Source: Candidatus Shapirobacteria bacterium (GTDB lineage Bacteria; Patescibacteriota; Microgenomatia; UBA12405). Taken from it: 64,000 bases of DNA. Below are positions 1 to 64,000 of the stretch, piece after piece. Under the pieces are notes generated by a model. The model searched no databases. It was not told where the DNA came from and worked only from the letters and a program-made list of their open reading frames with translations. Location: positions 73,884 to 137,883 of the forward strand of contig JBAYIT010000001.1 of the NCBI GenBank assembly GCA_041665485.1, in the 5' to 3' direction. The position numbers and the translations under genes were made by a program. The stretch's first letter is position 1. The number at the start of each line of letters is the position of its first letter.

Positions 1-123
1 ATCATTGCAACACTGTTTCATTTGTGAGACAATGTATTATCTCGGCAGGTGGACATGAGAATTTGTAAATAGCGCTAACTTGGACACCCCCTTGAGAATA
101 TTATTTTTTACGAATAAATCAAT

Positions 124-315
124 ATGCCAAAAACATATAAACCCGGTGAAATATCACCAAAATCATCCCAAGCAGAAATTATTGGTCCGCGAGGTGGGCG
201 TAGCGGAGTCGAAAGGACAGTCACAAAAGGCGAACCATTCCCTCCCGGAAGAAAGTCAGGAGAAACTTATCTGATAGTCGACCCGACTAAACATGGGCAA
301 AGGAGGGATAAATAA
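124..315 (+). CDS. small conserved hypothetical protein (63 aa)
   Basis: ORF directly upstream of, and abutting, the MBL gene. Pro/Gly-rich motif 'GPRGGRSGVERTVTKGEPFPPG...DPTKH'. No recognisable RBS was checked. Confidence 0.35.
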   Translation: MPKTYKPGEISPKSSQAEIIGPRGGRSGVERTVTKGEPFPPGRKSGETYLIVDPTKHGQRRDK

Positions 316-316
316 T

Positions 317-1372
317 ATGGCATTTGAAATTGATTATATCCCGGTGGGAAACGGAGAAAGCAGCGGTGATGCAATCGCACTTCGATATGGAAATCTTTCC
401 GGGCCAAGGGAAGAACAGACAATCGTCGTAATTGATGGAGGTTATAAAGAGTCAGGAGAAGCTCTTGTCCAACATATTAACAAGTATTACGGCACCAATT
501 TGGTAAATATGGCCATTTCAACACACCCAGACGCAGACCATGCGTCTGGCTTAGCTGTGGTTCTGGAAAAGTGTAAAGTTAACCAGTTGCTGATGCATAA
601 GCCATGGAATCATGCTCAGGACATCAAAAACATGTTTTTCGACGGAAGGATAACAGCATCTGGGCCAGAGGAAAGGTTGGAAAAGTCACTTCAGGACGCA
701 AGTGACTTGGAAAAATTGGCAAATAAAAACGGTATAGAAATATTGGAGCCATTCCAAGGTGTTGGAACAAGCGATGGCAGTATGAGGATATTAGGTCCAT
801 CCTTAGAACTATACGAATCACTTCTGTTATCTTTTAAACCATGCCCTGAATCGAAAGGATTGGATATAGCCTCACTCTTTAAGCAGGTAGCGTTAAAAGT
901 CGACGAATGGGTAGAAGATAACTTGGGGATCGATCTGTTGGATGATGATAATGACCAAACCTCCGCCGAAAACAACACGAGTACGATTGTCTTATTTACG
1001 ATTGAAGGACATAAATTACTATTTACCGGTGATGCCGGAAAAACTGGATTGCATTATGCCATTTCTTACGCTGAATCTCTAGGGATTCCATTAACTGACC
1101 TCAACTTTTTGGATGTTCCTCACCATGGGAGTAAGAATAACTTAAACAGTAAGATTTTGTTGAAAATAAGGGCACAAACAGCTTTTATTTCGGCTTCACC
1201 AAATGATCCAAAACATCCATCTAAAAAAGTGACAAATGCGTTGAAGAAACTTCGGCACGCGGTCTACGTTAATAGAAGCGGCATAATCTGCCACAACTTT
1301 AACTCACCCGTTCGAGAAGGGTGGGTTCCGGTGACTGAAGAACCGTTTCACGATAAATTCAAAGATGATTAA
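317..1372 (+). CDS. metallo-beta-lactamase-fold hydrolase
   Basis: HxHxDH-type motif 'STHPDADHASG' and later 'DVPHHGS'. Start ATG at 317 is preceded by AAGGAGGG, a Shine-Dalgarno sequence. The ORF track begins 24 nt upstream. Confidence 0.7.
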   Translation: MAFEIDYIPVGNGESSGDAIALRYGNLSGPREEQTIVVIDGGYKESGEALVQHINKYYGTNLVNMAISTHPDADHASGLAVVLEKCKVNQLLMHKPWNHAQDIKNMFFDGRITASGPEERLEKSLQDASDLEKLANKNGIEILEPFQGVGTSDGSMRILGPSLELYESLLLSFKPCPESKGLDIASLFKQVALKVDEWVEDNLGIDLLDDDNDQTSAENNTSTIVLFTIEGHKLLFTGDAGKTGLHYAISYAESLGIPLTDLNFLDVPHHGSKNNLNSKILLKIRAQTAFISASPNDPKHPSKKVTNALKKLRHAVYVNRSGIICHNFNSPVREGWVPVTEEPFHDKFKDD

Positions 1373-1395
1373 AAATTTGTTAGAATTAGCCTAAC

Positions 1396-2142
1396 ATGTC
1401 AGAAGATTTGAATAGTTTAAAACTAACAATTTTTGAGTTAATCAGCTATGTGTTCCCCGGCCTGTTGGTAATAATACTTGGGTTAGTATTTTTTCCGCCA
1501 GGGTTATCTATACTTAAAGACAACGTAATCTTGGTCTCATTCTTTTCCTACATAATCGGTAATTTGCTCCATCAACTAAGTGAGTCGAACCTTAATTTGA
1601 GACAGTATGGGTGGAAAATTTATCATTGGCTTAAAGAAAAAGATGAAAAAGGTCATGGAATTGAAAATCCGACAGGTCGGATAGGAAGATTAATGAAATG
1701 GTTTAGACATAAATGGTTGGAGAAAAAGAAGGACCCGATTAAAGATCTGTTGAATGTCACGGGGATCCTTAAAGAAAAGTGCAATGTAGACGAAGTCACC
1801 CCTTATGATCTGTATTTTTTAAAGGAGGCGTATCTGATAAACCAACCATCACTGGCTGGCTATTATCAATACCTTCTTTACCAAAAAATTTTTAATAAGT
1901 CATTGTCGTTGATATTTTTCTTAACCGCCGTTTTACTGATAATTTTGGATTACTTCAAAACTATTAGTGTCAATATTTATCCCGGATTATCATATTCAAT
2001 TGACGGTAAGGGATTGATCATTTCAGCAGGACTTATCTTGCTTTCCTTAGTCTTTAAAGACCGTTCTCGCTTTTTCAAAGATTATCGGGACAAAATATTG
2101 GATATGAATGTTTTAATGACTTTTGGAATGAAAAAAGCATAA
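1396..2142 (+). CDS. hypothetical integral membrane protein
   Basis: Multiple hydrophobic segments (several predicted TM helices). No recognisable catalytic motif. Confidence 0.45.
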   Translation: MSEDLNSLKLTIFELISYVFPGLLVIILGLVFFPPGLSILKDNVILVSFFSYIIGNLLHQLSESNLNLRQYGWKIYHWLKEKDEKGHGIENPTGRIGRLMKWFRHKWLEKKKDPIKDLLNVTGILKEKCNVDEVTPYDLYFLKEAYLINQPSLAGYYQYLLYQKIFNKSLSLIFFLTAVLLIILDYFKTISVNIYPGLSYSIDGKGLIISAGLILLSLVFKDRSRFFKDYRDKILDMNVLMTFGMKKA

Positions 2143-2235
2143 CCCTGGAAAGAAATCGTAGGCTTTCATTGAAGTTTATTGCTAGCAAATGTACACTCAA
2201 ACTCGTGGATCTGTCAGTAAAAAGACAACTATCTA

Positions 2236-3042
2236 TTAGTTTTCAAACACTCTCGATATCTCCCCGTAAACCTTAACCGACAGAGCCTCTTCCAAAAACT
2301 CGGAATCAAACTTTTTTACCTCGATCAACCGTCTTGCCTCATTTTTTGTCATCGATTTATTTTCGGTTAATCGATAATAGATAATTAGCCCTTCCACCAG
2401 TGAATTCTTGAGCTTTTGACTGCTATGCTGATATACGTACTGACGTAAAAATAAAGCCAAATCTTTAGTGTCAATCGGATCTGATAGCTTAATTAAATCA
2501 ATTAACACCGAGTTCGTTCTGGGAACGGGGTAGAATTTTTCTTTCCCCACTTCCATTAGCACTTTAACTTTAAAAAACGAACTAAAAACCCCATGTTCGT
2601 TGATAGTAGCCACCAGTTTCTTTGGTACCATTAGTACCACCCGGTCATAATTAATAAACGTCAAATGACCAAGCAATTGTTCGGCAAAAGAATATGGTAA
2701 ATTAGATACGATTTTGTTAAAGTCTTTCCCTTGTTTCCATCTTCCTCTTGGCAGAACGTGACCTCTGGCACTCTCAAAGTGGATTTCAACGTTGGTTGGC
2801 AAACCACTCAATATTGGCTCAAAATGCCTGTCTACCTCATAGGTAATAACCTTGCCCGCTTTAGTCGCCAACTCCCGGGTTAAATTACCAATTCCTGCTC
2901 CAATTTCCAATACCACATCATTCGAATTAATCTCTGCCATTTCAACTGTTTTCTTTATGATTTGGCTATCAGTCAGGAAAAACTGATCCAGCAAAGCATC
3001 GGGTGTAATTTTCCATTTACTTAATAACCTCTTTGCATCCAT
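2236..3042 (-). CDS. rRNA adenine N6-dimethyltransferase family (KsgA/Erm-like) paralog A
   Basis: SAM motif 'VLEIGAGIGNLT'. 'SNLPYSF' (NLPY-type motif IV). 'FYPVPRTNSVLIDL' (KsgA FxPxPKVDS-like). 'DQFFLTD' stands in place of the canonical GQNFL. Confidence 0.65.
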   Translation of the reverse strand: MDAKRLLSKWKITPDALLDQFFLTDSQIIKKTVEMAEINSNDVVLEIGAGIGNLTRELATKAGKVITYEVDRHFEPILSGLPTNVEIHFESARGHVLPRGRWKQGKDFNKIVSNLPYSFAEQLLGHLTFINYDRVVLMVPKKLVATINEHGVFSSFFKVKVLMEVGKEKFYPVPRTNSVLIDLIKLSDPIDTKDLALFLRQYVYQHSSQKLKNSLVEGLIIYYRLTENKSMTKNEARRLIEVKKFDSEFLEEALSVKVYGEISRVFEN

Positions 3043-3068
3043 ATCTAATTTTACTCTATTTTACCCTG

Positions 3069-3097
3069 TTTACAAAAGCCCTATAATAATATAAAAT
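3069..3097 (+). promoter_or_regulatory. sigma70-like promoter in divergent intergenic region
   Basis: TTTACA-17 nt-TAAAAT upstream of the 3121 start. The 78-bp intergenic region is shared with the divergently transcribed paralog. Confidence 0.35.
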
Positions 3098-3120
3098 AGA
3101 CCTATTGTTATAAACACCAT

Positions 3121-4224
3121 ATGTCTAGAACAAGAAGCCCTGAAACTCGCGAACTACCCCAAGAACCCCGTAGGACTAGACACGCCAGAATTGTTCCTAG
3201 TGTGGCCCTTGAACCTAGATTTTCGGAAGCAAATGGCGACGACGCCCCAATACTTTGGCAACCCGGCACCCCCATGGATGAAACTTTCTTAAGAGCGGCA
3301 GGAGTAATACCTAGTGAGGCAATTGGCCAAAATTTTCTCGTTGACCCTGAGCTTGTTGCCCTTGTCGCTTCCCAAATTATTCCTAACGCTCAAGTTGTAG
3401 AAATAGGCGCCGGCCCTGCCAATATGACCGCCGTTATTGCCCCAATCGTCCAAGAGGTTGTCGGTTTGGAAATCGATCCCGCCAGTTACCGACCTATTCA
3501 TGATGCCGTCTTGCCACAATTGGGTAATGCCCGCATCCTCTATCAAGACGCACTTAGTTTTAAATTTGAAAAATGGGTTGAATCACAGAGAGATGCCATT
3601 TATCAGGTGTTTGGCAATATTCCCTTTCACATTGCCGAGCCGCTTTTGGTTAAACTGGCTCGATTAGGGGATAGGGTTGACAGGATTACTTTGTTGGTGG
3701 GCGATAATTTTGCTCAAATTATGGCGATTCGGGATCCGCAAGATATTCGCTATGGCCGAATGTCTTTTGTGGCTAGCCTTTTCCAAGTCGATACTGTCGC
3801 CCAAATTCCTCGAGAGGGATTTTGGCCGGTTCCCCGCACCGATGCCACTCTTATTAACCTTACCCCCCTAGAACACGATTTAGACGGACGAGATTTGACT
3901 TTACAACTTCGTGGGCAAATTATAAATCAACCCGATCTAACGATAATTAAAGTATTAAATGGTTTTTCGCCCCGCCAAGCATCCGGCAAAATGTCGAAGG
4001 AACAAGCCCGTCGCCGTGACCGTCGACAAACTCGAGATGAACTTCGTGGTCTAACCCGACAACTTAAGCCCCAAGACGGTTATGCTTCAGGCGATAACCA
4101 ATCCCGTGTTGGTATTAGTCTTGTTACCCGTCTAGGCCTACCCCCAGAGATACTTAGCCAGCCCTTTAGTCGCTTAAATAATCAACAAGTCAGAATTCTA
4201 GCCCAAGCTATTGAAAAGTTGTAA
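3121..4224 (+). CDS. rsmA: 16S rRNA (adenine1518/1519) dimethyltransferase RsmA/KsgA-like, with N- and C-terminal extensions
   Basis: Canonical 'GQNFLVD', 'VVEIGAGPANMT', 'GNIPFHIAEP' and 'FWPVPRTDATLINL'. Noticeably more GC-rich than the flanking genes. Confidence 0.6.
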   Translation: MSRTRSPETRELPQEPRRTRHARIVPSVALEPRFSEANGDDAPILWQPGTPMDETFLRAAGVIPSEAIGQNFLVDPELVALVASQIIPNAQVVEIGAGPANMTAVIAPIVQEVVGLEIDPASYRPIHDAVLPQLGNARILYQDALSFKFEKWVESQRDAIYQVFGNIPFHIAEPLLVKLARLGDRVDRITLLVGDNFAQIMAIRDPQDIRYGRMSFVASLFQVDTVAQIPREGFWPVPRTDATLINLTPLEHDLDGRDLTLQLRGQIINQPDLTIIKVLNGFSPRQASGKMSKEQARRRDRRQTRDELRGLTRQLKPQDGYASGDNQSRVGISLVTRLGLPPEILSQPFSRLNNQQVRILAQAIEKL

Positions 4225-4237
4225 TATACAAATTTCG

Positions 4238-4882
4238 TCACTTAGTTTTTTTGGCTAGAATATAGTATCGACCTAAAGAATCCGGATATGATTTACGAGC
4301 TTTAATAATAGTAAAAAAACGCCCGATGATATGATCAACATCTTCGTTAGTAATACCAAATATTTGATCAAGCCTGTCTGGAATTTTCTCACTTTTTTTA
4401 GTTAGCGGGCAAGATAATAGGGTATTTGGTGGTCGAATGAACATTTCCAAAATAATATGTCCATCATTTTTTAATAGTCTATTAAATTCTTGATAGATCT
4501 TAGGCCAAAGGCGGGGACGGCATGAGGAAGTCATCGTTAAATCCATAATCAGATCAAAAGTGTTGCCGGGAATCGGTAAACCTTTGACAATATCTGCCTT
4601 AAATATGGTTGAATTCCTGTTCTGATTTTTAGCATATTTGACAGCCACGCTTGATATGTCGACGCCAGTAGTGTTGGTGAATCCGAGTTTTTCCAGCTTA
4701 ACCAATAACCGCCCTCGTCCACAACCGACATCCAGTATGGATGAATTCTTCTTCAAGACACCTTTTGATAATAGAGTTTTGACAAAACCAACAATATCTT
4801 CGGAAATTGGATAACATGACCAAGATGGTATGTCGTACGAGTAACGATATATTTTATTAAACCGTTTTTGATAGTCCAGCAT
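4238..4882 (-). CDS. class I SAM-dependent methyltransferase
   Basis: Motif I 'ILDVGCGRGRLL'. Overlaps the upstream aminotransferase gene by 26 nt (same-strand operon). Confidence 0.6.
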   Translation of the reverse strand: MLDYQKRFNKIYRYSYDIPSWSCYPISEDIVGFVKTLLSKGVLKKNSSILDVGCGRGRLLVKLEKLGFTNTTGVDISSVAVKYAKNQNRNSTIFKADIVKGLPIPGNTFDLIMDLTMTSSCRPRLWPKIYQEFNRLLKNDGHIILEMFIRPPNTLLSCPLTKKSEKIPDRLDQIFGITNEDVDHIIGRFFTIIKARKSYPDSLGRYYILAKKTK

Positions 4883-5987
4883 GTTTTAGCAGGATCTCTT
4901 TTAGGATTAAAACCCTTTCGACCTCGAGGAAATCTGTAGCATAGAGCTGGATGATGTTTTTTTGGATGATGCTCTCGGCATTAGCAAACTCCTCTTTTAC
5001 TTTAATATGATAAAAATCGGTTAGGATCTTATTTTTACTTAAAACAGTTTCATAGTTATGTTTTTGAGCATGGAAACCACTATTAATCAAATCTTCAATC
5101 AGATCCTTGGTATTTATATCCACCGACAACTCAATCACCGGCATATGAAAAACTCTATCTGCCTCCGGGTATGCAAGCTGAAAACTTATTTGATCAGTCG
5201 TCGACGACACCTCCCGCTGGAAGTTTAAAATATTAGTCTTTATCGTCAAACGTCGATTTTTGTTATTTTTCAAATCATGTAAGGCTAGCAATAAGGCAAA
5301 TAGGTGTGGTCTAAACTTAATGCCAACATTATTAGGAATATGTTTATAGTGGTTGGTTATTAAATCACTTGGGACTCTATTAGAGTGAGAAAAAAGCAAC
5401 GCCCTGTCGCGAAATACCGGATTATCGGTAGTTAATGCGCCAAGTTCACCTCCGCTAATCAGTTTACCTAAACCAAACGAAACACAATTAATGTCAAAAA
5501 ACTCTCCTATGGGTTTACCTCTCCACCGCGATTCATGGGCATGTGACGAATCAGAAATTATAAAGATTTTATGTTTTTTCTGTAATTGAGAAATTTTATT
5601 CAAATTGGTCAAGTTTCCCCAAGGCTGTAGAACCATTATCGCCAGAGTATTGTCATTGACAAGTTTGTCACACTTATCGACATCTAAAGCATAAGTTGCC
5701 GGATCAACATCACAAAAGACTGGTTTTAATCCAAAGGCGCAAATAACACTAATACTGACATGAAATCCGTAAGTTGGAATAATCACTTCCTTTTTATCAC
5801 TTTCCAGAGAAAGACAAAAAAGGGCTAGATACAGCGCCGAAGTGCCATTACATGTCGAAACACCAAACTTGTTGCCAAATAGTTTAGCCGCCTCGTTTTC
5901 AAACTCCTCCATGTAACCACCCTTAACTGTCGATAGCCAATTATCTTTAATACAGCGATCTATCTGTTCGAGATAGCTACTTGTCAT
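4857..5987 (-). CDS. DegT/DnrJ/EryC1/StrS-family PLP-dependent sugar aminotransferase
   Basis: N-terminal 'FGVSTCNGTSALYLAL' motif typical of DegT-family aminotransferases. Size about 376 aa. Confidence 0.7.
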   Translation of the reverse strand: MTSSYLEQIDRCIKDNWLSTVKGGYMEEFENEAAKLFGNKFGVSTCNGTSALYLALFCLSLESDKKEVIIPTYGFHVSISVICAFGLKPVFCDVDPATYALDVDKCDKLVNDNTLAIMVLQPWGNLTNLNKISQLQKKHKIFIISDSSHAHESRWRGKPIGEFFDINCVSFGLGKLISGGELGALTTDNPVFRDRALLFSHSNRVPSDLITNHYKHIPNNVGIKFRPHLFALLLALHDLKNNKNRRLTIKTNILNFQREVSSTTDQISFQLAYPEADRVFHMPVIELSVDINTKDLIEDLINSGFHAQKHNYETVLSKNKILTDFYHIKVKEEFANAESIIQKNIIQLYATDFLEVERVLILKEILLKHAGLSKTV

Positions 5988-5991
5988 GTTT

Positions 5992-7020
5992 TTATCGGTA
6001 ACATTGATATAATTTTAAAACTACCGTCAATGTTTTAAGCGCATCTTCTGGCTCCATAAACAATGACTTCGATTTTCCACAAACGACATTGAAAAAGTCT
6101 CCCATCTGCTCACGATGTTTAGTTCCATAGTAACTTACTGGTGGCGGTTCCGTAAATTTATCCGCATATGATTCCAATAACTCGCCCAACGTTTTAGCTA
6201 CTTCCGGATCCTCGTGGATAAGATGGATTACTTTAACGGGATAATCGGCCGAGAAAGTAATGGTTCCTTTGGTGCCAATTACTTCAATTTTTGAATCCCA
6301 GATATCGATAGAGGTGTTGGTTGTCGACAATATTGCCAAGCTCTCATCGGCAAATTTCATAATTGAAGCAAAAGTATCTTCTGTTTCAATAATCCCTTTA
6401 AATTTTAAATTAGAGCCAAAGGCTCCGACATCAACCGGCAAGCCTTTGATCCAAAGCAATAAATCTAAGGTATGGATAGCTTGGTTAATTAGAGTAGAAC
6501 CGCCCTCTTTGTCCAGTTTCCCTTTCCAGTAACTATTGGTGTAATACTCTTTATTTTTTTGGCTGTTTAGAGTTGCATTTACCATGGTGATGGCGCCGAA
6601 GGTGCCGGAATCAATCGCCTTTTTAATTTCCATGATTACCCGGTTGTACCGGTGCTGTGAAATCACCGTCAAAACATTGTGGTGCATTTTGGCCGTGGCA
6701 ATCATTCTTTCCGCATCTTGAACACTTAAGGCCATTGGCTTCTCAACAATAACATTTTTACCCGATTCCAACGCCCTGATTGCTAAATCAGCATGGCTTT
6801 TATGATCTGTACAGATCGAAACGGAATCAATTGAGCTATTAGCCAAGACTTCTTCAAATGAATTTGCTACCGATGCTATTTTGTGAGTGTCAGCAAATTT
6901 TTTGGCTTTTTCAATATCAAGATCGCAACAAGCGGCAATGGTTATGTTGTTGTGGATACATCCGTCAACATGGCTTGGAGCAATATGTCCGCAACCGATA
7001 ATGGCGTGCTTAATGTTCAT
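5992..7020 (-). CDS. Gfo/Idh/MocA-family NAD(P)-dependent oxidoreductase
   Basis: N-terminal Rossmann 'IGCGHIA' motif and typical family length. It pairs with the DegT aminotransferase in the manner of WbpB/WbpE-type sugar 3-oxidation and transamination. Confidence 0.7.
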   Translation of the reverse strand: MNIKHAIIGCGHIAPSHVDGCIHNNITIAACCDLDIEKAKKFADTHKIASVANSFEEVLANSSIDSVSICTDHKSHADLAIRALESGKNVIVEKPMALSVQDAERMIATAKMHHNVLTVISQHRYNRVIMEIKKAIDSGTFGAITMVNATLNSQKNKEYYTNSYWKGKLDKEGGSTLINQAIHTLDLLLWIKGLPVDVGAFGSNLKFKGIIETEDTFASIMKFADESLAILSTTNTSIDIWDSKIEVIGTKGTITFSADYPVKVIHLIHEDPEVAKTLGELLESYADKFTEPPPVSYYGTKHREQMGDFFNVVCGKSKSLFMEPEDALKTLTVVLKLYQCYR

Positions 7021-7028
7021 TTTTTTGT

Positions 7029-7943
7029 TTATAAATTAGTATTAGAATTAACTTCGTTAATTAAAATTTGAGCCCAAACGTCAGTTTTGTTTTGAGCCAG
7101 GTGAAGTATTTTTACCCCCGCCAAACTCTCTCTGATCTCTTGCGGACTGGGATTTGTTTTCTTCATTATTTCTTCAAGTGCATGTCCCGGCATAAAATTC
7201 CACGCCAGTGGTAATTCTCTTACTGTCAACTCGTTCTCCAATTGGTCGATGGCTAGCCATAAACAAAGTTGGTCATTGGGGATAAAACTATTTTTGTTTT
7301 TTCCGGTTAACATTTGTAAATAGAATTTTTTCCACAATCCAGCTAGGATGCGGATACCATCAGAAGAGCCGTAGATTATTCCTCCGTTCCAACATCTAAT
7401 ATTTAGTAACCTTTCCGCTGAGTAGTTGGTTTCAAAAGTGTTATTAACCAAATCAGCCATTTGTTGAGCCGATAATTGTGAACTGTCTTTAAAATACAGC
7501 CAACTAATGTCTGTTATGGATAATCTTCCCGGTCGACGTAATAATAAATAAACTACCGGTTTGTTGCTGTCACCAACTTCTAATTCTGTCGTTATCTTGT
7601 CCACATCTTCTAGGGCTAGAATATCGCTGTCGATGTACATTAGAGAATTAAAATTCTCGTCACTCATCGACTCTAATTTTGCGATTCTGGTGAGTGAGTG
7701 TTCGAGCTCACTGGTCGCACCAAGTGATTCTTTTAAATCTTGAGGCACTTTCACTTTCTTTATCTGGCAATATTGATCTCCCTGATCGGTTATATTTTTT
7801 ATATTACTACAGCTATAAACGTGGATAGGTAAATGGCTGTTAAGTTTTCTTATACTTCGAATGGCTGTTTTAAGGTAGGTTGTATATTTCTCGTCACTTG
7901 CCATCACTAGGCCAAAGGGTTGTTTTACTTTTTTGGGAATCAT
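7029..7943 (-). CDS. nucleotide-diphospho-sugar transferase, GT8-like glycosyltransferase (tentative)
   Basis: N-terminal 'VMASDEKYTTYL', DxD-like 'YIDSDILALEDV' and 'WNGGIIYGS' resemble the glycogenin/LPS galactosyltransferase family 8 layout. Confidence 0.45.
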   Translation of the reverse strand: MIPKKVKQPFGLVMASDEKYTTYLKTAIRSIRKLNSHLPIHVYSCSNIKNITDQGDQYCQIKKVKVPQDLKESLGATSELEHSLTRIAKLESMSDENFNSLMYIDSDILALEDVDKITTELEVGDSNKPVVYLLLRRPGRLSITDISWLYFKDSSQLSAQQMADLVNNTFETNYSAERLLNIRCWNGGIIYGSSDGIRILAGLWKKFYLQMLTGKNKNSFIPNDQLCLWLAIDQLENELTVRELPLAWNFMPGHALEEIMKKTNPSPQEIRESLAGVKILHLAQNKTDVWAQILINEVNSNTNL

Positions 7944-7976
7944 GAATATGTTTTATGAATAATTAATAATTTACCT

Positions 7977-8696
7977 TTAATTATCTTTTGTTGTTTCAAT
8001 AAAATTAGCTTCAAGCAGAAACTGCATCACTTTAATGGCAGTTTCCGAATATTTACCGTTGTTGTCAATGATGACATAGGAGCCATTTGGTAACAACCGA
8101 CTTTGTCGAAGAATTTCATCCTGGATTGCAAGCAGTTTGTCGTTCGAATATCGCTTTCTTAAAGTTTGATTATCACCAAAAAGTTTCTTTTCATTTGAAT
8201 TGAGTTTTGTCTCGTTGACCGTTAGTATGATTAGCTTACTATTTTTCTTTAGATATGGAGCAATAATTGTTGGGTTAAGCTGGACTCCCTCAAAAAGAAC
8301 GTTTTGAGCGCCTTGAACTTCTAGTTTGGGAATAATACTATCTAACAAAGAACACACCCCTTCAGAATAACGGTTATAACCCTTGATTAGATTATTTTTG
8401 GAATACAGACCATCTCCAATTAGTTTATAACTATCACAAGATCCAAGGAAAACATAAGGGTTTCTCATCTCTTTAACTTTTAGGTTTTCTATTTCTTGAG
8501 ACACGAGGCGCAGGACGTCCATCGACTGGAGGACACAACTTTCAATAGAACCCGATATTAGTGGGGCAATTGTTGACTTTCCTGATAGGGGAACCCCGGT
8601 CATAAAAAGAGCCGTATTGGGTAAGGTAAATTTATACTTTGGCTTAAGTATCGTAAAATGTGTTTTTATTGTATTATTCTTCATCTTTCCAAACAT
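7977..8696 (-). CDS. P-loop NTPase / putative kinase
   Basis: Walker A 'GVPLSGKST'. No further family assignment is possible by eye. Confidence 0.5.
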   Translation of the reverse strand: MFGKMKNNTIKTHFTILKPKYKFTLPNTALFMTGVPLSGKSTIAPLISGSIESCVLQSMDVLRLVSQEIENLKVKEMRNPYVFLGSCDSYKLIGDGLYSKNNLIKGYNRYSEGVCSLLDSIIPKLEVQGAQNVLFEGVQLNPTIIAPYLKKNSKLIILTVNETKLNSNEKKLFGDNQTLRKRYSNDKLLAIQDEILRQSRLLPNGSYVIIDNNGKYSETAIKVMQFLLEANFIETTKDN

Positions 8697-9969
8697 CCTT
8701 CTCTCTTTTGAGCTTTAATAAATGAACCAGTCTGTCTTTTGATTTTTTCTGCAGACCATTGTCGTTTGGTCTATTTAGGTTTTCAAGAACAATCTCGGCG
8801 ACGGTTTGAGTTTCGGTTTCGGTGTAGCCCCTCGCGGTTATCCAAGATGTTCCCAGCCTGATGCCGCTGGCCACATAAGGCTTTAATGTTTCGCCCGGCA
8901 CTACCTGTCTGTTGGTCAAAATTCCAATATTTTCCAAGTTAGTTTCCGCCTCTTTTCCGGTCAGATTAAAAGTCTTTAGGGTATTTAAAACCATTAAATG
9001 AGTGTCACTTCCGCCCGTAACCATAAGTTCGGGGTATTGTCCAAACACCTTTTCAAAAACTTTAATATTCGTTATCACCCTGGAAACATAGTCCTTAAAC
9101 CAAGGCTTACCAGAATCTATCAAGCATTGGGCTATTTCATAAATACGCCTTAATGGCACGCTTGATTGAACGCCGGGATGGACAGCTCTGTCAATATCCT
9201 CTTTCAGAGATTCTTTGCACAAAATAATGCCGCCATGTGGCCCCAACATGGTTTTATCAAGAGTTAACGTGACCACATCACAATAAGGAAATGGCTTTGG
9301 AAATTTTTCACCCACGATCAAACCGGCAGGGTGCGATAAATCAGCCATTAAATAAGCTCCAACCCGCCTTGAGATATCCGCCAATTTGCCAAAGTCTATT
9401 GTTCTTGGATATGAAGACGCTCCGCAGACAATTAGTTTAGGTTTAAATTCTTTTGCTTGCTTCCTGATGGCGTCATAATCTATCCACCCGTCATTTCCAA
9501 CTCCATAAAAATCAAAATTAAAGAATCTTCCTGAGAAGTTTTTCTTCATTCCATGGGTTAAATGTCCTCCGGCTTCAAACTTCATCGCCAAAACCCTGTC
9601 TCCGTTCTCCAGTAGCCCTTGATACACAGCCTGATTTGCCTGGCTAACCGAATGTGGCTGCACATTGGCATGTTCTGCCCCAAATAATTCACAAGCCACC
9701 TCGGTGGCTATTCTTTCAATCCGGTTAAATCCTTCAGCTCCGGCATAAGGTCTGTGTTCAAGAAGACCTTCGGCAATACTGGCATGCCTAAGGGGAATGT
9801 CGATATATTTTCGAAGAGTCGGGCTGGCCGGAGCAATCAGATTTGTCGTTATTAGGTCATACTGATCCTGCATCTTAGCCGCTAAAACCAACTCCTTTTC
9901 TTTTTCCTGATAATATTTTTTATTATTTTTCACTCTTGGATTAAGCCTAAGATTCTGACTTATAAGCAA
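8674..9969 (-). CDS. glyA: serine hydroxymethyltransferase
   Basis: Strong collinear similarity to SHMT: 'NVQPHSVSQAN', 'GGHLTHG', 'ADLSHPAGLI', PLP-lysine region 'TLDKTMLGPHGG' and 'GSDTHLMVLN'. The N-terminal 'ENY' region is diverged. Confidence 0.85.
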   Translation of the reverse strand: MLISQNLRLNPRVKNNKKYYQEKEKELVLAAKMQDQYDLITTNLIAPASPTLRKYIDIPLRHASIAEGLLEHRPYAGAEGFNRIERIATEVACELFGAEHANVQPHSVSQANQAVYQGLLENGDRVLAMKFEAGGHLTHGMKKNFSGRFFNFDFYGVGNDGWIDYDAIRKQAKEFKPKLIVCGASSYPRTIDFGKLADISRRVGAYLMADLSHPAGLIVGEKFPKPFPYCDVVTLTLDKTMLGPHGGIILCKESLKEDIDRAVHPGVQSSVPLRRIYEIAQCLIDSGKPWFKDYVSRVITNIKVFEKVFGQYPELMVTGGSDTHLMVLNTLKTFNLTGKEAETNLENIGILTNRQVVPGETLKPYVASGIRLGTSWITARGYTETETQTVAEIVLENLNRPNDNGLQKKSKDRLVHLLKLKREKDVWKDEE

Positions 9970-10642
9970 TCGGGTCTTTCATCAGATTCAGCTCAAAGGC
10001 TTCAATTCTGGCCTTACAGTTACTACAATGGCCGCAAGCAACCTCTGTTCCGTTATGGCAGGACCAGGTAAATTCAAACGGAACCTTCATGTTGTTACCC
10101 AATTTTATTGCCCCGGTTTTATCCGTTTCGGTCAGTGGGTGAAAAATCTTAATGTCTTTCTTCAACATCGTTCCCTTTTCAACTACTTTTTGGTAAGCAT
10201 CAATAAATTCAGGACTATTGTCTGGGCATATGTGGTCGCCTCCGGTTGACCCAACTACAATTATGTCCGCACCTTGGACCTCCGCCAAAGCCGTAGCTAC
10301 CCCAAGGAATATCGAATTTCGAAAAGGAACATATTCCAATCGAAAGTTTCTCTCATCAAGCGGTATATTTTTATCCAGCAATGCCGAACCGCCAAAATTT
10401 TTGATCCAAGGAAGATCTACTTTGTAAACTTGTTTAACTTTCCAATGTTTGACTAATTGATCCAAGCACCACTCTTCTTTTTCTGCTGTTTTTTGTCCAT
10501 ATCTAAGAAATAAAAAAATCGGCTGATAACCCTGCTCGATGGCCATCGCCGTCGCCACTGTGCTGTCTAAACCACCACTAATTAAACAAACTGCCTTTTT
10601 TTGTTCAGTTGTCATTATGTCCTCCTTTTTGGACCAAACCAT
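9947..10642 (-). CDS. queC: 7-cyano-7-deazaguanine synthase
   Basis: PP-loop 'LISGGLDST' and C-terminal zinc motif 'CGHCSNCKAR'. Confidence 0.85.
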   Translation of the reverse strand: MVWSKKEDIMTTEQKKAVCLISGGLDSTVATAMAIEQGYQPIFLFLRYGQKTAEKEEWCLDQLVKHWKVKQVYKVDLPWIKNFGGSALLDKNIPLDERNFRLEYVPFRNSIFLGVATALAEVQGADIIVVGSTGGDHICPDNSPEFIDAYQKVVEKGTMLKKDIKIFHPLTETDKTGAIKLGNNMKVPFEFTWSCHNGTEVACGHCSNCKARIEAFELNLMKDPIAYKSES

Positions 10643-11430
10643 ATTAATTGATTTCTCTCAATAATTCTCCACCCTCGGCTATTTGTGTCTTTTTGAACCA
10701 ACGTCTGATGTTCGGTCACTGCCTCTTTAGTTAATCCTTCCGGCATTATTAAGACCCTTTTGGGGTTTAAGTTACAACTTTCAACTATTTCTTCGATTTC
10801 CTTCAGATCTTCAACTCGGCTGACGACAAATTTAAACCATCCAACTGGCCACCCATTAATCAGACTTAAAACCTCGGGCCTAAATCTCAATTTTTTCTCA
10901 TTACCACTGTTGGCTAATTTGGGTGAACAGTTTATTTGACATTGAATCAATTCTGGACTCGGTTTGATCGTGCCATTGGTTTCAATTTCCACTTGCCAAT
11001 CTTTCATTTGGTTTAACAACTTAACAATCAAGTCTTGTTGTAACAAGGGTTCACCGCCGGTTATGACCACCCTTTTTTGGATATTTTTATCCAGCCCAAA
11101 TTTATCCACCCAAGCTTTTTCAATTTCTATTTTTGTTTTTTCTATACTCCAATCTTCTGGTTCCTGCCAGTATTCCGCTCTTTTGGTGTCCCACGTATAT
11201 CCTGTGTCACACCTCCATCCGTTTGGAAAACCACAATGAAGGTTACAAAACTGTAATCTTAAAAACACTGCCGGGCAACCAGCGGTACCTCCTTCAGATT
11301 CCAGTAGACCTTCTCCCTGAAGGGTAGCAAACACTTTATCTCCCGACACTTTAAAAAAATCGAGCTTCCGAGCTGACTTTAACAAGTCACCCTTAGTGGG
11401 TTTATAAACAACGCTAGATTGTTTTTTCAT
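10615..11430 (-). CDS. queE: 7-carboxy-7-deazaguanine synthase (radical SAM)
   Basis: QueE-type cluster motif 'CNLHCGFPNGWRCDTGYTWD' and 'ITGGEPLL'. Confidence 0.8.
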   Translation of the reverse strand: MKKQSSVVYKPTKGDLLKSARKLDFFKVSGDKVFATLQGEGLLESEGGTAGCPAVFLRLQFCNLHCGFPNGWRCDTGYTWDTKRAEYWQEPEDWSIEKTKIEIEKAWVDKFGLDKNIQKRVVITGGEPLLQQDLIVKLLNQMKDWQVEIETNGTIKPSPELIQCQINCSPKLANSGNEKKLRFRPEVLSLINGWPVGWFKFVVSRVEDLKEIEEIVESCNLNPKRVLIMPEGLTKEAVTEHQTLVQKDTNSRGWRIIERNQLIWFGPKRRT

Positions 11431-11550
11431 TTGCAGGTTTTATTGGCTCACCTTCGTGAGGTCCTGCTACCGCTGTAGGTTTTAATGGTCCGCCCATTAA
11501 GAGCGGGACACCTACCACCGTAGTTGGGAGAATCTTAGCTAATTGCAATA
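11431..11550 (-). promoter_or_regulatory. promoter (TTGACA-17-TAAGAT) plus roughly 95-nt structured leader of the queE operon
   Basis: Read on the minus strand: 'TTGACAAAGATATTGCAATTAGCTAAGAT', then leader hairpins CUACGGUGGUAG, CCGCUC-UUAAU-GGGCGG, CUACAGCGGUAG and CUCAC-GAAG-GUGAG before the ATG. Confidence 0.5.
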
Positions 11551-11603
11551 TCTTTGTCAAGATACATGTTTTTTACGAACAGAGAGATGATCGCCCTATG
11601 TTT

Positions 11604-11801
11604 TTATGAGATAATCCAGCGATCTAACAATGTATTTGGTGAAACTCCAGCCTTTCTGGCATTAATTGTTGTCTGATTTATTGCTCGACCGTTTGGTGTT
11701 TGAGGTGTGCCCTTTCGATAAATTTTATCTATTGTTTCTCGGCTCATTCTTTTTAAAAATATTTCGGGATTGTCTTGAAAACCGAGGGAAGTGGAGAACA
11801 A
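11604..11801 (-). pseudogene. ORF fragment / gene remnant downstream of the disrupted helicase
   Basis: A 65-aa ORF with an HTH-like tail 'ARKAGVSPNTLLDRW'. Neighbouring frames contain only short broken ORFs. Confidence 0.25.
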
Positions 11802-11919
11802 AAATTTTGTTTCTGGGGAAAAATCATAAAACGATTTTAAAACTGCCTTTTGTCTGTCTTTTGGGAGTGTAAAAAAGTGCTGATCAACTTGGAAAATGGC
11901 GTGATCATTTCATATTTTA

Positions 11920-14097
11920 TCAAAAAAGTCCCAACTGGTTTTCACAATTAATTTTCTTTTTAGCTGGACTAAAAATTTTATTTAGTCCCAAAGTTCGGTA
12001 AGTTCGTAAACGTTTGAAATACATAATTTTAAGCATTGGTACTTGATCATCAAAATAGTCATAAATCGTAGCGTTGGTTTTTCCCTCAAAACTTCGTTGA
12101 ACTCTACCCACATATTGGATTAGTTTTCCTTTCCACGAAAACGGAAAAGCTAAAAATAGATGTGACACTGCCGGCCAATCAAAACCTTCGCCGATTAATT
12201 TACCCGTAGCAATTAGTAGTTAAAATTGTTTTTGGTTAATTCGTTTAGCAATTCGTTCTCTCTGCTTTTTAGTCATCACTCCAGTAGCTATGGCAGCCTG
12301 AACACCTTTAGTTTATTGTCGAATGAGATCCAGTAGTGTGTGACAGTGGTCGAGACGTTCAGTTAATACTAAGCACTTAGCTCCGGTATTTAACGCATCG
12401 ATAATATCGTCAGTAATTTGATTGTTACGATCAGGGTCGGATATAACTAATCGACAGGCTTCTTGAAAATCTTCTAATTTTACATTAGCTTTAAACTGTG
12501 TTTTTCGAGTGATTAAATCGGTTTTTACGATTTGGTTGGAGTTTTCACTGTTATCAATATTTTCCGTAGTTGCTTTGACTATTTGATAGCTAACATACAA
12601 AAACATCAGTTTTTCTAATTTATCTTTACGATAAGTGGTGGCGGTTAATCCTAAAACATGTTTAGAAGGGAATTGTCTGACGACAGTACTAAAAGTATTG
12701 GCCGGGGCATGATGGCATTCGTCAATAATAATTAACCCAAAATCATTTTTAATTTCATCAACCCCTCGTCTGGATAAAGTCATGTAGGAAGCAATGGTTA
12801 CTTTTTTACCAACACTCCATTTGTTATCGCCAATAATGCCTATATCAAGTTTTGAAAGAGAAAAATAATCAGTAATTCGTTTTTGCCATTGATGGAGCAG
12901 AGTGTTAGTGTGAACAATAATTAAAGTTTTTTGACCCAGTTTTTTCATTAACGCTAGAGCGACCATAGTTTTACCAAAACCAGGTTGAGCTTCCAAAATA
13001 ACTCGGTCATGAGGTAGTAACTGATGTAAAACTTGTTTTTGATCTTTACGAAGGATCAGTTTAGACGGGAAACGTACTTGTTTTGTAGTTACTCGATTAT
13101 CAACAGCCTCGATTTTTATCTGTTCTTTTTGACAAAATTTATTTAGTTTTTCCAAAAATCCCAAAGGAACTCCTATTCCATCTGGCAATCTCTCGAGGGT
13201 TTTAATAAATCGAGGGGTGTTCCAAGTGGAATAACCAAATCGTTCTTTGGTGTAAAAGTCAGGGTTGGGAAAATTTAATTCTTTTTTGAGGTATTTATAC
13301 AGTTTGTCGGGTAAATGAGTGCTAGGAATAAATATGTTTGACCCTAAAATCAATTTAGTTTCTTGATTTTGAGTTGTGGTAACAGGTAGCTCTTCAACAT
13401 TTTCATCGGGCTGGTTAGGCAGATCGTCGATTGTTTTATTGCTGGATAGTTGAAGATATTGATTGATTTCTTGTAAAGATGTTCTTCGAATTGACTGTAG
13501 ATATTGCCATTGATCAGGAATCTCTTGACCATCTGAGTTAATAAAAACGGTTGTGTTGTTTGTGACAAATTTCCCATTAAGTGGCAAACAAATTAAATTT
13601 CCATAACCTTTACCGGTATGTTCATCTTGGCTGGGAAACATTCGATCAAATGTTTTTCGATCTTGGACTCCTGCCTGGTTTAATAGTAATTTACCCATTT
13701 GTCGGGCTAGATGAGCCGGAATTTGCCCGTTAAAGAAAAACCAGACATGACCACCATTGCCCGATTTTGACCGTTCTATGGCACAAAATAGATCATTGTT
13801 AAAAGCTTTAATGGTTACTTTTTGAGCCAAAATCAACCAATCTGGTCCGTCAAAATCGATGGCTAAAAAAGTAGTGGTGTTGTCTGGAAATAATGGATAA
13901 ACGCCAATTACCTGTTTTCCGTCTAAGTGTGATTGAATAACCGAATCTGTCAATGCTAAGGGGCTTTGATTTAGTCGAAAAACTGGAGCGTAACCAGACT
14001 TCTTCTTCGGTAAATCTTCCCAATAACGGGCAAAGACATCGTCTCGGGTGTCAAAGAGAGAACGATAAAGTTTAATATTTTCAGCCGAAATGCTCAT
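11920..14097 (-). pseudogene. primase-polymerase (AEP) / SF2 DExH helicase fusion, disrupted by two in-frame TAA codons
   Basis: N-terminal AEP motifs 'LAIDFDG', 'SKSGNGGHVWFFF' and 'ICLPLNGK'. Helicase motif I 'QPGFGKTM', motif II 'DECHH', motif VI 'QYVGRVQR' and 'LLIATGKLIGEGFDWP'. A single frame runs from 14097 to 11920 and is interrupted only by TAA at 12313-12315 and 12220-12222. Confidence 0.6.
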
Positions 14098-14278
14098 AAA
14101 TCTCTAGTATTTTACCTCTTAAAGAGCAATAATCCAACAATCTCCCTACAGATTGGCAGTTTCGTGCTTCTATATATCAAACAGTATCACTGTTTTAAGA
14201 CACTCCTTTTTTATGGTGTCTCATTTGTCTCGTTTAGCTTCAAAACTTTAATAGAATGAGACAGTGGGGAAGAGGGTG

Positions 14279-14326
14279 TTATAAGGACAGAAAGGTTCCA
14301 GACCCTAATGCTCCGCCAGATGAATA
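14279..14326 (+). repeat. copy 1 of the conserved intergenic motif of about 45 nt
   Basis: See the copy at 27010-27055. Confidence 0.55.
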
Positions 14327-14514
14327 AAAAAAATCAAGCCATAATTCGTATGAAAGAATTAGATGGCGATACTCCTGAAAGAATTAACGAACTAAAGACT
14401 CTTCTTGAAGACTCAGAAAAAGGTGAGAGGATAGATTCTATTAAGTCTTGGCTTACTATTGGAATTTCTATTGTCGCTTTGATAATTAGTGTTTTAGTTG
14501 CTGTTTTTAAGTAG
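14308..14514 (+). CDS. small membrane-anchored protein
   Basis: C-terminal TM segment 'WLTIGISIVALIISVLVAVF'. The start may be the ATG at 14320. Its 5' region is a repeated motif also found at 27010. Confidence 0.4.
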   Translation: MLRQMNKKNQAIIRMKELDGDTPERINELKTLLEDSEKGERIDSIKSWLTIGISIVALIISVLVAVFK

Positions 14515-14600
14515 TTAATTCATACGTATAAATAGCTTCCAAACCCGCCTGTTTCGAGCCTGCTGAGAGAAGTGCAATGGGGTGGTGATAAAATTGTCGC

Positions 14601-15002
14601 ATGGAAGACTGTATTTTTTGTAAAATTATTGCTGGTCAAGCAAGATCTTGGAAAGTTTTTGAGAACAATTTCGTATATGCATTTTTAGATATTCATCCAG
14701 CAAATAAATACCACGCCCTAGTTGTCCCCAAAAAACATTATAAAAATATTTTTGATATTCCTGAAGAAGAATTCCTGGAAGTAATGAAAGTAGTGAAAAA
14801 ATTAACAACTTTATATAACACCAAATTAGGAATAGAAAATGTTCAAATAATTAATAGTTCTGGGTCGGAAGCTCAACAGGATGTATTCCACTGTCATTTT
14901 CATATCGTTCCAAGAAGGCTGGGGGATGGACAAGATGTCAAATGGATCACCCACCCAGAATGGGTTGAAGAATATGACCGAATGTTGTTAGATATTCGAT
15001 AG
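14601..15002 (+). CDS. HIT-family (histidine triad) nucleotide hydrolase
   Basis: Histidine triad 'HCHFHIVPR' and N-terminal 'CIFCKII'. Confidence 0.8.
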   Translation: MEDCIFCKIIAGQARSWKVFENNFVYAFLDIHPANKYHALVVPKKHYKNIFDIPEEEFLEVMKVVKKLTTLYNTKLGIENVQIINSSGSEAQQDVFHCHFHIVPRRLGDGQDVKWITHPEWVEEYDRMLLDIR

Positions 15003-15053
15003 GAGTTAATAAGGGTGGAACGAAAAACAAAGAATTTATGCTAAGATGGAGAT

Positions 15054-15593
15054 ATGAAGGAGAAAACAGGAAGGGTGGAAGTGACTAATTTGGAGGACTT
15101 AAACGAAGAGAAGGTTTTAGTGGAATGGGAGGCGGTGGAGCGGTCGTATCAGGAGAGGGATCGGGATTTTTGGGTGACGGCAATTGCCCTCCTTGTTTTA
15201 GTATCGGTAATTTTGTTTTTCATTAAGGAATTCTTTTTAATTATCGCTTTGGGGTCGGTATTATTTTTGTATTATGTCCTGTCGACAGTACCCCCTGGAA
15301 AAGTAAAGAATAAGTTGACTAACCGAGGGGTTTATTTTGGCGAATCAAGATATGAGTGGGGGTGGCTGGAGCGGTTCTGGTTTGGAAAAAGTTTGAGTAG
15401 CAAAATGGTCCATTTTGAGACAAAACTACGTTTTCCCAGGCAAATTTCGTTGGTTATAAATCCGGAGGATGAGGAGGAAATTAAGGCTGTGGTGGTAAAA
15501 AGGATTCCCCTTTTGGAGGCTTCGCCAACATTTGTGGATAAAGTAACGAAGTGGTTTGGAGAAAGATTGCCTTTGGAGAATCGGAATAAGTAA
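15054..15593 (+). CDS. hypothetical membrane protein
   Basis: Two adjacent hydrophobic helices. No recognisable motif. Confidence 0.4.
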   Translation: MKEKTGRVEVTNLEDLNEEKVLVEWEAVERSYQERDRDFWVTAIALLVLVSVILFFIKEFFLIIALGSVLFLYYVLSTVPPGKVKNKLTNRGVYFGESRYEWGWLERFWFGKSLSSKMVHFETKLRFPRQISLVINPEDEEEIKAVVVKRIPLLEASPTFVDKVTKWFGERLPLENRNK

Positions 15594-15607
15594 AACAGGC
15601 TTGACTT

Positions 15608-15616
15608 TGGTATAAT
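15608..15616 (+). promoter_or_regulatory. extended -10 element (TGGTATAAT) upstream of the tRNA
   Basis: A TGnTATAAT match 10 nt upstream of the tRNA 5' end. Confidence 0.35.
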
Positions 15617-15625
15617 TTCGCTGTT

Positions 15626-15697
15626 GCGCCCATAGTTCAATGGATAGAATGGTTGTTTGCGGAACAATTGATCCAGGTCCGATTCCTGGTGGGCGTA
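15626..15697 (+). tRNA. tRNA-Arg(GCG): tRNA-Arg (anticodon GCG as read)
   Basis: Manual cloverleaf. Acceptor GCGCCCA/TGGGCGT, D-stem GTTC/GAAT, anticodon stem GTTGT/ACAAT, loop TTGCGGA, T-stem CCAGG/CCTGG with T-loop TCCGATT (C at position 55), discriminator A. Confidence 0.7.
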
Positions 15698-15698
15698 C

Positions 15699-16712
15699 AT
15701 GGAAAACAATACTTTGACGTCGTTGGCTGGAGTATTAGTTGGACAGACTGAGGACTTAAAAAGTTTAACTGGGTGTACGGTGGTGGCATTTGAAAGACCG
15801 ATTAATGTGGCTTGTGTCTCCTTGGGAGGAGCGGCAACAACGTACAACACCGAAAGTTTAAAACTCGATAAAAACTATTACCAGAAACACGCGATTTTTA
15901 TGACTGACGGGGCGATGTCTGGCCTAGAAGCTAGCTACTGGATTGCAAAAGGTTTAAGAGAAAAGAATGTGGGATGGAAAATGGGAAAGACTATAAACCC
16001 ATCAATGACTGGTGTTTGTATAATGGGATTCGAAAATAGTAGATTTGATCCAGAATTGGGATACAGGGCGGTAATTAGTTTGTCAAAAAACACGGTGGAA
16101 AGTGGAAATGTCGGAGTAGGAATAGGGGCGGGGGTAGGAAAATTTTCATGGACTGATTCGGGAAAGTGTTTGGGGATGAAGGGTGGAATTGGGTCGGCGA
16201 AAATTGATTTGGGTAAGGGGGCAGTGGTGTGTGCCTTAACAGTAGTTAATGCTCTGGGAAATGTGGTTGATAAAAACGGGGAAATAATGGCTGGAAATAG
16301 GAACGACAATAAAGACGGTGGATTTAAATTTAGGACTTTTGAAGGATTGTCAAAATGGGCAATAGAAAATCAAAATACGACGATATCGGTAGTCGGGACA
16401 AATATTAAGTTGCCACTGTTGCAACAAGATTTAACAAAAGTGGCTCAAATTGCCACTCATGGCCAGATTCGAGCAATTAAACCAGTTAATACTTCGCTTG
16501 ATGGCGATACTGTGTTTGCTTTTTCGACCCAAGAAATTGATATCGAGGGAATAAACTTTGGAGATGAATGGTGGAAGTTGTCGGCAGATATTGTTGGTCA
16601 GGCGGCGGCAGATGCAGTCCAGGAAAGTATATATGATGCCTGTAAGTCGGCGAAAACAGTTAAGTGGGGAAAGGGGTATCAAGGAATTATTCCGGCAATT
16701 GGCGATTATTGA
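15699..16712 (+). CDS. peptidase family S58 (DmpA / L-aminopeptidase-like)
   Basis: 'LTGCTVVAFE' N-terminal region and Gly-rich core typical of the DmpA/P1 aminopeptidase family. The ATG lies 2 nt after the tRNA 3' end. Confidence 0.6.
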   Translation: MENNTLTSLAGVLVGQTEDLKSLTGCTVVAFERPINVACVSLGGAATTYNTESLKLDKNYYQKHAIFMTDGAMSGLEASYWIAKGLREKNVGWKMGKTINPSMTGVCIMGFENSRFDPELGYRAVISLSKNTVESGNVGVGIGAGVGKFSWTDSGKCLGMKGGIGSAKIDLGKGAVVCALTVVNALGNVVDKNGEIMAGNRNDNKDGGFKFRTFEGLSKWAIENQNTTISVVGTNIKLPLLQQDLTKVAQIATHGQIRAIKPVNTSLDGDTVFAFSTQEIDIEGINFGDEWWKLSADIVGQAAADAVQESIYDACKSAKTVKWGKGYQGIIPAIGDY

Positions 16713-16714
16713 GA

Positions 16715-16951
16715 ATGAAAATAAAAGACAAAACCAAAGAACTATTGACCGAGGCGAAGAGATTGGAAGAAAAGATCAAGAAACTTGATGAAAAGTATCA
16801 GGAGTTAGAAATGGATAATGAGGATACCTGGGGCGGACACGATGGGCCAATGGCTTTGGGTTATGAAAATGAAAGAAAGCTTTGGGAGGCGCAATTGAAG
16901 GAAATAGCTCTGGAATTGGAAAAAATGGGATATCAGGATAAAATAGGATAG
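16715..16951 (+). CDS. small coiled-coil protein
   Basis: Lys/Glu-rich heptad-like sequence. Starts at an internal ATG of the 16664 ORF. Confidence 0.35.
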   Translation: MKIKDKTKELLTEAKRLEEKIKKLDEKYQELEMDNEDTWGGHDGPMALGYENERKLWEAQLKEIALELEKMGYQDKIG

Positions 16952-16962
16952 TTTCTAGAAAT

Positions 16963-17046
16963 GGAGGGTTGGCCGAGTGGTTCATGGCGCACGCCTCGAA
17001 AGCGTGTGGGTGAAAGCCCGCAGAGGTTCAAATCCTCTACCCTCCG
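16963..17046 (+). tRNA. tRNA-Ser(CGA): tRNA-Ser (anticodon CGA)
   Basis: Acceptor GGAGGGT/ACCCTCC, anticodon stem CACGC/GCGTG with loop CTCGAAA, long variable arm, T-arm AGAGG-TTCAAAT-CCTCT. Confidence 0.8.
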
Positions 17047-17048
17047 CC

Positions 17049-17090
17049 TTCGTCCCGACAAAGTCGGGACTTCGGCGGACAATGTCCGCA
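17049..17090 (+). terminator. two consecutive GC hairpins after the tRNA
   Basis: GTCCCGAC-AAA-GTCGGGAC followed by GCGGAC-AAT-GTCCGC. Confidence 0.4.
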
Positions 17091-17097
17091 TAACAAG

Positions 17098-17340
17098 ATG
17101 ATTACCAGACAAAAATACCCTATACCCGACTTTGTTCGGCAGACGTTAGAAAAAGAAGTTTTGTGGACAAAATATCAGGAAAGGCCGGAATATCAAAGAA
17201 ACGACTATGTTGGTTGGATTGCTAGAGCAAAACGAGAAGAAACAAAACAAAAGAGATTAGACCAAATGATTGAGGAGTTAAGAGGCGGGGACAGATATAT
17301 GAAAATGAAATGGAAAGTGAGAAAATTAAAATATGAATAA
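17098..17340 (+). CDS. hypothetical protein (80 aa)
   Basis: ORF with basic and acidic C-terminal helix. No motif recognised. Confidence 0.4.
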   Translation: MITRQKYPIPDFVRQTLEKEVLWTKYQERPEYQRNDYVGWIARAKREETKQKRLDQMIEELRGGDRYMKMKWKVRKLKYE

Positions 17341-17785
17341 CCAAACAATAAAACCAACTGGGTGTTGTCCAGTGTTTGATCCAAAGCTTTGGGATGGCAA
17401 AGAAGTTGTCTGGAAAGACAAAAAATTTATAAAAGATCAGGTTTTAACGGTGTTTTATATACCAGTGAATTTTGGGGCAGTGATGACCCGAGCAACTAAA
17501 AAAGTCGAAGAGGCGGGAGGTAACTTTGTTGATGGATTAGTTTTGTCGGAGTCGGTTTCAAAATGGAAAATGGATGTATGTTTGGCGGTGGATAAGGAAA
17601 TCGCCGGGGCGGAAAATGTTAAAATTTCGGGAAAATTTATAAGTAAAGTTTATGAGGGTGACTTTAAAGATATGGGCAAATGGATGGCCCAACAACCAAA
17701 AAGCCGGTATGTGTGGTACACAACTTGCCCGAAGTGCGCCAAAGTGTATGGTAAAAATTATGTGGTGATTTTTCGAGAAGTGTGA
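17333..17785 (+). CDS. hypothetical protein
   Basis: ORF overlapping neighbours by 8 nt and 4 nt. Cys pairs 'GCCP' and 'CPKC'. Confidence 0.4.
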   Translation: MNNQTIKPTGCCPVFDPKLWDGKEVVWKDKKFIKDQVLTVFYIPVNFGAVMTRATKKVEEAGGNFVDGLVLSESVSKWKMDVCLAVDKEIAGAENVKISGKFISKVYEGDFKDMGKWMAQQPKSRYVWYTTCPKCAKVYGKNYVVIFREV

Positions 17786-18051
17786 AAAAGTTAACTGATT
17801 TACCAAATATTGGGAAAGTAACGGCGGAGAAGCTTGAGAAAATCGGAATAAAAACTCCTGACGATTTTTTAGCCCACGACCCATATCGGATTTTTGACGA
17901 ACTTTTAGAAAAAGTTGATCCAACTTTGTGCCGATGTGCCTTGGCGGGAATTATTGGCGCCCATAAGGGGAAAAAATGGAACTTGGTGATGAAGGAGGCG
18001 GTGGCTAAATTTGAAAAAGATCATCCCGGCCATAAATGGATTAGTTGCTAA
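17782..18051 (+). CDS. TfoX C-terminal-domain-like HhH protein
   Basis: 'LTDLPNIGKVTAEKLEKIGI' helix-hairpin-helix typical of the TfoX/Sxy C-terminal domain. Confidence 0.5.
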   Translation: MKKLTDLPNIGKVTAEKLEKIGIKTPDDFLAHDPYRIFDELLEKVDPTLCRCALAGIIGAHKGKKWNLVMKEAVAKFEKDHPGHKWISC

Positions 18052-18060
18052 TAAATATTT

Positions 18061-18873
18061 ATGGACATAAAAACAATATTGGATAAATATGGGATTAAGC
18101 CGGATCCGCAGAAGGACCAGTTCTTTTTGACTGATGAGGAAATAATTGAAAAGACGGTGAAGGTGGCTGATATTAATGAAGATGACACAGTGCTAGAAAT
18201 TGGTGCAGGACTGGGAAACTTAACGACCGAATTGGCAAAAAAGGCTAAAAGAGTAATAAGTTTTGAAATTGACAGAGCGTTTGAGCCAATATTGAGCCAA
18301 CTACCCAAAAACGTAGAAACACATTTCGAAAATGCCTGGGAATATGTGCAACTTCATGGTAAATGGAGGAAAACTAAAGAATACAACAAGGTGGTGGCTA
18401 ATATCCCCTATTCTTTTGCCGAACAATTGTTACATAATTTCACCTTTTTGATGTATGACAAAATAGTTTTGTTGGTGCCAAAAAAATTTTTGGGGAGTGT
18501 TAAAAGACATGGTATTTTTAGCTCGTTTTTTGAACCAAAACTGATACTGGAGGTGGATAGAACAAAATTTTTCCCGGTGCCACGAACCGATTCGGTTTTG
18601 ATTGATTTGGTTAAATTGCCCGACCCTTTGAAAAACAGGGATTTGGCCTTATTTTTAAGGCAGTATGTATATCAACACGAAGATCAAAAAGTTAGAAATT
18701 CATTAATGGAGGGAATAATTACTTACAAATGGTTAGCGTTGGAAGAAACAATGACGAAAAACGAGGCGAGAAAAATGGTTAAAGATAGTGGAATTGATTT
18801 AAATTTATTAGAAACTCAACCCGGTGATAAAATTTATGAAGAAATTAGTAGGGTTAAGTGGATGGTAGACTAA
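18061..18873 (+). CDS. rRNA adenine dimethyltransferase family (KsgA/Erm-like) paralog B
   Basis: Roughly 60% identical by eye to the protein at 2236-3042. Shares 'DQFFLTDEEII', 'VLEIGAGLGNLT', 'ANIPYSFAEQLL' and 'FFPVPRTDSVLIDL'. Confidence 0.65.
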   Translation: MDIKTILDKYGIKPDPQKDQFFLTDEEIIEKTVKVADINEDDTVLEIGAGLGNLTTELAKKAKRVISFEIDRAFEPILSQLPKNVETHFENAWEYVQLHGKWRKTKEYNKVVANIPYSFAEQLLHNFTFLMYDKIVLLVPKKFLGSVKRHGIFSSFFEPKLILEVDRTKFFPVPRTDSVLIDLVKLPDPLKNRDLALFLRQYVYQHEDQKVRNSLMEGIITYKWLALEETMTKNEARKMVKDSGIDLNLLETQPGDKIYEEISRVKWMVD

Positions 18874-18876
18874 ATT

Positions 18877-19218
18877 ATGAAGAAATTTTTGAAAGGATTT
18901 GAATATGCAGGGAAAGGAGTAATGGAGGGATTTGGAGGGAGAAATATGAAGATTCACGGAATAATCGGAGTATCGGTGATATTGGTTGGATTAGCGATGG
19001 GGCTGGAGAGGTGGGAGTGGGTGGCAGTATTTTTGGCGATTGGATTGGTGATGGGGGCAGAGCTCTTTAACAGCAGTATTGAGGAATTAGCCAACGTGGT
19101 GAGAGACGAAAACAAATTGGCTTACGAGGCAACCAGAAAAGTCCGAGATTTGGCGGCGGGGGCAGTGCTGGTGGCGGCAATTATGGCGGGTATTGTGGGT
19201 ATAGTAGTCCTTCTTTAA
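18877..19218 (+). CDS. dgkA: diacylglycerol / undecaprenol kinase
   Basis: 'GAELFNSSIEELAN' DgkA signature and three TM segments. 113 aa. Confidence 0.75.
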   Translation: MKKFLKGFEYAGKGVMEGFGGRNMKIHGIIGVSVILVGLAMGLERWEWVAVFLAIGLVMGAELFNSSIEELANVVRDENKLAYEATRKVRDLAAGAVLVAAIMAGIVGIVVLL

Positions 19219-19280
19219 ACAACTTGTTGACAACTAAAGGCGCGTGTTTATAATTAATCTATTACAGCTGTAGTAGATAT

Positions 19281-20297
19281 ATGACACTATCAATCTGGAA
19301 AATAAAAGAAGAAAAATTTCCTCAAAAAGGAAAGTTGGAGGCCAAGATAAAATTTTTGTTAAATTACGCTATTTTGGCACCGTCGGGGCATAATTCCCAA
19401 CCATGGAAATTCAAAATTGAGGATAATACCCTATCGGTTTACGCCGATTTAACCAGAGAAAGGAAAGGAGTTGACCCGAATAATCGCGAACTTTATATAA
19501 GTGTGGGGTGCGCTATTGCCAATATTGAGGTGGCAGCTAAGCATTTTGGGCTAATATGGGAAGAAGAGTGGTGGCCAAAAGCGGTGGAACCAACACTAGT
19601 GGTTGTTTATAAATTTGTTGAGGGAAAAAAAGTTTGGGGCCAGAAAAAAGAACTTTTAAAAGCCATAAGTCAGCGGTCAACTTTTAGAGAAAAATTTGAG
19701 CCAAAAAAGTTAAAAGTTTCAGACAAGCAAAAATTAATGAAATCTGGCCGTGGCGATGGAGCGGAAATAGTTTGGACGAACAATAGTAATAAAGAAAAAT
19801 TGGCGGATTTGATTGAACGAGCCCAAAAAATATGGTTCAGAAGCCGAAAACTAACAGAGGAATTAGAACTTTGGATCAGAAAAGATTTACACGGATTAGG
19901 AGCGGATAAAAAGAAACGAGATATTATAAACCTAAGTAATTTTTCCAATGGATTGAAAGATTTTTTAAGTCATGATTTTGCTGATATAGACAGGAGGGCG
20001 GGGAGAGATAAACAGTGGGCACTGGAAGCCCCAGTATTGGGAGTATTGGTGACAACTAAAGATCACAGAAGGGCGTGGGTGGAGGCGGGAGTGCTGTACC
20101 AAAAAGTAGCATTAGAGGCTGTTGGGCTGGGAATTCAAATTGGGTTTTTCAACTCGGTGGCCGAATTGCCAAAAAAGAGGGCGGAATTGGCACTACTTCT
20201 GAAGAAAAACTGGTGGCCGCAGTTGGTGCTCCGCGCCGGTTATGCAAAGTCGGCTCCCCATAGTCCGAGGAGGGTGGTGGAGGAGGTGTTGGTGTAG
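19281..20297 (+). CDS. nitroreductase-family protein (two-domain)
   Basis: 'ILAPSGHNSQPWKF' nitroreductase motif. 338 aa. Confidence 0.55.
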   Translation: MTLSIWKIKEEKFPQKGKLEAKIKFLLNYAILAPSGHNSQPWKFKIEDNTLSVYADLTRERKGVDPNNRELYISVGCAIANIEVAAKHFGLIWEEEWWPKAVEPTLVVVYKFVEGKKVWGQKKELLKAISQRSTFREKFEPKKLKVSDKQKLMKSGRGDGAEIVWTNNSNKEKLADLIERAQKIWFRSRKLTEELELWIRKDLHGLGADKKKRDIINLSNFSNGLKDFLSHDFADIDRRAGRDKQWALEAPVLGVLVTTKDHRRAWVEAGVLYQKVALEAVGLGIQIGFFNSVAELPKKRAELALLLKKNWWPQLVLRAGYAKSAPHSPRRVVEEVLV

Positions 20298-20309
20298 TAG
20301 ACTAATGTA

Positions 20310-20957
20310 ATGTTGTATGTATTGCTTCTTGTTGTTTGTGGGTGGTTCATCTGGAGAAATAGAAGGACGAAATTTACAAGGCTTGTCTTACTTATCTGGT
20401 TATTACTTTGGATATTATTCTTCAGCTTTTTGTTTTTATTTAAAAAAAATATCTTAATGAGGTGGCAACCTGACCGTAAGTGTGAGCCTACACCAGTACC
20501 CGGGGCGTTGATAATTGAGTTTTATGACAATACTAGTTACGAAGAAGTGAAAAGTTTATTGCAATCATTCGAAATTTCTACAAAAGATATTGAAAGGGAA
20601 ACATTTATGAATGTGACAGTTAAGGCAAATTTTGTCAGCGAAACTAATATAGGAACAGATTTTGAAAGGGTAGTGAGTGAAATAGAAAGAGACGAAAGGG
20701 TGGAGAGAACAATCGGGAATGCTTCTATTTCAAATGAACTAACAGTAGTTTTTAAACCTCAGGCTAAGGTAACCAGACGTGAGACTGATTTGTTTTTGGA
20801 AAGCTTGGGTTTTAAGGTGATTGATTTTATGCGTGATAATTTTGCAGGAATCAATGTTCCCATCGGGAAAGAGGAGCAGTTTACGAACACTTTTAGAGCT
20901 AATAGCATGGTCAAGTCAGTCTCGAATGATATGTATTTATGTTTAGATTTTAATTAG
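20310..20957 (+). CDS. hypothetical membrane-anchored protein
   Basis: N-terminal TM helices followed by a soluble domain. No motif recognised. Confidence 0.4.
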   Translation: MLYVLLLVVCGWFIWRNRRTKFTRLVLLIWLLLWILFFSFLFLFKKNILMRWQPDRKCEPTPVPGALIIEFYDNTSYEEVKSLLQSFEISTKDIERETFMNVTVKANFVSETNIGTDFERVVSEIERDERVERTIGNASISNELTVVFKPQAKVTRRETDLFLESLGFKVIDFMRDNFAGINVPIGKEEQFTNTFRANSMVKSVSNDMYLCLDFN

Positions 20958-20998
20958 CAGTCGTTGACAGAGAGTGCTAAGTTGGTTAAAATAGTGGC

Positions 20999-23476
20999 AT
21001 GAACCAGCCACAATTTAGCCAACTAACACAGGAGACATTAGTAAGGGCGATGGAAAAAGCCCGAGAGTTAAAAAACTCGAATGTTGAGGAAATTCATCTA
21101 GTATGGGCACTAAAAAATGCCGAAGGAGTGGGGCAGGAATTGTTGAAAGAAATTGATGGAGAGAAGGTTGAAGAAAAATTAAAATCTCTGCCAGTGGTTG
21201 AGAACCAAGTTGAACCACAGATGTCCCCTGCCCTACAAAAAATAATCGGAGTGGCGGTGAGAAAATCTCAAGAACTGGGTGATAATTATGTGCCACAGGA
21301 AATGCTGGTGTGGGGACTAGTGGAAAGCGGAGGCGAGAGTCTTGACAAAGAAAAAGTCAAGAATGCAATAATGGATATGAGAGGAGGCAAAAAAATGGAA
21401 AGCGAAAATGGCGAGTCAAGCTATAAAGCACTGGAAAAATATACGACTGATTTAACGGCCTTGGCCAAAAGTGGCAAAGTGGACCCGGTAGTGGGAAGAG
21501 AAGAGGAGATTAGAAGGGTAACCCAAGTTTTATCGAGGCGAACAAAAAACAACCCGGTGTTGGTGGGCGAGCCGGGGGTGGGAAAAACAGCGATTGTAGA
21601 AGGACTAGCTTACCGAATAATTAATGGCGACGTGCCGGAATCGCTAAAAAATAAAAAGATAGTGGCGCTGGAAATGTCGTCCTTGCTAGCCGGGGCCAAA
21701 TACCGGGGGGAGTTTGAAGAAAGATTGAAAAATGTAATCAATGAAGTGGTTAAAGCCGAGGGTAAAGTGATTTTGTTTATCGATGAATTGCACACTCTAG
21801 TGGGGGCAGGGGGAGCAGAGGGGGCGGTGGATGCGGCCAACATGCTAAAGCCGGGCCTGGCCCGGGGAACATTGCGAGTGATTGGAGCAACAACATTAAA
21901 TGAATATCGGAAATATATTGAAAAAGATGCGGCGTTGGAGAGAAGATTTCAACCGGTGTTAGTAGGCGAGCCGACAGTGGAGGACACGATTTCAATTTTA
22001 CGAGGGATTAAGGAAAAATACGAAGTTCATCATGGAATAAAAATTACCGATAGTGCCCTGGTGGCGGCAGCTAAATTGTCGGAGAGATACATTCGGGATA
22101 GATTTTTACCAGATAAAGCAATTGATTTGGTAGATGAGGCGGCCTCGGGATTAAGGATTCAAATGGAGAGTAGCCCGACAGAAATTGATGGCCTAGAAAG
22201 GCTGGCCAGACAGCTGGAAATTGAGGAAAAGGCGATAAGCAAGGAAAAGAGTGACGAATCAAAAAAAAGATTAGAGGAAATTAGAAAAGAACTAGGAGAA
22301 AAACGAGAAGAGCTAAATAAATTAATGACAAGATGGAAAGAGCAAAAAGAAAAATTAACACTAGTGAAGGAAAGCCGGGAAAAACTTGATCAACTAAGGG
22401 GAAAATTAGAAGAGGCGGAGAGAAATTTAGAGCTTGATAAGGCAGCGGAAATTAAATATGGGGAAATTCCGGCGGTAGAAAAAAAATTAAAGGAGGCGGA
22501 GGAAGGGTGGAAACAGATCAAAGAAAGTGAGCGGTTAATTAAACAGGAGGTGGGGGAGGAAGAAATAGCCAAAGTGGTGGGAAGATGGACAGGAATTCCA
22601 GCATCGAGAATGATGGAGACAGAAAATCAAAAACTTAGAAACCTAGAAACAGAGATGGAAAAACGGGTGGTGGGGCAAGAAGAGGCAGTTAAGGCGGTGG
22701 CCAACGCAGTGCGAAGGTCGAGATTACATCTTGGGGAAAGCAATAAGCCGGCGACTTTTTTGTTTTTAGGGCCAACCGGAGTGGGAAAGACGGAAACTGC
22801 CAAAGCGCTGGCAGAAGAGTTGTTTAACGACGAAAAAGCCTTAATTAGGGTGGATATGAGTGAATATGGCGAGCAACACAGCCTAGCAAGAATGATCGGG
22901 TCGCCCCCGGGGTATGTTGGTTATGATGAGGGCGGGCAATTAACCGAGGCAGTAAGGCGAAAACCATATAGTGTAATACTGCTTGATGAAATTGAAAAAG
23001 CGCATCCGCTGGTTTTTAATATATTTTTACAGGTATTTGATGACGGACGATTAACCGATGGTAAGGGAAAAACGGTCGATTTTTCCAACTGTGTCATTAT
23101 AATGACCTCAAACTTAGCCGAAGACGAGGTGGATAAGGTGTTGCGACCGGAATTTATTAACCGGATTGACAGAATAATTGTCTTTAACAGTTTGAGTGAA
23201 AAAGATTTGGTGAAAATTGTGGAGATTCAAATAAAAAGACTAATGGAAAGACTAAAGGAGCAGGGAGTGGTGCTAACAATAACTGATGAAGTAAAAAAAT
23301 ATTTAGCAAAAAATGGATTTGACAAGGTGTTTGGAGCCAGACCATTAAAACGATTGATTGAAATGGAAATTACCGATAAAGTGGCAATGCTATTGTTGGA
23401 CAAGGAAGAGAGTGAAATTAGTGGCATGGTGGCGGAGATTAAAAACGGGAAAATTGTGGTGGAGTTGGGGGATTGA
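20999..23476 (+). CDS. clpB: ATP-dependent chaperone ClpB
   Basis: Two AAA+ modules ('[15 protein letters not shown]' and '[15 protein letters not shown]'), a coiled-coil middle domain and a Clp N-domain. Confidence 0.9.
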
Positions 23477-23478
23477 TT

Positions 23479-23513
23479 CAGTTAACAGTTACGAGTTATC
23501 GGTTACGAGTTGA
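23479..23513. repeat. heptamer tandem array (CAGTTAA CAGTTAC GAGTTAT CGGTTAC GAGTTGA)
   Basis: Five degenerate 7-mers directly after the clpB stop. A near-identical array lies at 63362-63389. Confidence 0.6.
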
Positions 23514-23544
23514 TCTAGTTTGCGATAAAATAGCGAGTAGTTTA

Positions 23545-23632
23545 GTCTCCGTAGTTCAATGGACCCGCCTACGTTGAAACTTCGGCGGGCAAGTAGAATA
23601 GACTACAGAGGCAGAAGCTAACTTGGACAAGT
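23545..23632 (+). other. partial duplicate of the 5' 28 nt of tRNA-Arg(CCG), interrupted by a 30-nt GC hairpin
   Basis: GTCTCCGTAGTTCAATGGA-[CCCGCCTACGTTGAAACTTCGGCGGGCAAG]-TAGAATAG matches the tRNA 5' end at 23633 (GTCCCCGTAGTTCAATTGGATAGAATAG), then diverges. Confidence 0.55.
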
Positions 23633-23706
23633 TGTCCCCGTAGTTCAATTGGATAGAATAGTGGCCTCCGAAGCCATTGATTCGGGTTCAACTCCCGACG
23701 GGGATA
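23633..23706 (+). tRNA. tRNA-Arg(CCG): tRNA-Arg (anticodon CCG)
   Basis: Acceptor GTCCCCG/CGGGGAT, anticodon stem GTGGC/GCCAT with loop CTCCGAA, T-arm TCGGG-TTCAACT-CCCGA. Confidence 0.8.
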
Positions 23707-23709
23707 CTG

Positions 23710-24912
23710 ATGAAAAAATTATTGTTGATGTGGTTTCCGGGGGCAGAAAGAGAACAGGTGAGGTGGTATTATCTGACCTCAATTTTGTTGGATGTTTGGT
23801 TTGTAGAGGCAATTTGGTATTTTTATTGGGGAAAATTTGGCAGTTATCAGAGTGTGGGCTTGGTTTTTTCGGTATTGACGGCAATTTGGGTGATATTAGA
23901 AATTCCAACTGGATTATTTGCTGACAGATTTGGAAGGAGAAAGTCGACAGTTCTGGGGGCGGGTATTATGGCAGTCGGAGCGGTGGTGGTGGCTGGTGCT
24001 CAGAATATGGCTTGGTTGGCGGTTGGTGGCCTAATGGAAAACGTGGGTAGAGCCTTTATCTCTGGGGCGATTGACGCCTTGGTCTACGAAGATATAAAGG
24101 CGGGGGGCGGAGATTATGACAAACTCTATGGCAAAGTTGCAGCAGCAAAGGTAAGGGGACAAATAGCAATATATAGCTTATCGGTAGTGACTGGTGGATT
24201 TTTGTTTTCGGTTTATTTTAGATTGGCTCATATCTTGCAGGCAATTGTAATTGCGGCAGCCTTCTTGGCCAGCCGGCAACTGAAAGAAGTGGAAACCAAA
24301 TTAAGCTCGGGAGAGAGGATAGATTATGTAGCTGGGTTTAAACAATTGGCAACTAAAAAAATGAGGGGGTATCTCTTACCATTATTGGGGACAGCGATTT
24401 TGGTGTATTTCTACGATTGGGGGTTATCAAAACCGAATATTGCCCTGAAGTTTGGGTATGGTTACGAGGCCCAGGGTGTAATTTTTGGAATGATGGCAGT
24501 AATTAATGTGATCTTGCTAGGGCAGTTTGGTCGATGGCGAGAAAAGGTTGGTGATTATTGGAACACATACATGACAAATTTTCTTGTTGCCGGTTGTCTG
24601 GTGATGGTGGGGGTAGTAACTGGATATATCGGAATAATTCTGGTTTTATTAATGGAGTTGGCGACTGCTTGGGGAGCAACTATCCAAACAACTGTTATTA
24701 ATAGGCACATTGATTCTAAATATCGGGCAACAACTCTTTCGACATTAGAGTTTGTAACAAAAATTCCTTTTATCTTAACAACGACGATGGTGGGGAGGCT
24801 TATCGATACGGGGAAAATTGACTATTTTCATTTAGCAATTGGTGGAATGGGGTTGGCGGTGGGGTTAATATCACTTATTATTTACAAATCAAATGAGCCG
24901 AACAAAATTTGA
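23710..24912 (+). CDS. MFS-type transporter (paralog 1 of 4)
   Basis: 'LFADRFGRRK' MFS loop motif and about 12 TM segments. Start moved to the ATG after the tRNA. C-terminal 'SKYRATTLSTL' is shared with the paralogs. Confidence 0.6.
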   Translation: MKKLLLMWFPGAEREQVRWYYLTSILLDVWFVEAIWYFYWGKFGSYQSVGLVFSVLTAIWVILEIPTGLFADRFGRRKSTVLGAGIMAVGAVVVAGAQNMAWLAVGGLMENVGRAFISGAIDALVYEDIKAGGGDYDKLYGKVAAAKVRGQIAIYSLSVVTGGFLFSVYFRLAHILQAIVIAAAFLASRQLKEVETKLSSGERIDYVAGFKQLATKKMRGYLLPLLGTAILVYFYDWGLSKPNIALKFGYGYEAQGVIFGMMAVINVILLGQFGRWREKVGDYWNTYMTNFLVAGCLVMVGVVTGYIGIILVLLMELATAWGATIQTTVINRHIDSKYRATTLSTLEFVTKIPFILTTTMVGRLIDTGKIDYFHLAIGGMGLAVGLISLIIYKSNEPNKI

Positions 24913-25351
24913 TGAGGTACTAAAAAATTTGGGGGTAAAATCGGAAATTGTGAGATTTGAGAAGTTGACGCGGACGGCGGTGGAGGCGGCGGAGGCTTTG
25001 GGATGCGAAGTGGCCCAAATTGCTAAATCATTGATTTTTAAGACAAAGGGAAGTGATACTCCCCTGCTTATCATTACCTCTGGGGTAAATAGGGTGGACG
25101 AAAAGGTAATTGCCGGCTTGGGATATGAAATTGAGAAAGCAGATGCCGATTTTGTGTACGAAAAAACGGGGTATGTAATTGGCGGAGTGCCGCCATTTGG
25201 ATTCAAAAGCCCCATAAAAACATTATTTGATAAGGACTTGCTGAAATTTGATGAAGTCTGGGCGGCGGCGGGAGAAAATAACGCGGTGTTTAAAATTGGG
25301 ACAGAAGAACTTATAAAAGTAACCCAAGCAGAGGTGAGTGCGATACAATAA
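24893..25351 (+). CDS. YbaK/ProX-family aminoacyl-tRNA deacylase domain protein
   Basis: 'AKSLIFKTKG' and 'GYVIGGVPPFG' typical of the YbaK/EbsC editing domain. Confidence 0.65.
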   Translation: MSRTKFDEVLKNLGVKSEIVRFEKLTRTAVEAAEALGCEVAQIAKSLIFKTKGSDTPLLIITSGVNRVDEKVIAGLGYEIEKADADFVYEKTGYVIGGVPPFGFKSPIKTLFDKDLLKFDEVWAAAGENNAVFKIGTEELIKVTQAEVSAIQ

Positions 25352-25354
25352 GCA

Positions 25355-25825
25355 ATGGATTATGATGAGAGATCTGCCGGCGGGATCGTTTTTAAAAAGA
25401 GTGATGGACAAATAAAATGGCTTTTAATTAAGACGGCAAATTTTAGACGTGGCAACGACCGAAACTATCAGCCACAGAAAAAGGCGGTGTTTAAGTTTCC
25501 CAAGGGCCACCTACAAAAAGATGAGTTTTTAAAAGAAGCAGCACTAAGAGAGGTGGAGGAAGAGGGGCGAGTGAAAACTAGAATTGTGGCCAAAATCGGG
25601 TCTAATAATTACTTTATTTCCGACAAGCTGACCAAAAAGAAAATAGTTAAAAAAGTGACGTTCTTTTTGATGGAATATGTGGGAGACAGTGAACTTCGCC
25701 ATTTCGATAAGGAAATGGTGATTGACCGGCAATGGCTTGACTATGAAACGGCCTTGGAATTATTGGCATATGATTCGGAAAAAACACTTCTTCGCAAAAC
25801 CAGGCAAAAGCTGGAATCCTTATGA
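25355..25825 (+). CDS. NUDIX hydrolase
   Basis: Nudix box 'GHLQKDEFLKEAALREVEEEGRV'. Confidence 0.75.
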   Translation: MDYDERSAGGIVFKKSDGQIKWLLIKTANFRRGNDRNYQPQKKAVFKFPKGHLQKDEFLKEAALREVEEEGRVKTRIVAKIGSNNYFISDKLTKKKIVKKVTFFLMEYVGDSELRHFDKEMVIDRQWLDYETALELLAYDSEKTLLRKTRQKLESL

Positions 25826-26001
25826 AAATAATAAAAAATAAGGCAAGATCCCCGAGAGAGGGTGTTTTGTCTTTAGCAGGTAGGTTCAAGGTTAAGAATC
25901 CGCTACGAGCCGAAGAAATCAGAAGTCAAGTTGATTGTCTTTGGTTTGAAAAATACAAGACTAATTAGCCTAAAGATTTGATAAAATAGGCTACATCTTT
26001 G

Positions 26002-26077
26002 GAGAAGTCGCACCCGCCTTCGCCAATGGCTTCGGCCGGGCGCAGTAGTGATTCATTGCAAGATGGTTTAACAATTT
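26002..26077 (+). other. partial duplicate of the 5' 27 nt of tRNA-Ser(GGA), interrupted by a 33-nt GC hairpin
   Basis: TTTGGAGAAGTCGCA-[CCCGCCTTCGCCAATGGCTTCGGCCGGGCGCAG]-TAGTGATTCATTGCA, where the tRNA at 26078 reads TTTGGAGAAGTCGCATAGTGGTTCATTGCA. Confidence 0.55.
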
Positions 26078-26165
26078 GGAGAAGTCGCATAGTGGTTCAT
26101 TGCACAGACCTGGAAAGTCTGCGTCCCACAAGGACTCGCGAGTTCGAATCTCGCCTTCTCCGCCA
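26078..26165 (+). tRNA. tRNA-Ser(GGA): tRNA-Ser (anticodon GGA), CCA encoded
   Basis: Acceptor GGAGAAG/CTTCTCC, anticodon stem CAGAC/GTCTG with loop CTGGAAA, long variable arm, T-arm CGAGTTCGAATCTCG, 3' GCCA. Confidence 0.8.
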
Positions 26166-26169
26166 AATT

Positions 26170-27012
26170 ATGTCAAATTCTCAAGGAATTGATTTTTGTT
26201 TATCTCTAAAATTCGGTATGTCATTGAGCATTGTTGCTCGTAAACTTGATCATTTACATGCTGATATAGAATCCTCCTTGATGATGCATAACTTATACGA
26301 GTCATTTAATCCAGAAAACAACAAAACCTACTTTGATGGAAACAAAGAAAGATTAACACAGAGACTACACGATCAGATAACAGACATAAATAGTTTGATT
26401 CGTTTTAATAACAAGTTTATTGCGTTCATTCCGCTAAAACAAAGAATCGTCGTATTGAGTTGGAAGACATTTAGAGAAGTAATAAATGAAAGATTCGAGA
26501 ACAAACTAAGAGATCAAAAGTCTCAAGAATTAGCAAATGAAAATTTAAGATTAAAACTTCAACAACTAGTACAGTTTACACAGAAATCTGTCACAGATTT
26601 TATATCGCATTTAGATGAAGAGAAAAGATTCGAAAAAATTAAATCAATAGGCAAGAAATATGTTAACGGAGTTGATGAATCAATTGATCTATTTTCTTGT
26701 GGATTTTACAATATTTCAATTTTTATAATGGGAAAGACAATTGAATCTGTGATAAATGATCTGCTAAAAAAACTAATAAAAACAAGGAAGATTGAAAATC
26801 TCAATTTAGACGAAGTGAAATATAAAGACAAAATAGGAATATTAAAAGGTTCTAAGTTAATAAATGAAAAGCTATTTCTTGACCTGAATGTAGTCAGGAT
26901 TGACCGCAATTATATTGGTCATCCGTCTCGTAAAAACTTCTCGAGGAATGAGAATAAAATAGCAATAAGCAAAGGATTGTTATTGATAAATGAATTGCAA
27001 AAGAAATTATAA
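26170..27012 (+). CDS. hypothetical protein (coiled-coil rich)
   Basis: The ORF continues upstream through the tRNA. The plausible start is ATG 26170 ('MSNSQGIDF'). No motif recognised. Confidence 0.45.
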   Translation: MSNSQGIDFCLSLKFGMSLSIVARKLDHLHADIESSLMMHNLYESFNPENNKTYFDGNKERLTQRLHDQITDINSLIRFNNKFIAFIPLKQRIVVLSWKTFREVINERFENKLRDQKSQELANENLRLKLQQLVQFTQKSVTDFISHLDEEKRFEKIKSIGKKYVNGVDESIDLFSCGFYNISIFIMGKTIESVINDLLKKLIKTRKIENLNLDEVKYKDKIGILKGSKLINEKLFLDLNVVRIDRNYIGHPSRKNFSRNENKIAISKGLLLINELQKKL

Positions 27013-27055
27013 GGACAGAAAAGTTCCAGACTCATCTGTTCCGCTAAATAAATAT
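27010..27055 (+). repeat. copy 2 of a conserved intergenic motif of about 45 nt (TATAAGGACAGAAARGTTCCAGAC...)
   Basis: About 80% identical to 14279-14326 (TATAAGGACAGAAAGGTTCCAGACCCTAATGCTCCGCCAGATGAATAAA). Both lie just upstream of small genes. Confidence 0.55.
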
Positions 27056-27090
27056 TCAACTTAATTTTACGTATTTTTTTATTATTATAA

Positions 27091-27438
27091 TTGTTTATGG
27101 ACAATAAAGTTTCTGAATATATTGCAAAACAAAAATCGCCGCAGAGAGAAATCTTGATGAAAATAAGAGAATTAATTGCGAGATTGATTCCAGATGCGGA
27201 GGAAAAAATGAGTTATGGAGCCCCGGCTTTTAAATTAAGCGGAAAAACTATTTTATATGCGGCATTTAAAGAACATGTGGGAATTTATCCTGAACCGGAA
27301 ATAATTGAATACTTTAAGAAAGACTTGAAAAATTATAAAACTGCAAAAGGAACCATTAAATTTGATTTAGACAATCCAATTCCTTATGCTTTAATAGAAA
27401 AAATTATTAGTTATAAATACAAAAATGAAATATTGTAA
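27091..27438 (+). CDS. DUF1801 (YdhG-like) domain protein
   Basis: 'SYGAPAFKLSGKTILYAAFKEHVGIYPEPE' is typical of the DUF1801 family. Confidence 0.5.
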   Translation: MFMDNKVSEYIAKQKSPQREILMKIRELIARLIPDAEEKMSYGAPAFKLSGKTILYAAFKEHVGIYPEPEIIEYFKKDLKNYKTAKGTIKFDLDNPIPYALIEKIISYKYKNEIL

Positions 27439-27733
27439 TGCTTGTGGAATGCCCCTTAATAAAAAGGAAGATTTTGCTAATGGTGATGAAAATTCTGATT
27501 TTTGTCTTTATTGTGTAAATGAGGATGGAAGTGTTAAACCCGTTGGAGAAATTTTTGAAGGCGGAGTTCAATTTTTTATGAGCCAATTTGGTGACGATAG
27601 AAATATGGCTGAAAAAATTACTCGAAAAAATATGAATCAACAACCATATTGGCAAGGAAAGGATTGTGGGTGTTTGAAAGGTGAAACGGCAACAGATGAA
27701 GAATTCGCAGAAATGATGAAAAAAGTGGCTTAA
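27425..27733 (+). CDS. zinc-ribbon domain protein
   Basis: 'CNACGMP...CLYC' and a C-terminal 'CGC' cysteine pattern. Confidence 0.45.
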   Translation: MKYCNACGMPLNKKEDFANGDENSDFCLYCVNEDGSVKPVGEIFEGGVQFFMSQFGDDRNMAEKITRKNMNQQPYWQGKDCGCLKGETATDEEFAEMMKKVA

Positions 27734-27829
27734 GAAAGAACAAAATAAGTTCTAACTGCGATAATGGTTCTATATCCAAGTATTTTGGGTTTTGAAAAAC
27801 ATAAGTTTGCCAACAAAGAGGGGGTATAA

Positions 27830-28360
27830 TTGGCTATGAAAAATGCTGTGATATTGCACGCGATGGATGACTCCCCTAACAACCATTGGTATCCGTGGTT
27901 AAAGACAGAATTAGAGAAAAAAGGATACGAAGTTTGGTTGCCACAATTACCGAATGATAAAGATCCACAATTAAACGTATGGGTGCCATTTATTTTGGAT
28001 GGGGGTAAGTTTACTGAAGAAACAGTGATTATTGGCCACTCGGCCGGAGCGGCGGTAATTTTTTCGGTCTTAGAAGAATTGAAAATTAAAATCAAACAAG
28101 CGATTCTGGTAGCTGGATTTTCATTTTACCCGGGTGGTGATGGAATTTTGAAACCAGCCTATGATTGGCGAAAAATAAAAAATAATGTTGGCGAGATTAT
28201 TTTTATTAACTCTGACAATGATCCGTATGGCCACAATGATGTTCGAGCCAGAATAATGCTGGAAATGCTGGATATGCCGGGAAGTGTTCAAATTACGGTA
28301 AAGGGACAAGGTCATTTTTGCGAAAATGAACTTCCATTATTGGCGAGACTGGTTGTATAG
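27830..28360 (+). CDS. alpha/beta hydrolase, RBBP9/YdeN-like serine hydrolase
   Basis: 'HWYPWL' and nucleophile elbow 'GHSAG'. About 176 aa. Confidence 0.6.
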   Translation: MAMKNAVILHAMDDSPNNHWYPWLKTELEKKGYEVWLPQLPNDKDPQLNVWVPFILDGGKFTEETVIIGHSAGAAVIFSVLEELKIKIKQAILVAGFSFYPGGDGILKPAYDWRKIKNNVGEIIFINSDNDPYGHNDVRARIMLEMLDMPGSVQITVKGQGHFCENELPLLARLVV

Positions 28361-28362
28361 AA

Positions 28363-29553
28363 GTGAAAAAAAATATAAAAATTGCCTATTTTTTGTCTTT
28401 TCTTAGTGAATTATACTTTCCAATATCGGTATGGTTGTTTTACTACCTTAGGTTTTTAGATTTTAAACAAATTGGTGTTTTGACGGCGGTAAAACTAATT
28501 TCATCAAATTTGTTTGAAGTGCCAACCGGGGTGTTTGCCGATGTGTTTGGGAGGAAAAAGGCAATAGTGATATCTTTTTTTCTATACGGATTGGTAATGC
28601 TTGGCTTTGCTAATGTGTCGGTATTTTGGATGTTTATAGTGCTTGATGTGCTAAAAGCGCTTAGTAACGCTTTCTTTTCGGGAAGTTTGGAGGCCTTAAT
28701 TTACGACTCATTAAAAAATGAAGGGAAAGAGAGTCAATACGACAAAGTGGTGGCAAACATGGAATCAATGGCGTGGGTGGGATTATTTATTTCAGCGATT
28801 GGTGGCGGATATTTATATTATTATTGGTTTAGGTCCCCATATATTGTTCAGGGTGGATTATATTTGGTAGCGGCGGTGATAGCCTTGAGGTTAGTGGAAC
28901 CAAAAATTGATTCGCAAAAATTTAAGTTATCGGAGGCAATTAAATTTAATCTTGTTGGTTTTAAGGAACTTTTTGCCAATTCGAAGGTTTCACAGCTATC
29001 AACGATCTTTATTACTTTGGGCGCCGGGTATTTTATTGCTTCGGAAATGCTAGGGATCTCGCAAGCCAAGGAATATGGAATGGATTCAAGAGGGGTTGGA
29101 TTTTTGTTTGGAACCGGTTATATTGTTTCGGCGATTGCCTCACAGTTTTACCCGAGATTAAAAAGGTGGTTAGGGGTAGAGAGATTACTATTGATTGCGG
29201 CTGGGATTTTATTAGGATCATTTTTGCTGGCCAAATGGGTTGGGGTGGTCGTTGGTTCATTATTAATAATTGGGAGAATTTCAAGTTCAACGACCTTTAG
29301 AAATACAAGATCAAGCGTGATAAACGGACTAGTTAATTCAAAAAGTCGAGCAACAACAATTTCAACATTAGTTTTGTTGTCACAATTACCCATGGCTCTG
29401 ATGGCCTATTTTATGGGTGATTATATTGATAAAAATTCTCCTAATTCTTTGGCTTGGGTATTGGGATTAGTAATGATCGGCCTTTTGGTCGGTCAATTAA
29501 TAGTTTTTAGGAGAAAAGGGGGTTTGCAATATCCACCTTGCATTATTGGGTAA
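28363..29553 (+). CDS. MFS-type transporter (paralog 2 of 4)
   Basis: 'GVFADVFGRKKAIV' and a C-terminal 'SKSRATTISTL' motif shared with the paralogs. Confidence 0.6.
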   Translation: MKKNIKIAYFLSFLSELYFPISVWLFYYLRFLDFKQIGVLTAVKLISSNLFEVPTGVFADVFGRKKAIVISFFLYGLVMLGFANVSVFWMFIVLDVLKALSNAFFSGSLEALIYDSLKNEGKESQYDKVVANMESMAWVGLFISAIGGGYLYYYWFRSPYIVQGGLYLVAAVIALRLVEPKIDSQKFKLSEAIKFNLVGFKELFANSKVSQLSTIFITLGAGYFIASEMLGISQAKEYGMDSRGVGFLFGTGYIVSAIASQFYPRLKRWLGVERLLLIAAGILLGSFLLAKWVGVVVGSLLIIGRISSSTTFRNTRSSVINGLVNSKSRATTISTLVLLSQLPMALMAYFMGDYIDKNSPNSLAWVLGLVMIGLLVGQLIVFRRKGGLQYPPCIIG

Positions 29554-29572
29554 TGTGTTTTTAGATTAGAGT

Positions 29573-30970
29573 GTGTTTCATGAAAAATGCGCAGTGTTTG
29601 GAATCTATGGAACTGATCCGTCAATTGAGGCGGCCAGGTTGGTCCACACTGGTTTGTGGGCACTGCAACACCGAGGCCAAGAAAGTTCGGGAATTGTTAG
29701 TTCAGATGGAAGTAGTTTGTCGGTCCATAAAGGGATGGGATTAGTGGCTCATGTTTATGATGAAAAATGTTTTGACTCACTGGCCGGGGAGTTGGCAATT
29801 GGCCATAATCGTTATGCAACCTCCGGACCGTCGGAAATAAGCCATGTTCAACCGGTGATTTCCCAAGATCGCAATTTGGCAATGGCCCACAATGGAAACT
29901 TGCCAACCACAACTCGATTAAGCAGATTTTTAATCAGCAAAGGAATTAGCCCCCGCTTTAATAATGATTCGGAATTGATGTACAAAGCAGTGGCGTATTA
30001 TTTTGTAAAGGGGCTGGGATTACCAGAGGCGGTGGCCAAGGCTTTTCCACTGTTTACGGGAGTATTCTCGACACTTTTTATGTCAGTAGACACGATGGTA
30101 GCGGTGCGAGACAGGAGAGGAATCAGGCCATTATCACTTGGGAAGATAGATGGAATCGGGCATGTAATTTCATCAGAAACATGTGCGATTAATACGGTTG
30201 GCGGGGAATATGTGCGGGATATTAAACCAGCAGAAATGGTGGTTATAAACAAATCGGGGATTTCCTCCCAACTGCTGACAAAAGGGAAAGAGATGTTGGA
30301 TGCATTTGAATTTGTCTACTTTTCCCGGCCAGATAGTTACCTGGCGGGAAAAAGCGTAAATGAAGTGCGGAAGGAATCGGGCCGGCAGTTGGCAAAAGAG
30401 AATCCAAACATAAAGGCTGACCTGGTGATTCCTGTCCCTGATTCCGGCATTCCGGCGGCGATTGGTTTTTCCCAGGCCTCGGGCATTCCTTTTGACATGG
30501 GATTGATAAAAAATCGCTATATTCACCGAACATTCATTCGACCAGCCCAAAGTTTAAGAAAAAATGACGTCAGGTTAAAATTAAATCCATTGCCTTCGGT
30601 GCTAAAGGATAAACGAGTGATACTGATTGACGATTCAATAGTTCGAGGAACTACCAGTGAAGAAATAGTTAGCCTGTTAAGGCAGGCGGGGGCCAAAGAA
30701 GTCCATTTTCTGATCAGTTCACCGCCAGTTAAATACCCTGATTTTTACGGCATTAATACCCCGAATCAAAACGAATTAATCGCGGCAACGAAAACAATTC
30801 CGGAAATTAAAAAATTTATTAAGGCTGATAGCCTGGCGTATTTGTCTTTGAAAGGCCTAGTAAAAGCAATTGGCCTACCACAAAGGGATATTTGCACATC
30901 TTGCTTTACCGGTAAATACCCAGTTAGTATCGGCTTAAATAAAAAGACGATCAAGTTCTTGGGTACTTAA
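29573..30970 (+). CDS. purF: amidophosphoribosyltransferase (glutamine PRPP amidotransferase)
   Basis: Ntn-type 'CAVFGIYG' N-terminus, 'GHNRYATSG' and a PRTase motif 'VILIDDSIVRGTT'. Confidence 0.85.
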   Translation: MFHEKCAVFGIYGTDPSIEAARLVHTGLWALQHRGQESSGIVSSDGSSLSVHKGMGLVAHVYDEKCFDSLAGELAIGHNRYATSGPSEISHVQPVISQDRNLAMAHNGNLPTTTRLSRFLISKGISPRFNNDSELMYKAVAYYFVKGLGLPEAVAKAFPLFTGVFSTLFMSVDTMVAVRDRRGIRPLSLGKIDGIGHVISSETCAINTVGGEYVRDIKPAEMVVINKSGISSQLLTKGKEMLDAFEFVYFSRPDSYLAGKSVNEVRKESGRQLAKENPNIKADLVIPVPDSGIPAAIGFSQASGIPFDMGLIKNRYIHRTFIRPAQSLRKNDVRLKLNPLPSVLKDKRVILIDDSIVRGTTSEEIVSLLRQAGAKEVHFLISSPPVKYPDFYGINTPNQNELIAATKTIPEIKKFIKADSLAYLSLKGLVKAIGLPQRDICTSCFTGKYPVSIGLNKKTIKFLGT

Positions 30971-31678
30971 ACCGTGGCAGTCGATAGTTTTTTGTAAAAA
31001 TGTGACTTTATCTCCAAACCTATCTCCAAAGGCTTTAGTTACTCTTTCTGAATTGACCAAGCCATCGTTGGGGGCAGTGATAATGGTAAACGAAATACCC
31101 TTTTTGATGAAAAGGTAGTAAGCGTCAAGAGATTGAGAAGTAGTGGGGTAGTTAACCAGCCCACCCAAACGATTGATGCTTGGAGAAATGACGTCGAGGC
31201 TAATGGCCGGGCAAACGAGGGTTACTGTTTTAACCCGATTAAGCCATTCCAGTTGGCAACCGGAAGCAGCAAGGGACAAAGAAGCAGCACCGACTGAATG
31301 AGCGATGATATTAATGTCCCCTTTTGTATAAGACAATGGTTTTCCTAAATTCCAGGAATAAGGGAGGGTTGGTCCAAGATATGAATGAATAAAAGCCGTG
31401 TTGGGATGATTTTGATGAAATCGAACAATTGTTTTTTCGAGACGGGAGCCAATGCTTTGTGATAATTCCAATAGTTTTTCCGGCCAACCAGTAGCAAGAA
31501 CAGAATTACTTGTTGCCTTTCCAATATTGTCGGTGCCAGCCCAGTGATTTTCACGATCATGAATCATGTTAATATCGCCGACAGTTAATATTTCAGTGTA
31601 GTGAGGTGGTTGAGCAAGGACGGCGCCGGCGGTGGCAAGTGCAGTAGCTCTCAAAAAACCTCTACGGTCAATACTCAT
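30935..31678 (-). CDS. Tat-signal secreted alpha/beta hydrolase (esterase/lipase-like)
   Basis: Twin-arginine signal 'SIDRRGFLRATALATAGAVLA' and GxSxG 'AHSVGA'. The start was chosen at the second Met. Confidence 0.55.
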   Translation of the reverse strand: MSIDRRGFLRATALATAGAVLAQPPHYTEILTVGDINMIHDRENHWAGTDNIGKATSNSVLATGWPEKLLELSQSIGSRLEKTIVRFHQNHPNTAFIHSYLGPTLPYSWNLGKPLSYTKGDINIIAHSVGAASLSLAASGCQLEWLNRVKTVTLVCPAISLDVISPSINRLGGLVNYPTTSQSLDAYYLFIKKGISFTIITAPNDGLVNSERVTKAFGDRFGDKVTFLQKTIDCHGLSTQELDRLFI

Positions 31679-31796
31679 ATACTGATAATACCTCACCAGT
31701 TTTGGCTTTGGTAAAGAAAAATTTTCTTAATTAAAATGCTAGACTAATTTAAGATGGGCGAAGCTTTATCTATTAGAGGTTGTATCCTTTTATAAA

Positions 31797-33227
31797 ATGT
31801 GGCTAGAGAAGAAAAGTTTGAAGGATAAAGTATTTCTTTTGGCAATATTGGGGCTGTGTTATTTGACATTTTTTCATCATTTAGATGAGTTTACGATCAG
31901 GCTGTGGGATGAGGGGCGAAATGCAGTCAGTGCTCTAGAAATGATTAAAAATGGAAATCCGATAGTTACCTACTTTAACGGCATTCCCGATACCTGGAAC
32001 ACTAAACCGCCATTGCAAATATGGATAGTGGCGATAATGTATAAAATTTTTGGGGTTAATGAATTGGCACTAAGGTTGCCTTCGGCAATAGCGGCATCTC
32101 TGGTGGTGATATTAATATTTGGATTCGGACTGAAAATATTAAAAAATAGATGGATAGGTTTGTTGGGAGCACTGATTATTTTATCGAGTATGGGTTTCCC
32201 AGATATTCATATTGGCCGAACGGGTGATTATGATGCTTTATTGGTGTTGTTTATATCTCTGGGTAGTTTGTCTTTTTTTGGCTATTTGGAAAACAAGGCA
32301 AATAAATGGATGTACTTTAGTGGCTTGTTTTTTGTATTGGCGGTTTTGACGAAAGGAGTGGCGGGGTTATTAATATGCCCGGGAATAGTATTGTATGTAT
32401 TGTTTTCGGGCAATTTGATTTGGTTGGCAAAGAAGAAAGGCTTTTGGGAAACGGTATTATTAGCTTTATTAGTTATTGGTAGTTACTATTTGGGGCGGGA
32501 GGCATTAAATCAGGGATATTTGGCGGAGGTGTGGCGGGAGGAGGTTTGGAACAGGTCACAAAATAATCTGGGGGCGAATAGTAGTGATTTTTGGTATTAC
32601 TGGAAACTGTTGGCGAGTTTCAGATTTCAGAAATGGATATATTTCGTGCCCTTGTCAATTGTTGCCGTGCTTCTGACTAAAAATAAGGTAATTAAAAGAT
32701 TTGTTGTGTTTGCGTTTTTAATTACTGTTTCTTATTTTTTAATAATTTCGAAGACCGAGACTAAACAGATGTGGTATGACGCTCAACTATATCCATTTAT
32801 GTCGCTATTGGTGGCAATTTTTATTATTGAGATGATTAATAGAGTTCCGCTTTTACTAAGACTCGCACCAATTTTAATAGTTTGTTTTTACATGCAAAGG
32901 TATATTCGGACGAATATTGCCTACATAAATCGGCCGGATTTGGAAAAGTCGGAGGCGTGCTTGAAATATGGTTATTTGTTTCGGGATAAATCAATTAATA
33001 AGAGTGGATTTGTTGGCGTTCATAAGGCCAGCTGGTGTAATCCAATATATTTTTATTTGGAAAGAGAAGGGCTCAAAAGAAAGGAAATCTCACAATTAAC
33101 TGTTGGCGACAAAGCCTTAACTTGCGACAGTATTACTTTTAATGAAATTAAGGAGAGGTACGAAATTGGAATGATTTTTGATAATCGGGATGGATGTTTG
33201 GGGTTTGAGATTAGGGGGATAAAATAA
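31797..33227 (+). CDS. GT39/GT83-like (ArnT/PMT-family) membrane glycosyltransferase
   Basis: N-terminal 'RLWDEGRNA' loop and more than 10 TM segments, typical of undecaprenyl- or dolichyl-phosphate-sugar transferases. Confidence 0.55.
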   Translation: MWLEKKSLKDKVFLLAILGLCYLTFFHHLDEFTIRLWDEGRNAVSALEMIKNGNPIVTYFNGIPDTWNTKPPLQIWIVAIMYKIFGVNELALRLPSAIAASLVVILIFGFGLKILKNRWIGLLGALIILSSMGFPDIHIGRTGDYDALLVLFISLGSLSFFGYLENKANKWMYFSGLFFVLAVLTKGVAGLLICPGIVLYVLFSGNLIWLAKKKGFWETVLLALLVIGSYYLGREALNQGYLAEVWREEVWNRSQNNLGANSSDFWYYWKLLASFRFQKWIYFVPLSIVAVLLTKNKVIKRFVVFAFLITVSYFLIISKTETKQMWYDAQLYPFMSLLVAIFIIEMINRVPLLLRLAPILIVCFYMQRYIRTNIAYINRPDLEKSEACLKYGYLFRDKSINKSGFVGVHKASWCNPIYFYLEREGLKRKEISQLTVGDKALTCDSITFNEIKERYEIGMIFDNRDGCLGFEIRGIK

Positions 33228-33262
33228 TGGTTTTGGACCTCCTTTCTTTATTAAGTTAGGTG

Positions 33263-34948
33263 TTAAGTTTCTTCTAATAGCAAAGTTGTGTCGGCGTCTA
33301 AGCCGTTTTTCTTATAGACAATTACTCCCATGCTTTTGGCAACTTCGACAATAACTTCTGGCTCGTTGGCCCCTTGAGAAATTTGTTTTAAAACCTGTTT
33401 GGCTAATCTAAACCTGGCTGAAATTGTAGGCGGTTTGATTTCGTTTGGACCAGGTTTCACTAAAGCATAGATGCCGTCGGTGGAGCGAACAACGGATAAA
33501 AATATAAACGGGTCTGATAAAAAGTTAAAGAGATCGGCAAGACCGTGCCCGCAAAAATCGGCCACTTGATGGGTGTGGATTAGCCCGACCCGTTCTTTTA
33601 TCGGCTGGGAATAAACCCGAGGCAGAGAGCAAAAGGCGGATCCGGCCCTAGCACCAACGACATAGGCTGTTGGAATATTGGTTTTACCTGGAAAGATCAT
33701 AATATTGGCCGCCCACTCCTGACCAGAGTCTTGAGCGACTTGATTGAGATGGTCTGCGTGGGGTTGAATTTCACTTAGATCCAAAAACCGACCACCAGTG
33801 GCAGTGTTAACGACACAATGAGGGGCTGACCATTCATCAAATATTTGCCGAGAGGTTGCCAGATTTTCTGGGTCGGGTTCGCTTTGGATTCTTTGAAAGG
33901 ACCTAATTAAATCGCGAACAAAGGCGAGACTGTTTTGGCCTTGATGCAGAAGTTTCCTTAAGCGAGTGGGTAGATTAATTTTTGCTTGTTGTTCTTCAAG
34001 ACCAATTAATTCATCCTTGCTTAGTTTAATGTCACCAAAGAGCTCTTCATATTGGGCCATTTCTGCAACCTTGGTGGGGTCTAAGGGTTGATAATTAAAT
34101 TTATCTAACTCATTCTTTAAATAAGCGGTAACAACTGTTTTTTCGGCAACCTCAAAAGCCATTCCCTGAGAGTGGAGCCACAGAACCGTCCAGGCGTTTT
34201 CAGGATTGTTGGTGAAATAGCCAACAGCAAAGGCTCTGTTGGCGCGAGCAGAACCAACATTGGCCATGGTTTGATATGGATTAGGGTCGCCCAGAAACTC
34301 GCCAATATTTAATTCTCCGCGTTGAGCAAACATGGCATTAAAGTCCGATTCGTGCTGAAGGTAGGTTGCAAACCGCCTCAAAAGTGGATCGTTTGTCTCT
34401 TCTGGGCCTAAAATCCAGGGGGCAATTAGATAATCTGCGGCTCTGCCAGAGAGAACGGCCTCAAGATATGCTTCTGGGGTGACAGCGGCGGTTAGGATTC
34501 GGTCGCCATTGTCATGATCTACAAATGGGCGAGATCCAGATTCAATTTCAAGTAAACGGTTAACAGTGTATGTTAAGGCGTTGTTTAGTGGCAAAATTCC
34601 GGTTTCTTGAAGGTAATGAGTGTCTTCGTGGGCCAAAACTGGTTCATCAAAACCACCACGAGGAATATCAATATCGTTCGGGAAAAGACCTAAGGAGTCT
34701 TTAACGATACTTCCAGCACTGGCGTCGCGACCGTCTTCCCAAGAAAGCCGATAGATGGTGTGTCGAGCGATTTGCTGAACTAGGTGGGCTCTTTGGGTTA
34801 GGGGACGATCTCGTAATAGCCGGTCAGTCAAACGAGCGCCAACAGCCGTGACAGTGTCCCTATCGGCTGGTTCAAGTTCGGTGACGAAAGCTCTTCTTAA
34901 AGCATCTCTGGTTCCCGGTTTGGTGTTTTGATCAACGGTGTGTGGCAT
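33263..34948 (-). CDS. large hypothetical protein with HExxH (zincin-like, DUF4157-like) motif, GC-rich
   Basis: 'PVLAHEDTHYLQETG' resembles the DUF4157 'LAHELTHVVQ' zincin motif. The nucleotide composition is visibly GC-richer than the neighbours. Confidence 0.45.
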   Translation of the reverse strand: MPHTVDQNTKPGTRDALRRAFVTELEPADRDTVTAVGARLTDRLLRDRPLTQRAHLVQQIARHTIYRLSWEDGRDASAGSIVKDSLGLFPNDIDIPRGGFDEPVLAHEDTHYLQETGILPLNNALTYTVNRLLEIESGSRPFVDHDNGDRILTAAVTPEAYLEAVLSGRAADYLIAPWILGPEETNDPLLRRFATYLQHESDFNAMFAQRGELNIGEFLGDPNPYQTMANVGSARANRAFAVGYFTNNPENAWTVLWLHSQGMAFEVAEKTVVTAYLKNELDKFNYQPLDPTKVAEMAQYEELFGDIKLSKDELIGLEEQQAKINLPTRLRKLLHQGQNSLAFVRDLIRSFQRIQSEPDPENLATSRQIFDEWSAPHCVVNTATGGRFLDLSEIQPHADHLNQVAQDSGQEWAANIMIFPGKTNIPTAYVVGARAGSAFCSLPRVYSQPIKERVGLIHTHQVADFCGHGLADLFNFLSDPFIFLSVVRSTDGIYALVKPGPNEIKPPTISARFRLAKQVLKQISQGANEPEVIVEVAKSMGVIVYKKNGLDADTTLLLEET

Positions 34949-35010
34949 ATTTTAGTGCCTGGCGCTTAGGATTAGTCTCGGTAAGTTTAACAGTTTGTTA
35001 GAATAGATTT

Positions 35011-35409
35011 ATGAATGAAACATATAATTGGTATCAGCAGTTAATTAAACCAAGTTGGGCACCGCCAAGCTGGCTGTTTGGGCCGGTGTGGTCGGTGCTT
35101 TATTTAATTATTGCCATTTCTTTTGGCTATGTTTTTTATTTGGCAATTAAGGGAAGAATTTCGTGGGTAATGGCCTTACCTTTTATTTTGAATCTGGTTT
35201 TTAATTTGATTTTTACCCCAATTCAATTTGGGTTGAGAAATAATTTATTAGCGGCAGTTGATATCTTGGCGGTGTTAGTGACAATGATTTGGAGTTTTGT
35301 AGCGATTTTGCCGGTGGCGAGGTGGGTAGTAATAGCCAACGTCCCCTATCTTATTTGGGTGTCGTTTGCGACAGTGTTGCAATTTACGATTACATATTTA
35401 AACAAATAA
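35011..35409 (+). CDS. TspO/MBR family protein
   Basis: 'WYQQLIKPSWAPPSWLFGPVWSVLY' signature and five TM segments. Confidence 0.75.
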   Translation: MNETYNWYQQLIKPSWAPPSWLFGPVWSVLYLIIAISFGYVFYLAIKGRISWVMALPFILNLVFNLIFTPIQFGLRNNLLAAVDILAVLVTMIWSFVAILPVARWVVIANVPYLIWVSFATVLQFTITYLNK

Positions 35410-35410
35410 A

Positions 35411-35809
35411 ATGTTTTTAAAGGCTTATCTTGTTTCCCTGGTTACTTTTTTAATGATTGACGGAGTGTGGCTGACAGTGGTGGCGAAAGATTTTTATGCC
35501 AAACATTTGGGATTTTTGATGACCAAAACGCCAAATTTGGCGGTGGCGGGGATATTTTACTTAATTTATATTTTGGGAATGGCGGTATTGGTGTTAATGC
35601 CGGCGATAGAAAAAGGGTCTTTGGCTAGAGCAATTTTAACTGGGGCACTGTTTGGGCTTTGCGGATACGCCACCTATGACTTAACTAACTTGGCGACCAT
35701 AAAAGATTGGCCAATTTTAGTGACGATAGTTGATTTGATCTGGGGGACAGTCTTGTCGGCAACAGTGGCAGGGGTGAGTTATCTGGTACTGACACGATGG
35801 TTGAAATAA
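35411..35809 (+). CDS. DUF2177-like membrane protein
   Basis: Four TM segments. No catalytic motif. Confidence 0.4.
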   Translation: MFLKAYLVSLVTFLMIDGVWLTVVAKDFYAKHLGFLMTKTPNLAVAGIFYLIYILGMAVLVLMPAIEKGSLARAILTGALFGLCGYATYDLTNLATIKDWPILVTIVDLIWGTVLSATVAGVSYLVLTRWLK

Positions 35810-36527
35810 ATAGCTTTGTTGTTGGCGGGTTTTTGATTTGGATTTACATGACAGGGTGGTTTGTAATTTCGAAAGTGGCCAAAAGAAATGATGTGGCTGA
35901 TATTGCTTGGGGATTGGGGTTTATTTTGGTAACGCTGGCTAACTTGACTATTTATCCGAACAGCAAATTGCTGGTATCACTCTTGTTAATTTCTACTTGG
36001 GGAATAAGGTTGGCTTACCATATTTACAATCGTAACAAAAAGAAAAAGGAGGACTATAGATATGAACAGTGGAAAAGTGGGACATATTTTAAGGTGTTTA
36101 TAACACAGGGGGTTTTATGTGGCTTATTTGTTGGCCAATTTTTTGGTCGGTTGGGGAAATAGAACAATTAAATTTAGTGGGGGTTTTAGTTTGGCTGGTT
36201 GGTTTTTACTTTGAGGCAGTGGGGGATTGGCAACTGAAAAAGTTTATTAAAAATCCGGAAAACAAGGGAAAGATTATGCAGTCTGGTTTATGGGCCTATA
36301 GCCGGCACCCTAATTATTTTGGCGAGGTAACAATGTGGTGGGGAATATGGCTACTTAATTTTAGCCAAAATTGGTGGACTGTGGTTGGGCCAATGACGAT
36401 AACTTTTTTGATTTTAAAGGTGTCGGGAGTTCCTCTATTGGAAAAAAAATATGAGGGAAATAAGGAATTTGAAGACTACAAAAAGAGAACTAGTATTTTC
36501 TTACCATTGCCACAAAGAAAAAAATGA
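35797..36527 (+). pseudogene. DUF1295 / steroid-5-alpha-reductase-like membrane methyltransferase-fold protein, split by a frameshift near 36117-36162
   Basis: Two overlapping ORFs in different frames jointly span a roughly 250-aa DUF1295-type protein. The 'GLWAYSRHPNYFGE' signature is in the second ORF. Confidence 0.5.
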
Positions 36528-37027
36528 TGAGACGAGTAAAAGTAATCGATTTGATGCAAAAGGGTTATGGCTACTACCTGACAGAATTGCAGGGTAAAAA
36601 TTTTGATCCGGTTTTTAAACCGGATCTAACACCAAAAGAAATGCTTGAAATGGGAGTGTTTGGAGGGAAATACATGACTGATTGCCGAAAAGAGTTTCCA
36701 AAGGACTGGTTTGAGAAGGCCAAACTGTGCCACGAGTTTCATGATCCAAGTATAAATTTTTTTGGAGTTAATGCTAGTCAGCCGTTATTTGTTTGGCGCA
36801 AAAATGGCTGGATTCATCCTGACGACCCACGAGGTTGGTTTCAATGGTATTGCCGATATTTTATGGGGCGAAGACATGAGGATGATCAAAGACAGATTCG
36901 CCGGTGGAGAGCAATGAAACGCCACATTACTCAAATCAGACTTAACTGCCAAGCGGGTGATTTAAACTGCCGAAAGAGGCAAAGACAGGCGGTGTTGCAC
37001 TGGGGGTATGATAGTAGGAGGATTTAA
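36524..37027 (+). CDS. hypothetical protein
   Basis: ORF with Trp and Arg-rich C-terminus. No motif recognised. Confidence 0.35.
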   Translation: MMRRVKVIDLMQKGYGYYLTELQGKNFDPVFKPDLTPKEMLEMGVFGGKYMTDCRKEFPKDWFEKAKLCHEFHDPSINFFGVNASQPLFVWRKNGWIHPDDPRGWFQWYCRYFMGRRHEDDQRQIRRWRAMKRHITQIRLNCQAGDLNCRKRQRQAVLHWGYDSRRI

Positions 37028-38028
37028 GAGATTGGCAGTGTGACGGTGACGGTGGTGCCGTGATGAAGACGGCTGTAAACAACAATGGAACCATGGTGAG
37101 AGTCAACAATGTTTTTGGCGATAGAAAGCCCGAGTCCGTAACCAGGGGTGTCAGTGTGAGAACGGGCGGAATCGGCGCGATAAAAACGATCAAAGATGTG
37201 GGGTAGGTCTTTTTTACTAATACCGATACCGTGATCCTTAAAGAGGATTGACACGGATTTTGGGGACGGATTAACACGGATATTAATAGTCTTACCCGAG
37301 TGGCTGTACTTAATGGCATTATCGAGAAGGATAGTGAAGAGGTCGGTTAATTTATCGGTATCACCAGTGATTTTAACCGAAGAAATTTTGGTGACGATTT
37401 TTATTTTTTTGGCTTCGGCTTGAGGTTTAAGGCGAATGATAGAGCGGGAGATCATAGTTTTGAGAGGAAGCGAATTTTTAGGAATGTTTTTGGGATTTTG
37501 ATAGCGAGAAAGGTCGAGAAGATAATTAGAAAGCTGTTGAAGTTGGTCAACTTGGGATAAGCTACCAGCAATTAGACTTTTGGCTTCGGAAAGGGTTAGT
37601 TTGGGATCGCGAAGACTAACTTCAAGGGAAGTTTTAAGAGAGGTTAGAGGGGTGCGGAGTTCGTGGGAGGCATCAGAAACAAAACGATTTTGATCATCAA
37701 GCATGGTTTGAATAGGTTTGAGGGTGCGGCCGGCAAGAAAATAACCAAAACCGCCGGAAATTAGCAGGATACCGCCATTAATACTGATTAAGATCACCAG
37801 GAGACGATGGCGGATATCTTCAACTAATTCAATGTCGAGAGTGGAGAGTGGGGGTGGAGGTTCTTGTCGCCAATTAAATGGACGCTCAAGTCTAATGCGT
37901 TGAATACGGGTGACCCGCTCAAGTTCGACTGACAGAAGCCTGTAGATGAAAGTGCTAAAAAATAAACAAACCAACATAATGATAAACAAGTACCAAGCGG
38001 TAAGTTTGAGACGGGCGATTTCAAACAT
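37024..38028 (-). CDS. sensor histidine kinase
   Basis: H-box 'SHELRTPLTSL' and G2 box 'GYGLGLSIAKNIV'. Two N-terminal TM segments. Confidence 0.8.
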   Translation of the reverse strand: MFEIARLKLTAWYLFIIMLVCLFFSTFIYRLLSVELERVTRIQRIRLERPFNWRQEPPPPLSTLDIELVEDIRHRLLVILISINGGILLISGGFGYFLAGRTLKPIQTMLDDQNRFVSDASHELRTPLTSLKTSLEVSLRDPKLTLSEAKSLIAGSLSQVDQLQQLSNYLLDLSRYQNPKNIPKNSLPLKTMISRSIIRLKPQAEAKKIKIVTKISSVKITGDTDKLTDLFTILLDNAIKYSHSGKTINIRVNPSPKSVSILFKDHGIGISKKDLPHIFDRFYRADSARSHTDTPGYGLGLSIAKNIVDSHHGSIVVYSRLHHGTTVTVTLPIS

Positions 38029-38033
38029 GGTGA

Positions 38034-38690
38034 TTATTTCTCCCCTATTTTATAACCAAAACCACGGACAGTGTGAATTAAATTGGGAATCTTATGACGA
38101 AGATTTTTAATATAAACTTCGACAGTGTTGGGGAGAACATTGGCATCATAATTCCAGACTTGTTGAATAATTTGGTCTTTAGTAAGAATTCGATTTTGAT
38201 GGCGCATTAAACATTCAAGTAGGGCAAATTCTTTACTGGATAGACGAACGGATTTGTTGCCATGTTTAACTTCGAAAGAGACAGTATTAAGAGAAAGATT
38301 GCCAAGAATTAGAACGGGGTCACTGGTTTGGTGAGGACGGCGAGTGAGAGCACGAAGGCGGGCTAAAAGCTCTTCAAAAGCAAAAGGTTTGGTTAAGTAG
38401 TCGTCAGCACCTTGGTTTAAAAGAGTGACTTTGTCTTGGGTCTGGCTTTTAGCGGTGAGAATTAGAATCGGAGTATGAATATTCTGCCGACGTAATTTTT
38501 GGCAAATTTGGAGGCCATCTAACCCGGGAAGCATTAGGTCGAGAATGAGACAGTCAAAATCCCCGGTTGAGGCGAGATCGTAGCCGTCAGAGCCAGTATG
38601 GGCGACGTCGACAGCATAATGCTCAAGTTCGAGGCCTTTTTTAATGGAATTAGCAATTAAACGCTCATCTTCAACAATCAAGATTCTCAT
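38034..38690 (-). CDS. OmpR-family response regulator
   Basis: Receiver 'MRILIVEDE...LDLMLPGLDG' plus a C-terminal winged-helix 'trans_reg_C'. 4-nt gap to the kinase gene. Confidence 0.85.
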   Translation of the reverse strand: MRILIVEDERLIANSIKKGLELEHYAVDVAHTGSDGYDLASTGDFDCLILDLMLPGLDGLQICQKLRRQNIHTPILILTAKSQTQDKVTLLNQGADDYLTKPFAFEELLARLRALTRRPHQTSDPVLILGNLSLNTVSFEVKHGNKSVRLSSKEFALLECLMRHQNRILTKDQIIQQVWNYDANVLPNTVEVYIKNLRHKIPNLIHTVRGFGYKIGEK

Positions 38691-38742
38691 GATACTTGTA
38701 TTTTACGCTTGAAGCTGAATTCTGGCTGAAAAAATCCGTTCT

Positions 38743-39021
38743 TTAGTCTCTTTCGACTTTGATGGTGCACTCGGTAAGGATGGCGGCCAGAGCACCAACA
38801 ACAATTAGGGGCGGAGAAAGAATGGCGCCGATGATACCTAGATTTAGGGGAATATTGAGAAGGTTCTTGCCATTTTTGTTGATAATGGAAATTTTGCGGA
38901 CGTTGCCCTCGGCAATGAGCTCTTTGACTTTTTTAACTAACTCTCTGCCCTCAACTTTAAAGGTTTCGGTTTTGGGAGCGGATTTTGGGGTACTGGTTTT
39001 AGCTTTAGTTTTAGTTGGCAT
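38743..39021 (-). CDS. small DUF4342-like protein
   Basis: Pro/Lys-rich N-terminus and C-terminal hydrophobic hairpin 'LGIIGAILSPPLIVVGALAAIL'. Confidence 0.4.
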   Translation of the reverse strand: MPTKTKAKTSTPKSAPKTETFKVEGRELVKKVKELIAEGNVRKISIINKNGKNLLNIPLNLGIIGAILSPPLIVVGALAAILTECTIKVERD

Positions 39022-39043
39022 AATTTAGTGTAACATACGATGG

Positions 39044-40498
39044 ATGATAAGAGTTAGCAATCTAAAATTTAGATATGGAGGTGAGCCGGTATTTGACGGA
39101 GTTAGTTTTTTTGTAAATAAAGGAGAAAAAGTAGGTTTGGTGGGGCAAAATGGGAGCGGAAAATCGACCTTGTTTCGAATACTGGCGGGAATTGAAGCCC
39201 AGGACGAGGGGCGAATTGAAATGGGAGGAAAAATTTGGTTGGTGCCCCAAGAGATCAGACAAGATATGTTGATTGACGGAGCGGAAAGTATTAGCGACTA
39301 TCTTGATTTGGAAAAACAACATCCGGAATTTGAGTTGAAGCAAATGCTTGCCGGCATGGAAATGAAAAGGGTGAAACTAACAGATTTGCCAATCAATTTA
39401 AGTGGCGGACAAAAAACGAAGTTAGCCATAATTAAAGCATTGTTGGCCCAGCCGGAGATATTGTTGCTTGATGAACCGACGAATTTTTTGGATGTAAATG
39501 GTAAAAGGTGGATGTTTGAAACACTGGCAAAATACCCCAAAACACTGTTGGTCGTTTCCCACGATCTGCCTCTACTCAATAAAACAATTACTAAGGTGCT
39601 ATATATAAACCCCCAGTTTAGAAAGATTGACGAATATGTTGGCAACTATGATAAATTTCTAAAACAAAAGGCGGAAAAAGAAGCGCTTATAAAGAGGCAA
39701 ATTGAAACAGAGAAAAAACATATCGCTCAAATGAAGGAGAGTTTGGTGAAATCGGCCGGAGTGAAATCAAGCAAGGGGGTAAGACAAAGAATGAATGTAA
39801 AAAGGAGATTAGAAAAAATGGAGGAGATGTTACCGCCGATGCCGGCTGAAGCCAAAAAAATAAAAGTGGTGTTGCCGGAACCAATTTGGGTGGGCGAATT
39901 ACCGATATTTTGTGAAAATATAAGTAAAAGTTTTGGTGAAAATAAGGTGCTGTCGGGAGTTAACTTAACCATTAGGCGGGGCGAAAGAGTGGTGTTTCTA
40001 GGACCAAACGGGGCGGGAAAAAGCACGTTAATTAAAATACTTTTAGGAGTATATGAAGCGGACAGTGGCCGGGTGGTGAGGGACGCAAAATTGAAAACTG
40101 GCTATTACACCCAAGAACTGGAAAATTTTGATTATGGAATGAAGGTTTTAGAAACGGTAAGAATAAAAACTAGTAAATCAGAGGCGATGATTCGGCCGAT
40201 TTTAGCAAAATTTTTATTTCCCTTTGACAAACTCGAACAAAAAGTGGGGACGCTATCGGGAGGAGAAAAGACGAGACTGTCGATTGCTTGTCTGCTGTTA
40301 TCTGATTTTAATTTGTTGGTATTGGATGAACCAACAACTTACCTTGATGTGCTGTCGCAAAGACTAATCCTTGAAGGCTTAAAAGAATACAAAGGGGCGA
40401 TGATTTTGGTGTCGCACAACCCGGAATTTGTTGACGAAATCGCCCCACGGCAAAGACTGTATCTGCCGGAAAATAGGATTGAGGTAACTACCACTTGA
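39044..40498 (+). CDS. ABC-F family ATPase (two ABC domains, no TM domain)
   Basis: Walker A 'GQNGSGKST' and 'GPNGAGKST'. Signatures 'LSGGQKTKLAI' and 'LSGGEKTRLSI'. A charged inter-domain linker is present. Confidence 0.8.
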   Translation: MIRVSNLKFRYGGEPVFDGVSFFVNKGEKVGLVGQNGSGKSTLFRILAGIEAQDEGRIEMGGKIWLVPQEIRQDMLIDGAESISDYLDLEKQHPEFELKQMLAGMEMKRVKLTDLPINLSGGQKTKLAIIKALLAQPEILLLDEPTNFLDVNGKRWMFETLAKYPKTLLVVSHDLPLLNKTITKVLYINPQFRKIDEYVGNYDKFLKQKAEKEALIKRQIETEKKHIAQMKESLVKSAGVKSSKGVRQRMNVKRRLEKMEEMLPPMPAEAKKIKVVLPEPIWVGELPIFCENISKSFGENKVLSGVNLTIRRGERVVFLGPNGAGKSTLIKILLGVYEADSGRVVRDAKLKTGYYTQELENFDYGMKVLETVRIKTSKSEAMIRPILAKFLFPFDKLEQKVGTLSGGEKTRLSIACLLLSDFNLLVLDEPTTYLDVLSQRLILEGLKEYKGAMILVSHNPEFVDEIAPRQRLYLPENRIEVTTT

Positions 40499-40529
40499 CA
40501 CACCCTAGGGGGGTGTGTAGAATGGAGGA
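40494..40529 (+). promoter_or_regulatory. promoter TTGACA-17-TAGAAT with embedded GC palindrome (candidate CsoR-family operator)
   Basis: Within 'cTTGACAcaccctaggggggtgtgTAGAATgg', the spacer holds ACACCC-TAGG-GGGTGT. It lies directly upstream of the CsoR-like gene. Confidence 0.5.
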
Positions 40530-40766
40530 GTGAAGACGATAAGTCAGAGGCTAAATAATATTGCCGGACAAATTGAAGGGGTAAAAAAACTGATTGACAA
40601 AAAAGAAGATTGTCTGTCGGTTTTAACCCAATTAAAGGCAGTTAAGTCGGCAGTTTCTAGCGTAATTGGCCAAGTGGTTGAAGAACAGTTTGACAACTGC
40701 TTAAATGATTTGTCGCCAAAACAAAAAAAATTATTGATTGAAATTAAAAAATATGCAACTAATTAA
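40530..40766 (+). CDS. CsoR/RcnR/FrmR-family metal- or persulfide-sensing repressor (CstR-like Cys...Cys pattern)
   Basis: Family fold 'RLNNIAGQIEGVKKLIDKKEDCLSVLTQLKAVKSA'. Cys is at the x and z positions, with Gln where CsoR has His. Confidence 0.65.
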   Translation: MKTISQRLNNIAGQIEGVKKLIDKKEDCLSVLTQLKAVKSAVSSVIGQVVEEQFDNCLNDLSPKQKKLLIEIKKYATN

Positions 40767-41079
40767 TGTTGATAACCAAAATTTTGAGGCGGAAGTGCTA
40801 AAGTCCCCTATCCCGGTGTTAGTAGATTTCTGGGCGCCGTGGTGTGGGCCGTGCATGATGATGGGGCCGGTTTTAGAAGAAATTGCTAAGGAAATGGATG
40901 GCAAATTAAAAATTGCCAAATTAAATACTGATTTGGCAGAGAACCAACAGCTGGCAATTCAATACCAAATTCAAAGTATTCCCAACATGAAACTGTTTAA
41001 GGGCGGAGTGGTGGTAAAAGAAGTCATCGGCTTTAAACCAAAAGAGGCCCTGATGGCAGAAGTTAAAGAATTTATTTAA
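40753..41079 (+). CDS. trxA: thioredoxin
   Basis: Active site 'WAPWCGPC'. Overlaps the repressor gene. The start was chosen at the internal ATG ('MQLINVDNQNF'). Confidence 0.85.
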   Translation: MQLINVDNQNFEAEVLKSPIPVLVDFWAPWCGPCMMMGPVLEEIAKEMDGKLKIAKLNTDLAENQQLAIQYQIQSIPNMKLFKGGVVVKEVIGFKPKEALMAEVKEFI

Positions 41080-41086
41080 TAAAAAA

Positions 41087-41581
41087 TTGAGTGAATACCT
41101 TGGGCTGACTGATGGAGTATTATTCGAAATAGATAATAGTGCCTATAGGCCACTTCGTGTGATTGGAGGTGAAAAATTTGATTTTTCCCCAAAAACACCA
41201 CCTGAAAAATCAAGGGGGATGGCTTTGGTGGTCGGATTAGAGGAATTACCACCACCAAGCGACAGCGAAGGAGATAGGGTTGATTTGAGACTATCAGCCC
41301 CAACAAGTTGGTATAATGTTTTTTTGGAAGAGTTTGAAAAACGATTGAGAACCTATGTGCCAAGATCGGCAAAGATTAATGGGGTGTGGATTTTGAGATC
41401 AAGCCAACAAATTAGCGAAGGTGGTTATTGGCCGATTTGGTTTGATCATAGACTAACTGGACCCGGGGAAATGATAACCTTGGGAATTCCCAAGGGCAGG
41501 AATATATTTCCAACAACCGAAGACCTAATTAGATCTTCATTATTTGCGGTGGCAAGGGCCTCAGTAAACGCAGTACAATGA
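41087..41581 (+). CDS. hypothetical protein
   Basis: ORF with no recognisable motif. Confidence 0.35.
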   Translation: MSEYLGLTDGVLFEIDNSAYRPLRVIGGEKFDFSPKTPPEKSRGMALVVGLEELPPPSDSEGDRVDLRLSAPTSWYNVFLEEFEKRLRTYVPRSAKINGVWILRSSQQISEGGYWPIWFDHRLTGPGEMITLGIPKGRNIFPTTEDLIRSSLFAVARASVNAVQ

Positions 41582-41608
41582 AGATTATTACTAAGTAAGT
41601 AAAAAATC

Positions 41609-42760
41609 ATGGATTACAACCAAGCGTCGCTTGATAAGCATAAGCAATTTAGGGGGAAGATTGAAATTAGGTCGAAGTTTGGGGAAGTTAAAACGAGGGA
41701 TGATTTGAGCACGGCCTATACTCCGGGGGTGGCGGCGGTGTCAAAACTTCTGGCAGAGAAACCGGAAGAGGCAAAAAACTATTCGATTAAGGGTAATACT
41801 ATCGCTGTGGTATCGGACGGATCAGCAGTGCTGGGGTTGGGAAACATTGGGCCACTGGGAGCATTGCCAGTAATGGAAGGAAAAGCATTGCTGTTTAAGG
41901 AATTTGGCGGGGTGGATGCTTACCCGATTGTGTTGTCGACCCAAGAAACGGAAGAAATCATTAAAACGGTGGTGGCGATTGCCCCAACATTTGGAGGAAT
42001 AAACCTGGAAGATATAAGTGCGCCGAGGTGTTTTGAAATTGAAAAAAGATTACAGGAACAACTTGATATCCCGGTATTCCACGATGATCAACATGGGACG
42101 GCGATAGTAGTGCTGGCAGGGCTAATAAACAGTTTTAAATTAACGGATAGATCTAAAGAAGCAGTAAAAGTGGTAGTAAGTGGGGCTGGAGCGGCCGGAG
42201 TGGCAGTAACAAAATTACTGCTGGCTTTTGGAATTAAAAATGTAATCATGATTGATTCCGTAGGGATAATTTCTAAAGACAGGGCGGATTTAAATTGGAT
42301 TAAAAAAGAAATGGTGGAAGTGACTAACCCGGAAAACAAGCACGGGGGATTGGCGGAGGCAATAATTGGTGCTGATGTGTTTGTTGGAGTAAGTGCCCCG
42401 GGAATATTGACCGGTGAGATGGTGAAAAGTATGGCGGAAAGGTCGATTGTGATGGCCATGGCTAATCCGGTGCCGGAAATTATGCCTGAGGTAGCGTTGA
42501 CGGCCGGAGCTTATATAGTAGGAACCGGTAGAAGCGATTACCCTAATCAAATAAATAATGTGTTGGCATTTCCGGGAATTTTTAGAGGGTTGCTGGATTC
42601 GGGGGTGAAAAGGGTGAACGATGAAATAAAATTGGCGGCAGCAGAGGCGATTGCAACATGTGTTAATGAAGCGGACTTGGGGCCAGAAATGATTATCCCC
42701 TCACCTTTTAATAAAGAGGTGGCCCTAAAAGTGGCTCAAAGTGTGAGAAAATTGGGATAA
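41609..42760 (+). CDS. NAD(P)-dependent malic enzyme (short form)
   Basis: 'AYTPGVA', '[16 protein letters not shown]' and 'SGAGAAGVA' malic-enzyme motifs. Confidence 0.8.
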
Positions 42761-43977
42761 TGAAAAGATGGATAATTGTTGTTGGCTTGAGTGTTTTGTA
42801 TTTGGGGGTAAGGCTGTGGCATTTTGAAGAAGCGATGACGTTTCACTTGGACCAAGGATTGCACTTGCTAGAGGCAAAGGATATGGTCGACTCGGGGAAA
42901 ATTAGATTAATTGGGCCAATGGTGTCTTCAAAAACGTTTTTGGATCGTGGATTTTTTATCGGACCGCAATATTATTATGTCTTGGCAGTTTTGGGAATAT
43001 TAACCAGTTGGAACGCATTGGCGATAACAATAATTTTACTGGTAGTTGAATTTGGAGCAGTGTTGTTATTGATTAGGTGGATAAAGAGGAAATTTTCATT
43101 TGAAATAGCAATGATAGTAATGGCGTTAGTTACCCTGTCGCCTTATTTAATAATTCATAGCCGTTTTATTTGGAACCCGCATTTTTTGTGGCCACTGGGA
43201 ACAGTTGGATTAATAACAGCAGAAAAGGCAATTAAAAATAAAAAATGGTGGGTGGTTTTGGGAATTTTGTGGGGAGTGGCGTTCGGTTTTCATTACAGTG
43301 CCGTATTGTGGATGTTTTGGGTGGCGATATTTTGGTGGAAGCAAAAAAACAGAAAGTTAACCGATTGGTTAATAATGGGAGTGGGGGTGGGGTTAGGCAA
43401 TCTCCCCTATTGGCTATTTGAATTGCGACATAGTCTTTATAATTTAAAAACTTTGGGGTGGGTAATCAGTAACAGTAATGGCGGTTTTAGACTTGAGCCG
43501 CATTATGTTATTTACCCTCTTTTACCCCTTTTTGTTTATTTATTAATTGAATGGCTTAAAATAAAACCCAACAAAGTATTAATAATAGTGGTGGGACTAA
43601 TGTTAGTAATTGGACAGAGTTTAATTTTTAGGGACAGATTGCCACTTGGGCACCCACCGGGGTGGAATCTTCTAATAGAAAGATTGGTGGTGAATAAAAT
43701 TTTGGACAAGGGGTGTCCAAAAAACTACAATGTGGCTAGCACGGTTTCGGGGGATACCAGGGCTTATGATTTGAGGTTTTTATTGACGGCCAGGGGTTGC
43801 CCACCAATGGGAGTAACCGAATACCCTAGAGCAGAAAAATTATTTTTAGTGGCGCCGCCGACTAGGCCGCCAGAAAACGAGGAGGTGTGGGAGGTGAACA
43901 GCTTGGGTAAAATTAAAGTTGTAGAAAGGTTAGTAATTAATGATAAAGTGGTGTTTTATGAACTGGAAAAAAATTAA
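42760..43977 (+). CDS. polytopic membrane protein, GT39/GT83-like (tentative)
   Basis: About 11 TM segments. Architecture is similar to the neighbouring PMT/ArnT-like proteins. Confidence 0.35.
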   Translation: MKRWIIVVGLSVLYLGVRLWHFEEAMTFHLDQGLHLLEAKDMVDSGKIRLIGPMVSSKTFLDRGFFIGPQYYYVLAVLGILTSWNALAITIILLVVEFGAVLLLIRWIKRKFSFEIAMIVMALVTLSPYLIIHSRFIWNPHFLWPLGTVGLITAEKAIKNKKWWVVLGILWGVAFGFHYSAVLWMFWVAIFWWKQKNRKLTDWLIMGVGVGLGNLPYWLFELRHSLYNLKTLGWVISNSNGGFRLEPHYVIYPLLPLFVYLLIEWLKIKPNKVLIIVVGLMLVIGQSLIFRDRLPLGHPPGWNLLIERLVVNKILDKGCPKNYNVASTVSGDTRAYDLRFLLTARGCPPMGVTEYPRAEKLFLVAPPTRPPENEEVWEVNSLGKIKVVERLVINDKVVFYELEKN

Positions 43978-45691
43978 CCCGTATTTTTGGATAATTACAC
44001 TGGCCTTGGTGTTAAGAGTGTGGGGATATGATAAAAATCCAGTGGGGCTGGTGCATGACGAAATTCATCAATTGGTTAATGCCAAATCGTTATTGTTAAC
44101 CGGAAAAGAGGCAGCAGGGACCGGAGCTGGAGTATTTAACAATAATCCATACTGTGAGGGAAATTGTGTTTTTGGTGAATTGCCAAGTTATTTGTTGGTG
44201 CCCTTCGCTTTATTGCCAACAAATTTTCCCTGGCTTAAATTACCGTTTATTATCCTGTCGTTGGCGATGGTTTATCTGGGAGGAAAGTTTTTTGAAAATT
44301 TGACTGGGAACAAAAAAATTGGAATGTTGGTTGGTTTAGTAACGGCAATTAACCCGTGGTCGGTAAATTTTGGAAGGACGGCTTATGAAAATCTTTTTTC
44401 GTTTATGTTTTATTTCTGGAGTCTGTATTTATGGACAAAAAAACCAGTAAAACTAACGAACAAAATTGGGGCGATAGTGACTGGTTTGGCGGCATCGTTG
44501 TGTTATTTCGGAGCCAAACCTATTTTTGTGCCAATAATGTTACTAGGGTTGGGGTATAGCTGGTTTGAGGAAAAGAAAAACATAAGGAAATATTTAATTT
44601 TGGGAATGGTGGTAGTGATTCTGATGGCAGGATACGGATTGATTTTGAAAAATTCTTATGCCGGAGTACGGCTTAAAGAAACTAATTTAATAAATCGAGA
44701 GGTGGTGGAACAGGTGAATGAGGAGAGAAGAATGTCGCTTGAGATACCGATTTTTAGGGATGTTTTTATCAATAAATACACAGTGTTGGCCAAAATCTTA
44801 ATAAAAAAGTATTTTGCGGTTTTAGCGCCTAACTATCTATTTAATGAGGGTGAATTGGGCTATGACCACTTTATGATTGCCAACCATCCATTTTTATATT
44901 TGATTGATTTACCACTAATACTTTTAGGGTTATATTTTTTGGCGGTTAACAACGCCAGAGCGTTGGTTTTAATTGGAGGATTATTGTTTGTTTTACCGAT
45001 AACGCCGACACTAAGTAACTTTGCTTCGACTTATGCATTAAGGGCAGGTTTAGTCTTTCCGATTTTAGCGGGAGTTTCGGGGGTGGGAATTTATGAACTT
45101 AATAAATTGTTAGGAAATAAAAAAAGGTGGATGGTGGGGCTAGTGTTTTTAGGATACTTGGTATCGATAATCAATTTTTTGGTAATGTATTGGTTTAGAA
45201 CACCCTTTGAAAAGAGTGCTGGGTGGGTATTTTTTGAGAGAGAAACGGCGAGGTATATAAGTTTGGTTCAGGATATTAACAAAACAACTAAGATTGAATT
45301 GACTACTAAAGACCCGGTGGATGTGATTTATGAATATGCTTTATTCACAGGAAAAATTAATAATAAGATTTTTGTTGAAGAAATGAATCGGGCAATAACC
45401 AGCAGGACTTATATGGTGAATGGAATTAAATTTTCTAAATTGTGTCCAACAGAGATTGATGACAAAACGGTGTATTTATGGGAGAGAGAGCAGGGTTGCG
45501 TTAAAGAACCGAATAGACTGGCCCGAATATCGGAACCAAGGGATGGAGGGGCAAGATATTTCATCCCCAACGAACAGTTGTGCGAAGGCGTAACTTTGGG
45601 CGCTTACCCGTTCCCAAGAAAAGTTGAAGATTTTATGATTGAGAAGATGGATAGAAATGAATTTTGCCAAAAATGGATTAGTAAACCGTAG
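43940..45691 (+). CDS. PMT/ArnT-like membrane glycosyltransferase (tentative)
   Basis: N-terminal 'VHDEIHQLVNAKSLL' loop, many TM segments and a large C-terminal soluble domain. Confidence 0.4.
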   Translation: MIKWCFMNWKKINPYFWIITLALVLRVWGYDKNPVGLVHDEIHQLVNAKSLLLTGKEAAGTGAGVFNNNPYCEGNCVFGELPSYLLVPFALLPTNFPWLKLPFIILSLAMVYLGGKFFENLTGNKKIGMLVGLVTAINPWSVNFGRTAYENLFSFMFYFWSLYLWTKKPVKLTNKIGAIVTGLAASLCYFGAKPIFVPIMLLGLGYSWFEEKKNIRKYLILGMVVVILMAGYGLILKNSYAGVRLKETNLINREVVEQVNEERRMSLEIPIFRDVFINKYTVLAKILIKKYFAVLAPNYLFNEGELGYDHFMIANHPFLYLIDLPLILLGLYFLAVNNARALVLIGGLLFVLPITPTLSNFASTYALRAGLVFPILAGVSGVGIYELNKLLGNKKRWMVGLVFLGYLVSIINFLVMYWFRTPFEKSAGWVFFERETARYISLVQDINKTTKIELTTKDPVDVIYEYALFTGKINNKIFVEEMNRAITSRTYMVNGIKFSKLCPTEIDDKTVYLWEREQGCVKEPNRLARISEPRDGGARYFIPNEQLCEGVTLGAYPFPRKVEDFMIEKMDRNEFCQKWISKP

Positions 45692-45716
45692 GGCAGATAA
45701 GATGGTAAAATAGGAA

Positions 45717-46901
45717 ATGTTGTATAAAAAGCGACTGGAAAGAAATATCTTTCTGTCTTATGTCTCGACTTTTTTAGTGTCGTGGTTGTTCTTCATTCCC
45801 ATATGGTTCTCCTTTGAAACACAATTTGCCAACCCCGGGTTACTTTCAGTAATTTACGCTTTGACTTATGTGATAACAATTATTTTAGAGATTCCAACAG
45901 GGGCTTTGGCTGATCTTATTGGTAGAAAAAGTACAGTAATAACTGGGTCAATTATTCAAGGATTGGGGTGGATTTTAATTTCACAGTCAAAAGGAGTTGA
46001 ATGGTTGTGGTGTGGTTATGGAATAGGAGCGATAGGAGGAGCTTTGATTTCTGGCGCCAATACAGCATTGGTATATGACTCATTAAAGGAATTGGGGAGA
46101 GAACGATATTTTGCCAGATTTTCGAGTCTTAGCGGTCTACTTTTTAGAGTAGGAATGATATTTTCGTCTTTTTTAGGTGGATACATTTATTTGATCAATA
46201 AGGGATTGCCTTATATCTTAGTAGGAGTCAATTATATTTTAGCTGGAATAGTGACTTTTCTAATAATTGAACCAAAAATTGATTCGGAGAAGTTTAGTTT
46301 CCAAAATTATTTACGACAGACAGGTCTGGGGGTAAAGCATCTTTTGGCCAATGAAAAAATTAAATGGTACTCGGTTTATTACATGATTATTGGAGGAACA
46401 ACTTGGTATTTTCAATATTTCTTAAATCAAAGTTACGCCACACTGATGGGATTTGACGAAATTCAAAGGAGCTGGCTGTTTTCTAGTGTTTTTTTAATAA
46501 TCGGAGTTTTGGGGTTGTTTATCGCTAAACATGTAAGTAAGTACAAATTTTTTATCGTGATGTTGCCGGTGTTGACAATTGTCGGTTATTTTTCCGGAGC
46601 GGTGGCAAATAGTTTGGTGGCAATAGTTGCCATATTTTTGGTTCAATTTACGGGAACGTTGCGTTTTTCCATTTTAGATCAATATGCTAATGATCAAATT
46701 GAGTCAAGATATAGAGCAACGGCGTTATCGGTTTTGAATATGTCAGTTAGCTTGGTATTTGTGGTTTTATCTCTCGGATTAAGCTCGGTTATAGATTCTC
46801 ACGGCGCTAAAATAGTTATGGGAATAATGGGGATGATTACATTAATAGCGGGAGTGCCGGCAACAATTAAAGTATTGGTTAATGAAAGAAATGGAAAATA
46901 G
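45717..46901 (+). CDS. MFS-type transporter (paralog 3 of 4)
   Basis: 'ALADLIGRKSTVI' and 'SRYRATALSVL'. Confidence 0.6.
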   Translation: MLYKKRLERNIFLSYVSTFLVSWLFFIPIWFSFETQFANPGLLSVIYALTYVITIILEIPTGALADLIGRKSTVITGSIIQGLGWILISQSKGVEWLWCGYGIGAIGGALISGANTALVYDSLKELGRERYFARFSSLSGLLFRVGMIFSSFLGGYIYLINKGLPYILVGVNYILAGIVTFLIIEPKIDSEKFSFQNYLRQTGLGVKHLLANEKIKWYSVYYMIIGGTTWYFQYFLNQSYATLMGFDEIQRSWLFSSVFLIIGVLGLFIAKHVSKYKFFIVMLPVLTIVGYFSGAVANSLVAIVAIFLVQFTGTLRFSILDQYANDQIESRYRATALSVLNMSVSLVFVVLSLGLSSVIDSHGAKIVMGIMGMITLIAGVPATIKVLVNERNGK

Positions 46902-47463
46902 ACAGGAGAAGATTGAGAGGGTGATTGGGAATAGGAGAGAGGGGGTGGTGGTGCTGGAAGATATTCATGACCCACATAATGCGGCGGCGGTATGGAGAAG
47001 TTGTGATGCTTTTGGCTGGCAAAAAGTCTATTTGATTTTTGATAAAGAAATCCCTTTTAATCCAAAAAAGGTTGGTAAAGCCAGTTCGTCATCGGCCAAT
47101 AAATGGCTAACTTTTAAGATTTTTAAGTCGACAAAAGAATGTTTTGAAGAACTAAAAAAGGATGGCTTTGAAATTTACGCCACAGTACTTGATGAGGGAT
47201 CGAAGGGCTTGTGGGAAACAAAATTTAGAAACAAGAAAACAGCCATAGCTTTGGGAAACGAGCATAGAGGATTGTCGGAAACGGCAGTGAAATTGGCTGA
47301 CCGAAAAATTTATATTCCAATGAGAGGAATGGTGCAGAGTTTGAATTTGTCGGTGACGGCGGGGATAGTGTTGGCAGAGGCCGAAAGACAGAGAAATTCA
47401 GATCCTAGATCTTGGATGTTAGATCTTAGGGAAAAAGAAGAGTTGTTGAAGAGGTGGAGATAG
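46882..47463 (+). CDS. SpoU/TrmH-family RNA 2'-O-methyltransferase
   Basis: 'LEDIHDPHNAAAVWRSCDAFG', 'ALGNEHRGLS' and 'IPMRGMVQSLNLSV' SPOUT motifs. The C-terminus overlaps a heptamer array. Confidence 0.7.
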   Translation: MKEMENRQEKIERVIGNRREGVVVLEDIHDPHNAAAVWRSCDAFGWQKVYLIFDKEIPFNPKKVGKASSSSANKWLTFKIFKSTKECFEELKKDGFEIYATVLDEGSKGLWETKFRNKKTAIALGNEHRGLSETAVKLADRKIYIPMRGMVQSLNLSVTAGIVLAEAERQRNSDPRSWMLDLREKEELLKRWR

Positions 47464-47487
47464 GAAGGGAACTGTATAATAGGGCTT

Positions 47488-49266
47488 ATGGTTAGCAAAA
47501 AACAAATAAGCTGGAACCTGGATGGTTTGTATAAAGCGGAGGAGTTTGAAAAGAAATTGAAAGAGACGGAAGAAGAATTAAAAAAGTTTGATGAGTGGTG
47601 GGAGAAAATAAGCCCGGAAATGGCGGAGGAGGAATTTAAAAAATTGTTGGTATTTTTGGAAGAATTTTCAGATAAGCTGGCTATTTTGGGAGGGAGGCCG
47701 GGGTTGGCCGAATCGGTTGATCAAAAAGATAGAGAAGCAAAACTACAAAGGGCAAAAATAGAAGAATTGGGATTAAGAATTGCCGATAAAACTAGAAAAT
47801 TTGATCATTGGATAAAAGGGCTACCACTAGAAAGCAGAAAAACACTTGATGACAAAAATGCCAAAAGACTGTTTGGAGTAATTGCCGATTTAAAATATGG
47901 ATTGGAAAAAGGGAGAGAAGCGGCCAAACATACTTTGAGCCAAAAAGAGGAAAGAATAATTGATTATAAAGATACTTTTGGAATTGGGCCATTAAATGAT
48001 CTTCGAGAAATGGTGGTGACAGAGTGGGATTTTGACTTAAAAATTGGCAAAAAGATTAAAAAGATTAAAACACAGTCGGATTTGATGGCGCTTGTCCATA
48101 GCCCAAAAAGAGAAATAAGAAAGGCGGCATATAAAGCTTTATGGCAAAAATATGGAAAAAATATTGATAAGCTATTTTTGGTTTATAGCAATGTGGTCAA
48201 AGATTGGGGTTTTGAGGCTAAGGCGAGGAATTACAAAAGCCCAATTGGTGTGAGAAATTTTGGTAATAATATACCCGATGAAGCCGTAGAAACATTGATG
48301 GAAGTGTGCCGAGAAAAAAAGCCGATATTTGAGAGATATTTTAAAACCAAGGCAAAGATATTGGGACTAAAAAAACTGTCGCGATGGGACGTTTATGCCC
48401 CAACGGGGGTGGAGGTGGATAAAAAAATTGATTATACCCACGCCAAAGAAATAGTTCTGGAAAACTTTAATAAATTCGGGCCGAAATTTTTTGAATATGC
48501 AAAAGAGATTCTTGATAAAAAGCACGTCGACGTGTTTCCAAGACCAAGTAAAAGAAGCGGGGCGTTTTGCGCCACTATTAGCCCAAGAATTGCCCCATAT
48601 GTGATGCTTAATCACACCAATAAATTACGAGATGTGATGACACTGGCCCATGAACTGGGGCACGGAGTTCATTCGTTATTTGGGCAAAACCATTATCCTT
48701 CGGCTCAACATGCCGGGTTGCCACTGGCGGAAACAGCCTCGACTTTGGGAGAAATGATGGTGTTTGAAGAAATTTACAAAAACAGCGATAAAAAAACGAA
48801 AAAGGCCTTGTTGGTGGAAAAAATGGCTGACAGCTATGCCACTATTTTGAGGCAAAATTATTTTGTGATGTTTGAGAAAGAAGCCCACGAAAAAATTCCC
48901 GGAGGAATAAGGGTGGAAGAGTTAAATAAAATGTATCTAGATAATTTGAAAGATCAGTTTGGGGGGAGTGTGGTAGTTTCTGACGACTTTAAATACGAAT
49001 GGGCGTATGTGTCGCATATTTTTGAAACGCCGTTTTATTGTTATGCCTACAACTTTGGTCAATTGGTGTCGTATTACTTGTATTCAAGGTATAAAAATGA
49101 AGGAAAAGGGTTTGTAAAAGTAATCGAAAAGATACTGGAGGCAGGTGGATCAAGAGATCCGGATCTGGTTTTAAAGGAAGTTGGGATTGATATGAGGGAT
49201 AGAAATTTTTGGGTAAACGCTTTTGGGGTAGTAGAAAGTTGGCAAAAAGAATTAGAGGGGCTTTGA
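47488..49266 (+). CDS. pepF: oligoendopeptidase F (M3 family)
   Basis: Zinc motif 'HELGHGVH' and M3B family length. Confidence 0.8.
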   Translation: MVSKKQISWNLDGLYKAEEFEKKLKETEEELKKFDEWWEKISPEMAEEEFKKLLVFLEEFSDKLAILGGRPGLAESVDQKDREAKLQRAKIEELGLRIADKTRKFDHWIKGLPLESRKTLDDKNAKRLFGVIADLKYGLEKGREAAKHTLSQKEERIIDYKDTFGIGPLNDLREMVVTEWDFDLKIGKKIKKIKTQSDLMALVHSPKREIRKAAYKALWQKYGKNIDKLFLVYSNVVKDWGFEAKARNYKSPIGVRNFGNNIPDEAVETLMEVCREKKPIFERYFKTKAKILGLKKLSRWDVYAPTGVEVDKKIDYTHAKEIVLENFNKFGPKFFEYAKEILDKKHVDVFPRPSKRSGAFCATISPRIAPYVMLNHTNKLRDVMTLAHELGHGVHSLFGQNHYPSAQHAGLPLAETASTLGEMMVFEEIYKNSDKKTKKALLVEKMADSYATILRQNYFVMFEKEAHEKIPGGIRVEELNKMYLDNLKDQFGGSVVVSDDFKYEWAYVSHIFETPFYCYAYNFGQLVSYYLYSRYKNEGKGFVKVIEKILEAGGSRDPDLVLKEVGIDMRDRNFWVNAFGVVESWQKELEGL

Positions 49267-49272
49267 AAGTAG

Positions 49273-49833
49273 TTATTCGCGGCAACAGTCAAGAACTTTA
49301 CCGATAACACCACTTATTTTGCCCATAAAGTCGGATTTTTTGTAAGTGATGGGTGTTTCTTTGGGATCCAATCCCTCTAAATCTCCCTTTGACCCGTCGG
49401 GTGCCCGGGCAAGCGAGGGAGACTTAATCATGCCCAAATTAATACCCCAAAAGAGATTGTAGAGGTCGTAGGACTTTTTGAAGTAATCATAGGCCTTGGC
49501 GTTATCCCCTTTTGTTTGATGTTTAGTACCAACTTCCATTAAGCGCATCGAGGCGGCCAGGAGGTGTTTACTAATGCACCATTCTTCACCACCATAGTCT
49601 TTGATAATTTCCTTAAGAAGGTCGACTCGCATGCGACGAATGTCATTGATTAGGTCGTAATATTTGTTGTCACCAGTTTTGCCACCGGAAAAAAATAAGT
49701 GTTCTTCAATAGAAATCAAATTCATAATACCAATGGAGAGGTCCTCCCCGGAAGATAGGTCAAGTTTTTGGCCGGCTTCGGCACTTTTAACTTTATCCAT
49801 GAATTGCTGAAGGTCGAGGGTTTTTGGTTTCAT
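49273..49833 (-). CDS. hypothetical protein
   Basis: ORF convergent with pepF. No motif recognised. Confidence 0.4.
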   Translation of the reverse strand: MKPKTLDLQQFMDKVKSAEAGQKLDLSSGEDLSIGIMNLISIEEHLFFSGGKTGDNKYYDLINDIRRMRVDLLKEIIKDYGGEEWCISKHLLAASMRLMEVGTKHQTKGDNAKAYDYFKKSYDLYNLFWGINLGMIKSPSLARAPDGSKGDLEGLDPKETPITYKKSDFMGKISGVIGKVLDCCRE

Positions 49834-49899
49834 GGGAGAATTATATCAGCCGGGATTATAATTAAGGTAGTGAAGACAAACAGACAGATAACAGAGTTG

Positions 49900-50250
49900 A
49901 TGGTGGATGATGTTGGTCAGTCAGTTGATTTTTATAGTAAATTTTTGGGGTTTAAACTAAAAAATAGGGTAGAGGAAACTTGGGCGGAGGTAGAAAACGA
50001 AAGTGTTGTTATTCAGTTTTTAGCAAGAAAGGCATTTGAAAAAGAAGTAAATGAGTTTGGAGGAAGAGAGAAAGGAGGAACTTTTTTGTTGCTATTTGAA
50101 ATTGAAGAGGTGGAGGAAATATACAAGAAAATAATGAATCTGGTGGAAATTGTTGACAGGTTAAAAAAGACTGATTATGGAACGAAGGAGTTTAAATTTA
50201 AAGATAACAGTGGTTATATAATTCAATTAACAGAGAGAGTTAGAGATTAA
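49900..50250 (+). CDS. VOC / glyoxalase-bleomycin-resistance family protein
   Basis: 'MVDDVGQSVDFYSKFLGFKL' beta-alpha-beta-beta-beta N-terminus. The start is uncertain (ATG 49900 or GTG 49869). Confidence 0.5.
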   Translation: MVDDVGQSVDFYSKFLGFKLKNRVEETWAEVENESVVIQFLARKAFEKEVNEFGGREKGGTFLLLFEIEEVEEIYKKIMNLVEIVDRLKKTDYGTKEFKFKDNSGYIIQLTERVRD

Positions 50251-50255
50251 TAGCT

Positions 50256-51074
50256 ATGAAACAAATGGTGGTGAGAACAAAGATGGGTTTGGAGGAGATC
50301 GGGAAGACGAAGAATGATTTTGAGTATTGGTCGGCGAGGGAGTTGATGACAGTGCTGGGGTATATTGAATGGAGGAAATTTTGGGGTGTAGTGAAAAAAG
50401 CGAAGGTGGCTTGTAAAAATAGCGGATATGAGCCGAAAAACCATTTTGTCGGAGCCGCCAAAATGGTAGCAATTGGATCTGATACCATGAGGCGGTTAAG
50501 TGACTATTGGTTAACCCGTTATGCCTGTTATTTAATAGCCCAGAATGGGGATAGCCGGAAACCAGAGATTGCTTTTGCCCAAACTTATTTTGCGGTACAA
50601 ACAAGAAAACAGGAAATCAGGGAGGCGGATGAGAAACTGGTAAAAAGAATTGAAGCTAGAGAGAGGTTAAAAGAAACAGAAAGAAAAATTGAGGGAACGG
50701 TATATAAAAGAGGAATTCGAAGTTCGGCTGATTTTGCTAGCTTTAAAGATAAACATATTCGAGGTCTGTATGGAGGGATAGGGATTGCTAGTTTAAAAAA
50801 GAAAAGAAAGATTCCTAAAAATCGGGCCCTGGCAGACTTCGACAGCTTTTTGGAGTTAAGGGCGAAAGATTTTGCCCTAGCGATGACTGATCACAATATT
50901 AAAGACAAAAATTTGACTGGGAAGCCAAAACTAGAAAAAGAGGTTTATGAGAACAGCGTGGCAACTAGAAGAACAATGCTAAAACGTGGAATAATGCCGG
51001 AAAACTTAAAGCCGGAAAAAGATATCAAGGAGATTAAAAGCAGACTAGAGATTAAAGGCGAACTTGAAGGCTAG
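50256..51074 (+). CDS. DNA-damage-inducible protein D (DinD) homolog
   Basis: Collinear with E. coli DinD: 'YWSARELM..LGY', 'KMVAIGSDTMRRLSDYWLTRYACYLIAQNGDSRKPEIAFAQTYFAVQTR'. Confidence 0.6.
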   Translation: MKQMVVRTKMGLEEIGKTKNDFEYWSARELMTVLGYIEWRKFWGVVKKAKVACKNSGYEPKNHFVGAAKMVAIGSDTMRRLSDYWLTRYACYLIAQNGDSRKPEIAFAQTYFAVQTRKQEIREADEKLVKRIEARERLKETERKIEGTVYKRGIRSSADFASFKDKHIRGLYGGIGIASLKKKRKIPKNRALADFDSFLELRAKDFALAMTDHNIKDKNLTGKPKLEKEVYENSVATRRTMLKRGIMPENLKPEKDIKEIKSRLEIKGELEG

Positions 51075-51584
51075 GGTTAGCAAAAGAACAAGACTGACGG
51101 GGAAAACGACTTTGGCATAGGGAAAAGGAGCGTAGCCTAGCTTCTTTTTAGTGTTGAGATAGGTGATGTTGCCAATAAGCATGCCTAGGAAACCCAGGAC
51201 TTGGCCGAAAATAATTTTGTCAATGCCAAGCAGTTTATTAGCGGAGTGGCCAGTTTGGCCGGTGGTAATAAAATAAGCAAGGGTGGTTAGAAGTAAGATT
51301 AGAGAAAGAAATATGGGTTTGGAAAAAATTTCCAATTTCCAATTTCCAATTTCTAATTTATTCAGTTTGGGAGCCAGCCAGAAGGCGAGGGCGGTGTTGA
51401 GGGCGGAGATCCAGATACTAACTAGAAGATCGTCAATGCCGAGTTTTTTGGCAATTAACATTCCCCCACCGACAGTAACGATACATACGGGGCACTGCGC
51501 CCCTACGGGGGGCGCAAGAAATAAGAAATAAGAAATAAGAAATAAGAATGAAAACAAAAATATCATAGAGTTATTGTAATACAT
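51045..51584 (-). CDS. hypothetical membrane protein (start uncertain)
   Basis: Several TM segments. The N-terminal 50 codons run through simple repeats and GC hairpins, so the real start may be an internal Met. Confidence 0.35.
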   Translation of the reverse strand: MYYNNSMIFLFSFLFLISYFLFLAPPVGAQCPVCIVTVGGGMLIAKKLGIDDLLVSIWISALNTALAFWLAPKLNKLEIGNWKLEIFSKPIFLSLILLLTTLAYFITTGQTGHSANKLLGIDKIIFGQVLGFLGMLIGNITYLNTKKKLGYAPFPYAKVVFPVSLVLLLTLAFKFAFNL

Positions 51585-51600
51585 GTTCCCGAAGGCGCCT
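51573..51600. terminator. perfect 28-nt palindrome ATGTTCCCGAAGGCGCCTTCGGGAACAT (hairpin)
   Basis: Perfect inverted repeat 15 nt downstream of the Cys-rich mini-ORF stop, read on the minus strand. Confidence 0.5.
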
Positions 51601-51614
51601 TCGGGAACATCTGG

Positions 51615-51698
51615 CTACTTACCGCATTTACATGCTTTACCTTTTTGGCAGTCGCAGGAACAACTGGAGTCACAGGAACAATTTTTGCTGTCGTCCAT
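51615..51698 (-). CDS. metallothionein-like Cys-rich peptide (27 aa: MDDSKNCSCDSSCSCDCQKGKACKCGK)
   Basis: Not in the supplied ORF track. Has its own promoter (TTGCAT-17-TACACT) and a downstream perfect palindrome. 9 Cys in 27 residues. Confidence 0.4.
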   Translation of the reverse strand: MDDSKNCSCDSSCSCDCQKGKACKCGK

Positions 51699-51719
51699 GG
51701 TTTGTTTAACTGATAACTA

Positions 51720-52271
51720 CTACGAGTGTAGTACTTTATTTAAGATGATGCAAGAGGCAAACCAAAGGGAACCGAGAAGGTAACCACCAAGAATGTCGGT
51801 GGGGTAATGAACTCCGAGGTAGATACGGCTAAAACCAATAAGAAGAACAACAATCACAGCAAACATAAAAGAAATTAAACTTAAACGTCTGTTTTTGGTG
51901 AGACGGTAAATTAAAAAAACTAGGGTGAAATAAAAAACTAGAGAATTCATGGCGTGGCCGGAGGGGAAGCTGGTAGTGGATTCAAAAATTAGCGGAGAAA
52001 TATTGGGCCGAGGCCGGGCAATAAGTGATTTAAGCAGTAAGTTAATAGGGAGACTTAGGGAAGCAAATAAACCAAAGGAGAGAAGATGTTTGGCCCGTTT
52101 AAGCCGGACAACAAGGGCGAGAACTAAAAAGAGAGCAGAAAAAACATACTCGGAACCGAGATTGGTGACGAATAACATAAATTCTGTTAAAGCCGGGGTG
52201 CGAAAAGTGTAGATGAATTGGGAAATAACAAGATCAAAAGGAAGAATAAGATTAATAATATTGTTGACCAC
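51720..52271 (-). CDS. PAP2-family phosphatase (undecaprenyl-diphosphate / lipid phosphatase-like)
   Basis: PAP2 motifs 'KSLIARPRP', 'SFPSGHA' and 'SRIYLGVHYPTD'. Confidence 0.75.
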   Translation of the reverse strand: MVNNIINLILPFDLVISQFIYTFRTPALTEFMLFVTNLGSEYVFSALFLVLALVVRLKRAKHLLSFGLFASLSLPINLLLKSLIARPRPNISPLIFESTTSFPSGHAMNSLVFYFTLVFLIYRLTKNRRLSLISFMFAVIVVLLIGFSRIYLGVHYPTDILGGYLLGSLWFASCIILNKVLHS

Positions 52272-52277
52272 AAACGA

Positions 52278-52787
52278 TTATAAGTTATCTTTAATCCATT
52301 TTTCGATTGGAATGGAAGGATTGATGGTTAAAAAAACTTCAGGAAAAATGGGTGGCTCTAACTCTTTTATGGTGGCTTTAAATAATTCATTACTAACATC
52401 AAAACGAATTTGGTGTTGACGATTGTGAAGCAATCTTTGGCGGGCGAGCGAGGGTGGAGTGTCGACAAAAATAGTAATGGCTTCTAAACCGAGATTGTCG
52501 ACAATGGCCCTGACTAATCCCCTTTCATAACGAGTAAAGTTACCAGCATCTTGAACGACTGACTGCCCGGAAAGTAGGGCATTTTTGACTTTCTGATACA
52601 TAGATTGATAAATTTGGTCCCATTCCGGCTCTGTGACTTTTTCGTCGGGTAAATCTGGCCCGACAATTTCGACCTTAACTTCATCAAGATCAACACGAAC
52701 AAAACCTTTTATTTGGGAAATGAGTTTTGAAATAGTGGTTTTACCAGAAAAAGAGATACCACACATTATGTAGAGTTTAGGAAGCAT
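52278..52787 (-). CDS. P-loop kinase (AAA_33-like)
   Basis: Walker A 'CGISFSGKTT'. 169 aa. Confidence 0.5.
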   Translation of the reverse strand: MLPKLYIMCGISFSGKTTISKLISQIKGFVRVDLDEVKVEIVGPDLPDEKVTEPEWDQIYQSMYQKVKNALLSGQSVVQDAGNFTRYERGLVRAIVDNLGLEAITIFVDTPPSLARQRLLHNRQHQIRFDVSNELFKATIKELEPPIFPEVFLTINPSIPIEKWIKDNL

Positions 52788-52799
52788 AGTTTATTATAC

Positions 52800-52855
52800 T
52801 TGACAACAGTGTTAGAAGGGTCTAACATATGAGTGTTAGAAGAATCTAACTTATG
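52800..52855 (+). promoter_or_regulatory. promoter TTGACA-17-TAACAT overlapped by two tandem 24-nt palindromic operator repeats
   Basis: AGTGTTAGAAGGGTCTAACATATG and AGTGTTAGAAGAATCTAACTTATG. Each contains TGTTAGA-N4-TCTAACA. The second overlaps the XRE start codon. Confidence 0.6.
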
Positions 52856-53047
52856 AAAACGAAAATTAAAGAGATGAGGACCAAACTTGGGCTGACCCAG
52901 GAGCAATTGGCCGACAAGACGGGAGTGAGGCGGGAAACGATAGTGTTTCTGGAGCAGGGAAAATATATCCCCTCTTTAAAGTTGGCACATGATGTAGCGA
53001 AAATATTAAAGACAAAAATTGATTATTTATTTATTTTTGAGGATTAA
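52853..53047 (+). CDS. XRE-family HTH transcriptional regulator (64 aa)
   Basis: '[26 protein letters not shown]' HTH_3 motif. Confidence 0.7.
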
Positions 53048-53049
53048 AA

Positions 53050-53472
53050 ATGCTAGCAAAAACAGAATGGTTTAATAGTAGAAAGTTTGGCGGATGGGGA
53101 TTAACACCCAGAACTTGGCAGGGGTGGGTGTATGTGTTGGTTTTGACGGCACCGTTGGCCCTGATCCCCTATTTGCCCATTGAACAAAAATGGCAGACAC
53201 CGTTAATGTTGGGGTGGGGAGCAGTAGTAGTGATTGATGTTATGGGAATAATGTATCGAATTAAAAAAGATGAGCGGGAAGTGGCTCATGAGGCGCTGGC
53301 GGAGCGAAATGCGATGTGGTTTATGGTGACGGCACTGGGAATTGGAGTGGCCTATCAGGCAATGATGAGCGCTACGGCCGGGACAAACCAGGTGGACCCA
53401 GTAATAATTATTGCCCTAGCGGGATCAACGATAGTCAAGGCCACTAGCCATTGGTGGTTGAGGGATAAATAA
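53050..53472 (+). CDS. small membrane protein (partner of the XRE regulator)
   Basis: Three or four TM segments. 3-nt gap after the HTH gene. Confidence 0.4.
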   Translation: MLAKTEWFNSRKFGGWGLTPRTWQGWVYVLVLTAPLALIPYLPIEQKWQTPLMLGWGAVVVIDVMGIMYRIKKDEREVAHEALAERNAMWFMVTALGIGVAYQAMMSATAGTNQVDPVIIIALAGSTIVKATSHWWLRDK

Positions 53473-53475
53473 AAA

Positions 53476-54630
53476 ATGACAGATTGGAAGAAAAACGTAC
53501 TGGTCTATAAGATTGATTCGTTCTTAAATTGGTTCTATGTGCCGATTGGAGTCTGGGTGCTGATTTGGAATCATTTTTTTAGCTTTAGCCAAATATCGTT
53601 ATCGATGGGAATAAGTTTGTTGGCGGGGGTGGCTTGCGAACTACCATCGGGGGCATTGGCAGACATGATTGGACGGAAAAGGACGGTAATGCTAGGGAGA
53701 TTAATTTTGTTTCTGGGGTATGTATGGTTATTTTTCAGGCACGATTTTGTTGGTTTTTTAGTCTGGCAAATTGCTTACCAAATTGATGGAGCCTTTACAT
53801 CTGGGGCTAATTCGGCTCTACTTTACGACTCACTTAAGGAAAACGGACAAGTGGAGAAACATTACAAAAAAGTTGAGGCGGACACTTTTATGTACAACAC
53901 TATCGGCATGGCAGTGGGAGGAATCTTTGGGGGATTATTGTACGAAATTACCCCAATGGGGCCATATAATTTTATGATTTTAGTAACAGGGCTGGGGTTG
54001 TTGGCCTCGTGTTTTTACCAAGAGCCAGCAATGGAAAAAATTGGGTGGAGCGTTAAATCTTATTTAAAGCAAAATTATGATGGTTTTATGCACATTTTTA
54101 GCAATGAAAAGATTAAAGCAGTGTCGCTGTTTTCAATTGCAGTGAGTGTGGTGACATATACCGGACTTTGGTATCTGTATGAACCGAGGCTGACGGCGGG
54201 AGGGTTTGACCCAAAAATTTTGGCAATACTAATTTCTGGAACGTACGCCATCAGAGCGGTGGGGACAAGATTTAACCCAACTCCTTTAGTAATGGCGATT
54301 TCTCAAACCGTGGGAACAGCATTATCGTTTGCTGGGGGGAAATTTGGAGCAGTGAGTTCGGTTTATCTCAGAAAATTTGTAGATGGTTGCCGACAACCGA
54401 GTTTAATTGCCTGGCAAAATGATCAAATAGAATCGAAATACCGAGCGACGTCATTGTCGGCGATATCTTTGCTAACAAATTTAATAGTCGGAGGGGTGGG
54501 GCCATTATTAGGAGTGGGAATTGATAGGTTCGGAGCGGAAACTACTTTGGGGATATGGACTATTTTTGGGGTAGTAGTGGTAATACCGTTGGGGTGGAGG
54601 TTGGGAGTTATAATGAAAAATAAGACATGA
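53476..54630 (+). CDS. MFS-type transporter (paralog 4 of 4)
   Basis: 'ALADMIGRKRTVM' and 'SKYRATSLSAISLL'. Confidence 0.6.
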   Translation: MTDWKKNVLVYKIDSFLNWFYVPIGVWVLIWNHFFSFSQISLSMGISLLAGVACELPSGALADMIGRKRTVMLGRLILFLGYVWLFFRHDFVGFLVWQIAYQIDGAFTSGANSALLYDSLKENGQVEKHYKKVEADTFMYNTIGMAVGGIFGGLLYEITPMGPYNFMILVTGLGLLASCFYQEPAMEKIGWSVKSYLKQNYDGFMHIFSNEKIKAVSLFSIAVSVVTYTGLWYLYEPRLTAGGFDPKILAILISGTYAIRAVGTRFNPTPLVMAISQTVGTALSFAGGKFGAVSSVYLRKFVDGCRQPSLIAWQNDQIESKYRATSLSAISLLTNLIVGGVGPLLGVGIDRFGAETTLGIWTIFGVVVVIPLGWRLGVIMKNKT

Positions 54631-54834
54631 AAAGTAAAAAGATTAGACCAACTAAAAAGTACTCCTTTCGAGATTTGGGAACAAAATGGGTGATAAAAAA
54701 TGGCCCAACTGAAGGATCAATTAATCATGATAGAGACATGTACGAATTTGAGGAAAATAAAATAAAGAAGCAATTAAAAAAGTCTTGACTTTTGATAGCG
54801 ATTTTGAGAAGGCGGGATTTGAGATAATTAATGG

Positions 54835-55893
54835 CTAAATAGCCTCGAGGGTGCCGGAGACCATGCCCATCCAACAGGAGAAGTTGTAGACGCCTGGTTT
54901 GGTGACAGAGAACTCGCGAACAGAAGTGGTGCCGGGGACTAAATTGACGGGGCCGTCGAACAGTTGGCGGGCAATAACGGCGTTGGTGCAACCGCCGGTG
55001 CCAGTGTCAGTAATTTCCCAACGAACGGGAACATTGGCGCGGACTTTAAGACGAGAGGGAGAGTAGCCACGGGAAGAGGCGGACATTTTGAGGACTTGGA
55101 CGCCGTTGACGATGGGGGGTAAACCTTTGTTAGATCCTAGATTTTGGATGTTAGATCCTAGATTAATTTGTGGAGAAAAACCGAGGACTTTTAGTTGAGA
55201 AGAGAGATTAAAAAAGGCAAAGGCAATGACCAAAAGCCCGACAACTTGGGAGACAGAAGGCTTGGAGCTAAACTTTGAGCCTGAATAGCCGATGAGAAAA
55301 AGCGGAATAGCCGTGCCTAGGGCAAAAAAGCCCATAATTAGGGCGCCGGTAACAAAAGAGCCGGAGGCGAGGGCGAGAGATTGAGAAGTGAGAGTAAAAC
55401 CGCAAGGAAGAAAAAATGTTAGAGCGCCGATAAGAAAACTATTTTTGGTTAGTGATTGAGGAGAAAAAGACAAGCGGATAACTCTTAGACCAAGAATTTG
55501 GAGACCAAAAAGAATCATGGCAAGAGATACGATAATAGTTAGGATTGAACCAAGAGTAAAAGAAAGTCGGATAGACTGGCCAAGAAAACCCAGAAGACCG
55601 CCAAGAAGAAAAAAAGAAGTGAGCCTTCCGGTGTTAAATGAAAAACGATGGTGAGAAAGAGAAAGGGCAATGCCGCCAATTAGTCCGGCGCAAGTGGAAA
55701 AGCCAGCTAAGAGACCAAAGGGAAAGAAGGCTAGGGGGAGAGAATCTGGGGTGACACTAAAAAGAGAAAACAAGCTTGTTTGACTTAAAAAATAAACGGT
55801 AGTTAGAATTATTCCAACAATAATAAAAGAATTTATTAGATTGGCTGGTTTGGAGGGAGTATTTGAATGACAACAATCGCCTTGTGAAGACAT
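54835..55893 (-). CDS. polytopic permease with C-terminal cupredoxin-like (Cu-binding-like) domain
   Basis: N-terminal 'DCCHS'. TM Cys motifs 'FSTCAG' and 'LPCGF'. C-terminal 'TGGCTNAV...GVYNFSCWMGMVSG' resembles cupredoxin_1-type domains. Confidence 0.45.
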   Translation of the reverse strand: MSSQGDCCHSNTPSKPANLINSFIIVGIILTTVYFLSQTSLFSLFSVTPDSLPLAFFPFGLLAGFSTCAGLIGGIALSLSHHRFSFNTGRLTSFFLLGGLLGFLGQSIRLSFTLGSILTIIVSLAMILFGLQILGLRVIRLSFSPQSLTKNSFLIGALTFFLPCGFTLTSQSLALASGSFVTGALIMGFFALGTAIPLFLIGYSGSKFSSKPSVSQVVGLLVIAFAFFNLSSQLKVLGFSPQINLGSNIQNLGSNKGLPPIVNGVQVLKMSASSRGYSPSRLKVRANVPVRWEITDTGTGGCTNAVIARQLFDGPVNLVPGTTSVREFSVTKPGVYNFSCWMGMVSGTLEAI

Positions 55894-55923
55894 ACTACAA
55901 GTGTAGTACTTAAGAAGGATTTG

Positions 55924-56232
55924 TCAAGTGAAGTTTATTTCCAATTTGGTATTAGTAGCCTTGGCGATACGTTCCAACATAGAAAAGTTAGGTTTTGAAT
56001 TGCCCGATTCCAGCCGTGAGATGGCTGGCTGTTGAGAACCGATTTTTTTAGCCAATTGAAGTTGACTTAGTTGATGTTTTAGCCTCAATTCAATAAGTTT
56101 TTGGGTGAGTTGAAATTGAAGATCGAGACAACTAGAGGCCCGTTTAAAAGCCTTGTCTTGGGATAATTTTTTGTCAAGTTGGGTGAGAGTGGTTAATTTA
56201 TTGATATTTCTAGCCATGGGTAAATATAACAT
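55924..56232 (-). CDS. HigA-like XRE HTH antitoxin
   Basis: 'LSQLQLAKKIGSQQPAISRLESG'. Immediately downstream of the toxin gene. Confidence 0.6.
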   Translation of the reverse strand: MLYLPMARNINKLTTLTQLDKKLSQDKAFKRASSCLDLQFQLTQKLIELRLKHQLSQLQLAKKIGSQQPAISRLESGNSKPNFSMLERIAKATNTKLEINFT

Positions 56233-56242
56233 TTTTGGTATA

Positions 56243-56584
56243 TTATGTAAACTCCTTGGTGCGCTTGATGGCTAAATCCAACTCAGATCGGGGAGTTTTT
56301 TGACTTTTTTTGACAAAAACATTGGTAATCAAATAACGAGACTTGATAATTGAGAAAAATAATCTGAAATTAAACTTACCAACAATACGTAGTTCGTAAA
56401 TGGCTGGGTTAGCATAAATTTTTTTAACCCATTTGGTTTGCAGTAGTTGTAATTCATAAATATTTAGCAATTTAAGGCCGTTTCGAACTTTAACCTGATC
56501 TTGAGTGCCTAATTTCTCTATTTGATTAACGATAATTTCTTTACCGGAAACTGATTTATAAAAGACGATTTTGTCGTAGGACAT
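56243..56584 (-). CDS. RelE/ParE-superfamily toxin (HigB / phage Gp49-like)
   Basis: 'IYELRIVGKFNFRLFF' and a C-terminal 'KKSQKTPRSELDLAIKR' pattern typical of the Gp49/HigB family. Confidence 0.55.
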   Translation of the reverse strand: MSYDKIVFYKSVSGKEIIVNQIEKLGTQDQVKVRNGLKLLNIYELQLLQTKWVKKIYANPAIYELRIVGKFNFRLFFSIIKSRYLITNVFVKKSQKTPRSELDLAIKRTKEFT

Positions 56585-56636
56585 AATTTAATATACCGAA
56601 TAAAAGGCGAAGTGGCAATAATGATAAAATTGGATT

Positions 56637-57367
56637 ATGAAGAAAATGGAGAAAGTGAAAAAGATTTTGGAGAAGACGGGAAAATATTGGATTGGATTTG
56701 TGGGAGATTCGATAACCAGTTGCGAATGGGTGCATCCAAACTGGCGAGAGATTGTGGAGTATGTGCTGAAAGAAGAATTACAACCGAAGTTTGCTGATTG
56801 GCGGGTTCCCTCCTGGGGAATTAGATGTTTTAATTATGGGTTTGACGGAGCAACAACTGGAGATATATTAAAACTAATTTCCAATTACCAATTACCAATT
56901 TCCAACCTCAACCTAGTGATTAGTTTAATGGGAGGAAATGACAGATTGTTTGGAATAAAACCGGAAGAATCAAAAAAAATATTGAGAAAATAATTAAAAA
57001 ACTTGATGAGAGTGGTGTTGAAGTGGTGTGGTGTACTTCAATTCCGGCTTATTATCGGGCAGACAAAAACAAAGAATACGAGCCTTATGCTAAGGCAACT
57101 ATGGCAATTGAAAAATCAATGGGTGTTCAGATAATTAATATGTTTGAAAAATACAAACAATTTGACCTAGATCGTTTTTTTACGTTTAAATCGGAGGAAA
57201 ACCCAGAAGAGAGAGTAAAGGAGGGAGATTTAGATTTTTGGCATCCGAATCAGCTGGGAAATGCTTATATTGCCAAAATAATTTTGGGAGAAGTGTTTGG
57301 GGTGGAATTTGACCCGGAAAAATATATTAAAGAAAATTTGGCAGGAGAAAAATATCCGGGGTATTAA
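56637..57367 (+). pseudogene. SGNH/GDSL hydrolase split by a frameshift at an A8 homopolymer (56976-56983)
   Basis: Block I 'GFVGDSIT' and block III 'GGND' are in the first ORF. Block V 'DFWHPN' is in the second. Adding one A in the A8 run fuses the frames (PEESKKNIEKIIKKLDESGVEVVWCTS). Confidence 0.6.
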
Positions 57368-57720
57368 AGCTTGATGCCGGCTTGAGCGGCAGATTTTTTG
57401 AAAGAAGTGATGGCAAGTTCGCCATAGGCACAAAAAATACGTTCGAAAAGATCATCAAGAGCGGAAGCGGCGAAGTCTTCTTTGGAAAAAGACGGGCTGT
57501 AGGTGTAGGTGTTGCCCTGCATTATCCGTTTGACTATTTTTTTATCGGCCATACGTTTAAGGACAGTCATGATGGTGGTGTAGGCGTGTTTGCCTTCAAT
57601 TTTTTTTAAAACTTCGGCGGGTTTAAGGGCGGTTTTACTTTCCCAAAGAACTTCCATTATTTTTTGTTCAAGACCGCCTAAAAGCTGGCATTTACCGTTG
57701 CAGTGACATTCGCAGTTCAT
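57364..57720 (-). CDS. BlaI/MecI/CopY-family winged-helix repressor with Cys-rich N-terminal tag
   Basis: 'LEQKIMEVLWESKTALKPAEVLK...AYTTIMTVLKRMADKKIV', preceded by 'MNCECHCNGKCQ'. Confidence 0.55.
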   Translation of the reverse strand: MNCECHCNGKCQLLGGLEQKIMEVLWESKTALKPAEVLKKIEGKHAYTTIMTVLKRMADKKIVKRIMQGNTYTYSPSFSKEDFAASALDDLFERIFCAYGELAITSFKKSAAQAGIKL

Positions 57721-57739
57721 AAGTACTACTATTGTAGCA

Positions 57740-58003
57740 TTAATAGACTTCTTCGTGTTTGCCGAAATTTAAGAGCAAAATTCCGTCGGGAACATAAGTG
57801 AAAGTTAAGCGGAGACTACGGTTGAGGCTAATGCTCCAAACGTCACCGTTTTTACCAGACAACTTATGGAGACGAAGAGAATTGGTGTTGGGATTGTCTG
57901 TAAGATCATCGAGAGACTGGCGGATTTTGGCGGCTAATTTAGGTTGAGAACGACGAGATTTGTGAAGCTTTTTTAGGAAAATAGGAGTGAAGTAAAGTTT
58001 CAT
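57740..58003 (-). CDS. RelE/StbE-family toxin
   Basis: 87 aa. 'LRLTFTYVPDGILLLNFGKHEEVY' is a typical RelE/YafQ-type C-terminus. Overlaps the antitoxin gene by 4 nt. Confidence 0.55.
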   Translation of the reverse strand: MKLYFTPIFLKKLHKSRRSQPKLAAKIRQSLDDLTDNPNTNSLRLHKLSGKNGDVWSISLNRSLRLTFTYVPDGILLLNFGKHEEVY

Positions 58004-58248
58004 AGGTCAAACAACTCATCGACGGAATCAACCGAAGACAGTTTACCCTGTTGATATTGAGCGAGAGAGTCGCCCAAAAGCCGGTCGGCTTTAGTGCTTA
58101 AATGGGTAGATCTTTGGCTAACAACGCTGTCAACGGACTTGGAAATGAGGTATTTAACATAGCGGGTAATATCGTAACCAAAACGACTGGCAAGAAAAGA
58201 GAGGGAGGTGGCTTCGGCGGGAGTAAGAGTGATTTGTAGTTTAGTCAT
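58000..58248 (-). CDS. antitoxin (RelB/DinJ or Phd/YefM-like)
   Basis: 82 aa and upstream of the toxin in the same operon. Acidic C-terminus. Confidence 0.45.
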   Translation of the reverse strand: MTKLQITLTPAEATSLSFLASRFGYDITRYVKYLISKSVDSVVSQRSTHLSTKADRLLGDSLAQYQQGKLSSVDSVDELFDL

Positions 58249-58312
58249 GAATGAATTATAAATGTTTACTCAATGACTTGTCAAGTTTTGAAGATGGTGT
58301 TAGGATTAATCT

Positions 58313-58870
58313 ATGAAACAAACACAACAGAATCTTCTTAAGGCCTTTGCCGGTGAGTCACAGGCAAGGAATAAATATACAACTTTTGCCAAGATTGCCA
58401 GAAAGGAGAATTTGGAATGGGTGGCGAGGATTTTTGAGGAGACAGCTGATAACGAAAGAGTTCATGCGGAGGAATTGTTTGAAATGATCAATGAGCCGGT
58501 AGTAGTGCCGGGAGACTTGGCGATTGCCCCGTTTAGCAAAACAAGCGATAACCTAAAAATGGCGGCGGAGGGGGAAAAATATGAATGGACGCAAATGTAT
58601 CCTGACTTTGAGGCAATTGCCAAGGAAGAAGGCGAGACCGAGCCAACAAGACTGTTTGGAGAATTAAAAGAAGTTGAGGAGAAACACGAGGAAAGATATA
58701 TTATAATTGCTCGGAAACTTGATAGTAATACCCTTTACAATTCGGAGGCGGAGTTGGAATGGAAATGTTTAAATTGTGGCTATATTCACAAGGGGACAAC
58801 TCCCCCACCGACTTGTCCAGTCTGTAAAAAACCGTTGACATGGTATGCGGGGTTGGGATTGATAAGGTAA
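58313..58870 (+). CDS. rubrerythrin with C-terminal rubredoxin-like domain
   Basis: Ferritin-like 'LLKAFAGESQARNKY' with 'ERVHAEE' diiron ligands, and a C-terminal 'CLNCGY...CPVC'. Confidence 0.85.
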   Translation: MKQTQQNLLKAFAGESQARNKYTTFAKIARKENLEWVARIFEETADNERVHAEELFEMINEPVVVPGDLAIAPFSKTSDNLKMAAEGEKYEWTQMYPDFEAIAKEEGETEPTRLFGELKEVEEKHEERYIIIARKLDSNTLYNSEAELEWKCLNCGYIHKGTTPPPTCPVCKKPLTWYAGLGLIR

Positions 58871-58873
58871 TCG

Positions 58874-58908
58874 TAGATCCTAGATGCTAGATCTTAGATC
58901 CTAGATAC
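58874..58908. repeat. heptamer tandem array (TAGATCC TAGATGC TAGATCT TAGATCC TAGATAC)
   Basis: Five 7-mers between the convergent rubrerythrin and HAD genes. Related arrays lie at 47401-47430 and 55134-55168. Confidence 0.6.
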
Positions 58909-59501
58909 TTTTTTAAGTCGGAAAGGAGGCGGGGGTAGTTTTGATAAAGAATAGTGTTGAGGCCGAGGGGTTGGGCGGCGAGAATATTTTCTAAACCGTC
59001 GTCAATATATAAAACTTCCTTGAAGTTATAACCAGTGTGTTTGGGGATCTGCTGATAAAACTCTGGTTCGGGTTTACGAACACCAACTTGCCAAGAAATA
59101 ATTGAGCGGTGAAACAGTGAGGTGAGAGGTTGATTAATGTAGGGAAAAAGGAAGTTTTCAGCATTGGAAACCATAATTAGAGTAAATTTTGGTTTTAGTT
59201 GTTTTAGAAGTCTGATTAATCGGTGATTGAGATGTTTTTCAAACCGAGTTTGGCTAAGTGAATTTTTGAGGCAATTATCGATTTGCTGAGGGGTAATTTG
59301 AGGATTAATGGAGCGAGACCATTGGTAAATGTCGAGGTGATTGGTTTCAAAGTCACGATAAACCTCTTGATATTTTTGCCAATACGGGGCAAATTTGATA
59401 CCAAGCAAGGAAGCGTGGCGATGACGAAAATAGGTTAGGGGTTTTTTAAAATACCAAATGACATTGCCAACATCAAAGGCAAGACAACGGATCATGGCCA
59501 A
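58887..59501 (-). CDS. HAD-superfamily hydrolase
   Basis: Motif I 'LAFDVGNV' and motif IV 'YIDDGLENI'. Confidence 0.6.
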   Translation of the reverse strand: MAMIRCLAFDVGNVIWYFKKPLTYFRHRHASLLGIKFAPYWQKYQEVYRDFETNHLDIYQWSRSINPQITPQQIDNCLKNSLSQTRFEKHLNHRLIRLLKQLKPKFTLIMVSNAENFLFPYINQPLTSLFHRSIISWQVGVRKPEPEFYQQIPKHTGYNFKEVLYIDDGLENILAAQPLGLNTILYQNYPRLLSDLKKYLGSKI

Positions 59502-59518
59502 TGATAGTGGAAATTATT

Positions 59519-60751
59519 TTAGAGGTCTACAGGGCGGGAACAAATGTAAGTGATTAGTTTAGGTTTAGAGGTCAATTTGGCAAGTAATTGCCGAATGCTT
59601 GATTCTCGGAACCGCTGAGATAGCTTTAGATATTCTTCGGGCTTAATCCACCGGCCGTCATTGAGGAGGTAGCCGGATAAGCTACTAGCAATTTTGTCGG
59701 GAGAATCGTAGACATTGTTGATTTGAAGGTTAAGATAATTGATGGCGCGGGAGAACTCGGCCTCCGGAATGGGGGTGGAGACAAATTTGGCAATTTCGGC
59801 ATTAATCAGATCGCGGATTTGGAGATACTTAGTGGGATCGGCGGAAAAAAATAAACCAAAGTAGCCGGCCAACGGATACATACCAGTAACGGTTTCGAGG
59901 CGATAAACCAAACCGTTGGCGGTGCGGAGGAGTTTGAATAAGCGAGAGCTTTGACTGTCACCAAGAAGGGTGCGAAGTAATGAGTATTCCATTTGTTGAA
60001 AAATAGTGAGTTTGGCATCACCATGGTTTGGCCAAAACCAATGGAAAACACTACTGTCACTGTGGGCTTCGGAAAAATAGAGGGTGGAGGGGTCGAAATG
60101 GGTAGGAGGAATGGTCTCTTGGACAGCTGATCCAAGATGATTGGACAAAATTTGGTCGATGTGTTTAAGTACTGTTTCGGTGGGTACATTGCCTGAAGCT
60201 CCAATAAAAATGTTTGGTTTAACAAAATAGTGGCGGTGGAGGTTTTGGAGGTCGGCGGAGGTTAAAGTTTTAACGTAGTCAGGTTGGCCCAGGCCATCGC
60301 GAATGTACGGGTGTTCGGGGCCGTAAAGTTTTTGGTCAATTTGCCGATGGTATTTAACGTAAGGGGAAGACCACTTGTCTTGATATTCTTGATCAATAAC
60401 TTTAATTTCGTTGGCTAAGTCCGGCGAATCAAGAAGGGGATGGAAAAGAAGTTCGTCGATTAGTTCGAGGACCTGGCTAAGAGATTGGTCTGGAGCCTTA
60501 AGGTGAATGTTGATTTCGGAGTTAGAGGTGCTAAGGCCGACGTTGATGCCATGGTCTTCAAGGTGCTGACGAAACAGCTCTGAAGATGGGTATTTAGCAG
60601 TACCAAAAGCAGAAATGGCGTGCTCCAAGAGATGAAAAGCCCCCCAAGAAGGACCGGGTTCATAGCGGGAGCCGGCTTTAACTCGAATACTAACGGCGAT
60701 AGTTTTAACTCCGGACAAAGGATAAACAACTAGGTGGCGATTGGCTGACAT
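59519..60751 (-). CDS. M16-family (pitrilysin/insulinase-like) zinc peptidase
   Basis: Inverted zinc motif 'HLLEH'. About 410 aa. Confidence 0.65.
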   Translation of the reverse strand: MSANRHLVVYPLSGVKTIAVSIRVKAGSRYEPGPSWGAFHLLEHAISAFGTAKYPSSELFRQHLEDHGINVGLSTSNSEINIHLKAPDQSLSQVLELIDELLFHPLLDSPDLANEIKVIDQEYQDKWSSPYVKYHRQIDQKLYGPEHPYIRDGLGQPDYVKTLTSADLQNLHRHYFVKPNIFIGASGNVPTETVLKHIDQILSNHLGSAVQETIPPTHFDPSTLYFSEAHSDSSVFHWFWPNHGDAKLTIFQQMEYSLLRTLLGDSQSSRLFKLLRTANGLVYRLETVTGMYPLAGYFGLFFSADPTKYLQIRDLINAEIAKFVSTPIPEAEFSRAINYLNLQINNVYDSPDKIASSLSGYLLNDGRWIKPEEYLKLSQRFRESSIRQLLAKLTSKPKLITYICSRPVDL

Positions 60752-60759
60752 GACTTATT

Positions 60760-61617
60760 TTAACGCATTTTTTGGCAACTAGGGCAAAAGAAGGTGCCAC
60801 GGCCGCCAAGAGTAAAACGCTCGATCTTGGCATTACAAACCAAACAAGACTCCCCTGCTCGTTGGTAAACACGAAATTGAAATTGATTTTCCCCAGGAGA
60901 ACCGTCGGGACGAACATATTTATTGTCTTTGGCGGTGGAGCCGCCGGCGAGGATTGATTGGTTGATAACAAGTAGAACAGACTTATGGAGCGCTAGTGCT
61001 CTAGTTCGCTGGATTTGATTTGCTGGATTCTTTGGGTGGATTTTGGCTAAAAAGAGGGCGTCGTTGGCATAAATGTTGCCTATACCAGCAAAGACTGATT
61101 GGTCAAGAAGAACTGATTTGATTGGTGCCCTAGTTCGCTGGAGCGCTAGGTAAAAATAGTTAAAAATGAACTTAGGATCGAGGACGTCAATGCCAAGATG
61201 GTGTTGGAATTGTGTGAGCGAATCCTTGGTAAAAATTTTTATCCAACCAAATTTGCGCTGATCGTTAAAGAAAAGAATGGATTTGTCGGAAAAATGAAAA
61301 ATGACGCGAGTAGATTTATTAGGGAGGTTTTGGGAAAGAGAATCTTTAGTTGGATGGCCTAAAACGGTACGCGACTGGCTTTGATAAATAAGTTGGCCGG
61401 TCATTTTGAGGTGGAATAATAGAATTAAATTATTGGAAAGATGGACGGATAATTGCTTACCATGGCGAGTGAATTTAGTAATTTTTTGGCCTTCGACGAA
61501 CTTAGGGTCGCCATCAAAAGATTTGGGGGTGAGAATGTCAAGAGAAATAATTTTTTGATTGAGAACAGCGACTTCTAAAAAGCGTTTGACGGTTTCGACT
61601 TCGGGTAACTCGGGCAT
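60760..61617 (-). CDS. mutM: formamidopyrimidine-DNA glycosylase / endonuclease VIII family
   Basis: N-terminal 'MPELPEVETV' and C-terminal zinc finger 'CLVCNAKIERFTLGGRGTFFCPSCQ'. Confidence 0.8.
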   Translation of the reverse strand: MPELPEVETVKRFLEVAVLNQKIISLDILTPKSFDGDPKFVEGQKITKFTRHGKQLSVHLSNNLILLFHLKMTGQLIYQSQSRTVLGHPTKDSLSQNLPNKSTRVIFHFSDKSILFFNDQRKFGWIKIFTKDSLTQFQHHLGIDVLDPKFIFNYFYLALQRTRAPIKSVLLDQSVFAGIGNIYANDALFLAKIHPKNPANQIQRTRALALHKSVLLVINQSILAGGSTAKDNKYVRPDGSPGENQFQFRVYQRAGESCLVCNAKIERFTLGGRGTFFCPSCQKMR

Positions 61618-61685
61618 AAATTAGTATAAAGTTATAAAATAAAAAGTTGAAAGCAAAGGTAGATTATAGACTGTATTGCGAAGTT

Positions 61686-62606
61686 TTATGTTAAATCGTC
61701 GAGGGAGAGGACGGAAATGAATTTGTTGCGAGCTAGATGACCCAGAGCGACAGACATATCGTCGAGACCGTAGACAATATCAGTAAAAGAGTTAAGAAAG
61801 GCTTGAGTTTGGGTGACATAACCAATAATAAGGATTAGGTCGGAAACATGGATGGTTCCGGAAAATACCTGAGATACTTGAAAAAATAGAAAAATGAAAT
61901 AAAAGACGACGGCGGTGTTTTGAAGAAAAAACCACTCAATAAAGGTCCAATTAGTAAGGCGATGAAAATGGCGGGTGTAGGTGGACTGTTCGAGATCGAT
62001 GTCGTTGCTTTCTTGAAGTTTGGCATAATAGTCTTCGGTCTTGGTGTTTTGATAATCGCGAAGTTCTTTATAACGCTGACTAGTGTAGTAATTAACAAAA
62101 GAGTAAATAGTAATATAGCTAATAATTAGGATAAAAGAACGAAAGTCAACAAAAAAAAGAGCAACAGGAATAAAGAGGACGGAAACAATACTGTCAACTC
62201 CGGGTTGTTTGAAAGAAGTGAGAGCTTTGATAGTGGCATCGGCAAAATTACGAATAGCCTGAATGCTGGCGTGGCGATCTTCTTTGGTTTCGGGCTTAAA
62301 GTCAACTAAAAAGAAATTATGGATATCAAAAGAGAGATTGCTGATGAGGTAGTCGATCTGGGTGGTGGAGCGAAGACGGAGAAAATTGTCGAGAAGACGA
62401 ACTGCCAGTATAGAGACCAAATAGACGAACAAGGAATGAAAATCGGTTTTGTTTTCAATGAGCTTGATGAGATGGGAAAATTGGTAAATGGTTACCAGAG
62501 GTAAGGTGGCGGAAACGAAGCGAACGAAAAGCCAGAAAAATAACTCCCCTTTTTGCTTTGAGGTATTAAGGATGAAGATAACTGATTTAATGGTTTTGGA
62601 TGTCAA
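61686..62606 (-). CDS. ABC exporter transmembrane-domain-only protein (no NBD; possibly truncated)
   Basis: Six-TM ABC_membrane-like layout. The ORF stops where an NBD would begin, and the next gene (fpg) starts 69 nt later. Confidence 0.4.
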   Translation of the reverse strand: MTSKTIKSVIFILNTSKQKGELFFWLFVRFVSATLPLVTIYQFSHLIKLIENKTDFHSLFVYLVSILAVRLLDNFLRLRSTTQIDYLISNLSFDIHNFFLVDFKPETKEDRHASIQAIRNFADATIKALTSFKQPGVDSIVSVLFIPVALFFVDFRSFILIISYITIYSFVNYYTSQRYKELRDYQNTKTEDYYAKLQESNDIDLEQSTYTRHFHRLTNWTFIEWFFLQNTAVVFYFIFLFFQVSQVFSGTIHVSDLILIIGYVTQTQAFLNSFTDIVYGLDDMSVALGHLARNKFISVLSLDDLT

Positions 62607-62685
62607 TGATTTAGTATATAAGAAACAAGGAACTTGGTACTAGGAGCTAGGGACAAGAAGTAAGAAATAAGATAAAATACAGCCT

Positions 62686-63696
62686 ATGCAGGATAATGTT
62701 TACGATACGATCATTGTCGGATCAGGACCGGCGGGATTAACGGCGGCGATATATAATGTCCGATCGGCACTGAAAACAATTGTGGTTGCCGGAAACCAGC
62801 CAGGGGGACAATTGACACTAACAACAACGGTGGATAATTTTCCAGGATTTCCAGAAGGGGTTGGCGGGGTTAAGTTGATGATGGATACCCAGCAACAGGT
62901 GAGGAATTTAGGAGTGACTATTCGTAACAACTCTGTTACGAAAATAACCAATAACCAAAAAACAATTTCCAAACAAGTTCCAATAACCAATTTTCCAAGT
63001 TCCAAACTATTTGAAGTTGAATTGGATAATGGGGAAAAATTGCAGGCAAGGGCGGTGATTGTGGCAACGGGAGCGAGGGCAAAGTGGCTCCAGATTCCAA
63101 AAGAAAGAGAGTTAGTTGGGAAAGGAGTATCGGGATGCGCTACTTGTGATGGGATGTTTTTTAGGGACAAAACGGTAGTGGTGGTGGGCGGTGGAGAAAC
63201 AGCGGTAGAGGACGCGGAGTTTTTAGCTAGAATGGCAAAAAAAGTTTATATAATTCACCGAAGAGATGAATTAAGAACCAGCGCCTCGGCACAAAAAAGA
63301 GTGTTTGCAAATCCAAAAATTGAAATGGTGTGGAATAGTGAAGTGGTGGAAATCAATTGTCAGTTATCAGTTACGAGTTACGAGTTAGAAAAGTTACAAA
63401 ATATAAAAATAAAGAACAACAAAACTGGGGAAGAAAAGATAATGGAAATTGAGGGATTGTTTGTGGCGATTGGGAGGCAACCGGAGACGGAGTTTGTTAA
63501 GGATTTAGTGGAATTAAGAGATGAGGGTTATGTAGTGACTGGGAAAAATCCAGAATATCCGATGATGACAACACTGGAAGGAGTTTTTGCCGCCGGTGAC
63601 TGCATGGATTCTATATACAGACAGGCGATTGTGGCGGCAGGAGCGGGGGCAAGGGCGGCACTGGATGCGGAGAGATGGCTGAAGAATGGAAGTTAG
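62686..63696 (+). CDS. trxB: thioredoxin reductase
   Basis: 'IVGSGPAGLTAAIY', redox-active 'CATCDG', 'VVGGGETAVEDA' and 'GVFAAGDCMD'. Contains two embedded heptamer arrays. Confidence 0.85.
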   Translation: MQDNVYDTIIVGSGPAGLTAAIYNVRSALKTIVVAGNQPGGQLTLTTTVDNFPGFPEGVGGVKLMMDTQQQVRNLGVTIRNNSVTKITNNQKTISKQVPITNFPSSKLFEVELDNGEKLQARAVIVATGARAKWLQIPKERELVGKGVSGCATCDGMFFRDKTVVVVGGGETAVEDAEFLARMAKKVYIIHRRDELRTSASAQKRVFANPKIEMVWNSEVVEINCQLSVTSYELEKLQNIKIKNNKTGEEKIMEIEGLFVAIGRQPETEFVKDLVELRDEGYVVTGKNPEYPMMTTLEGVFAAGDCMDSIYRQAIVAAGAGARAALDAERWLKNGS

Positions 63697-63736
63697 GTAT
63701 GTGGTACGTGGAACGAGGAACTAGAAGTAGGTGTTT

Positions 63737-64000
63737 AGACAAGGGTGATTTGGAGTTTTTTGCCGAGGGCGGTGGCGACCTTGGTTAGAAGGGCTAGTGA
63801 GGGGTTGAAGGACATGGCTTCGAGGCGGGAAACGACCGCTTGAGTGGTGTTAGCTTTTTTGGCCAGTTGGCTTTGAGAGAGTTTTTGGGCGAGGCGAGTT
63901 TCAATAAGCTGACAAGTAAGACAATATTCAGGCTCCCCTTCTTCCCAAATATGTTTGAATTCGGGATTTTTGAGGGATTCTTTAAGGTGTTGGCGGAAAG
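63737..64000 (-). CDS. XRE-family HTH protein (HigA-like), 5' end outside the window
   Basis: 'LSQSQLAKKANTTQAVVSRLE' HTH. The stop is at 63737. The ORF runs off the window edge. Confidence 0.4.

What the first reader, a model, noticed from the sequence alone, without database searches (positions are those of the whole stretch)
40494..41079. CsoR/CstR-family repressor and thioredoxin form an operon with a GC palindrome inside the promoter spacer
The palindrome ACACCC-TAGG-GGGTGT fills the 17-nt spacer of TTGACA...TAGAAT immediately upstream of a CsoR-fold repressor gene. That gene overlaps trxA. The repressor keeps the two Cys (x and z positions) but has Gln where the Cu-ligand His of CsoR sits. 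This is the pattern described for persulfide-sensing CstR rather than copper-sensing CsoR. Pairing a CstR-like sensor with thioredoxin suggests a thiol or persulfide-stress circuit, not copper efflux. The -35 hexamer overlaps the stop codon of the upstream ABC-F gene.
Basis: partly seen in the sequence, partly recalled or inferred. Interest (0 to 1): 0.5.

Follow-up and report, generated by a model that had tools for sequence, protein, structure and literature searches.

The report
Thiol-switch repressor controlling thioredoxin operon
A small two-cysteine repressor of the CsoR family sits in a two-gene operon with thioredoxin behind a promoter that carries its own binding palindrome; the unit is conserved across the tiny-genome Patescibacteria, where it probably acts as a thiol-oxidation alarm, not a copper sensor.

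Summary
TTGACA-17 nt-TAGAAT (40495-40523) contains the palindrome ACACACCC/TAGGG/GGGTGTGT. It precedes a 78-aa PF02583 repressor gene (GTG 40530-40766) that overlaps trxA (40753-41079) by 14 nt. The -35 hexamer contains the TGA stop of the upstream ABC-F gene.

The repressor has exactly two Cys (C28, C57) and no histidine. Gln53 aligns without gaps to the Cu-ligand His of CsoRs and to the Asn55 "wedge" of S. pneumoniae CstR, its best sequence and structure match.

Among 120 homologs both Cys are invariant and the Y position is Q, K or E, never H. In 48 patescibacterial genomes and 34 metagenome loci found from the operator alone, the same promoter-operator precedes the gene. Thioredoxin nearly always follows. 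It is sometimes extended by glutamate dehydrogenase and thioredoxin reductase, a TsoY-family membrane protein or a YgaP-like TM protein. No sulfide-oxidation or copper genes were seen.

The start codon lies 5-8 nt after the -10 box, so the mRNA is probably leaderless, as seems usual in this genome.

Best reading: an autoregulated dithiol redox switch driving the thioredoxin system. It has a CstR-type signature but a different regulon. The inducer (persulfide or general thiol oxidant) is unresolved. I rate it a new variant of a known kind, of moderate interest.

The parts
40495..40500 (+). -35 hexamer TTGACA. It contains the TGA stop (40496-40498) of the upstream ABC-F gene.
   Evidence: An exact TTGACA is present in 46 of 48 orthologous loci.
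40498..40518 (.). Operator palindrome ACACACCC-TAGGG-GGGTGTGT (core ACACCC-N5-GGGTGT, 40500-40516). It spans the end of the -35, the whole spacer and the first base of the -10.
   Evidence: 0.11 expected by chance in the window. The consensus ACACCCC-N1-5-GGGGTGT is near-invariant in 48 genomes of about 39% GC. It resembles the S. mitis cst operator ATATACCCTTATGGGGTATAT.
40518..40523 (+). -10 hexamer TAGAAT.
   Evidence: A -10-like box is present at the same position in orthologs.
40524..40529 (+). GGAGGA between the -10 and the start codon. It is probably not a functional Shine-Dalgarno: spacing to GTG is 0 nt, and it lies upstream of the predicted transcription start.
   Evidence: These 5-8 nt are not conserved in orthologs. 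SD-like motifs precede only 5 of 61 genes in the window.
40530..40766 (+). CsoR/RcnR-superfamily repressor gene, 78 aa, GTG start. Signature x-C28-Q53-C57, with no His. The mRNA is probably leaderless, starting at or next to the GTG.
   Evidence: A start codon 5-8 nt after the -10 occurs in about 41 of 48 loci.
40753..40766 (+). 14-nt overlap of the repressor's 3' end with the trxA start (AAAAAATATG...TAA). There is no SD, so translational coupling is likely.
   Evidence: A 17-nt overlap with the same AAAAAATATG context is seen in 21 orthologous loci.
40753..41079 (+). Thioredoxin gene trxA, 108 aa, WCGPC active site.
   Evidence: TIGR01068, 115.7 bits against a cutoff of 96.8. It is conserved directly downstream of the repressor gene.
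41087..41581 (+). 164-aa ORF of unknown function, on the same strand with no terminator found before it. Its membership in the operon is uncertain.
   Evidence: no Pfam hit; no terminator found between 41079 and 41478; not conserved in other loci.
41609..42760 (+). Malic enzyme, which generates NAD(P)H. It may be co-transcribed; its membership is uncertain.
   Evidence: The same enzyme lies 8 nt after trx in L007. It is analogous to the gdh that follows trx in other clades.
62686..63696 (+). Thioredoxin reductase (CATCDG motif). It is unlinked and has no operator upstream. It is listed as the partner enzyme, not as part of the operon.

Best explanation
The locus is an autoregulated, probably leaderless, two-gene operon found across Patescibacteria. 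It encodes a CsoR-superfamily repressor and thioredoxin.

In the reduced (dithiol) state, the repressor tetramer binds the C-tract/G-tract palindrome. That site overlaps the -35 box and the spacer of its own sigma-70-type promoter, so binding blocks RNA polymerase.

Oxidation of the only two cysteines would link them across protomers. Cys28 lies at the start of helix 2 and Cys57' at its end. The oxidant could be a persulfide or polysulfide, peroxide, or a disulfide-forming electrophile. The link would be a disulfide or polysulfide bridge, as in CstR. It lowers DNA affinity and derepresses the operon.

The induced thioredoxin is recycled by TrxB using NAD(P)H. In some lineages TrxB and an NAD(P)H-producing dehydrogenase lie in the same operon. 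Thioredoxin restores protein thiols and probably re-reduces the repressor, which closes a negative feedback loop.

Shown: the anatomy, the family, the residue signature, and the conservation of operator, geometry and gene pairing.
Inferred: repression, the cysteine switch, the identity of the oxidant, and reduction of the repressor by thioredoxin.
For: - Family and fold: PF02583 E=5.5e-18. The best PDB sequence hit is SpCstR 7MQ1, both for the single sequence and for the profile. The AF2 model has pLDDT 92 and three helices, with the Cys at both ends of helix 2. The top 18 Foldseek hits are all CsoR family, with SpCstR first.
- Signature: C28 and C57 are present in 120/120 homologs. Y is Q (86), K (30) or E (4), never H. 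105 of 120 have no His at all, and 117 of 120 have exactly two Cys. Asp precedes Cys-X, as in SpCstR, instead of the Tyr of Cu sensors.
- Operator: it occurs at one copy per locus, is near-invariant, and is always fused to TTGACA in 48 genomes. It resembles the cst operator.
- Independent operator-first scan of metagenomes: 34 low-GC loci carry the repressor gene immediately downstream. It is followed by trx; by trx-gdh; by trx-gdh-trxB; by a TsoY-family membrane protein with an invariant Cys; or by a YgaP-like TM protein.
- Flanking genes differ between genomes, so the conserved unit is promoter-repressor-trx.
- Mechanistic precedent: CstR forms di-, tri- and tetrasulfide links between the equivalent Cys and then leaves the DNA. 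It also reacts with H2O2 in vitro.
- Functional precedent: the ArsR-type repressor RexT senses H2O2 and upregulates thioredoxin.
Against: - There is no experimental or transcript evidence. The promoter, the transcription start, repression and the redox switch are all inferred.
- Identity to SpCstR is only about 30%.
- The regulon lacks the rhodanese, persulfide dioxygenase, SQR and CoA-persulfide reductase genes that support CstR assignments. Inducer specificity is therefore open.
- The R28-D32 ion pair described around the attacking Cys of SpCstR has no obvious conserved equivalent here.
- A few homologs have lost or shifted the second Cys (L023, L025, L033).
- trxB in the window has no operator, so the 'thioredoxin system regulon' is only partial in this genome.
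Confidence: 0.75

Rival explanations
1. It is a true CstR orthologue: a persulfide- or polysulfide-specific sensor. The induced thioredoxin acts mainly as a depersulfidase. The TsoY/SLAC1-fold transporter seen in some operons would export a sulfur oxyanion. This is a sub-case of the best explanation with a narrower inducer.
For: - The best sequence and structure match is SpCstR.
- The x-C-x-C signature has an amide 'wedge' residue (Gln, against Asn55 in SpCstR) and Asp before Cys-X.
- Recurrent partners have sulfur- or selenium-associated relatives. TsoY belongs to a family defined next to a rhodanese/DsbD selenoprotein operon, and the YgaP-like TM domain comes from a membrane rhodanese.
- These organisms come from groundwater and sediment samples, where sulfide is plausible. 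That last point is an inference.
Against: - No rhodanese, persulfide dioxygenase, SQR or CoA-persulfide reductase was seen next to the gene in the loci whose flanks were examined, out of about 80 loci. Such neighbourhoods are what confirmed the CstR clusters.
- The constant partner is generic thioredoxin, extended by TrxB and an NAD(P)H source.
- CstRs themselves react readily with H2O2 in vitro, so the signature does not imply specificity.
- The Y residue varies (Q, K, E), even between two paralogs in one genome.
Confidence: 0.3
2. It is a Cu(I)-sensing CsoR, or another metal sensor of the RcnR/InrS type, that happens to sit next to trxA.
For: - Public annotation calls these proteins 'metal-sensitive transcriptional regulator' or 'CsoR family'.
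- The weak best NCBIfam hit is RicR, at 46.5 bits against a cutoff of 175.
- Two Cys can bind Cu(I); CstR binds Cu(I) too.
Against: - There is no His at Y in any of 120 homologs, and no His anywhere in the window protein (the sequence itself).
- Without that His, Cu(I) does not drive CstR off DNA.
- The second-shell Tyr before Cys-X is replaced by Asp.
- The N-terminus is M-K-T/S, so it lacks the His3 of RcnR and InrS.
- There is no P-type ATPase (DKTGT) or CopZ motif in the 64-kb window, and no copA or copZ in the related loci examined.
- Genuine C-H-C CsoRs recovered in the same scan (L045-L059) look different: 'RYC...H...C' with TACCCC..GGGGTA operators.
Confidence: 0.03
3. The repressor senses reactive electrophiles (aldehydes, quinones) by cysteine alkylation, in the manner of FrmR or YodB, rather than by oxidation.
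For: - FrmR is a member of the same fold and uses the equivalent Cys.
- Thioredoxin induction is a common part of electrophile responses. This rests on general knowledge, not on a test here.
Against: - FrmR chemistry needs Pro2 together with the Cys (P-C-H-x). Here residue 2 is an invariant Lys.
- Two invariant Cys, placed as in CstR, argue for a dithiol/disulfide switch.
- No aldehyde dehydrogenase or quinone reductase is linked to the gene.
Confidence: 0.07
4. The GC palindrome is not an operator. It is a terminator or attenuator hairpin for the upstream ABC-F gene, or a chance feature, and the TTGACA/TAGAAT pair is a chance match.
For: - It lies immediately after the ABC-F stop codon.
- A GC-rich hairpin of 6-8 bp could form in read-through RNA.
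Against: - No T-run follows it, and it was not called as a terminator.
- The same palindrome, fused to TTGACA, is kept in 48 genomes whatever gene lies upstream, including upstream genes on the opposite strand.
- Synteny with ABC-F is seen only in L012 and the window.
- Searching metagenomes with the motif alone recovers the repressor gene directly downstream in 34 low-GC loci.
- The chance expectation is 0.11 per window.
Confidence: 0.02

Closest known systems
CstR (CsoR-like sulfurtransferase repressor) of S. aureus, E. faecalis, S. mitis and S. pneumoniae (PDB 7MQ1-3; Fakhoury et al. 2021, PMC8643695)
   Same: - Same PF02583 three-helix fold, and the best sequence and structural match.
- Same x-C-x-C signature, with a non-liganding polar residue (Gln here, Asn55 there) replacing the Cu-ligand His.
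- Asp before the first Cys.
- A GC-core palindromic operator of the same design: ACACCC-N5-GGGTGT here, against ATACCC-TTAT-GGGGTAT.
- A presumed inter-protomer Cys-Cys crosslink as the switch.
   Different: - About 30% identity, in a separate lineage-specific clade (Patescibacteria) of 76-81 aa.
- Operator flanks are CAC/GTG instead of TAC/GTA, and the operator is fused to the -35 box.
- The regulon is thioredoxin, with or without TrxB, GDH or malic enzyme, TsoY-family and YgaP-TM proteins. It is not rhodanese, persulfide dioxygenase, SQR, CoAPR or TauE.
- The gene is autoregulated as the first gene of a leaderless operon.
- The Y residue varies (Q, K, E).
- Persulfide sensing is untested.
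Cu(I)-sensing CsoR (M. tuberculosis, B. subtilis, S. lividans, G. thermodenitrificans)
   Same: Superfamily, tetramer-type fold, the position of the two Cys, and a C/G-tract palindromic operator in the promoter of its own operon.
   Different: No His at Y, no Tyr or Glu second shell, and no copZA partner. It cannot be filed as a copper sensor.
RexT-TrxA2 of Nostoc/Anabaena PCC 7120 (ArsR-SmtB family; PMC8960804)
   Same: The same logic: a cysteine-based repressor whose oxidation derepresses a thioredoxin gene to restore redox balance.
   Different: An unrelated fold (winged-helix ArsR) and a different operator. RexT is reported to sense H2O2. The gene arrangement is not a leaderless bicistron.
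RsrA-SigR-TrxBA (Streptomyces), OxyR-GrxA (E. coli) and Spx-trxA/trxB (Bacillus). These comparisons rest on general knowledge; no paper was checked here.
   Same: A thiol-switch sensor induces the reductant that resets it, giving a negative feedback homeostat for thiol oxidation.
   Different: Different protein families and modes: an anti-sigma factor, a LysR-type activator, and an RNAP-binding factor. None is a CsoR-fold repressor, and none is co-translated with its reductant.

Membership tests
CsoR/RcnR superfamily (PF02583, DUF156) | Sequence match to the family model above the curated threshold | tested here: met
   65.6 bits against a cutoff of 22.8, E=5.5e-18, covering residues 2-69.
CsoR/RcnR superfamily (PF02583, DUF156) | All-alpha three-helix protomer with Cys-X at the N-terminal end of helix 2 | tested here: met
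   The AF2 model has pLDDT 92.1 and helices 4-23, 28-58 and 63-77. The top 18 Foldseek PDB hits are all family members. The tetramer itself was not modelled.
CsoR/RcnR superfamily (PF02583, DUF156) | Conserved DNA-contact residues: the R-x-x-K/R region in helix 1, Gln in helix 2 and a basic C-terminus | tested here: met
   R7, Q34, K36 and the C-terminal KKY are invariant or nearly so. They correspond to the residues listed for SpCstR. The equivalence is by alignment only.
CstR (persulfide-sensing CsoR-family repressors) | x-C-x-C W-X-Y-Z signature: two conserved Cys and no His at Y | tested here: met
   C28 and C57 in 120/120 homologs; Y is Q, K or E. Gap-free alignment to SpCstR places N55 opposite Q53.
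CstR (persulfide-sensing CsoR-family repressors) | Genomic neighbourhood or regulon encoding sulfide or sulfite detoxification (rhodanese/CstA, persulfide dioxygenase CstB, SQR, CoA-persulfide reductase, TauE) | tested here: not met
   The neighbours are trxA, with or without gdh, trxB, TsoY-family, YgaP-TM, malic enzyme and CoA_binding proteins. None of the defining genes was found in the loci examined. Only a TsoY/SLAC1-fold membrane protein and a YgaP-like TM peptide hint at sulfur chemistry.
CstR (persulfide-sensing CsoR-family repressors) | Reaction with per- or polysulfides forming di-, tri- or tetrasulfide crosslinks that release operator DNA, with no response to Cu(I) | not testable with these tools
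   This needs purified protein, mass spectrometry and DNA-binding assays.
CstR (persulfide-sensing CsoR-family repressors) | Membership of SSN clusters 3, 4 or 10 of Fakhoury et al. | tested here: inconclusive
   The closest solved relative is the cluster-10 protein SpCstR, but at about 30% identity. The SSN itself and its supplements were not available.
Cu(I)-sensing CsoR | x-C-H-C ligand set, with the second-shell Tyr (before Cys-X) and Glu | tested here: not met
   Gln at Y, Asp before Cys-X, and no His in the protein.
Cu(I)-sensing CsoR | Linked copA/copZ | tested here: not met
   No DKTGT or CopZ motif in the window, and none in the related loci examined.
RcnR / InrS (Ni/Co) and FrmR (formaldehyde) | H-C-H-H or H-C-H-C ligand sets for RcnR/InrS; Pro2 plus Cys (P-C-H-x) for FrmR | tested here: not met
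   The N-terminus is M-K-[S/T], with Lys2 invariant, and there is no His at W, Y or Z.
Thioredoxin (TrxA) | Trx fold with a WCGPC active site, scoring above the equivalog cutoff | tested here: met
   PF00085 E=1.8e-29. TIGR01068 scores 115.7 against 96.8. WCGPC is at window position 40840.

The most novel reading that the evidence does not exclude
This module may be the core, and perhaps the only dedicated, thiol-oxidation stress regulon of Patescibacteria. It would be a minimal self-resetting homeostat. In it, a CsoR-fold dithiol repressor is co-translated from a leaderless mRNA with the thioredoxin that reduces it. Lineage-specific additions would be TrxB plus an NAD(P)H-generating dehydrogenase, and a Cys-containing TsoY-family membrane protein. 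In some genomes the unit is duplicated into Q-type and K-type paralogs that share one operator but differ in oxidant reactivity. On this reading, the CsoR superfamily would contain a general redox- or thioredoxin-state sensor class distinct from the Cu, Ni/Co, formaldehyde and persulfide classes.
Probability: 0.3. Interest if true: 0.6.

Novelty: new variant of a known kind. Interest (0 to 1): 0.45.

Why it matters
Patescibacteria (the candidate phyla radiation) are a very large, mostly uncultured part of bacterial diversity. They have very small genomes and few recognisable regulators, and almost nothing is known about their gene regulation.

Here one regulator, its operator, its promoter geometry and its target genes can be read directly from sequence, and they are conserved across many lineages. 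That gives a concrete, testable model of how these organisms respond to thiol oxidation from oxygen, peroxide or reactive sulfur.

For the CsoR field, it adds a dithiol (x-C-x-C) clade whose regulon is the thioredoxin system rather than sulfide detoxification. This bears on the open question of how specific CstR-type sensors really are for persulfides over other oxidants.

The short operator and the 78-aa repressor could also serve as a compact redox-responsive genetic switch.

Tried and rejected
- Shifted-His idea. Rejected: the window protein has no histidine, and the alignments to CsoR and CstR are gap-free around the Y and Z positions.
- Additional operator copies, to define a wider regulon.
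  - In the window, only one intragenic look-alike was found, at 43651-43664.
  - There is nothing upstream of trxB.
  - There is one copy per 8-kb locus across 337 kb of related genomes.
  - Whole genomes could not be scanned.
- GGAGGA at 40524-40529 as a Shine-Dalgarno. Rejected: spacing is 0 nt, it is not conserved, and SD-like motifs are rare in this genome.
- Terminator reading of the palindrome. Rejected.
- The 164-aa ORF after trx. It has no Pfam hit and no conservation in other loci, so it is left unassigned.
- Supplementary SSN/GNN tables of Fakhoury et al., which might have shown a thioredoxin-linked cluster. They are not held.
- Literature searches for a CsoR-family/thioredoxin pairing, or for this regulator in CPR. 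Nothing relevant was found. Absence from this library is not proof of absence.
- Operator-first metagenome scan. It also returned high-GC chance hits and two unrelated palindromic repeat families, TTGACACCCCGCGGGGTGTCAA and TTGACACCCC[A/T]GGGGTGTCAAGAATTC. These were set aside.
- NCBIfam gives no equivalog for the repressor. All hits are far below their cutoffs.
Full report

Yes. Window 40495-40523 reads TTGACA, then a 17-nt spacer, then TAGAAT. This is an 11/12 match to the sigma-70 consensus and the only match of that quality between 38.5 and 42 kb.

- There are six G residues, so the centre is TAGGG rather than TAGG.
- The perfect arms are 8 nt: ACACACCC (40498-40505) and GGGTGTGT (40511-40518).
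- With mismatches the symmetry extends to 15 nt.
- It therefore overlaps the last three bases of the -35 and the first base of the -10.

CACCC-N1-7-GGGTG is expected 0.11 times in this 40%-GC window. It occurs at the promoter and once more inside a gene, at 43651-43664.

The gene layout is as described.
- The ABC-F gene (39044-40498; two ABC_tran domains plus ABC_tran_Xtn) ends with TGA at 40496-40498, inside the -35 hexamer.
- The next ORF, GTG 40530 to 40766, encodes 78 aa matching PF02583 at E=5.5e-18.
- Thioredoxin follows at ATG 40753 to 41079: 108 aa, WCGPC, PF00085, and TIGR01068 above its cutoff. It overlaps the repressor gene by 14 nt.

**2. What is the protein?**

The closest solved structure, by sequence and by profile, is 7MQ1-3. 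The depositors' molecule name for these entries is "Copper-sensing transcriptional repressor csoR". The paper shows the protein to be Streptococcus pneumoniae CstR, a persulfide sensor.

An AlphaFold model has pLDDT 92 and the three helices of the family. Cys28 lies at the start of helix 2 and Cys57 at its end. The best Foldseek PDB matches are SpCstR chains, and the top 18 hits are all CsoR-family proteins.

The alignments around the sensory site have no gaps. Gln53 (Cys57 minus 4) lies opposite His of the Geobacillus and Streptomyces Cu(I) sensors, opposite His60 of FrmR, and opposite Asn55 of SpCstR.

The window protein contains no histidine at all, so the "shifted His" refutation fails.

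Among the 120 best database homologs:
- Cys28 and Cys57 are present in 120/120.
- The Y position is Gln in 86, Lys in 30 and Glu in 4, never His.
- 105 proteins have no His anywhere.
- 117 have exactly two Cys.

Asp precedes the first Cys in 116 of 120, as in SpCstR ("RDC"). Cu sensors instead have the near-invariant Tyr that, with the His, transmits Cu binding.

Lys2 is invariant. This excludes the Pro2 of FrmR and the His3 of RcnR and InrS.

A full-library profile search shows the nearest roughly 70 representative proteins are of the same "DC...[N/Q/E/K/S]...C" type. Classical "YC...H...C" CsoRs score lower.

**3. Is the palindrome conserved, and with what?**

A scan of one genome per species returned 59 loci. 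Forty-eight of them (L001-L044, L046, L047, L058) are from Shapirobacteria, Woesebacteria, other Microgenomates, Falkowbacteria, Parcubacteria and Gracilibacteria, or look like them.

All 48 carry the palindrome in front of the gene:
- 46 have an exact TTGACA, and 2 have TTAACA.
- ACACCC(C)-N1-5-(G)GGGTGT begins inside that hexamer.
- The core positions are identical in 42-48 of 48 sequences, although the genomes average 39% GC.
- The motif occurs once per 8-kb locus.

The design matches the S. mitis cst operator ATATACCCTTATGGGGTATAT. It also matches the TACCCC..GGGGTA sites in front of the genuine C-H-C CsoRs recovered from Proteobacteria in the same scan (L045-L059). The flanks differ: CAC/GTG here, TAC/GTA there.

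Thioredoxin follows directly in about 43 of the 48 loci. In 21 of them the overlap is 17 nt, with the same AAAAAATATG context.

The flanking genes are otherwise different. ABC-F is upstream only in L012 and the window. The upstream gene is often on the opposite strand. The conserved unit is therefore promoter-operator-repressor-trx.

As an independent test I searched metagenomes with the promoter-operator motif alone.
- Of 80 loci returned, 34 low-GC loci have the repressor gene immediately downstream, again followed by trx.
- Most of the remainder are high-GC chance hits, contig-end truncations or unrelated repeats.

**4. What else travels with it?**

- In a Parcubacteria/Falkowbacteria-like subclade, the operon continues with glutamate dehydrogenase: 13 genome loci and 12 metagenome loci (10 ending at gdh, 2 continuing into trxB).
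- In six loci it continues further with a thioredoxin-reductase homolog (L027, L029, L035, L039, L118, L129). This homolog scores 301 bits against TIGR01292, below the 343 cutoff. Genes are tightly spaced or overlapping.
- In L007, malic enzyme follows trx after 8 nt. In the window, malic enzyme (41609-42760) follows after one unassigned 164-aa ORF, with no terminator detected before it.
- Both dehydrogenases can supply reduced nicotinamide cofactor. I take their presence as a supply line for TrxB. That is an inference.
- In eight loci the partner, or an extra member, is a SLAC1/TehA-fold membrane protein. It scores above cutoff for the NCBIfam "TsoY family (seleno)protein" and has one invariant Cys in SQWGLVCPxVAY. 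This is the Cys counterpart of the UxxV motif listed for selenoprotein TsoY.
- In eight loci a 65-aa YgaP-like TM protein follows trx: L001, L006, L008, L010, L061, L073 and L185/L186.
- One 281-kb contig has two copies of the module about 8 kb apart. One is Q-type and one K-type, with nearly identical operators. The K-type copy lies next to a divergent ArsR-Thioredoxin_3-ArsP cluster and near a desulfoferrodoxin.
- I saw no rhodanese, persulfide dioxygenase, SQR, CoA-persulfide reductase, TauE, CopA or CopZ.
- The window's own trxB (62686-63696) is 22 kb away and has no operator.

**5. Promoter geometry**

The start codon lies 6 nt after the -10 hexamer. In the orthologs the distance is 5-8 nt in about 41 of 48 loci. 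The intervening bases, GGAGGA in the window, are not conserved.

A transcript initiated the usual distance downstream of the -10 would begin at or next to the start codon. The mRNA would then be leaderless, and GGAGGA would not be a ribosome-binding site.

This fits the genome as a whole.
- Only 5 of 61 long ORFs in the window have an SD-like motif.
- TANNNT boxes pile up exactly 5 and 6 nt before start codons. They precede 8 and 10 genes at those offsets, against about 1.7 per offset elsewhere.

trx has no SD either and starts inside the repressor's last codons, which suggests coupled translation.

**6. Most likely mechanism**

Shown: the family, the signature, and the conservation of operator, geometry and gene pairing.

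Inferred:
- The reduced tetramer binds the palindrome and occludes the -35 and spacer.
- Oxidation links Cys28 to Cys57' of the partner protomer, as in CstR, where di-, tri- and tetrasulfide links form and DNA is released.
- The operon is then derepressed.
- Thioredoxin, recycled by TrxB and NAD(P)H, repairs thiols and probably reduces the repressor, shutting the system off again.

The logic parallels RexT, an ArsR-type H2O2-sensing repressor that upregulates thioredoxin in Nostoc. From general knowledge it also parallels RsrA-SigR-TrxBA, OxyR-GrxA and Spx.

**7. Which inducer?**

This is not resolved.
- For reactive sulfur species: the CstR-like signature and the sulfur- or selenium-flavoured partners (TsoY family, YgaP-like TM).
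- For a broader thiol-oxidation signal: the constant target is generic thioredoxin with TrxB and a reductant source, and no sulfide-oxidising enzyme is linked.
- CstRs themselves react with H2O2 only 3-5-fold more slowly than with cysteine persulfide in vitro.

My estimates are as follows.
- About 0.75 that this is a cysteine redox switch controlling thioredoxin.
- Within that, about 0.3 that it is persulfide-specific.
- About 0.1 or less in total for metal or electrophile sensing.

**8. Comparison and novelty**

It is a member of the CsoR/RcnR superfamily and carries the CstR-type x-C-x-C signature.

It fails the neighbourhood criterion used to assign CstR clusters, and it is only about 30% identical to SpCstR. 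I therefore do not file it as a CstR orthologue. It works like one, with a different output.

Four literature searches found no description of a CsoR-family/thioredoxin operon or of this regulator in Patescibacteria. The SSN supplements that might list such a cluster were not available.

Public annotation is the generic "metal-sensitive transcriptional regulator" or "FrmR/CsoR family", which is misleading for this clade.

Verdict: a new variant of a known kind.

The interest is moderate. The chemistry is expected for the fold. However, this is a rare case in which a regulator, its operator, a leaderless promoter and its regulon can be defined across the candidate phyla radiation. It also offers a natural test of how oxidant specificity is set in dithiol CsoR-family sensors.

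Noticed in passing
Whole window; examples at 35011, 45717, 47488, 49833(-), 52271(-), 52787(-), 60751(-) and 62686: Leaderless transcripts appear to be the common mode in this genome. Only 5 of 61 long ORFs have an SD-like motif. TANNNT boxes peak exactly 5-6 nt upstream of start codons, preceding 8 and 10 genes at those offsets against about 1.7 per offset elsewhere.
   Followed up: partly
window 51495-51550 and 62655-62680: A GC hairpin, CTGCGCCCC-TAC-GGGGGGCGCAAG, is followed by a tandem (AAGAAAT)x5 repeat. A similar 'gtaagaaataagataaaata' lies just upstream of the trxB start codon.
   Followed up: no
window 43651-43664: This is the only other CACCC..GGGTG palindrome in the window (CACCCACCGGGGTG). 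It lies inside the 405-aa membrane-protein ORF 42760-43977, where it encodes H-P-P-G-W. It is probably chance.
   Followed up: partly
L032:4244-5413, L038:4251-5369, L063, L070, L074:7329-8321, L097, L131: In some lineages a SLAC1/TehA-fold membrane protein is in the operon, once as the first gene behind the operator. It scores above cutoff for the NCBIfam TsoY family (seleno)protein. It has one invariant Cys, in SQWGLVCPxVAY, the Cys version of the UxxV selenoprotein motif. Its function is unknown.
   Followed up: partly
L182 (gene 5001-5240) and L185 (gene 5001-5240), both on contig ERZ27249489 k141_2222872: There are two paralogous repressor-thioredoxin modules about 8 kb apart in one genome. 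One has Gln and the other Lys at the Y ('wedge') position, and their operators are nearly identical. The K-type copy lies next to a divergent ArsR-Thioredoxin_3-ArsP cluster and near a desulfoferrodoxin.
   Followed up: partly
L026-L031, L035-L037, L039, L047, L058; L082, L083, L090, L101, L108, L111, L115, L118, L128, L129, L132, L136; window 41609-42760; L007:4565-5779: NAD(P)H-generating dehydrogenases are repeatedly appended to the trx gene. Glutamate dehydrogenase appears in one clade, sometimes followed by a thioredoxin-reductase homolog. Malic enzyme appears in the window and in L007.
   Followed up: partly
L102 (operator at 1774, - strand), L133 (2611, -), L141 (1529, +), L067 (321, -): The same TTGACACCCC..GGGGTGT promoter motif precedes other genes in low-GC contigs. 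In L102 and L133 it precedes an HTH_17 (excisionase-like) 79-81-aa protein. In L141 it precedes a HlyD-family adaptor, and the truncated L067 ORF looks similar by eye but has no Pfam hit. These may be further regulon members, or a different protein may be using a similar site.
   Followed up: partly
L068, L095, L096; L069, L109, L120, L121: Two unrelated perfect-palindrome repeat families occur in higher-GC metagenome contigs. They are TTGACACCCCGCGGGGTGTCAA followed by ATTTATTTTGGAAC, and TTGACACCCC[A/T]GGGGTGTCAAGAATTC. Each was found in several contigs.
   Followed up: no
L003, L006, L016, L018, L024, L026, L029, L036, L037, L041-L044: Several MAG records are titled 'uncultured Gammaproteobacteria', 'Melioribacter', 'Pseudomonadales' or 'Methanoperedens'. 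They carry the patescibacterial module, with low GC and the same promoter. The record titles are probably wrong.
   Followed up: no
L023, L025, L033 (repressor genes at 4001): A few orthologs have an 8-residue deletion around the second Cys. In L025 and L033 a Cys reappears two residues earlier (QFC). L023 has none.
   Followed up: no

What the first reader, a model, noticed from the sequence alone, without database searches (positions are those of the whole stretch)
47401..47430. TAGATCY heptamer-array family present at three loci in different frames and strands
Three arrays share a near-identical sequence of about 30-35 bp made of degenerate 7-mers (TAGATCC TAGATYT TGGATGT TAGATCY TAG...). 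They lie at 47401-47430, 55134-55168 and 58874-58908. The first sits inside the TrmH-like C-terminus, encoding 'SDPRSWMLDLR'. The second sits in the linker of the permease-cupredoxin gene on the other strand, encoding 'INLGSNIQNLGSNK'. The third spans the HAD gene stop codon and the intergenic spacer after the rubrerythrin gene. Because the same DNA is translated in different frames and strands, it is conserved at the DNA level, not the protein level. The arrays are GATC-rich (Dam-like sites) and their length is not a multiple of 3. They may be a novel miniature insertion or slippage element, or contingency-type repeats.
Basis: seen in the sequence. Interest (0 to 1): 0.6.

Follow-up and report, generated by a model that had tools for sequence, protein, structure and literature searches.

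The report
Dispersed seven-base repeat arrays in Shapirobacteria
The three look-alike 30-35 bp stretches are real copies of one short 7-base tandem-repeat family in an uncultured Candidatus Shapirobacteria genome; such heptamer repeats are a known but unexplained bacterial feature, and here they sit at old, fixed positions in genes and spacers rather than being new insertions or on/off switches.

Summary
Window 47399-47430, 55131-55165 and 58874-58908 carry TAGATCY heptamer arrays, far above chance. A fourth copy lies about 7.6 kb past the window end. All four are on the + strand.

The genome (Candidatus Shapirobacteria, CPR) is rich in about 31-bp period-7 arrays of several unit families, one of which is the reverse complement of the published TAACTGA repeat.

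Syntenic relatives carry heptamer arrays at the same positions, in the same register and at nearly the same length, but with other units. The sites are the TrmH tail, the DsbD_2-cupredoxin linker and the rubrerythrin/HAD spacer. So these are not recent insertions.

Orthologous arrays are only 48-55% identical. Non-orthologous arrays within one genome are 83-93% identical. That pattern indicates concerted evolution plus copying between arrays.

Three independent assemblies are identical at the arrays each covers, so nothing supports phase variation. No RNA structure, Rfam family or terminator was found.

TAGATCY arrays do occur in many phyla. Composition-matched control heptamers are just as frequent, so that is generic heptamer-array background.

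Verdict: a new member of the known heptanucleotide (STRR-like) repeat class, of moderate interest.

The parts
47399..47430 (+). TAGATCY array copy 1 (4.3 units). It encodes aa 173-184 (SDPRSWMLDLR) of the SpoU/TrmH-like methyltransferase, after the Pfam domain (aa 22-164). The unit-3 change TAG to TGG removes an in-frame stop.
   Evidence: lag-7 matches 18/24, top 0.14% of windows
55131..55165 (+). TAGATCY array copy 2 (5 units). It is read on the - strand as NLGSNIQNLGSN in the linker between the DsbD_2 (aa 56-226) and cupredoxin (aa 265-349) domains. The array, including the TGGATGT unit, is retained in relative L199.
58874..58908 (+). TAGATCY array copy 3 (5 units). It fills the 16-nt spacer between convergent rubrerythrin and HAD genes and encodes the last six HAD codons plus its TAG stop (YLGSKI*) on the - strand.
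46882..47463 (+). SpoU/TrmH-like RNA methyltransferase gene, host of copy 1
54835..55893 (-). DsbD_2-cupredoxin membrane protein gene, host of copy 2
58313..58870 (+). Rubrerythrin gene, ending 3 nt before copy 3
58887..59501 (-). HAD hydrolase gene whose 3' end and stop codon lie in copy 3
23480..23511 (+). AGTTAAC AGTTACG AGTTATC GGTTACG array, the reverse complement of the TAACTGA family. It lies 4 nt after the ClpB-like stop and upstream of tRNA-Arg. It matches 23 of 24 bases of the array that relative L200 carries at the rubrerythrin/HAD spacer.
51327..51359 (+). AATTTCC x4.7 array inside ORF 51045-51584 (-). Same family as 56876-56905.
51516..51548 (+). AAGAAAT x4.7 perfect array at the N-terminus of ORF 51045-51584 (-). 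The orthologous sites in L081 and L204 carry AGAAACT arrays.
56876..56905 (+). AATTTCC AATTACC AATTACC AATTTCC array in a GDSL-lipase loop. L199 and L200 carry the orthologous array AATAACC AATAACC AAATTCC AATAACC at the same length and register.
62943..62983 (+). AATAACC/AATTTCC-type degenerate array in a thioredoxin-reductase loop, which is longer than in solved homologues
63352..63401 (+). ATCAGTT/ACGAGTT array (TAACTGA family, 'reverse' orientation) in thioredoxin reductase. It encodes QLSVTSYEL and is about 8 aa longer than in solved homologues.

Best explanation
These are heptanucleotide simple-sequence arrays of the STRR / 'long SSR' type in a Candidatus Shapirobacteria (CPR) genome that is generally rich in short period-7 arrays (about 4.4 units, about 31 bp).

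The arrays occupy long-lived, mutation-tolerant sites: protein tails, inter-domain linkers, surface loops and short 3' spacers.

Inferred mechanism:
- Within an array, 7-nt slipped-strand or template-switch events that leave length unchanged keep the units alike. In coding DNA, only frame-preserving outcomes and outcomes that remove in-frame TAG stops survive. This explains the TGG unit.
- Between arrays, occasional ectopic copying (a short gene-conversion-like patch) overwrites one resident array with another array's sequence. The same roughly 30-mer then appears at several nearby loci on one DNA strand, while the orthologous site in a relative carries a different unit.

No sequence-specific cellular function is implied.

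Shown: periodicity, orthology of sites, conserved length, unit turnover, within-genome similarity, strand bias.

Inferred: slippage and conversion as the processes, and neutrality.
For: 1. Excess and period.
- Array excess over shuffles.
- Period 7 is the only period giving strict arrays: 3 in the window against 0 in 30 Markov shuffles.
- Period 7 dominates the TRF output in the window and in L081, L200 and L204.
- There are 21 period-7 arrays in 125 kb, 20-45 bp long, median 31.

2. Orthologous arrays.
- TrmH tail units: window AGATCCT AGATCTT GGATGTT AGATCTT AGG; L081 AGGAGAT AGGTACT TGGGACT TGGTACT AGG; L204 AGAAACT GGAAACT GGAAACT AGAAACT GGA. Codon positions and length are the same.
- All are in the top 0.02-0.6% of lag-7 scores.
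- DsbD linker: L199 keeps the TAGATCY array, and L200 has GTTAACC GTGATCC GTAAACC GTGGAAC at the same length.
- Rubrerythrin/HAD spacer: L200 has an ACGAGTT/ATCAGTT array of 40 nt where the window has 35 nt.
- Lipase loop array is orthologous in three genomes.

3. Concerted evolution.
- Orthologous array segments share 15-17 of 31 bases, against 68-78% across the whole gene.
- Units within an array are 64-90% alike.
- Non-orthologous arrays in one genome share 25-28 of 30 bases (window) and 28 of 31 (L204).

4. The same higher-order sequence occurs at non-orthologous loci. AGTTACGAGTTATCRGTTACGAGT sits at window 23487 and in the L200 rubrerythrin/HAD spacer, matching 23 of 24 bases.

5. Strand.
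- All 4 TAGATCY copies are on the + strand, as are 3 of 3 AATTTCC arrays, 2 of 2 AGTTACG arrays and 2 of 2 AGAAACT arrays in L204.
- Two TAGATCY copies are on the sense strand of their gene and two on the antisense strand.
- All lie in one GC-skew domain.
- This points to a DNA-strand process, not a transcript-level one.

6. Long arrays in other phyla change unit gradually along their length, as expected from local duplication plus mutation.

7. Literature: heptanucleotide units are the commonest long-SSR class, and slippage was the proposed cause (Mrazek 2007, as summarised in PMC4679880; PMC4692102).
Against: - No length polymorphism was seen, so ongoing slippage is not directly observed. 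The available strains are 99.97-100% identical, so this is weak evidence either way.
- Arrays with different units share only about 5 of 7 bases per unit, which is a poor substrate for RecA-type conversion. The transfer mechanism is therefore unexplained.
- The narrow length distribution, including intergenic copies of 35, 34 and 32 bp where the reading frame imposes no limit, is not predicted by simple slippage. It hints at a defined patch or element size.
- Why 7 nt is favoured, and why some Shapirobacteria relatives (L202, L203, L296) have almost no arrays, remains unexplained.
- Only about 84 kb of this genome could be examined.
Confidence: 0.6

Rival explanations
1. The arrays are very small mobile elements. 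A defined copy-and-paste unit of about 30-35 nt, analogous to cyanobacterial small dispersed repeats, is spread by dedicated or hijacked machinery. It preferentially lands in, and overwrites, pre-existing heptamer arrays.
For: - Near-identical higher-order sequences, not just the same unit, occur at non-orthologous loci within and between related genomes.
- One site carries different families in two relatives: TAGATCY in the window and the TAACTGA type in L200 at the rubrerythrin/HAD spacer.
- The size distribution is tight, around 31 bp.
- Copies cluster within about 24 kb on one strand.
- SDRs associated with heptamer repeats were reported by Elhai et al. 2008. That paper is listed as ref. 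43 in PMC3116915, but its content is recalled from memory and was not read here.
Against: - No length change at coding sites.
- No terminal inverted repeats and no consistent target-site duplication.
- No transposase or reverse transcriptase among the ORFs scanned in the window or the precomputed domain calls for the rest.
- No hairpin beyond shuffled controls.
- Arrays of some unit already exist at the same sites in all heptamer-rich relatives.
Confidence: 0.2
2. The arrays are functional cis-elements. They could be repeated binding sites for a DNA- or RNA-binding protein. Candidates include a GATC-cluster (Dam/SeqA-like) site, a GGA-motif CsrA-type site on the complementary strand, or a six-frame translational stop or insulator at gene ends.
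For: - Pure TAGATCY arrays carry TAG in all three frames on both strands.
- Copies 3 and 4 supply the stop codons of the HAD gene and the TraC-like gene.
- MacGregor 2015 proposed regulatory roles for TAACTGA repeats.
Against: - Unit sequence is not conserved at orthologous sites.
- Several unrelated unit families coexist in one genome.
- Two of four copies are inside coding regions with their stops mutated away.
- GATC is not enriched genome-wide.
- No structure, terminator or Rfam match.
Confidence: 0.07
3. The arrays are contingency (phase-variation) loci. Gain or loss of a unit switches the host genes on or off, or alters their C-termini.
For: - A 7-nt unit is not a multiple of 3, so unit gain or loss would shift the frame.
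- Heptanucleotide phase-variable repeats exist elsewhere, for example in papers retrieved.
Against: - Arrays are identical in the ENA, JGI and Logan assemblies wherever they overlap.
- The protein clusters have a single member.
- Length and register are conserved across genus-level relatives.
- The host genes are housekeeping or accessory cytoplasmic and membrane proteins, and the arrays sit at tails and linkers.
- The one frameshifted gene nearby, the lipase, is broken at an A8 run and not at its array.
Confidence: 0.05
4. The similarity is independent convergence. Each array arose and evolved in place, and the resemblance between copies 1 and 2, including TGGATGT, comes from shared selection against stop codons and a shared mutational bias.
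For: - The A-to-G change making TGG in unit 3 is required to keep both ORFs open.
- TGG units recur in coding arrays of unrelated phyla, and G at unit position 6 is associated with TGG units: 8 of 27 against 11 of about 330.
- An unrelated MAG carries a 29-mer identical to copy 1 inside folD.
- Arrays of any heptamer unit arise repeatedly: control heptamers give 5-19 loci against 6 for TAGATCY in IMG/VR.
Against: - With about 1,170 possible units, four arrays of one unit within 84 kb are not expected from independent origins. Two further families are also shared between loci.
- TAGATC is otherwise rare in the window.
Confidence: 0.08

Closest known systems
Heptanucleotide long simple-sequence repeats in prokaryotes (Mrazek, Guo and Shah 2007, as summarised in PMC4679880 and PMC4692102) and cyanobacterial STRR heptamers (Calothrix PCC 7601)
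   Same: - Head-to-tail 7-nt units.
- Period 7 dominates other periods.
- The same unit occurs at several dispersed loci.
- Unit and length turn over between relatives at the same intergenic site, as Rehm 2015 reported for Xanthomonas.
- Function is unknown and slippage is the proposed cause.
   Different: - The host is a small CPR (Shapirobacteria) genome.
- Arrays are uniformly short, about 31 bp.
- Many lie inside coding regions, with length and register conserved among orthologues.
- The TAGATCY unit was not found in the searchable literature.
TAACTGA direct repeats of Beggiatoaceae, Cyanobacteria and Bacteroidetes (MacGregor 2015, PMC4679880)
   Same: - A heptamer with stop codons in all frames in one orientation.
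- It overlaps stop codons or sits at the periphery of proteins.
- The window itself carries this family as its reverse complement: ATCAGTT/ACGAGTT at 63352-63401, encoding QLSVTSYEL (compare LSVISYQ), and at 23480-23511.
   Different: - TAGATCY is a different unit.
- The arrays are not concentrated just upstream of start codons.
- There is no sign of a translational regulatory network.
- TAGATCY carries stops on both strands.
Small dispersed repeats (SDR1-8) of Nostoc punctiforme (Elhai et al. 2008, Genome Res 18:1484). Cited from memory and from the reference list of PMC3116915; the paper could not be read here.
   Same: - Dispersed sequences of tens of nucleotides.
- Found in genes and spacers.
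- Associated with tandem heptamers.
- Apparently mobile without an encoded enzyme.
   Different: - The dispersed unit here is itself a heptamer array.
- No hairpin was found.
- Coding copies replace sequence without changing its length.
- Membership cannot be tested without the SDR definitions.
Contingency-locus SSRs of host-adapted pathogens (Haemophilus, Neisseria)
   Same: A short tandem repeat whose unit length is not a multiple of 3, sometimes inside coding DNA.
   Different: - No copy-number variation.
- Not located in promoters or 5' coding regions of surface or restriction-modification genes.
- Length is conserved across relatives.
MITEs and REP/REPIN elements
   Same: Short, multi-copy, non-coding-type DNA dispersed in a genome.
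   Different: - No terminal inverted repeats or palindromic hairpin.
- No target-site duplication.
- No presence/absence length difference at orthologous sites.
- About 30 bp long, compared with more than 100 bp for MITEs.

Membership tests
Heptanucleotide long SSR / STRR-type arrays | Head-to-tail repeats of a 7-nt unit, at least 3 copies, beyond chance | tested here: met
   (8 matches against 0.41 expected). (TRF period 7, 4.3-5.3 copies). (lag-7 scores in the top 0.05-0.3% of windows).
Heptanucleotide long SSR / STRR-type arrays | Period 7 predominates over other repeat periods in the genome | tested here: met
   (strict arrays only at period 7; none in shuffles). (window, L081, L200, L204). 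(21 arrays in 125 kb).
Heptanucleotide long SSR / STRR-type arrays | The same unit recurs at several dispersed loci of one genome | tested here: met
   Four TAGATCY loci. AATTTCC at three loci, AGTTACG at two, and AGAAACT at two in L204.
Heptanucleotide long SSR / STRR-type arrays | Predominantly intergenic location | tested here: not met
   Two of four TAGATCY copies, and most other arrays in the window, lie inside called ORFs. The genome has very short spacers.
Heptanucleotide long SSR / STRR-type arrays | Copy-number or sequence variation between related strains or species at the same locus | tested here: met
   Unit sequence differs between relatives at orthologous sites, and length differs by 5 nt at the rubrerythrin/HAD spacer. 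Near-identical strains show no variation.
TAACTGA direct repeats (MacGregor 2015) | Unit TAACTGA or its complement | tested here: not met
   The TAGATCY unit differs. However, other arrays in the window (23480-23511, 63352-63401) are of the TCAGTTA/ACGAGTT type.
TAACTGA direct repeats (MacGregor 2015) | Concentrated within a few nucleotides upstream of start codons | tested here: not met
   Copies lie in a protein tail, a linker and two gene 3' ends. Copy 4 does end 11 nt before the next ATG.
Contingency (phase-variable) SSR locus | Repeat-number polymorphism among strains or reads | tested here: not met
   ENA, JGI and Logan assemblies are identical at the arrays wherever they overlap. The 90% protein clusters have one member. 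Read-level data were not available.
Contingency (phase-variable) SSR locus | Located in the promoter or 5' coding region of a switchable gene (surface, restriction-modification) | tested here: not met
   C-terminal tail of an RNA methyltransferase, an inter-domain linker, and a 3' end plus spacer.
MITE / miniature insertion element | Presence/absence with a length difference at orthologous sites | tested here: not met
   Same length in orthologues for TrmH, DsbD and the lipase. The spacer is 35 nt against 40 nt, with another array in its place.
MITE / miniature insertion element | Terminal inverted repeats and target-site duplication | tested here: not met
   Flanks were read directly. There are no inverted termini. 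Only copy 2 has a TTTGT on both sides. No dedicated inverted-repeat search was run.
Small dispersed repeats (Elhai 2008) | Family-specific 21-27 nt consensus sequences and their predicted hairpin | not testable with these tools
   The paper is not held. Folding of the arrays gives z-scores of -1.0 to 0.05.
Structured RNA / intrinsic terminator | Stable, better-than-shuffle secondary structure or an Rfam match | tested here: not met
   no terminator; z-scores -0.97 to 0.05; only four tRNAs in the window.

The most novel reading that the evidence does not exclude
A homology-poor, strand-specific copy-and-paste process operates in some CPR bacteria. It overwrites resident roughly 31-bp heptamer arrays, even inside essential genes, with the sequence of another array family, without changing length. 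This would amount to a 'very small mobile element' or templated short-patch rewriting system. Its presence or absence would distinguish heptamer-rich Shapirobacteria lineages from heptamer-poor ones. Its enzyme, for example a repair polymerase or primase-polymerase, would explain the long-standing puzzle of why 7-nt repeats dominate in certain prokaryotic genomes.
Probability: 0.2. Interest if true: 0.7.

Novelty: new member of a known kind. Interest (0 to 1): 0.4.

Why it matters
Heptanucleotide repeats are the commonest long simple-sequence repeats in many prokaryotes, yet their origin and the preference for 7 nt remain unexplained.

This small, gene-dense CPR genome places such arrays inside conserved genes. 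Orthologue alignments can therefore fix their position, register and length exactly. That exposes three things:
- persistence of the sites
- rapid concerted change of the units
- sharing of array sequence between loci on one DNA strand

If followed up on complete genomes, comparing heptamer-rich with heptamer-poor Shapirobacteria could point to the process or enzyme responsible.

For annotation there is a practical warning. Short 'conserved' peptides such as ETGNWKLETGE, DPRSWMLDLR or NIQDLGS in these proteins are by-products of DNA repeats, not functional motifs.

Tried and rejected
1. Cross-phylum family. The degenerate 29-mer hit 77 loci in GTDB genomes and more than 116 in metagenomes across many phyla, including a 29-nt exact match to copy 1 in a groundwater MAG (L050).
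- Composition-matched permuted heptamers are equally frequent in IMG/VR: 10, 19 and 5 loci against 6.
- The other arrays at those loci use 83 further distinct units.
- The L050 array sits in folD without changing its length.
- I therefore read this as generic heptamer-array background plus convergent stop avoidance, not a shared element.

2. Genome-wide count. The source species is not in the genome collection. Only 10 kb beyond the window end and 7.3 kb before its start could be added.

3. RNA element or terminator. Folding z-scores are not significant, there is no terminator and no Rfam hit.

4. Strain indel at 54697-54797. This is a run of N in the JGI scaffold, not a real difference.

5. 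Lipase frameshift as an array effect. The frameshift is at an A8 run (56971-56978), and the array is intact and in register with relatives.

6. P0016 as a possible closer relative with a truncated tail. Its gene simply ends earlier and has no array.

7. Search for an encoded enzyme. Pfam domain scans, run here on most ORFs and precomputed for the rest, found no reverse transcriptase or transposase. The AEP-TOTE primase-helicase at 12313-14097 is noted, but nothing links it to the arrays.

8. The Elhai 2008 SDR paper could not be retrieved.

9. Literature search for the TAGATCC unit found nothing relevant.
Full report
**1. Observation**

The three stretches are present as described.
- Copy 1, 47399-47430: CAGATCC TAGATCT TGGATGT TAGATCT TAGgg.
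- Copy 2, 55131-55165: TAGATCC TAGATTT TGGATGT TAGATCC TAGATTA.
- Copy 3, 58874-58908: TAGATCC TAGATGC TAGATCT TAGATCC TAGATAC.

A two-unit probe with one mismatch finds 8 sites, all inside these three arrays. The expectation is 0.41, and 0 of 100 dinucleotide shuffles reach 8. Copies 1 and 2 share 28 of 30 bases. Copy 3 shares 25/30 with copy 1 and 28/32 with copy 2. The flanks are unrelated.

The gene assignments are correct.
- Copy 1 encodes SDPRSWMLDLR. This lies after the SpoU_methylase domain (aa 22-164 of 193).
- Copy 2 is read on the - strand as NLGSNIQNLGSN. It sits between the DsbD_2 domain (aa 56-226) and the cupredoxin domain (aa 265-349).
- Copy 3 fills the 16-nt spacer between convergent rubrerythrin and HAD genes. 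It also provides the last six HAD codons and the stop (YLGSKI*).

There is one correction. Copies 2 and 3 are read in the same frame relative to the unit.

The TGG in unit 3 of copies 1 and 2 is the single change that removes an in-frame stop. On the + strand it turns TAG into TGG. On the - strand it turns TAA into CAA.

**2. Source and assemblies**

The window is 100% identical to ENA ERZ27249449 contig k141_1025756 (411,674 bp). It also recurs in a JGI and a Logan assembly. NCBI names the methyltransferase as coming from a Candidatus Shapirobacteria MAG. Window GC content is 40%.

The assemblies are identical across every array that each of them covers. The only apparent indel is a run of N in the JGI scaffold. 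The arrays are therefore not assembly artefacts, and no copy-number variation is visible.

**3. The arrays are one family among many heptamer arrays**

- TRF finds that every array with at least 4 copies in the window has period 7.
- A strict scan finds arrays only at period 7: 3 in the window and none in 30 Markov shuffles.
- Other families also recur at several loci, always on the + strand.
  - AATTTCC/AATTACC/AATAACC at 51327, 56876 and 62943.
  - AGTTACG/AGTTATC at 23480 and 63352.
  - AAGAAAT at 51516.
- AGTTATC is the reverse complement of the published TAACTGA repeat. In the thioredoxin reductase gene it encodes QLSVTSYEL, which resembles MacGregor's LSVISYQ.

Extending 10 kb past the window end shows a fourth TAGATCY copy at L206 18950-18983, again on the + strand. 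Its first TAG is the stop codon of a TraC-like gene.

Across the window and its heptamer-rich relatives there are 21 period-7 arrays in 125 kb. They are 20-45 bp long with a median of 31 bp.

**4. Orthologous sites in relatives**

Protein alignments show no length change across the arrays in TrmH or DsbD orthologues. DNA from syntenic relatives shows that the same sites are heptamer arrays there too, but with other units.

TrmH tail, at identical codon positions:
- Window: AGATCCT AGATCTT GGATGTT AGATCTT AGG.
- L081 (78% aa identity): AGGAGAT AGGTACT TGGGACT TGGTACT AGG.
- L204 (68%): AGAAACT GGAAACT GGAAACT AGAAACT GGA.
- L296: a decayed AGATTCT GAAAACT GGATGCT AGAAAAG.
- L202 and L203: no array.

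Several further orthologues have the peptide [DE]T[RG]NWKLET[RG]E, which is what the AGAAACT array encodes in L204. No DNA was fetched for them.

DsbD linker:
- L199 retains the array: cGGATCC TAGATCC TGGATGT TAGATCT TTGATTA.
- L200 has GTTAACC GTGATCC GTAAACC GTGGAAC at the same length.

Rubrerythrin/HAD spacer:
- L200 has ACGAGTT ATCAGTT ACGAGTC GACAGTT, 40 nt, where the window has the 35-nt TAGATCY array.

Other sites:
- The lipase-loop array is orthologous in three genomes.
- The array at the N-terminus of the roughly 170-aa ORF is also orthologous in three genomes.

All these segments are in the top 0.02-1.2% of lag-7 periodicity scores within their loci.

The arrays are therefore old residents of fixed sites, not recent insertions.

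In thioredoxin reductase, the two arrays coincide with loops that are longer than in solved homologues: about 8 aa longer at the second array, 7-16 aa at the first, depending on the homologue. So arrays can add length where a protein tolerates it.

**5. Pattern of divergence**

- Orthologous array segments share only 15-17 of 31 bases, against 68-78% identity across the whole gene.
- Units within an array are 64-90% alike.
- Non-orthologous arrays in the same genome share 25-28 of 30 bases in the window and 28 of 31 in L204. In L204 the AGAAACT array sits both in the TrmH tail and, 9 kb away, at the N-terminus of the 170-aa ORF.
- The 24-mer AGTTACGAGTTATCAGTTACGAGT of the L200 rubrerythrin/HAD spacer recurs at a non-orthologous site in the window. 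The site is 23487, in the clpB-tRNA spacer, and 23 of 24 bases match.

This is the signature of concerted evolution within arrays plus transfer of sequence between arrays.

All copies of each family have the same DNA-strand orientation. The four TAGATCY copies are split two and two between the sense and antisense strands of their genes. All lie in the strongly G-rich (+0.15 to +0.36) skew domain that begins at about 11.4 kb. This favours a DNA-strand process, probably replication-linked, over any transcript-level role.

**6. Mechanism (inferred)**

- Slipped-strand or template-switch events of one 7-nt unit create and homogenise the arrays.
- In coding DNA, only length-neutral outcomes survive (for example back-slip then forward-slip, which amounts to conversion between neighbouring units) and outcomes free of in-frame stops.
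- This fixes the arrays at about 4.4 units and explains the TGG unit.
- Occasional ectopic copying between arrays then spreads a particular higher-order variant.
- Copy 2 is shared with L199, so it predates that split.
- The TGG ATG codons of copy 1 are also present in L296's TrmH. The direction of transfer between copies 1 and 2 therefore cannot be decided.

Three things remain unexplained:
- why 7 nt is favoured
- why intergenic arrays are also about 31-35 bp
- why some relatives (L202, L203, L296) lack arrays

**7. Alternatives tested**

- RNA structure. Folding energies do not differ from shuffles (z = -0.97 to 0.05). No terminator. No Rfam family.
- Mobile-element hallmarks are absent. 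There are no inverted termini, no consistent target duplication and no length difference at coding sites. The domain scans found no transposase or reverse transcriptase.
- Phase variation. There is no polymorphism, and the sites are unsuitable.
- A cross-phylum TAGATCY family. The degenerate 29-mer occurs in 77 genome loci and more than 116 metagenome loci from many phyla.
  - 40 of the 77 genome loci carry other heptamer arrays as well.
  - Across all loci the other arrays use 83 further distinct units.
  - In IMG/VR the TAGATCY pattern gives 6 loci, no more than three composition-matched permuted heptamers (10, 19 and 5). TAACTGA gives 47.
  - The exact 29-nt match in an unrelated MAG lies inside folD and encodes LRSNIQDLGS.
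  - That match is compatible with convergence, because coding context forces the TGG unit.

**8. Comparison with known systems**

The closest class is heptanucleotide long SSRs and STRR repeats. Heptamers are the most abundant long-SSR class in many prokaryotes, and polymerase slippage was the proposed cause (PMC4679880 introduction). The function is unknown, and sequence and length vary between close relatives at the same intergenic sites (PMC4692102).

MacGregor's TAACTGA repeats share the all-frame stop property, the overlap with stop codons and the placement at protein peripheries.

Elhai's small dispersed repeats are the closest analogue for the inter-locus spread. That paper could not be read here.

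What seems new here:
- the host lineage (CPR)
- the TAGATCY unit, which was not found in the searchable literature
- the clear demonstration, thanks to coding context, of site persistence with length-neutral unit turnover

**9. Verdict**

This is a new member of a known kind and of moderate interest (0.4). I give a 0.2 chance that a distinct short-patch copy-and-paste mechanism underlies the inter-locus sharing. That would be considerably more interesting.

Noticed in passing
L206 18950-18983 (about window coordinate 71635-71668, just outside the window): A fourth TAGATCY array (TAGATCC TAGATGA TAGATCT TAGATCT TAGAT) on the + strand. Its first TAG is the stop codon of a TraC-like gene, and the array ends 11 nt before the ATG of a DUF87/TraG-like gene.
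   Followed up: yes
window 63352-63401 and 23480-23511; L200 5252-5291: Arrays of ATCAGTT/ACGAGTT, the reverse complement of the published TAACTGA heptamer family (PMC4679880), occur in this CPR genome. One lies inside thioredoxin reductase and encodes QLSVTSYEL. The same 24-mer occupies a different locus in relative L200.
   Followed up: partly
window 62686-63696 (+): The thioredoxin reductase gene carries two heptamer arrays. They coincide with loops longer than in solved TrxR structures, by about 8 aa at the second array and 7-16 aa at the first (5uth, 2q7v). Here the arrays appear to have added length.
   Followed up: partly
window about 11390-12312 and 12313-14097 (-): Cumulative GC skew has its minimum at about 11.4 kb. 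Skew is -0.15 to -0.25 just before that point and +0.15 to +0.36 from 12 kb on. Gene orientation flips there as well. An 880-nt non-coding stretch follows, then a 594-aa AEP-TOTE primase domain plus ResIII/DEAD helicase protein. This could be a replication origin or the edge of an inserted element. No link to the arrays was established.
   Followed up: partly
window 56637-56993 and 57023-57367 (+): The GDSL lipase is split into two ORFs by a 1-nt deletion in an A8 run (56971-56978). Relatives L199 and L200 have an intact 230-aa gene. The split is identical in the ENA and JGI assemblies, the two that cover this gene. It could be a pseudogene, a slippery-run frameshift or a shared sequencing error.
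   Followed up: partly
window 35797-36162 and 36117-36527 (+): A DUF1295-family gene appears split into two overlapping ORFs, matching profile positions 1-98 and 99-235. A frameshift is likely.
   Followed up: no
L081 2341-2375 and L204 10354-10385 (TrmH internal loop, aligned with window about 47190-47235): A second orthologous heptamer hot spot lies inside the TrmH gene of two relatives: AATCTTC-type units in L081 and AGATCTC-type units in L204. The window has no clear array at that position.
   Followed up: partly
loci L004-L198 (genome and metagenome hits): In TAGATCY arrays from many phyla, units mutated to TGG carry G at unit position 6 far more often than TAG units do: 8 of 27 against 11 of about 330. 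No explanation was found. Possibilities are loss of the newly created GGATC site, or shared descent.
   Followed up: partly
L202, L203, L296 compared with L081, L199, L200, L204: Richness in heptamer arrays is patchy even among Shapirobacteria relatives at similar distance (64-78% TrmH identity). Three loci of 16-20 kb each have no period-7 array, while the others have one every 3-9 kb.
   Followed up: partly
window 49000-58000 and L206 11000-21000: The array-rich part of the region is also rich in accessory genes. These include Bro-N, Gp49/HigB-type toxins with HTH partners, a Penicillinase_R repressor, a RelB-type antitoxin and TraC/TraG-like conjugation genes. It may be a mobile or variable region.
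   Followed up: no

What the first reader, a model, noticed from the sequence alone, without database searches (positions are those of the whole stretch)
51615..51698. Unannotated metallothionein-like Cys-rich mini-ORF with its own promoter and terminator
The minus-strand ORF MDDSKNCSCDSSCSCDCQKGKACKCGK (9 Cys in 27 aa, CxC repeats) is absent from the supplied ORF track. It is preceded by TTGCAT-17-TACACT and followed 15 nt downstream by a perfect 28-nt palindrome. The overlapping plus-strand ORF 51583-51783 has no such signals. It is probably a small metal-binding or redox peptide, possibly metallothionein-like.
Basis: partly seen in the sequence, partly recalled or inferred. Interest (0 to 1): 0.55.

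Follow-up and report, generated by a model that had tools for sequence, protein, structure and literature searches.

The report
Unannotated copper-regulon metallothionein-like mini-gene
A 27-codon, seven-cysteine gene that annotation missed looks real: it has a repressor-controlled promoter in a predicted copper-stress regulon of an uncultured Candidate Phyla Radiation bacterium, and it belongs to an undescribed family of small metal-cluster proteins.

Summary
The ORF (51615-51698, minus strand) exists as reported, but it has 7 Cys rather than 9. The 28-nt palindrome starts 4 nt after the stop codon, not 15, and has no T-run.

The ORF is very probably a real gene.
- A second 27-aa ORF with the same Cys spacing (CxCx3CxCxCx5CxC) lies at the same position in another Microgenomates lineage, directly upstream of the same CPxC membrane-protein gene. 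Five of the seven shared Cys codons differ synonymously.
Its -10 lies inside a 16-bp palindrome, TACTACAnnnGTAGTA, which matches the CopY/CopR copper-repressor operator. The window has 4 such sites against 0.03 expected, and one precedes a CopY-like repressor gene.
- In the closest relative, the slot that holds the mini-ORF holds a Cu-type P1B ATPase.
- The peptide scores against a profile of an uncurated family built on the module CxCx3CxCGCQEGKxCTC. The module occurs free-standing or fused to HMA, GrpE or thioredoxin, and Streptomyces members are labelled "metallothionein".

Best reading: a copper-inducible, metallothionein-like thiolate-cluster peptide, co-transcribed with the CPxC membrane protein. 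No metal binding, expression or translation data exist. The hairpin's role is unresolved.

The parts
51615..51698 (-). 27-codon Cys-rich mini-ORF (MDDSKNCSCDSSCSCDCQKGKACKCGK, 7 Cys; stop codon included)
   Evidence: Top hit of the family-core HMM in the six-frame translation of the window (19 bits, E = 1.7e-4; next hit 8 bits). A syntenic 27-aa counterpart occurs in L097 and L269-L278.
51748..51753 (-). -35-like hexamer TTGCAT, inside the 3' end of the PAP2 gene
   Evidence: The same position holds TTGACA, TTGCCT or TTGCCA, 16-17 nt upstream of the -10, at six other promoters that carry the operator.
51725..51730 (-). -10-like hexamer TACACT, embedded in the left half of the operator
   Evidence: TACA[CA]T sits in the same register at the other operator sites. 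It lies 6 nt before the ATG of the DsbD_2-cupredoxin gene, which would make that mRNA leaderless.
51718..51733 (.). 16-bp palindromic operator TACTACACTCGTAGTA (CopY/CopR-type cop box). It ends 19 nt before the mini-ORF ATG and overlaps the PAP2 stop codon.
   Evidence: 4 sites in the window against 0.03 expected; the same motif precedes the CPxC genes and the ATPase gene in relatives. It fits RNYKACANNYGTMRNY (PMC7253601) except at the two outermost positions.
51583..51610 (.). Perfect 28-nt palindrome (12-bp stem, 4-nt loop as RNA) between the mini-ORF and the CPxC gene. Possible partial terminator or mRNA-stabilising hairpin.
   Evidence: No T-run follows it. It is absent at the equivalent place in L097.
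51045..51566 (-). Conserved Microgenomates membrane protein (173 aa; signal-like N-terminus, invariant AQCPxC). Likely co-transcribed partner of the mini-ORF.
   Evidence: 553 homologues; 100% match named Candidatus Shapirobacteria; invariant columns; AlphaFold model, pLDDT 87; no fold assignment. It is always preceded by the operator, and it lies next to a P1B ATPase or a DsbA-like gene in relatives.
51720..52271 (-). PAP2-family phosphatase gene. Its last about 35 nt carry the mini-ORF promoter and operator.
   Evidence: The same PAP2 3' end with promoter and operator precedes the Cu-ATPase in L001.
57364..57720 (-). 118-aa BlaI/MecI/CopY-family repressor with the N-terminal Cys cluster MNCECHCNGKC. 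Predicted regulator of the operator sites.
   Evidence: Pfam Penicillinase_R, 3.7e-21. Best NCBIfam hit is CopY_TcrY at 37 bits, below the cut-off of 122.
57724..57739 (.). Operator copy TGCTACAATAGTAGTA, 3 nt upstream of the repressor's ATG (predicted autoregulation)
55893..55908 (.). Operator copy TACTACACTTGTAGTA, abutting the ATG of the DsbD_2 + cupredoxin membrane-protein gene (54835-55893, minus strand)
19260..19275 (.). Operator copy TATTACAGCTGTAGTA, just downstream of TTGACA-17-TATAAT and 5 nt before the ATG of an Acg-family FMN oxidoreductase (nitroreductase-like) gene (19281-20297, plus strand)

Best explanation
The mini-ORF is a genuine protein-coding gene for a 27-residue, seven-cysteine peptide that works like a metallothionein.

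Proposed mechanism:
1. The gene is transcribed from its own promoter (TTGCAT-17-TACACT). The -10 lies inside a 16-bp operator, TACTACACTCGTAGTA.
2. A CopY-like repressor encoded 6 kb away (57364-57720) occupies this operator, and three others in the window, when metal is low.
3. Copper, probably Cu(I) bound by the repressor's N-terminal CxCxCx3C cluster, releases the repressor.
4. The peptide is then made together with the downstream CPxC membrane protein.
5. The peptide's seven thiolates enclose a small metal-thiolate cluster, most likely Cu(I) and possibly Zn(II). This buffers cytosolic metal or hands it on.
6. In this genome the gene occupies exactly the slot where the nearest relative has a Cu-exporting P1B ATPase.
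7. The 12-bp hairpin after the stop codon probably reduces read-through or stabilises the short upstream transcript, so that more peptide than membrane protein is made.

Shown: the ORF, the promoter/operator series, the synteny, the family similarity and the repressor family.

Inferred: translation, metal binding, which metal, repression and induction, and the role of the hairpin.
For: 1. Conservation at the protein level. L097 and L269-L278 (Microgenomates GW2011_GWA2_40_6 lineage, identified through P0069) carry a 27-aa ORF, MDKKTNKRCKCKPDCHCGCCEDKVCNC.
- The seven-Cys spacing is identical.
- The operator ends 19 nt before the ATG in both lineages, followed by GTTAT in both.
- The ORF lies directly upstream of the homologous CPxC gene.
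- Five of the seven aligned Cys codons differ synonymously.

2. Chance is excluded.

3. Promoter and operator.
- The operator has 4 sites in the window against 0.03 expected. Each lies 0-19 nt upstream of a start codon, and one precedes a Penicillinase_R/CopY-like repressor gene.
- The same operator, with a -35 box 16-17 nt upstream of the embedded TACA[CA]T, precedes the CPxC genes and the ATPase gene in L001, L003, L005, L249, L251 and L097.
- The operator matches the published CopR/CopY consensus.

4. Copper link.
- In L001 the mini-ORF slot holds an HMA + CPC P1B ATPase that passes the Cu-ATPase model (TIGR01511, 586 bits).
- CPxC genes lie next to such ATPases or to DsbA-like genes in other lineages.
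- Other regulon members are a DsbD_2-cupredoxin protein and a nitroreductase-like enzyme. The latter resembles the copper-induced nitroreductase CinD of Lactococcus lactis (title cited).

5. Family.
- An HMM of 23 family cores, built without this peptide, scores it at 17.3-19 bits.
- With the Cys fixed, shuffled non-Cys residues reach that score in 76 of 3000 trials. Proteome-composition residues reach it in 31 of 3000.
- The peptide aligns without gaps and keeps the invariant Gly plus the Gln and Lys.
- Family members are fused to HMA (P0196, P0269), sit in an operon with a CsoR-family repressor (P0121), or are named metallothionein in UniRef for Streptomyces.
Against: - There is no expression, translation or metal-binding evidence of any kind.
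- The gene was found in only 2 of about 10 sampled lineages that carry the CPxC gene, and a close relative (L279) lacks the cassette cleanly. It is therefore dispensable.
- The two peptides share little beyond the Cys pattern.
- The family similarity beyond Cys is modest (p about 0.01-0.03), and three near-invariant family residues (G, E, T) differ in this peptide.
- No curated metallothionein model or solved structure matches.
- No protein among 5.8 billion shares three 5-mers with the peptide.
- The repressor scores below the CopY_TcrY cut-off and lacks the canonical C-terminal CxCx4CxC. BlaI/MecI-type repressors bind similar TACA/TGTA sites, so copper as the signal is inferred from the regulon's content.
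- Module fusions to GrpE, HSP20 and thioredoxin fit a structural Zn or redox module as well as they fit metal storage.
- Two family members sit in non-metal contexts.
Confidence: 0.62

Rival explanations
1. The peptide is a structural or regulatory metal-cluster mini-protein, not a storage metallothionein. Possible forms are a Zn-cluster or redox-switch module, or a metallochaperone. It could deliver or remove metal from the CopY-like repressor, as CopZ does for CopY, or it could partner the CPxC membrane protein and the DsbA/DsbD-like proteins in thiol-disulfide repair under copper stress.
For: - The same module is fused N-terminally to GrpE (6 of 82 representatives), thioredoxin, HSP20, SecE and HMA domains. 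That pattern is typical of a small folded metal-binding module.
- The regulon is rich in thiol-disulfide proteins: DsbD_2-cupredoxin, the CPxC protein, and DsbA-like genes in relatives.
- No CopZ-type chaperone is seen in the window.
- CopY is known to receive Cu(I) from CopZ (PMC7558416).
Against: - Nothing here separates this reading from metal buffering.
- A 27-residue peptide with 7 Cys and no hydrophobic core is a classic metallothionein-type composition.
- It occupies the slot of a Cu exporter, which suggests a detoxification role.
Confidence: 0.2
2. The ORF is a cis-acting upstream ORF (leader peptide) of the CPxC gene. Ribosome progress through its seven Cys codons, together with the hairpin, would tune downstream expression. 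The peptide itself would have no function.
For: - It lies in the 5' leader of a regulated gene, and a very stable hairpin follows 4 nt after its stop codon.
- It is absent in most lineages, whose CPxC genes have a plain 25-40 nt leader.
Against: - The second lineage has the ORF but no hairpin or other stable structure.
- No alternative antiterminator pairing overlaps the ORF.
- The Cys are at fixed spacing with family-specific Q, G and K residues, not in a run.
- Related modules are free-standing genes or protein domains elsewhere.
- In L269 the cassette brings its own promoter and operator, in addition to the one the CPxC gene already had.
Confidence: 0.1
3. The ORF is a non-functional chance ORF, or a decaying remnant left after loss of the P1B ATPase gene, such as a fragment of a Cys-rich metal-binding N-terminus.
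For: - The ATPase is missing here but present in the closest relative at this exact site.
- The ORF is below gene-caller length limits and is unannotated in both public copies.
Against: - It has no similarity to the L001 ATPase N- or C-terminus.
- No longer protein shares three 5-mers with it.
- The same-length ORF with the same Cys register is kept in a second lineage, with synonymous Cys-codon changes and its own promoter.
- A chance origin is very unlikely.
Confidence: 0.05

Closest known systems
MymT, the Cu(I) metallothionein of Mycobacterium tuberculosis
   Same: - Small, Cys-rich, originally non-annotated ORF.
- Up-regulated for copper resistance.
- Predicted to hold several Cu(I) ions in a thiolate core (PMC7558416).
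   Different: - MymT is 4.9 kDa, about twice as long, with a different Cys pattern.
- It belongs to an actinobacterial copper regulon (from memory, a CsoR/RicR-type repressor), not a CopY-type one.
- Sequence similarity was not tested here.
Uncurated CxCx3CxCGC[QN]EGKxCTC module family, including Streptomyces MtpA-like 'metallothionein' proteins next to phoU
   Same: - Identical seven-Cys spacing.
- Shared Gln after Cys5, invariant Gly, and Lys.
- N-terminal M-[DE]-[DE]-x-K before the first Cys.
- Free-standing members of 32-60 aa.
   Different: - The window peptide is the shortest found (27 aa; L097's is the same length).
- It has D, K and K where the family has the near-invariant G, E and T.
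- No family member has been characterised biochemically as far as the searched literature shows.
- mtpA is only called a metalloprotein gene (PMC7866108).
CopY/CopR copper regulons of Firmicutes (Enterococcus hirae copYZAB, Lactococcus lactis CopR regulon)
   Same: - A winged-helix BlaI/CopY-family repressor.
- An operator with a KACANNYGTM core overlapping the promoter, and predicted autoregulation.
- Regulon members include a Cu P1B ATPase (in relatives) and a nitroreductase-like enzyme.
   Different: - The repressor has an N-terminal CxCxCx3C cluster instead of the C-terminal Cys motif, and it scores below the CopY_TcrY cut-off.
- The host is a Patescibacteria/Microgenomates bacterium, whereas CopY-like repressors are described as exclusive to Gram-positive bacteria (PMC7558416).
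- No CopZ is present. The regulon instead holds a Cys-rich peptide, a CPxC membrane protein and Dsb-like proteins.
Fungal copper metallothionein (Neurospora crassa type; recalled from memory, not tested)
   Same: About 25-26 residues, 7 Cys arranged in CxC motifs, no aromatic residues, and a single Cu(I)-thiolate cluster.
   Different: Different Cys spacing, eukaryotic origin, and no evidence of homology.
SmtA/BmtA bacterial metallothioneins (Pfam Metallothio_Pro)
   Same: Bacterial, small, Cys-rich, metal-regulated.
   Different: SmtA/BmtA proteins have a zinc-finger-like fold with His ligands and are about 55 aa. No Pfam or NCBIfam match was found here.

Membership tests
Metallothionein (operational class) | Low molecular mass, high Cys content, CxC motifs, no aromatic residues or His | tested here: met
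   27 aa with 7 Cys (26%) arranged as three CxC units within CxCx3CxCxCx5CxC. No F, W, Y or H.
Metallothionein (operational class) | Binds several metal ions in thiolate clusters | not testable with these tools
   Needs the peptide plus metal titration with ESI-MS or spectroscopy.
Metallothionein (operational class) | Metal-responsive expression | tested here: inconclusive
   A CopY-type operator overlaps the -10, and the regulon content points to copper. No expression data exist.
Curated metallothionein sequence families (Pfam, NCBIfam, PDB) | Significant match to a curated model or a solved structure | tested here: not met
   No Pfam, NCBIfam or PDB hit at permissive thresholds. Only the Streptomyces relative gives a sub-threshold Metallothio_5 hit.
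CxCx3CxCGC[QN]EGKxCTC module family (uncurated) | Seven Cys at spacing C-x-C-x3-C-x-C-x-C-x5-C-x-C | tested here: met
   Gap-free alignment with all seven Cys columns invariant.
CxCx3CxCGC[QN]EGKxCTC module family (uncurated) | Similarity beyond the cysteines (Q/N after Cys5, invariant G, K; near-invariant G14, E17, T22) | tested here: inconclusive
   - Q, G and K are present. G14, E17 and T22 are replaced by D, K and K.
- HMM score 17.3-19 bits, E = 1.7e-4 at window scale.
- Cys-fixed shuffles reach the score in 76 of 3000 and 31 of 3000 trials.
CopY/CopR regulon member | Operator matching RNYKACANNYGTMRNY that overlaps the promoter | tested here: met
   TACTACACTCGTAGTA fits all but the two outermost positions and contains the -10.
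CopY/CopR regulon member | Cognate CopY-family repressor in the genome | tested here: inconclusive
   - Penicillinase_R domain, 3.7e-21, with its own operator.
- CopY_TcrY scores 37 bits against a cut-off of 122.
- The Cys motif is N-terminal, not C-terminal.
CopY/CopR regulon member | Derepression by Cu(I) | not testable with these tools
   Needs EMSA or reporter assays with and without Cu(I) and Zn(II).
Attenuation leader peptide | Alternative terminator/antiterminator structures coupled to the uORF and conserved with it | tested here: not met
   A single hairpin with no competing pairing. The second lineage has the ORF without any stable structure.

The most novel reading that the evidence does not exclude
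A 19-residue seven-cysteine module (CxCx3CxCxC[QN]xGKxCxC) would be a previously undescribed, widely distributed bacterial metal-cluster domain.
- Its minimal free-standing form, this 27-aa peptide, would be the smallest bacterial metallothionein.
- In Microgenomates it travels as a roughly 150-nt cassette of promoter, operator and ORF.
- The cassette plugs into a CopY-type copper regulon, which would extend CopY-like copper sensing, with an N-terminal Cys sensor, to the Candidate Phyla Radiation.
- There the peptide can stand in for a lost copper-export ATPase.
Probability: 0.35. Interest if true: 0.65.

Novelty: new variant of a known kind. Interest (0 to 1): 0.5.

Why it matters
- Genes shorter than 30 codons are dropped by standard gene callers. 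Here one turns out to be a probable functional part of metal homeostasis in an uncultured, reduced-genome CPR bacterium.
- The finding gives a complete, testable regulon prediction: repressor, 16-bp operator, four promoters and effector genes. This is for a phylum whose regulation is almost unknown.
- It suggests that a metal-buffering peptide can replace a copper pump.
- It flags an uncurated Cys-module family, also fused to GrpE, HMA and thioredoxin, that deserves a model and biochemical study.

Tried and rejected
- **Direct homology searches with the peptide.** It is too short for the search for homologous proteins and the search for related loci. Padding it with X found no protein that shares three 5-mers.
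- **Degenerate Cys-codon scans.** They returned mostly TG-type microsatellites. They are not exhaustive and say nothing about how common the ORF is. They did yield L026, L053, L097 and the Streptomyces loci by luck.
- **Generic promoter/terminator scan.** It missed the promoter and called no terminator.
- **Rfam.** It returned only tRNAs, plus one spurious sub-threshold Xist hit over the region.
- **The 825-aa ORF downstream of the 19260 operator.** I checked whether it is a P1B ATPase. It is ClpB/ClpC-like.
- **Remnant of the ATPase.** Rejected: the ORF has no similarity to the L001 ATPase termini.
- **Shine-Dalgarno evidence.** Uninformative, because this genome does not use SD (6 of 57 long ORFs against a 13% background).
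- **Literature.** Searches found no description of the module or of metallothioneins in Patescibacteria.

Full report
**The observation.** The minus-strand ORF at 51615-51698 is there and translates exactly as reported. It lies in the 135-nt gap between a PAP2 phosphatase gene (51720-52271) and a conserved membrane-protein gene (51045-51566).

Three details were wrong:
- The peptide has 7 cysteines, not 9.
- The perfect 28-nt palindrome (51583-51610) begins 4 nt after the TAG stop, not 15.
- No T-run follows the palindrome, so the generic scan called neither a terminator nor the promoter.

The feature is far from chance.
- It is the only ORF of 12-120 aa in the window with at least 5 Cys and at least 18% Cys.
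- Two hundred simulated windows gave one ORF in total with 7 Cys and 25% Cys.
- The palindrome is unique, is the longest perfect one in the window, and folds at -21.8 kcal/mol with z = -5.7.

**Organism and neighbours.** The downstream 173-aa protein is 100% identical to a hypothetical protein of a Candidatus Shapirobacteria MAG. It has 553 homologues, and those that carry a name come from Microgenomates or Patescibacteria. It has a signal-like N-terminus followed by an invariant AQCPxC motif. Neither public copy of this locus annotates the mini-ORF. L008 is identical to the window over 6.5 kb.

**Synteny.**
- In the closest relative (neighbour protein 75% identical; L001, L002) the order is PAP2, then a 954-aa HMA + E1-E2 ATPase, then the CPxC protein, then Bro-N, then glyoxalase. 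The window has the same order, except that the mini-ORF and palindrome replace the ATPase.
- That ATPase has GMHCASC and CPC motifs and passes the copper-ATPase model (TIGR01511, 586 bits).
- In other lineages the CPxC gene follows such an ATPase or is divergent from a DsbA/Thioredoxin_4 gene.
- The mini-ORF shows no similarity to the ATPase termini.

**A second copy in another lineage.** One hit, L097, proved decisive.
- L097 is a 2.7-kb contig binned as Gammaproteobacteria.
- Its ATPase fragment is 41% identical to the L001 ATPase, including an unusual C-terminal extension of about 230 aa.
- Its CPxC fragment is identical to the protein of Microgenomates GW2011_GWA2_40_6.
- It carries a 27-aa ORF, MDKKTNKRCKCKPDCHCGCCEDKVCNC, 18 nt upstream of the CPxC gene.
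- Ten further groundwater contigs (L269-L278) carry the same ORF. A close relative (L279) lacks a cassette of about 150 nt, made of promoter, operator and ORF, with clean boundaries.

The two peptides share length, the start MD, and all seven Cys in the register CxCx3CxCxCx5CxC. Five of the seven Cys codons differ synonymously. That indicates selection on the protein rather than on the DNA. Seven other sampled lineages have no such ORF.

**Promoter and operator.** Immediately upstream of both mini-ORFs lies TACTACAnnnGTAGTA, followed by GTTAT, and it ends 19 nt before the ATG in both.
- The motif occurs four times in the window (up to one mismatch allowed) against 0.03 expected:
  - before the mini-ORF;
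  - abutting the ATG of a DsbD_2 + cupredoxin membrane protein;
  - 5 nt before an Acg-family FMN oxidoreductase;
  - 3 nt before a 118-aa Penicillinase_R (BlaI/MecI/CopY) repressor. That repressor's best NCBIfam match is CopY/TcrY, below cut-off, and it begins MNCECHCNGKC.
- The motif also precedes the ATPase and the CPxC genes in L001, L003, L005, L249, L251 and L097.
- When these sites are aligned, a -35 box (TTGACA, TTGCAT, TTGCCT or TTGCCA) lies 16-17 nt upstream of TACA[CA]T, which is the left half of the operator.
- The motif fits the experimentally refined CopR/CopY operator RNYKACANNYGTMRNY except at the two outermost bases (PMC7253601).
- This genome shows no Shine-Dalgarno signal, and many genes have a -10-like box 6-10 nt before the ATG. 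Lack of a ribosome-binding site is therefore not an argument against translation.

**Family.** No curated model or solved structure matches the peptide.
- The scans and a profile search uncovered an uncurated family built on the module CxCx3CxCGC[QN]EGKxCTC.
- A profile search of 1.84 billion representatives found 86 members at E of 0.001 or better.
- Members occur as free-standing proteins of 34-60 aa. Others are fused to GrpE (6 of 82), thioredoxin, HSP20, SecE or HMA domains.
- One member overlaps a CsoR-family repressor gene. One is followed by the start of an HMA domain. Streptomyces members, next to phoU, are labelled metallothionein in UniRef and correspond to mtpA.
- The window peptide aligns without gaps and keeps the invariant Gly plus the Gln and Lys, but it differs at three near-invariant positions.
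- An HMM built without it makes it the top six-frame hit in the window (19 bits, E = 1.7e-4; next hit 8 bits). With the Cys held fixed, shuffled residues reach its score in only 1-2.5% of trials.
- Membership is therefore probable but not proven. Two family members sit in non-metal contexts.

**Interpretation.** The best-supported reading is a real, copper-inducible gene for a metallothionein-like thiolate-cluster peptide.
- It would be the first gene of a two-gene unit with the CPxC membrane protein.
- It would belong to a CopY-like regulon that also contains thiol-disulfide and redox proteins.
- In this genome it fills the place of a copper exporter.
- The closest functional analogue is MymT, a once-unannotated copper metallothionein (PMC7558416).

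Other readings remain open to different degrees.
- A chaperone or redox-module role cannot be separated from metal buffering with these data.
- A pure leader-peptide role is unlikely. The second lineage lacks the hairpin, and the cassette brings its own promoter.
- The hairpin's function (partial terminator or stabiliser) is unresolved.
- The fold of the CPxC partner could not be assigned.

**Novelty.** No searched paper describes the module, or metallothioneins in Patescibacteria. CopY-like repressors are described as restricted to Gram-positive bacteria. I rate this a new variant of a known kind, of moderate interest. Everything functional rests on comparative inference.

Noticed in passing
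window 1-64000: GC skew is very strong (+0.25 to +0.39 on the plus strand) from about 14 kb onward, whatever the gene strand. It is negative at 2-12 kb. The cumulative-skew minimum near 10-12 kb suggests a replication origin or terminus there.
   Followed up: no
window 51516-51550 and 51327-51354: Two heptanucleotide tandem repeats lie inside the CPxC membrane-protein gene: AAGAAAT x5 in the signal-peptide region and AATTTCC x4. The period is not a multiple of 3, so a change in copy number would shift the frame, which could give phase variation. The second repeat encodes an insertion (EIGNWKLEIF) relative to the family consensus.
   Followed up: partly
window 51497-51515: A GC-rich palindrome, GCGCCCC-CCGTA-GGGGCGC, lies inside the coding region of the CPxC gene and encodes LAPPVGAQ just before the CPVC motif.
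   Followed up: no
L097 (CAZSLG010000096.1): This 2.7-kb contig is part of a species-representative MAG labelled uncultured Gammaproteobacteria. Its genes are Microgenomates genes: the CPxC fragment matches P0069 of GW2011_GWA2_40_6 at 33 of 33 residues. It is probably a binning error.
   Followed up: yes
L001 109-2973; L097 1197-2657; L254, L269: Microgenomates P1B copper ATPases carry a conserved C-terminal extension of about 230 aa after the last membrane helix. It contains two repeats of a motif of the type GY(D/L)EA.MM.E..L...G....FFG. No domain assignment was found.
   Followed up: no
L269 2228-2500 versus L279 1015-1070: The mini-ORF comes as a cassette of about 150 nt made of promoter, operator and ORF. 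It is present in ten contigs of one population and cleanly absent in a close relative. L274 carries the cassette with a different upstream flank. It behaves like a small movable or recombining unit.
   Followed up: partly
P0230, P0232, P0235, P0245, P0251 and others: The seven-Cys module is fused to the N-terminus of GrpE in six of 82 representatives, and also to thioredoxin, HSP20, SecE and HMA domains. This suggests a metal- or redox-sensing add-on to chaperones.
   Followed up: no
window, starts of long ORFs: There is no Shine-Dalgarno enrichment (6 of 57 long ORFs against a 13% background). A TAnAAT-like box frequently lies 6-10 nt upstream of the ATG, which suggests widespread leaderless or very short-leader mRNAs.
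   Followed up: partly
window 55924-56584 and 57740-58248: Two toxin-antitoxin-like pairs flank the CopY-like repressor gene: Gp49/HigB-like + HTH_3, and ParE/HigB-like + ParD-like. GDSL-lipase-like ORF fragments lie at 56637-57367.
   Followed up: no
window 12313-14097 (minus strand): A 594-aa protein with a TOTE conflict-system archaeo-eukaryotic primase domain plus a helicase domain, which looks like a defence-system component.
   Followed up: no
window 17043-17079: A GC-rich hairpin without a T-run (-25.8 kcal/mol) lies directly after a tRNA gene. It suggests that U-tract-less hairpins may serve as terminators in this genome, which bears on the palindrome after the mini-ORF.
   Followed up: partly
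L053 2795-4010: In a Bacteroidales-like genome, a 61-aa family member lies just downstream of an AraC-type regulator. That regulator's N-terminus carries an MxCxxC, HMA-like motif (NMVCDRC).
   Followed up: partly
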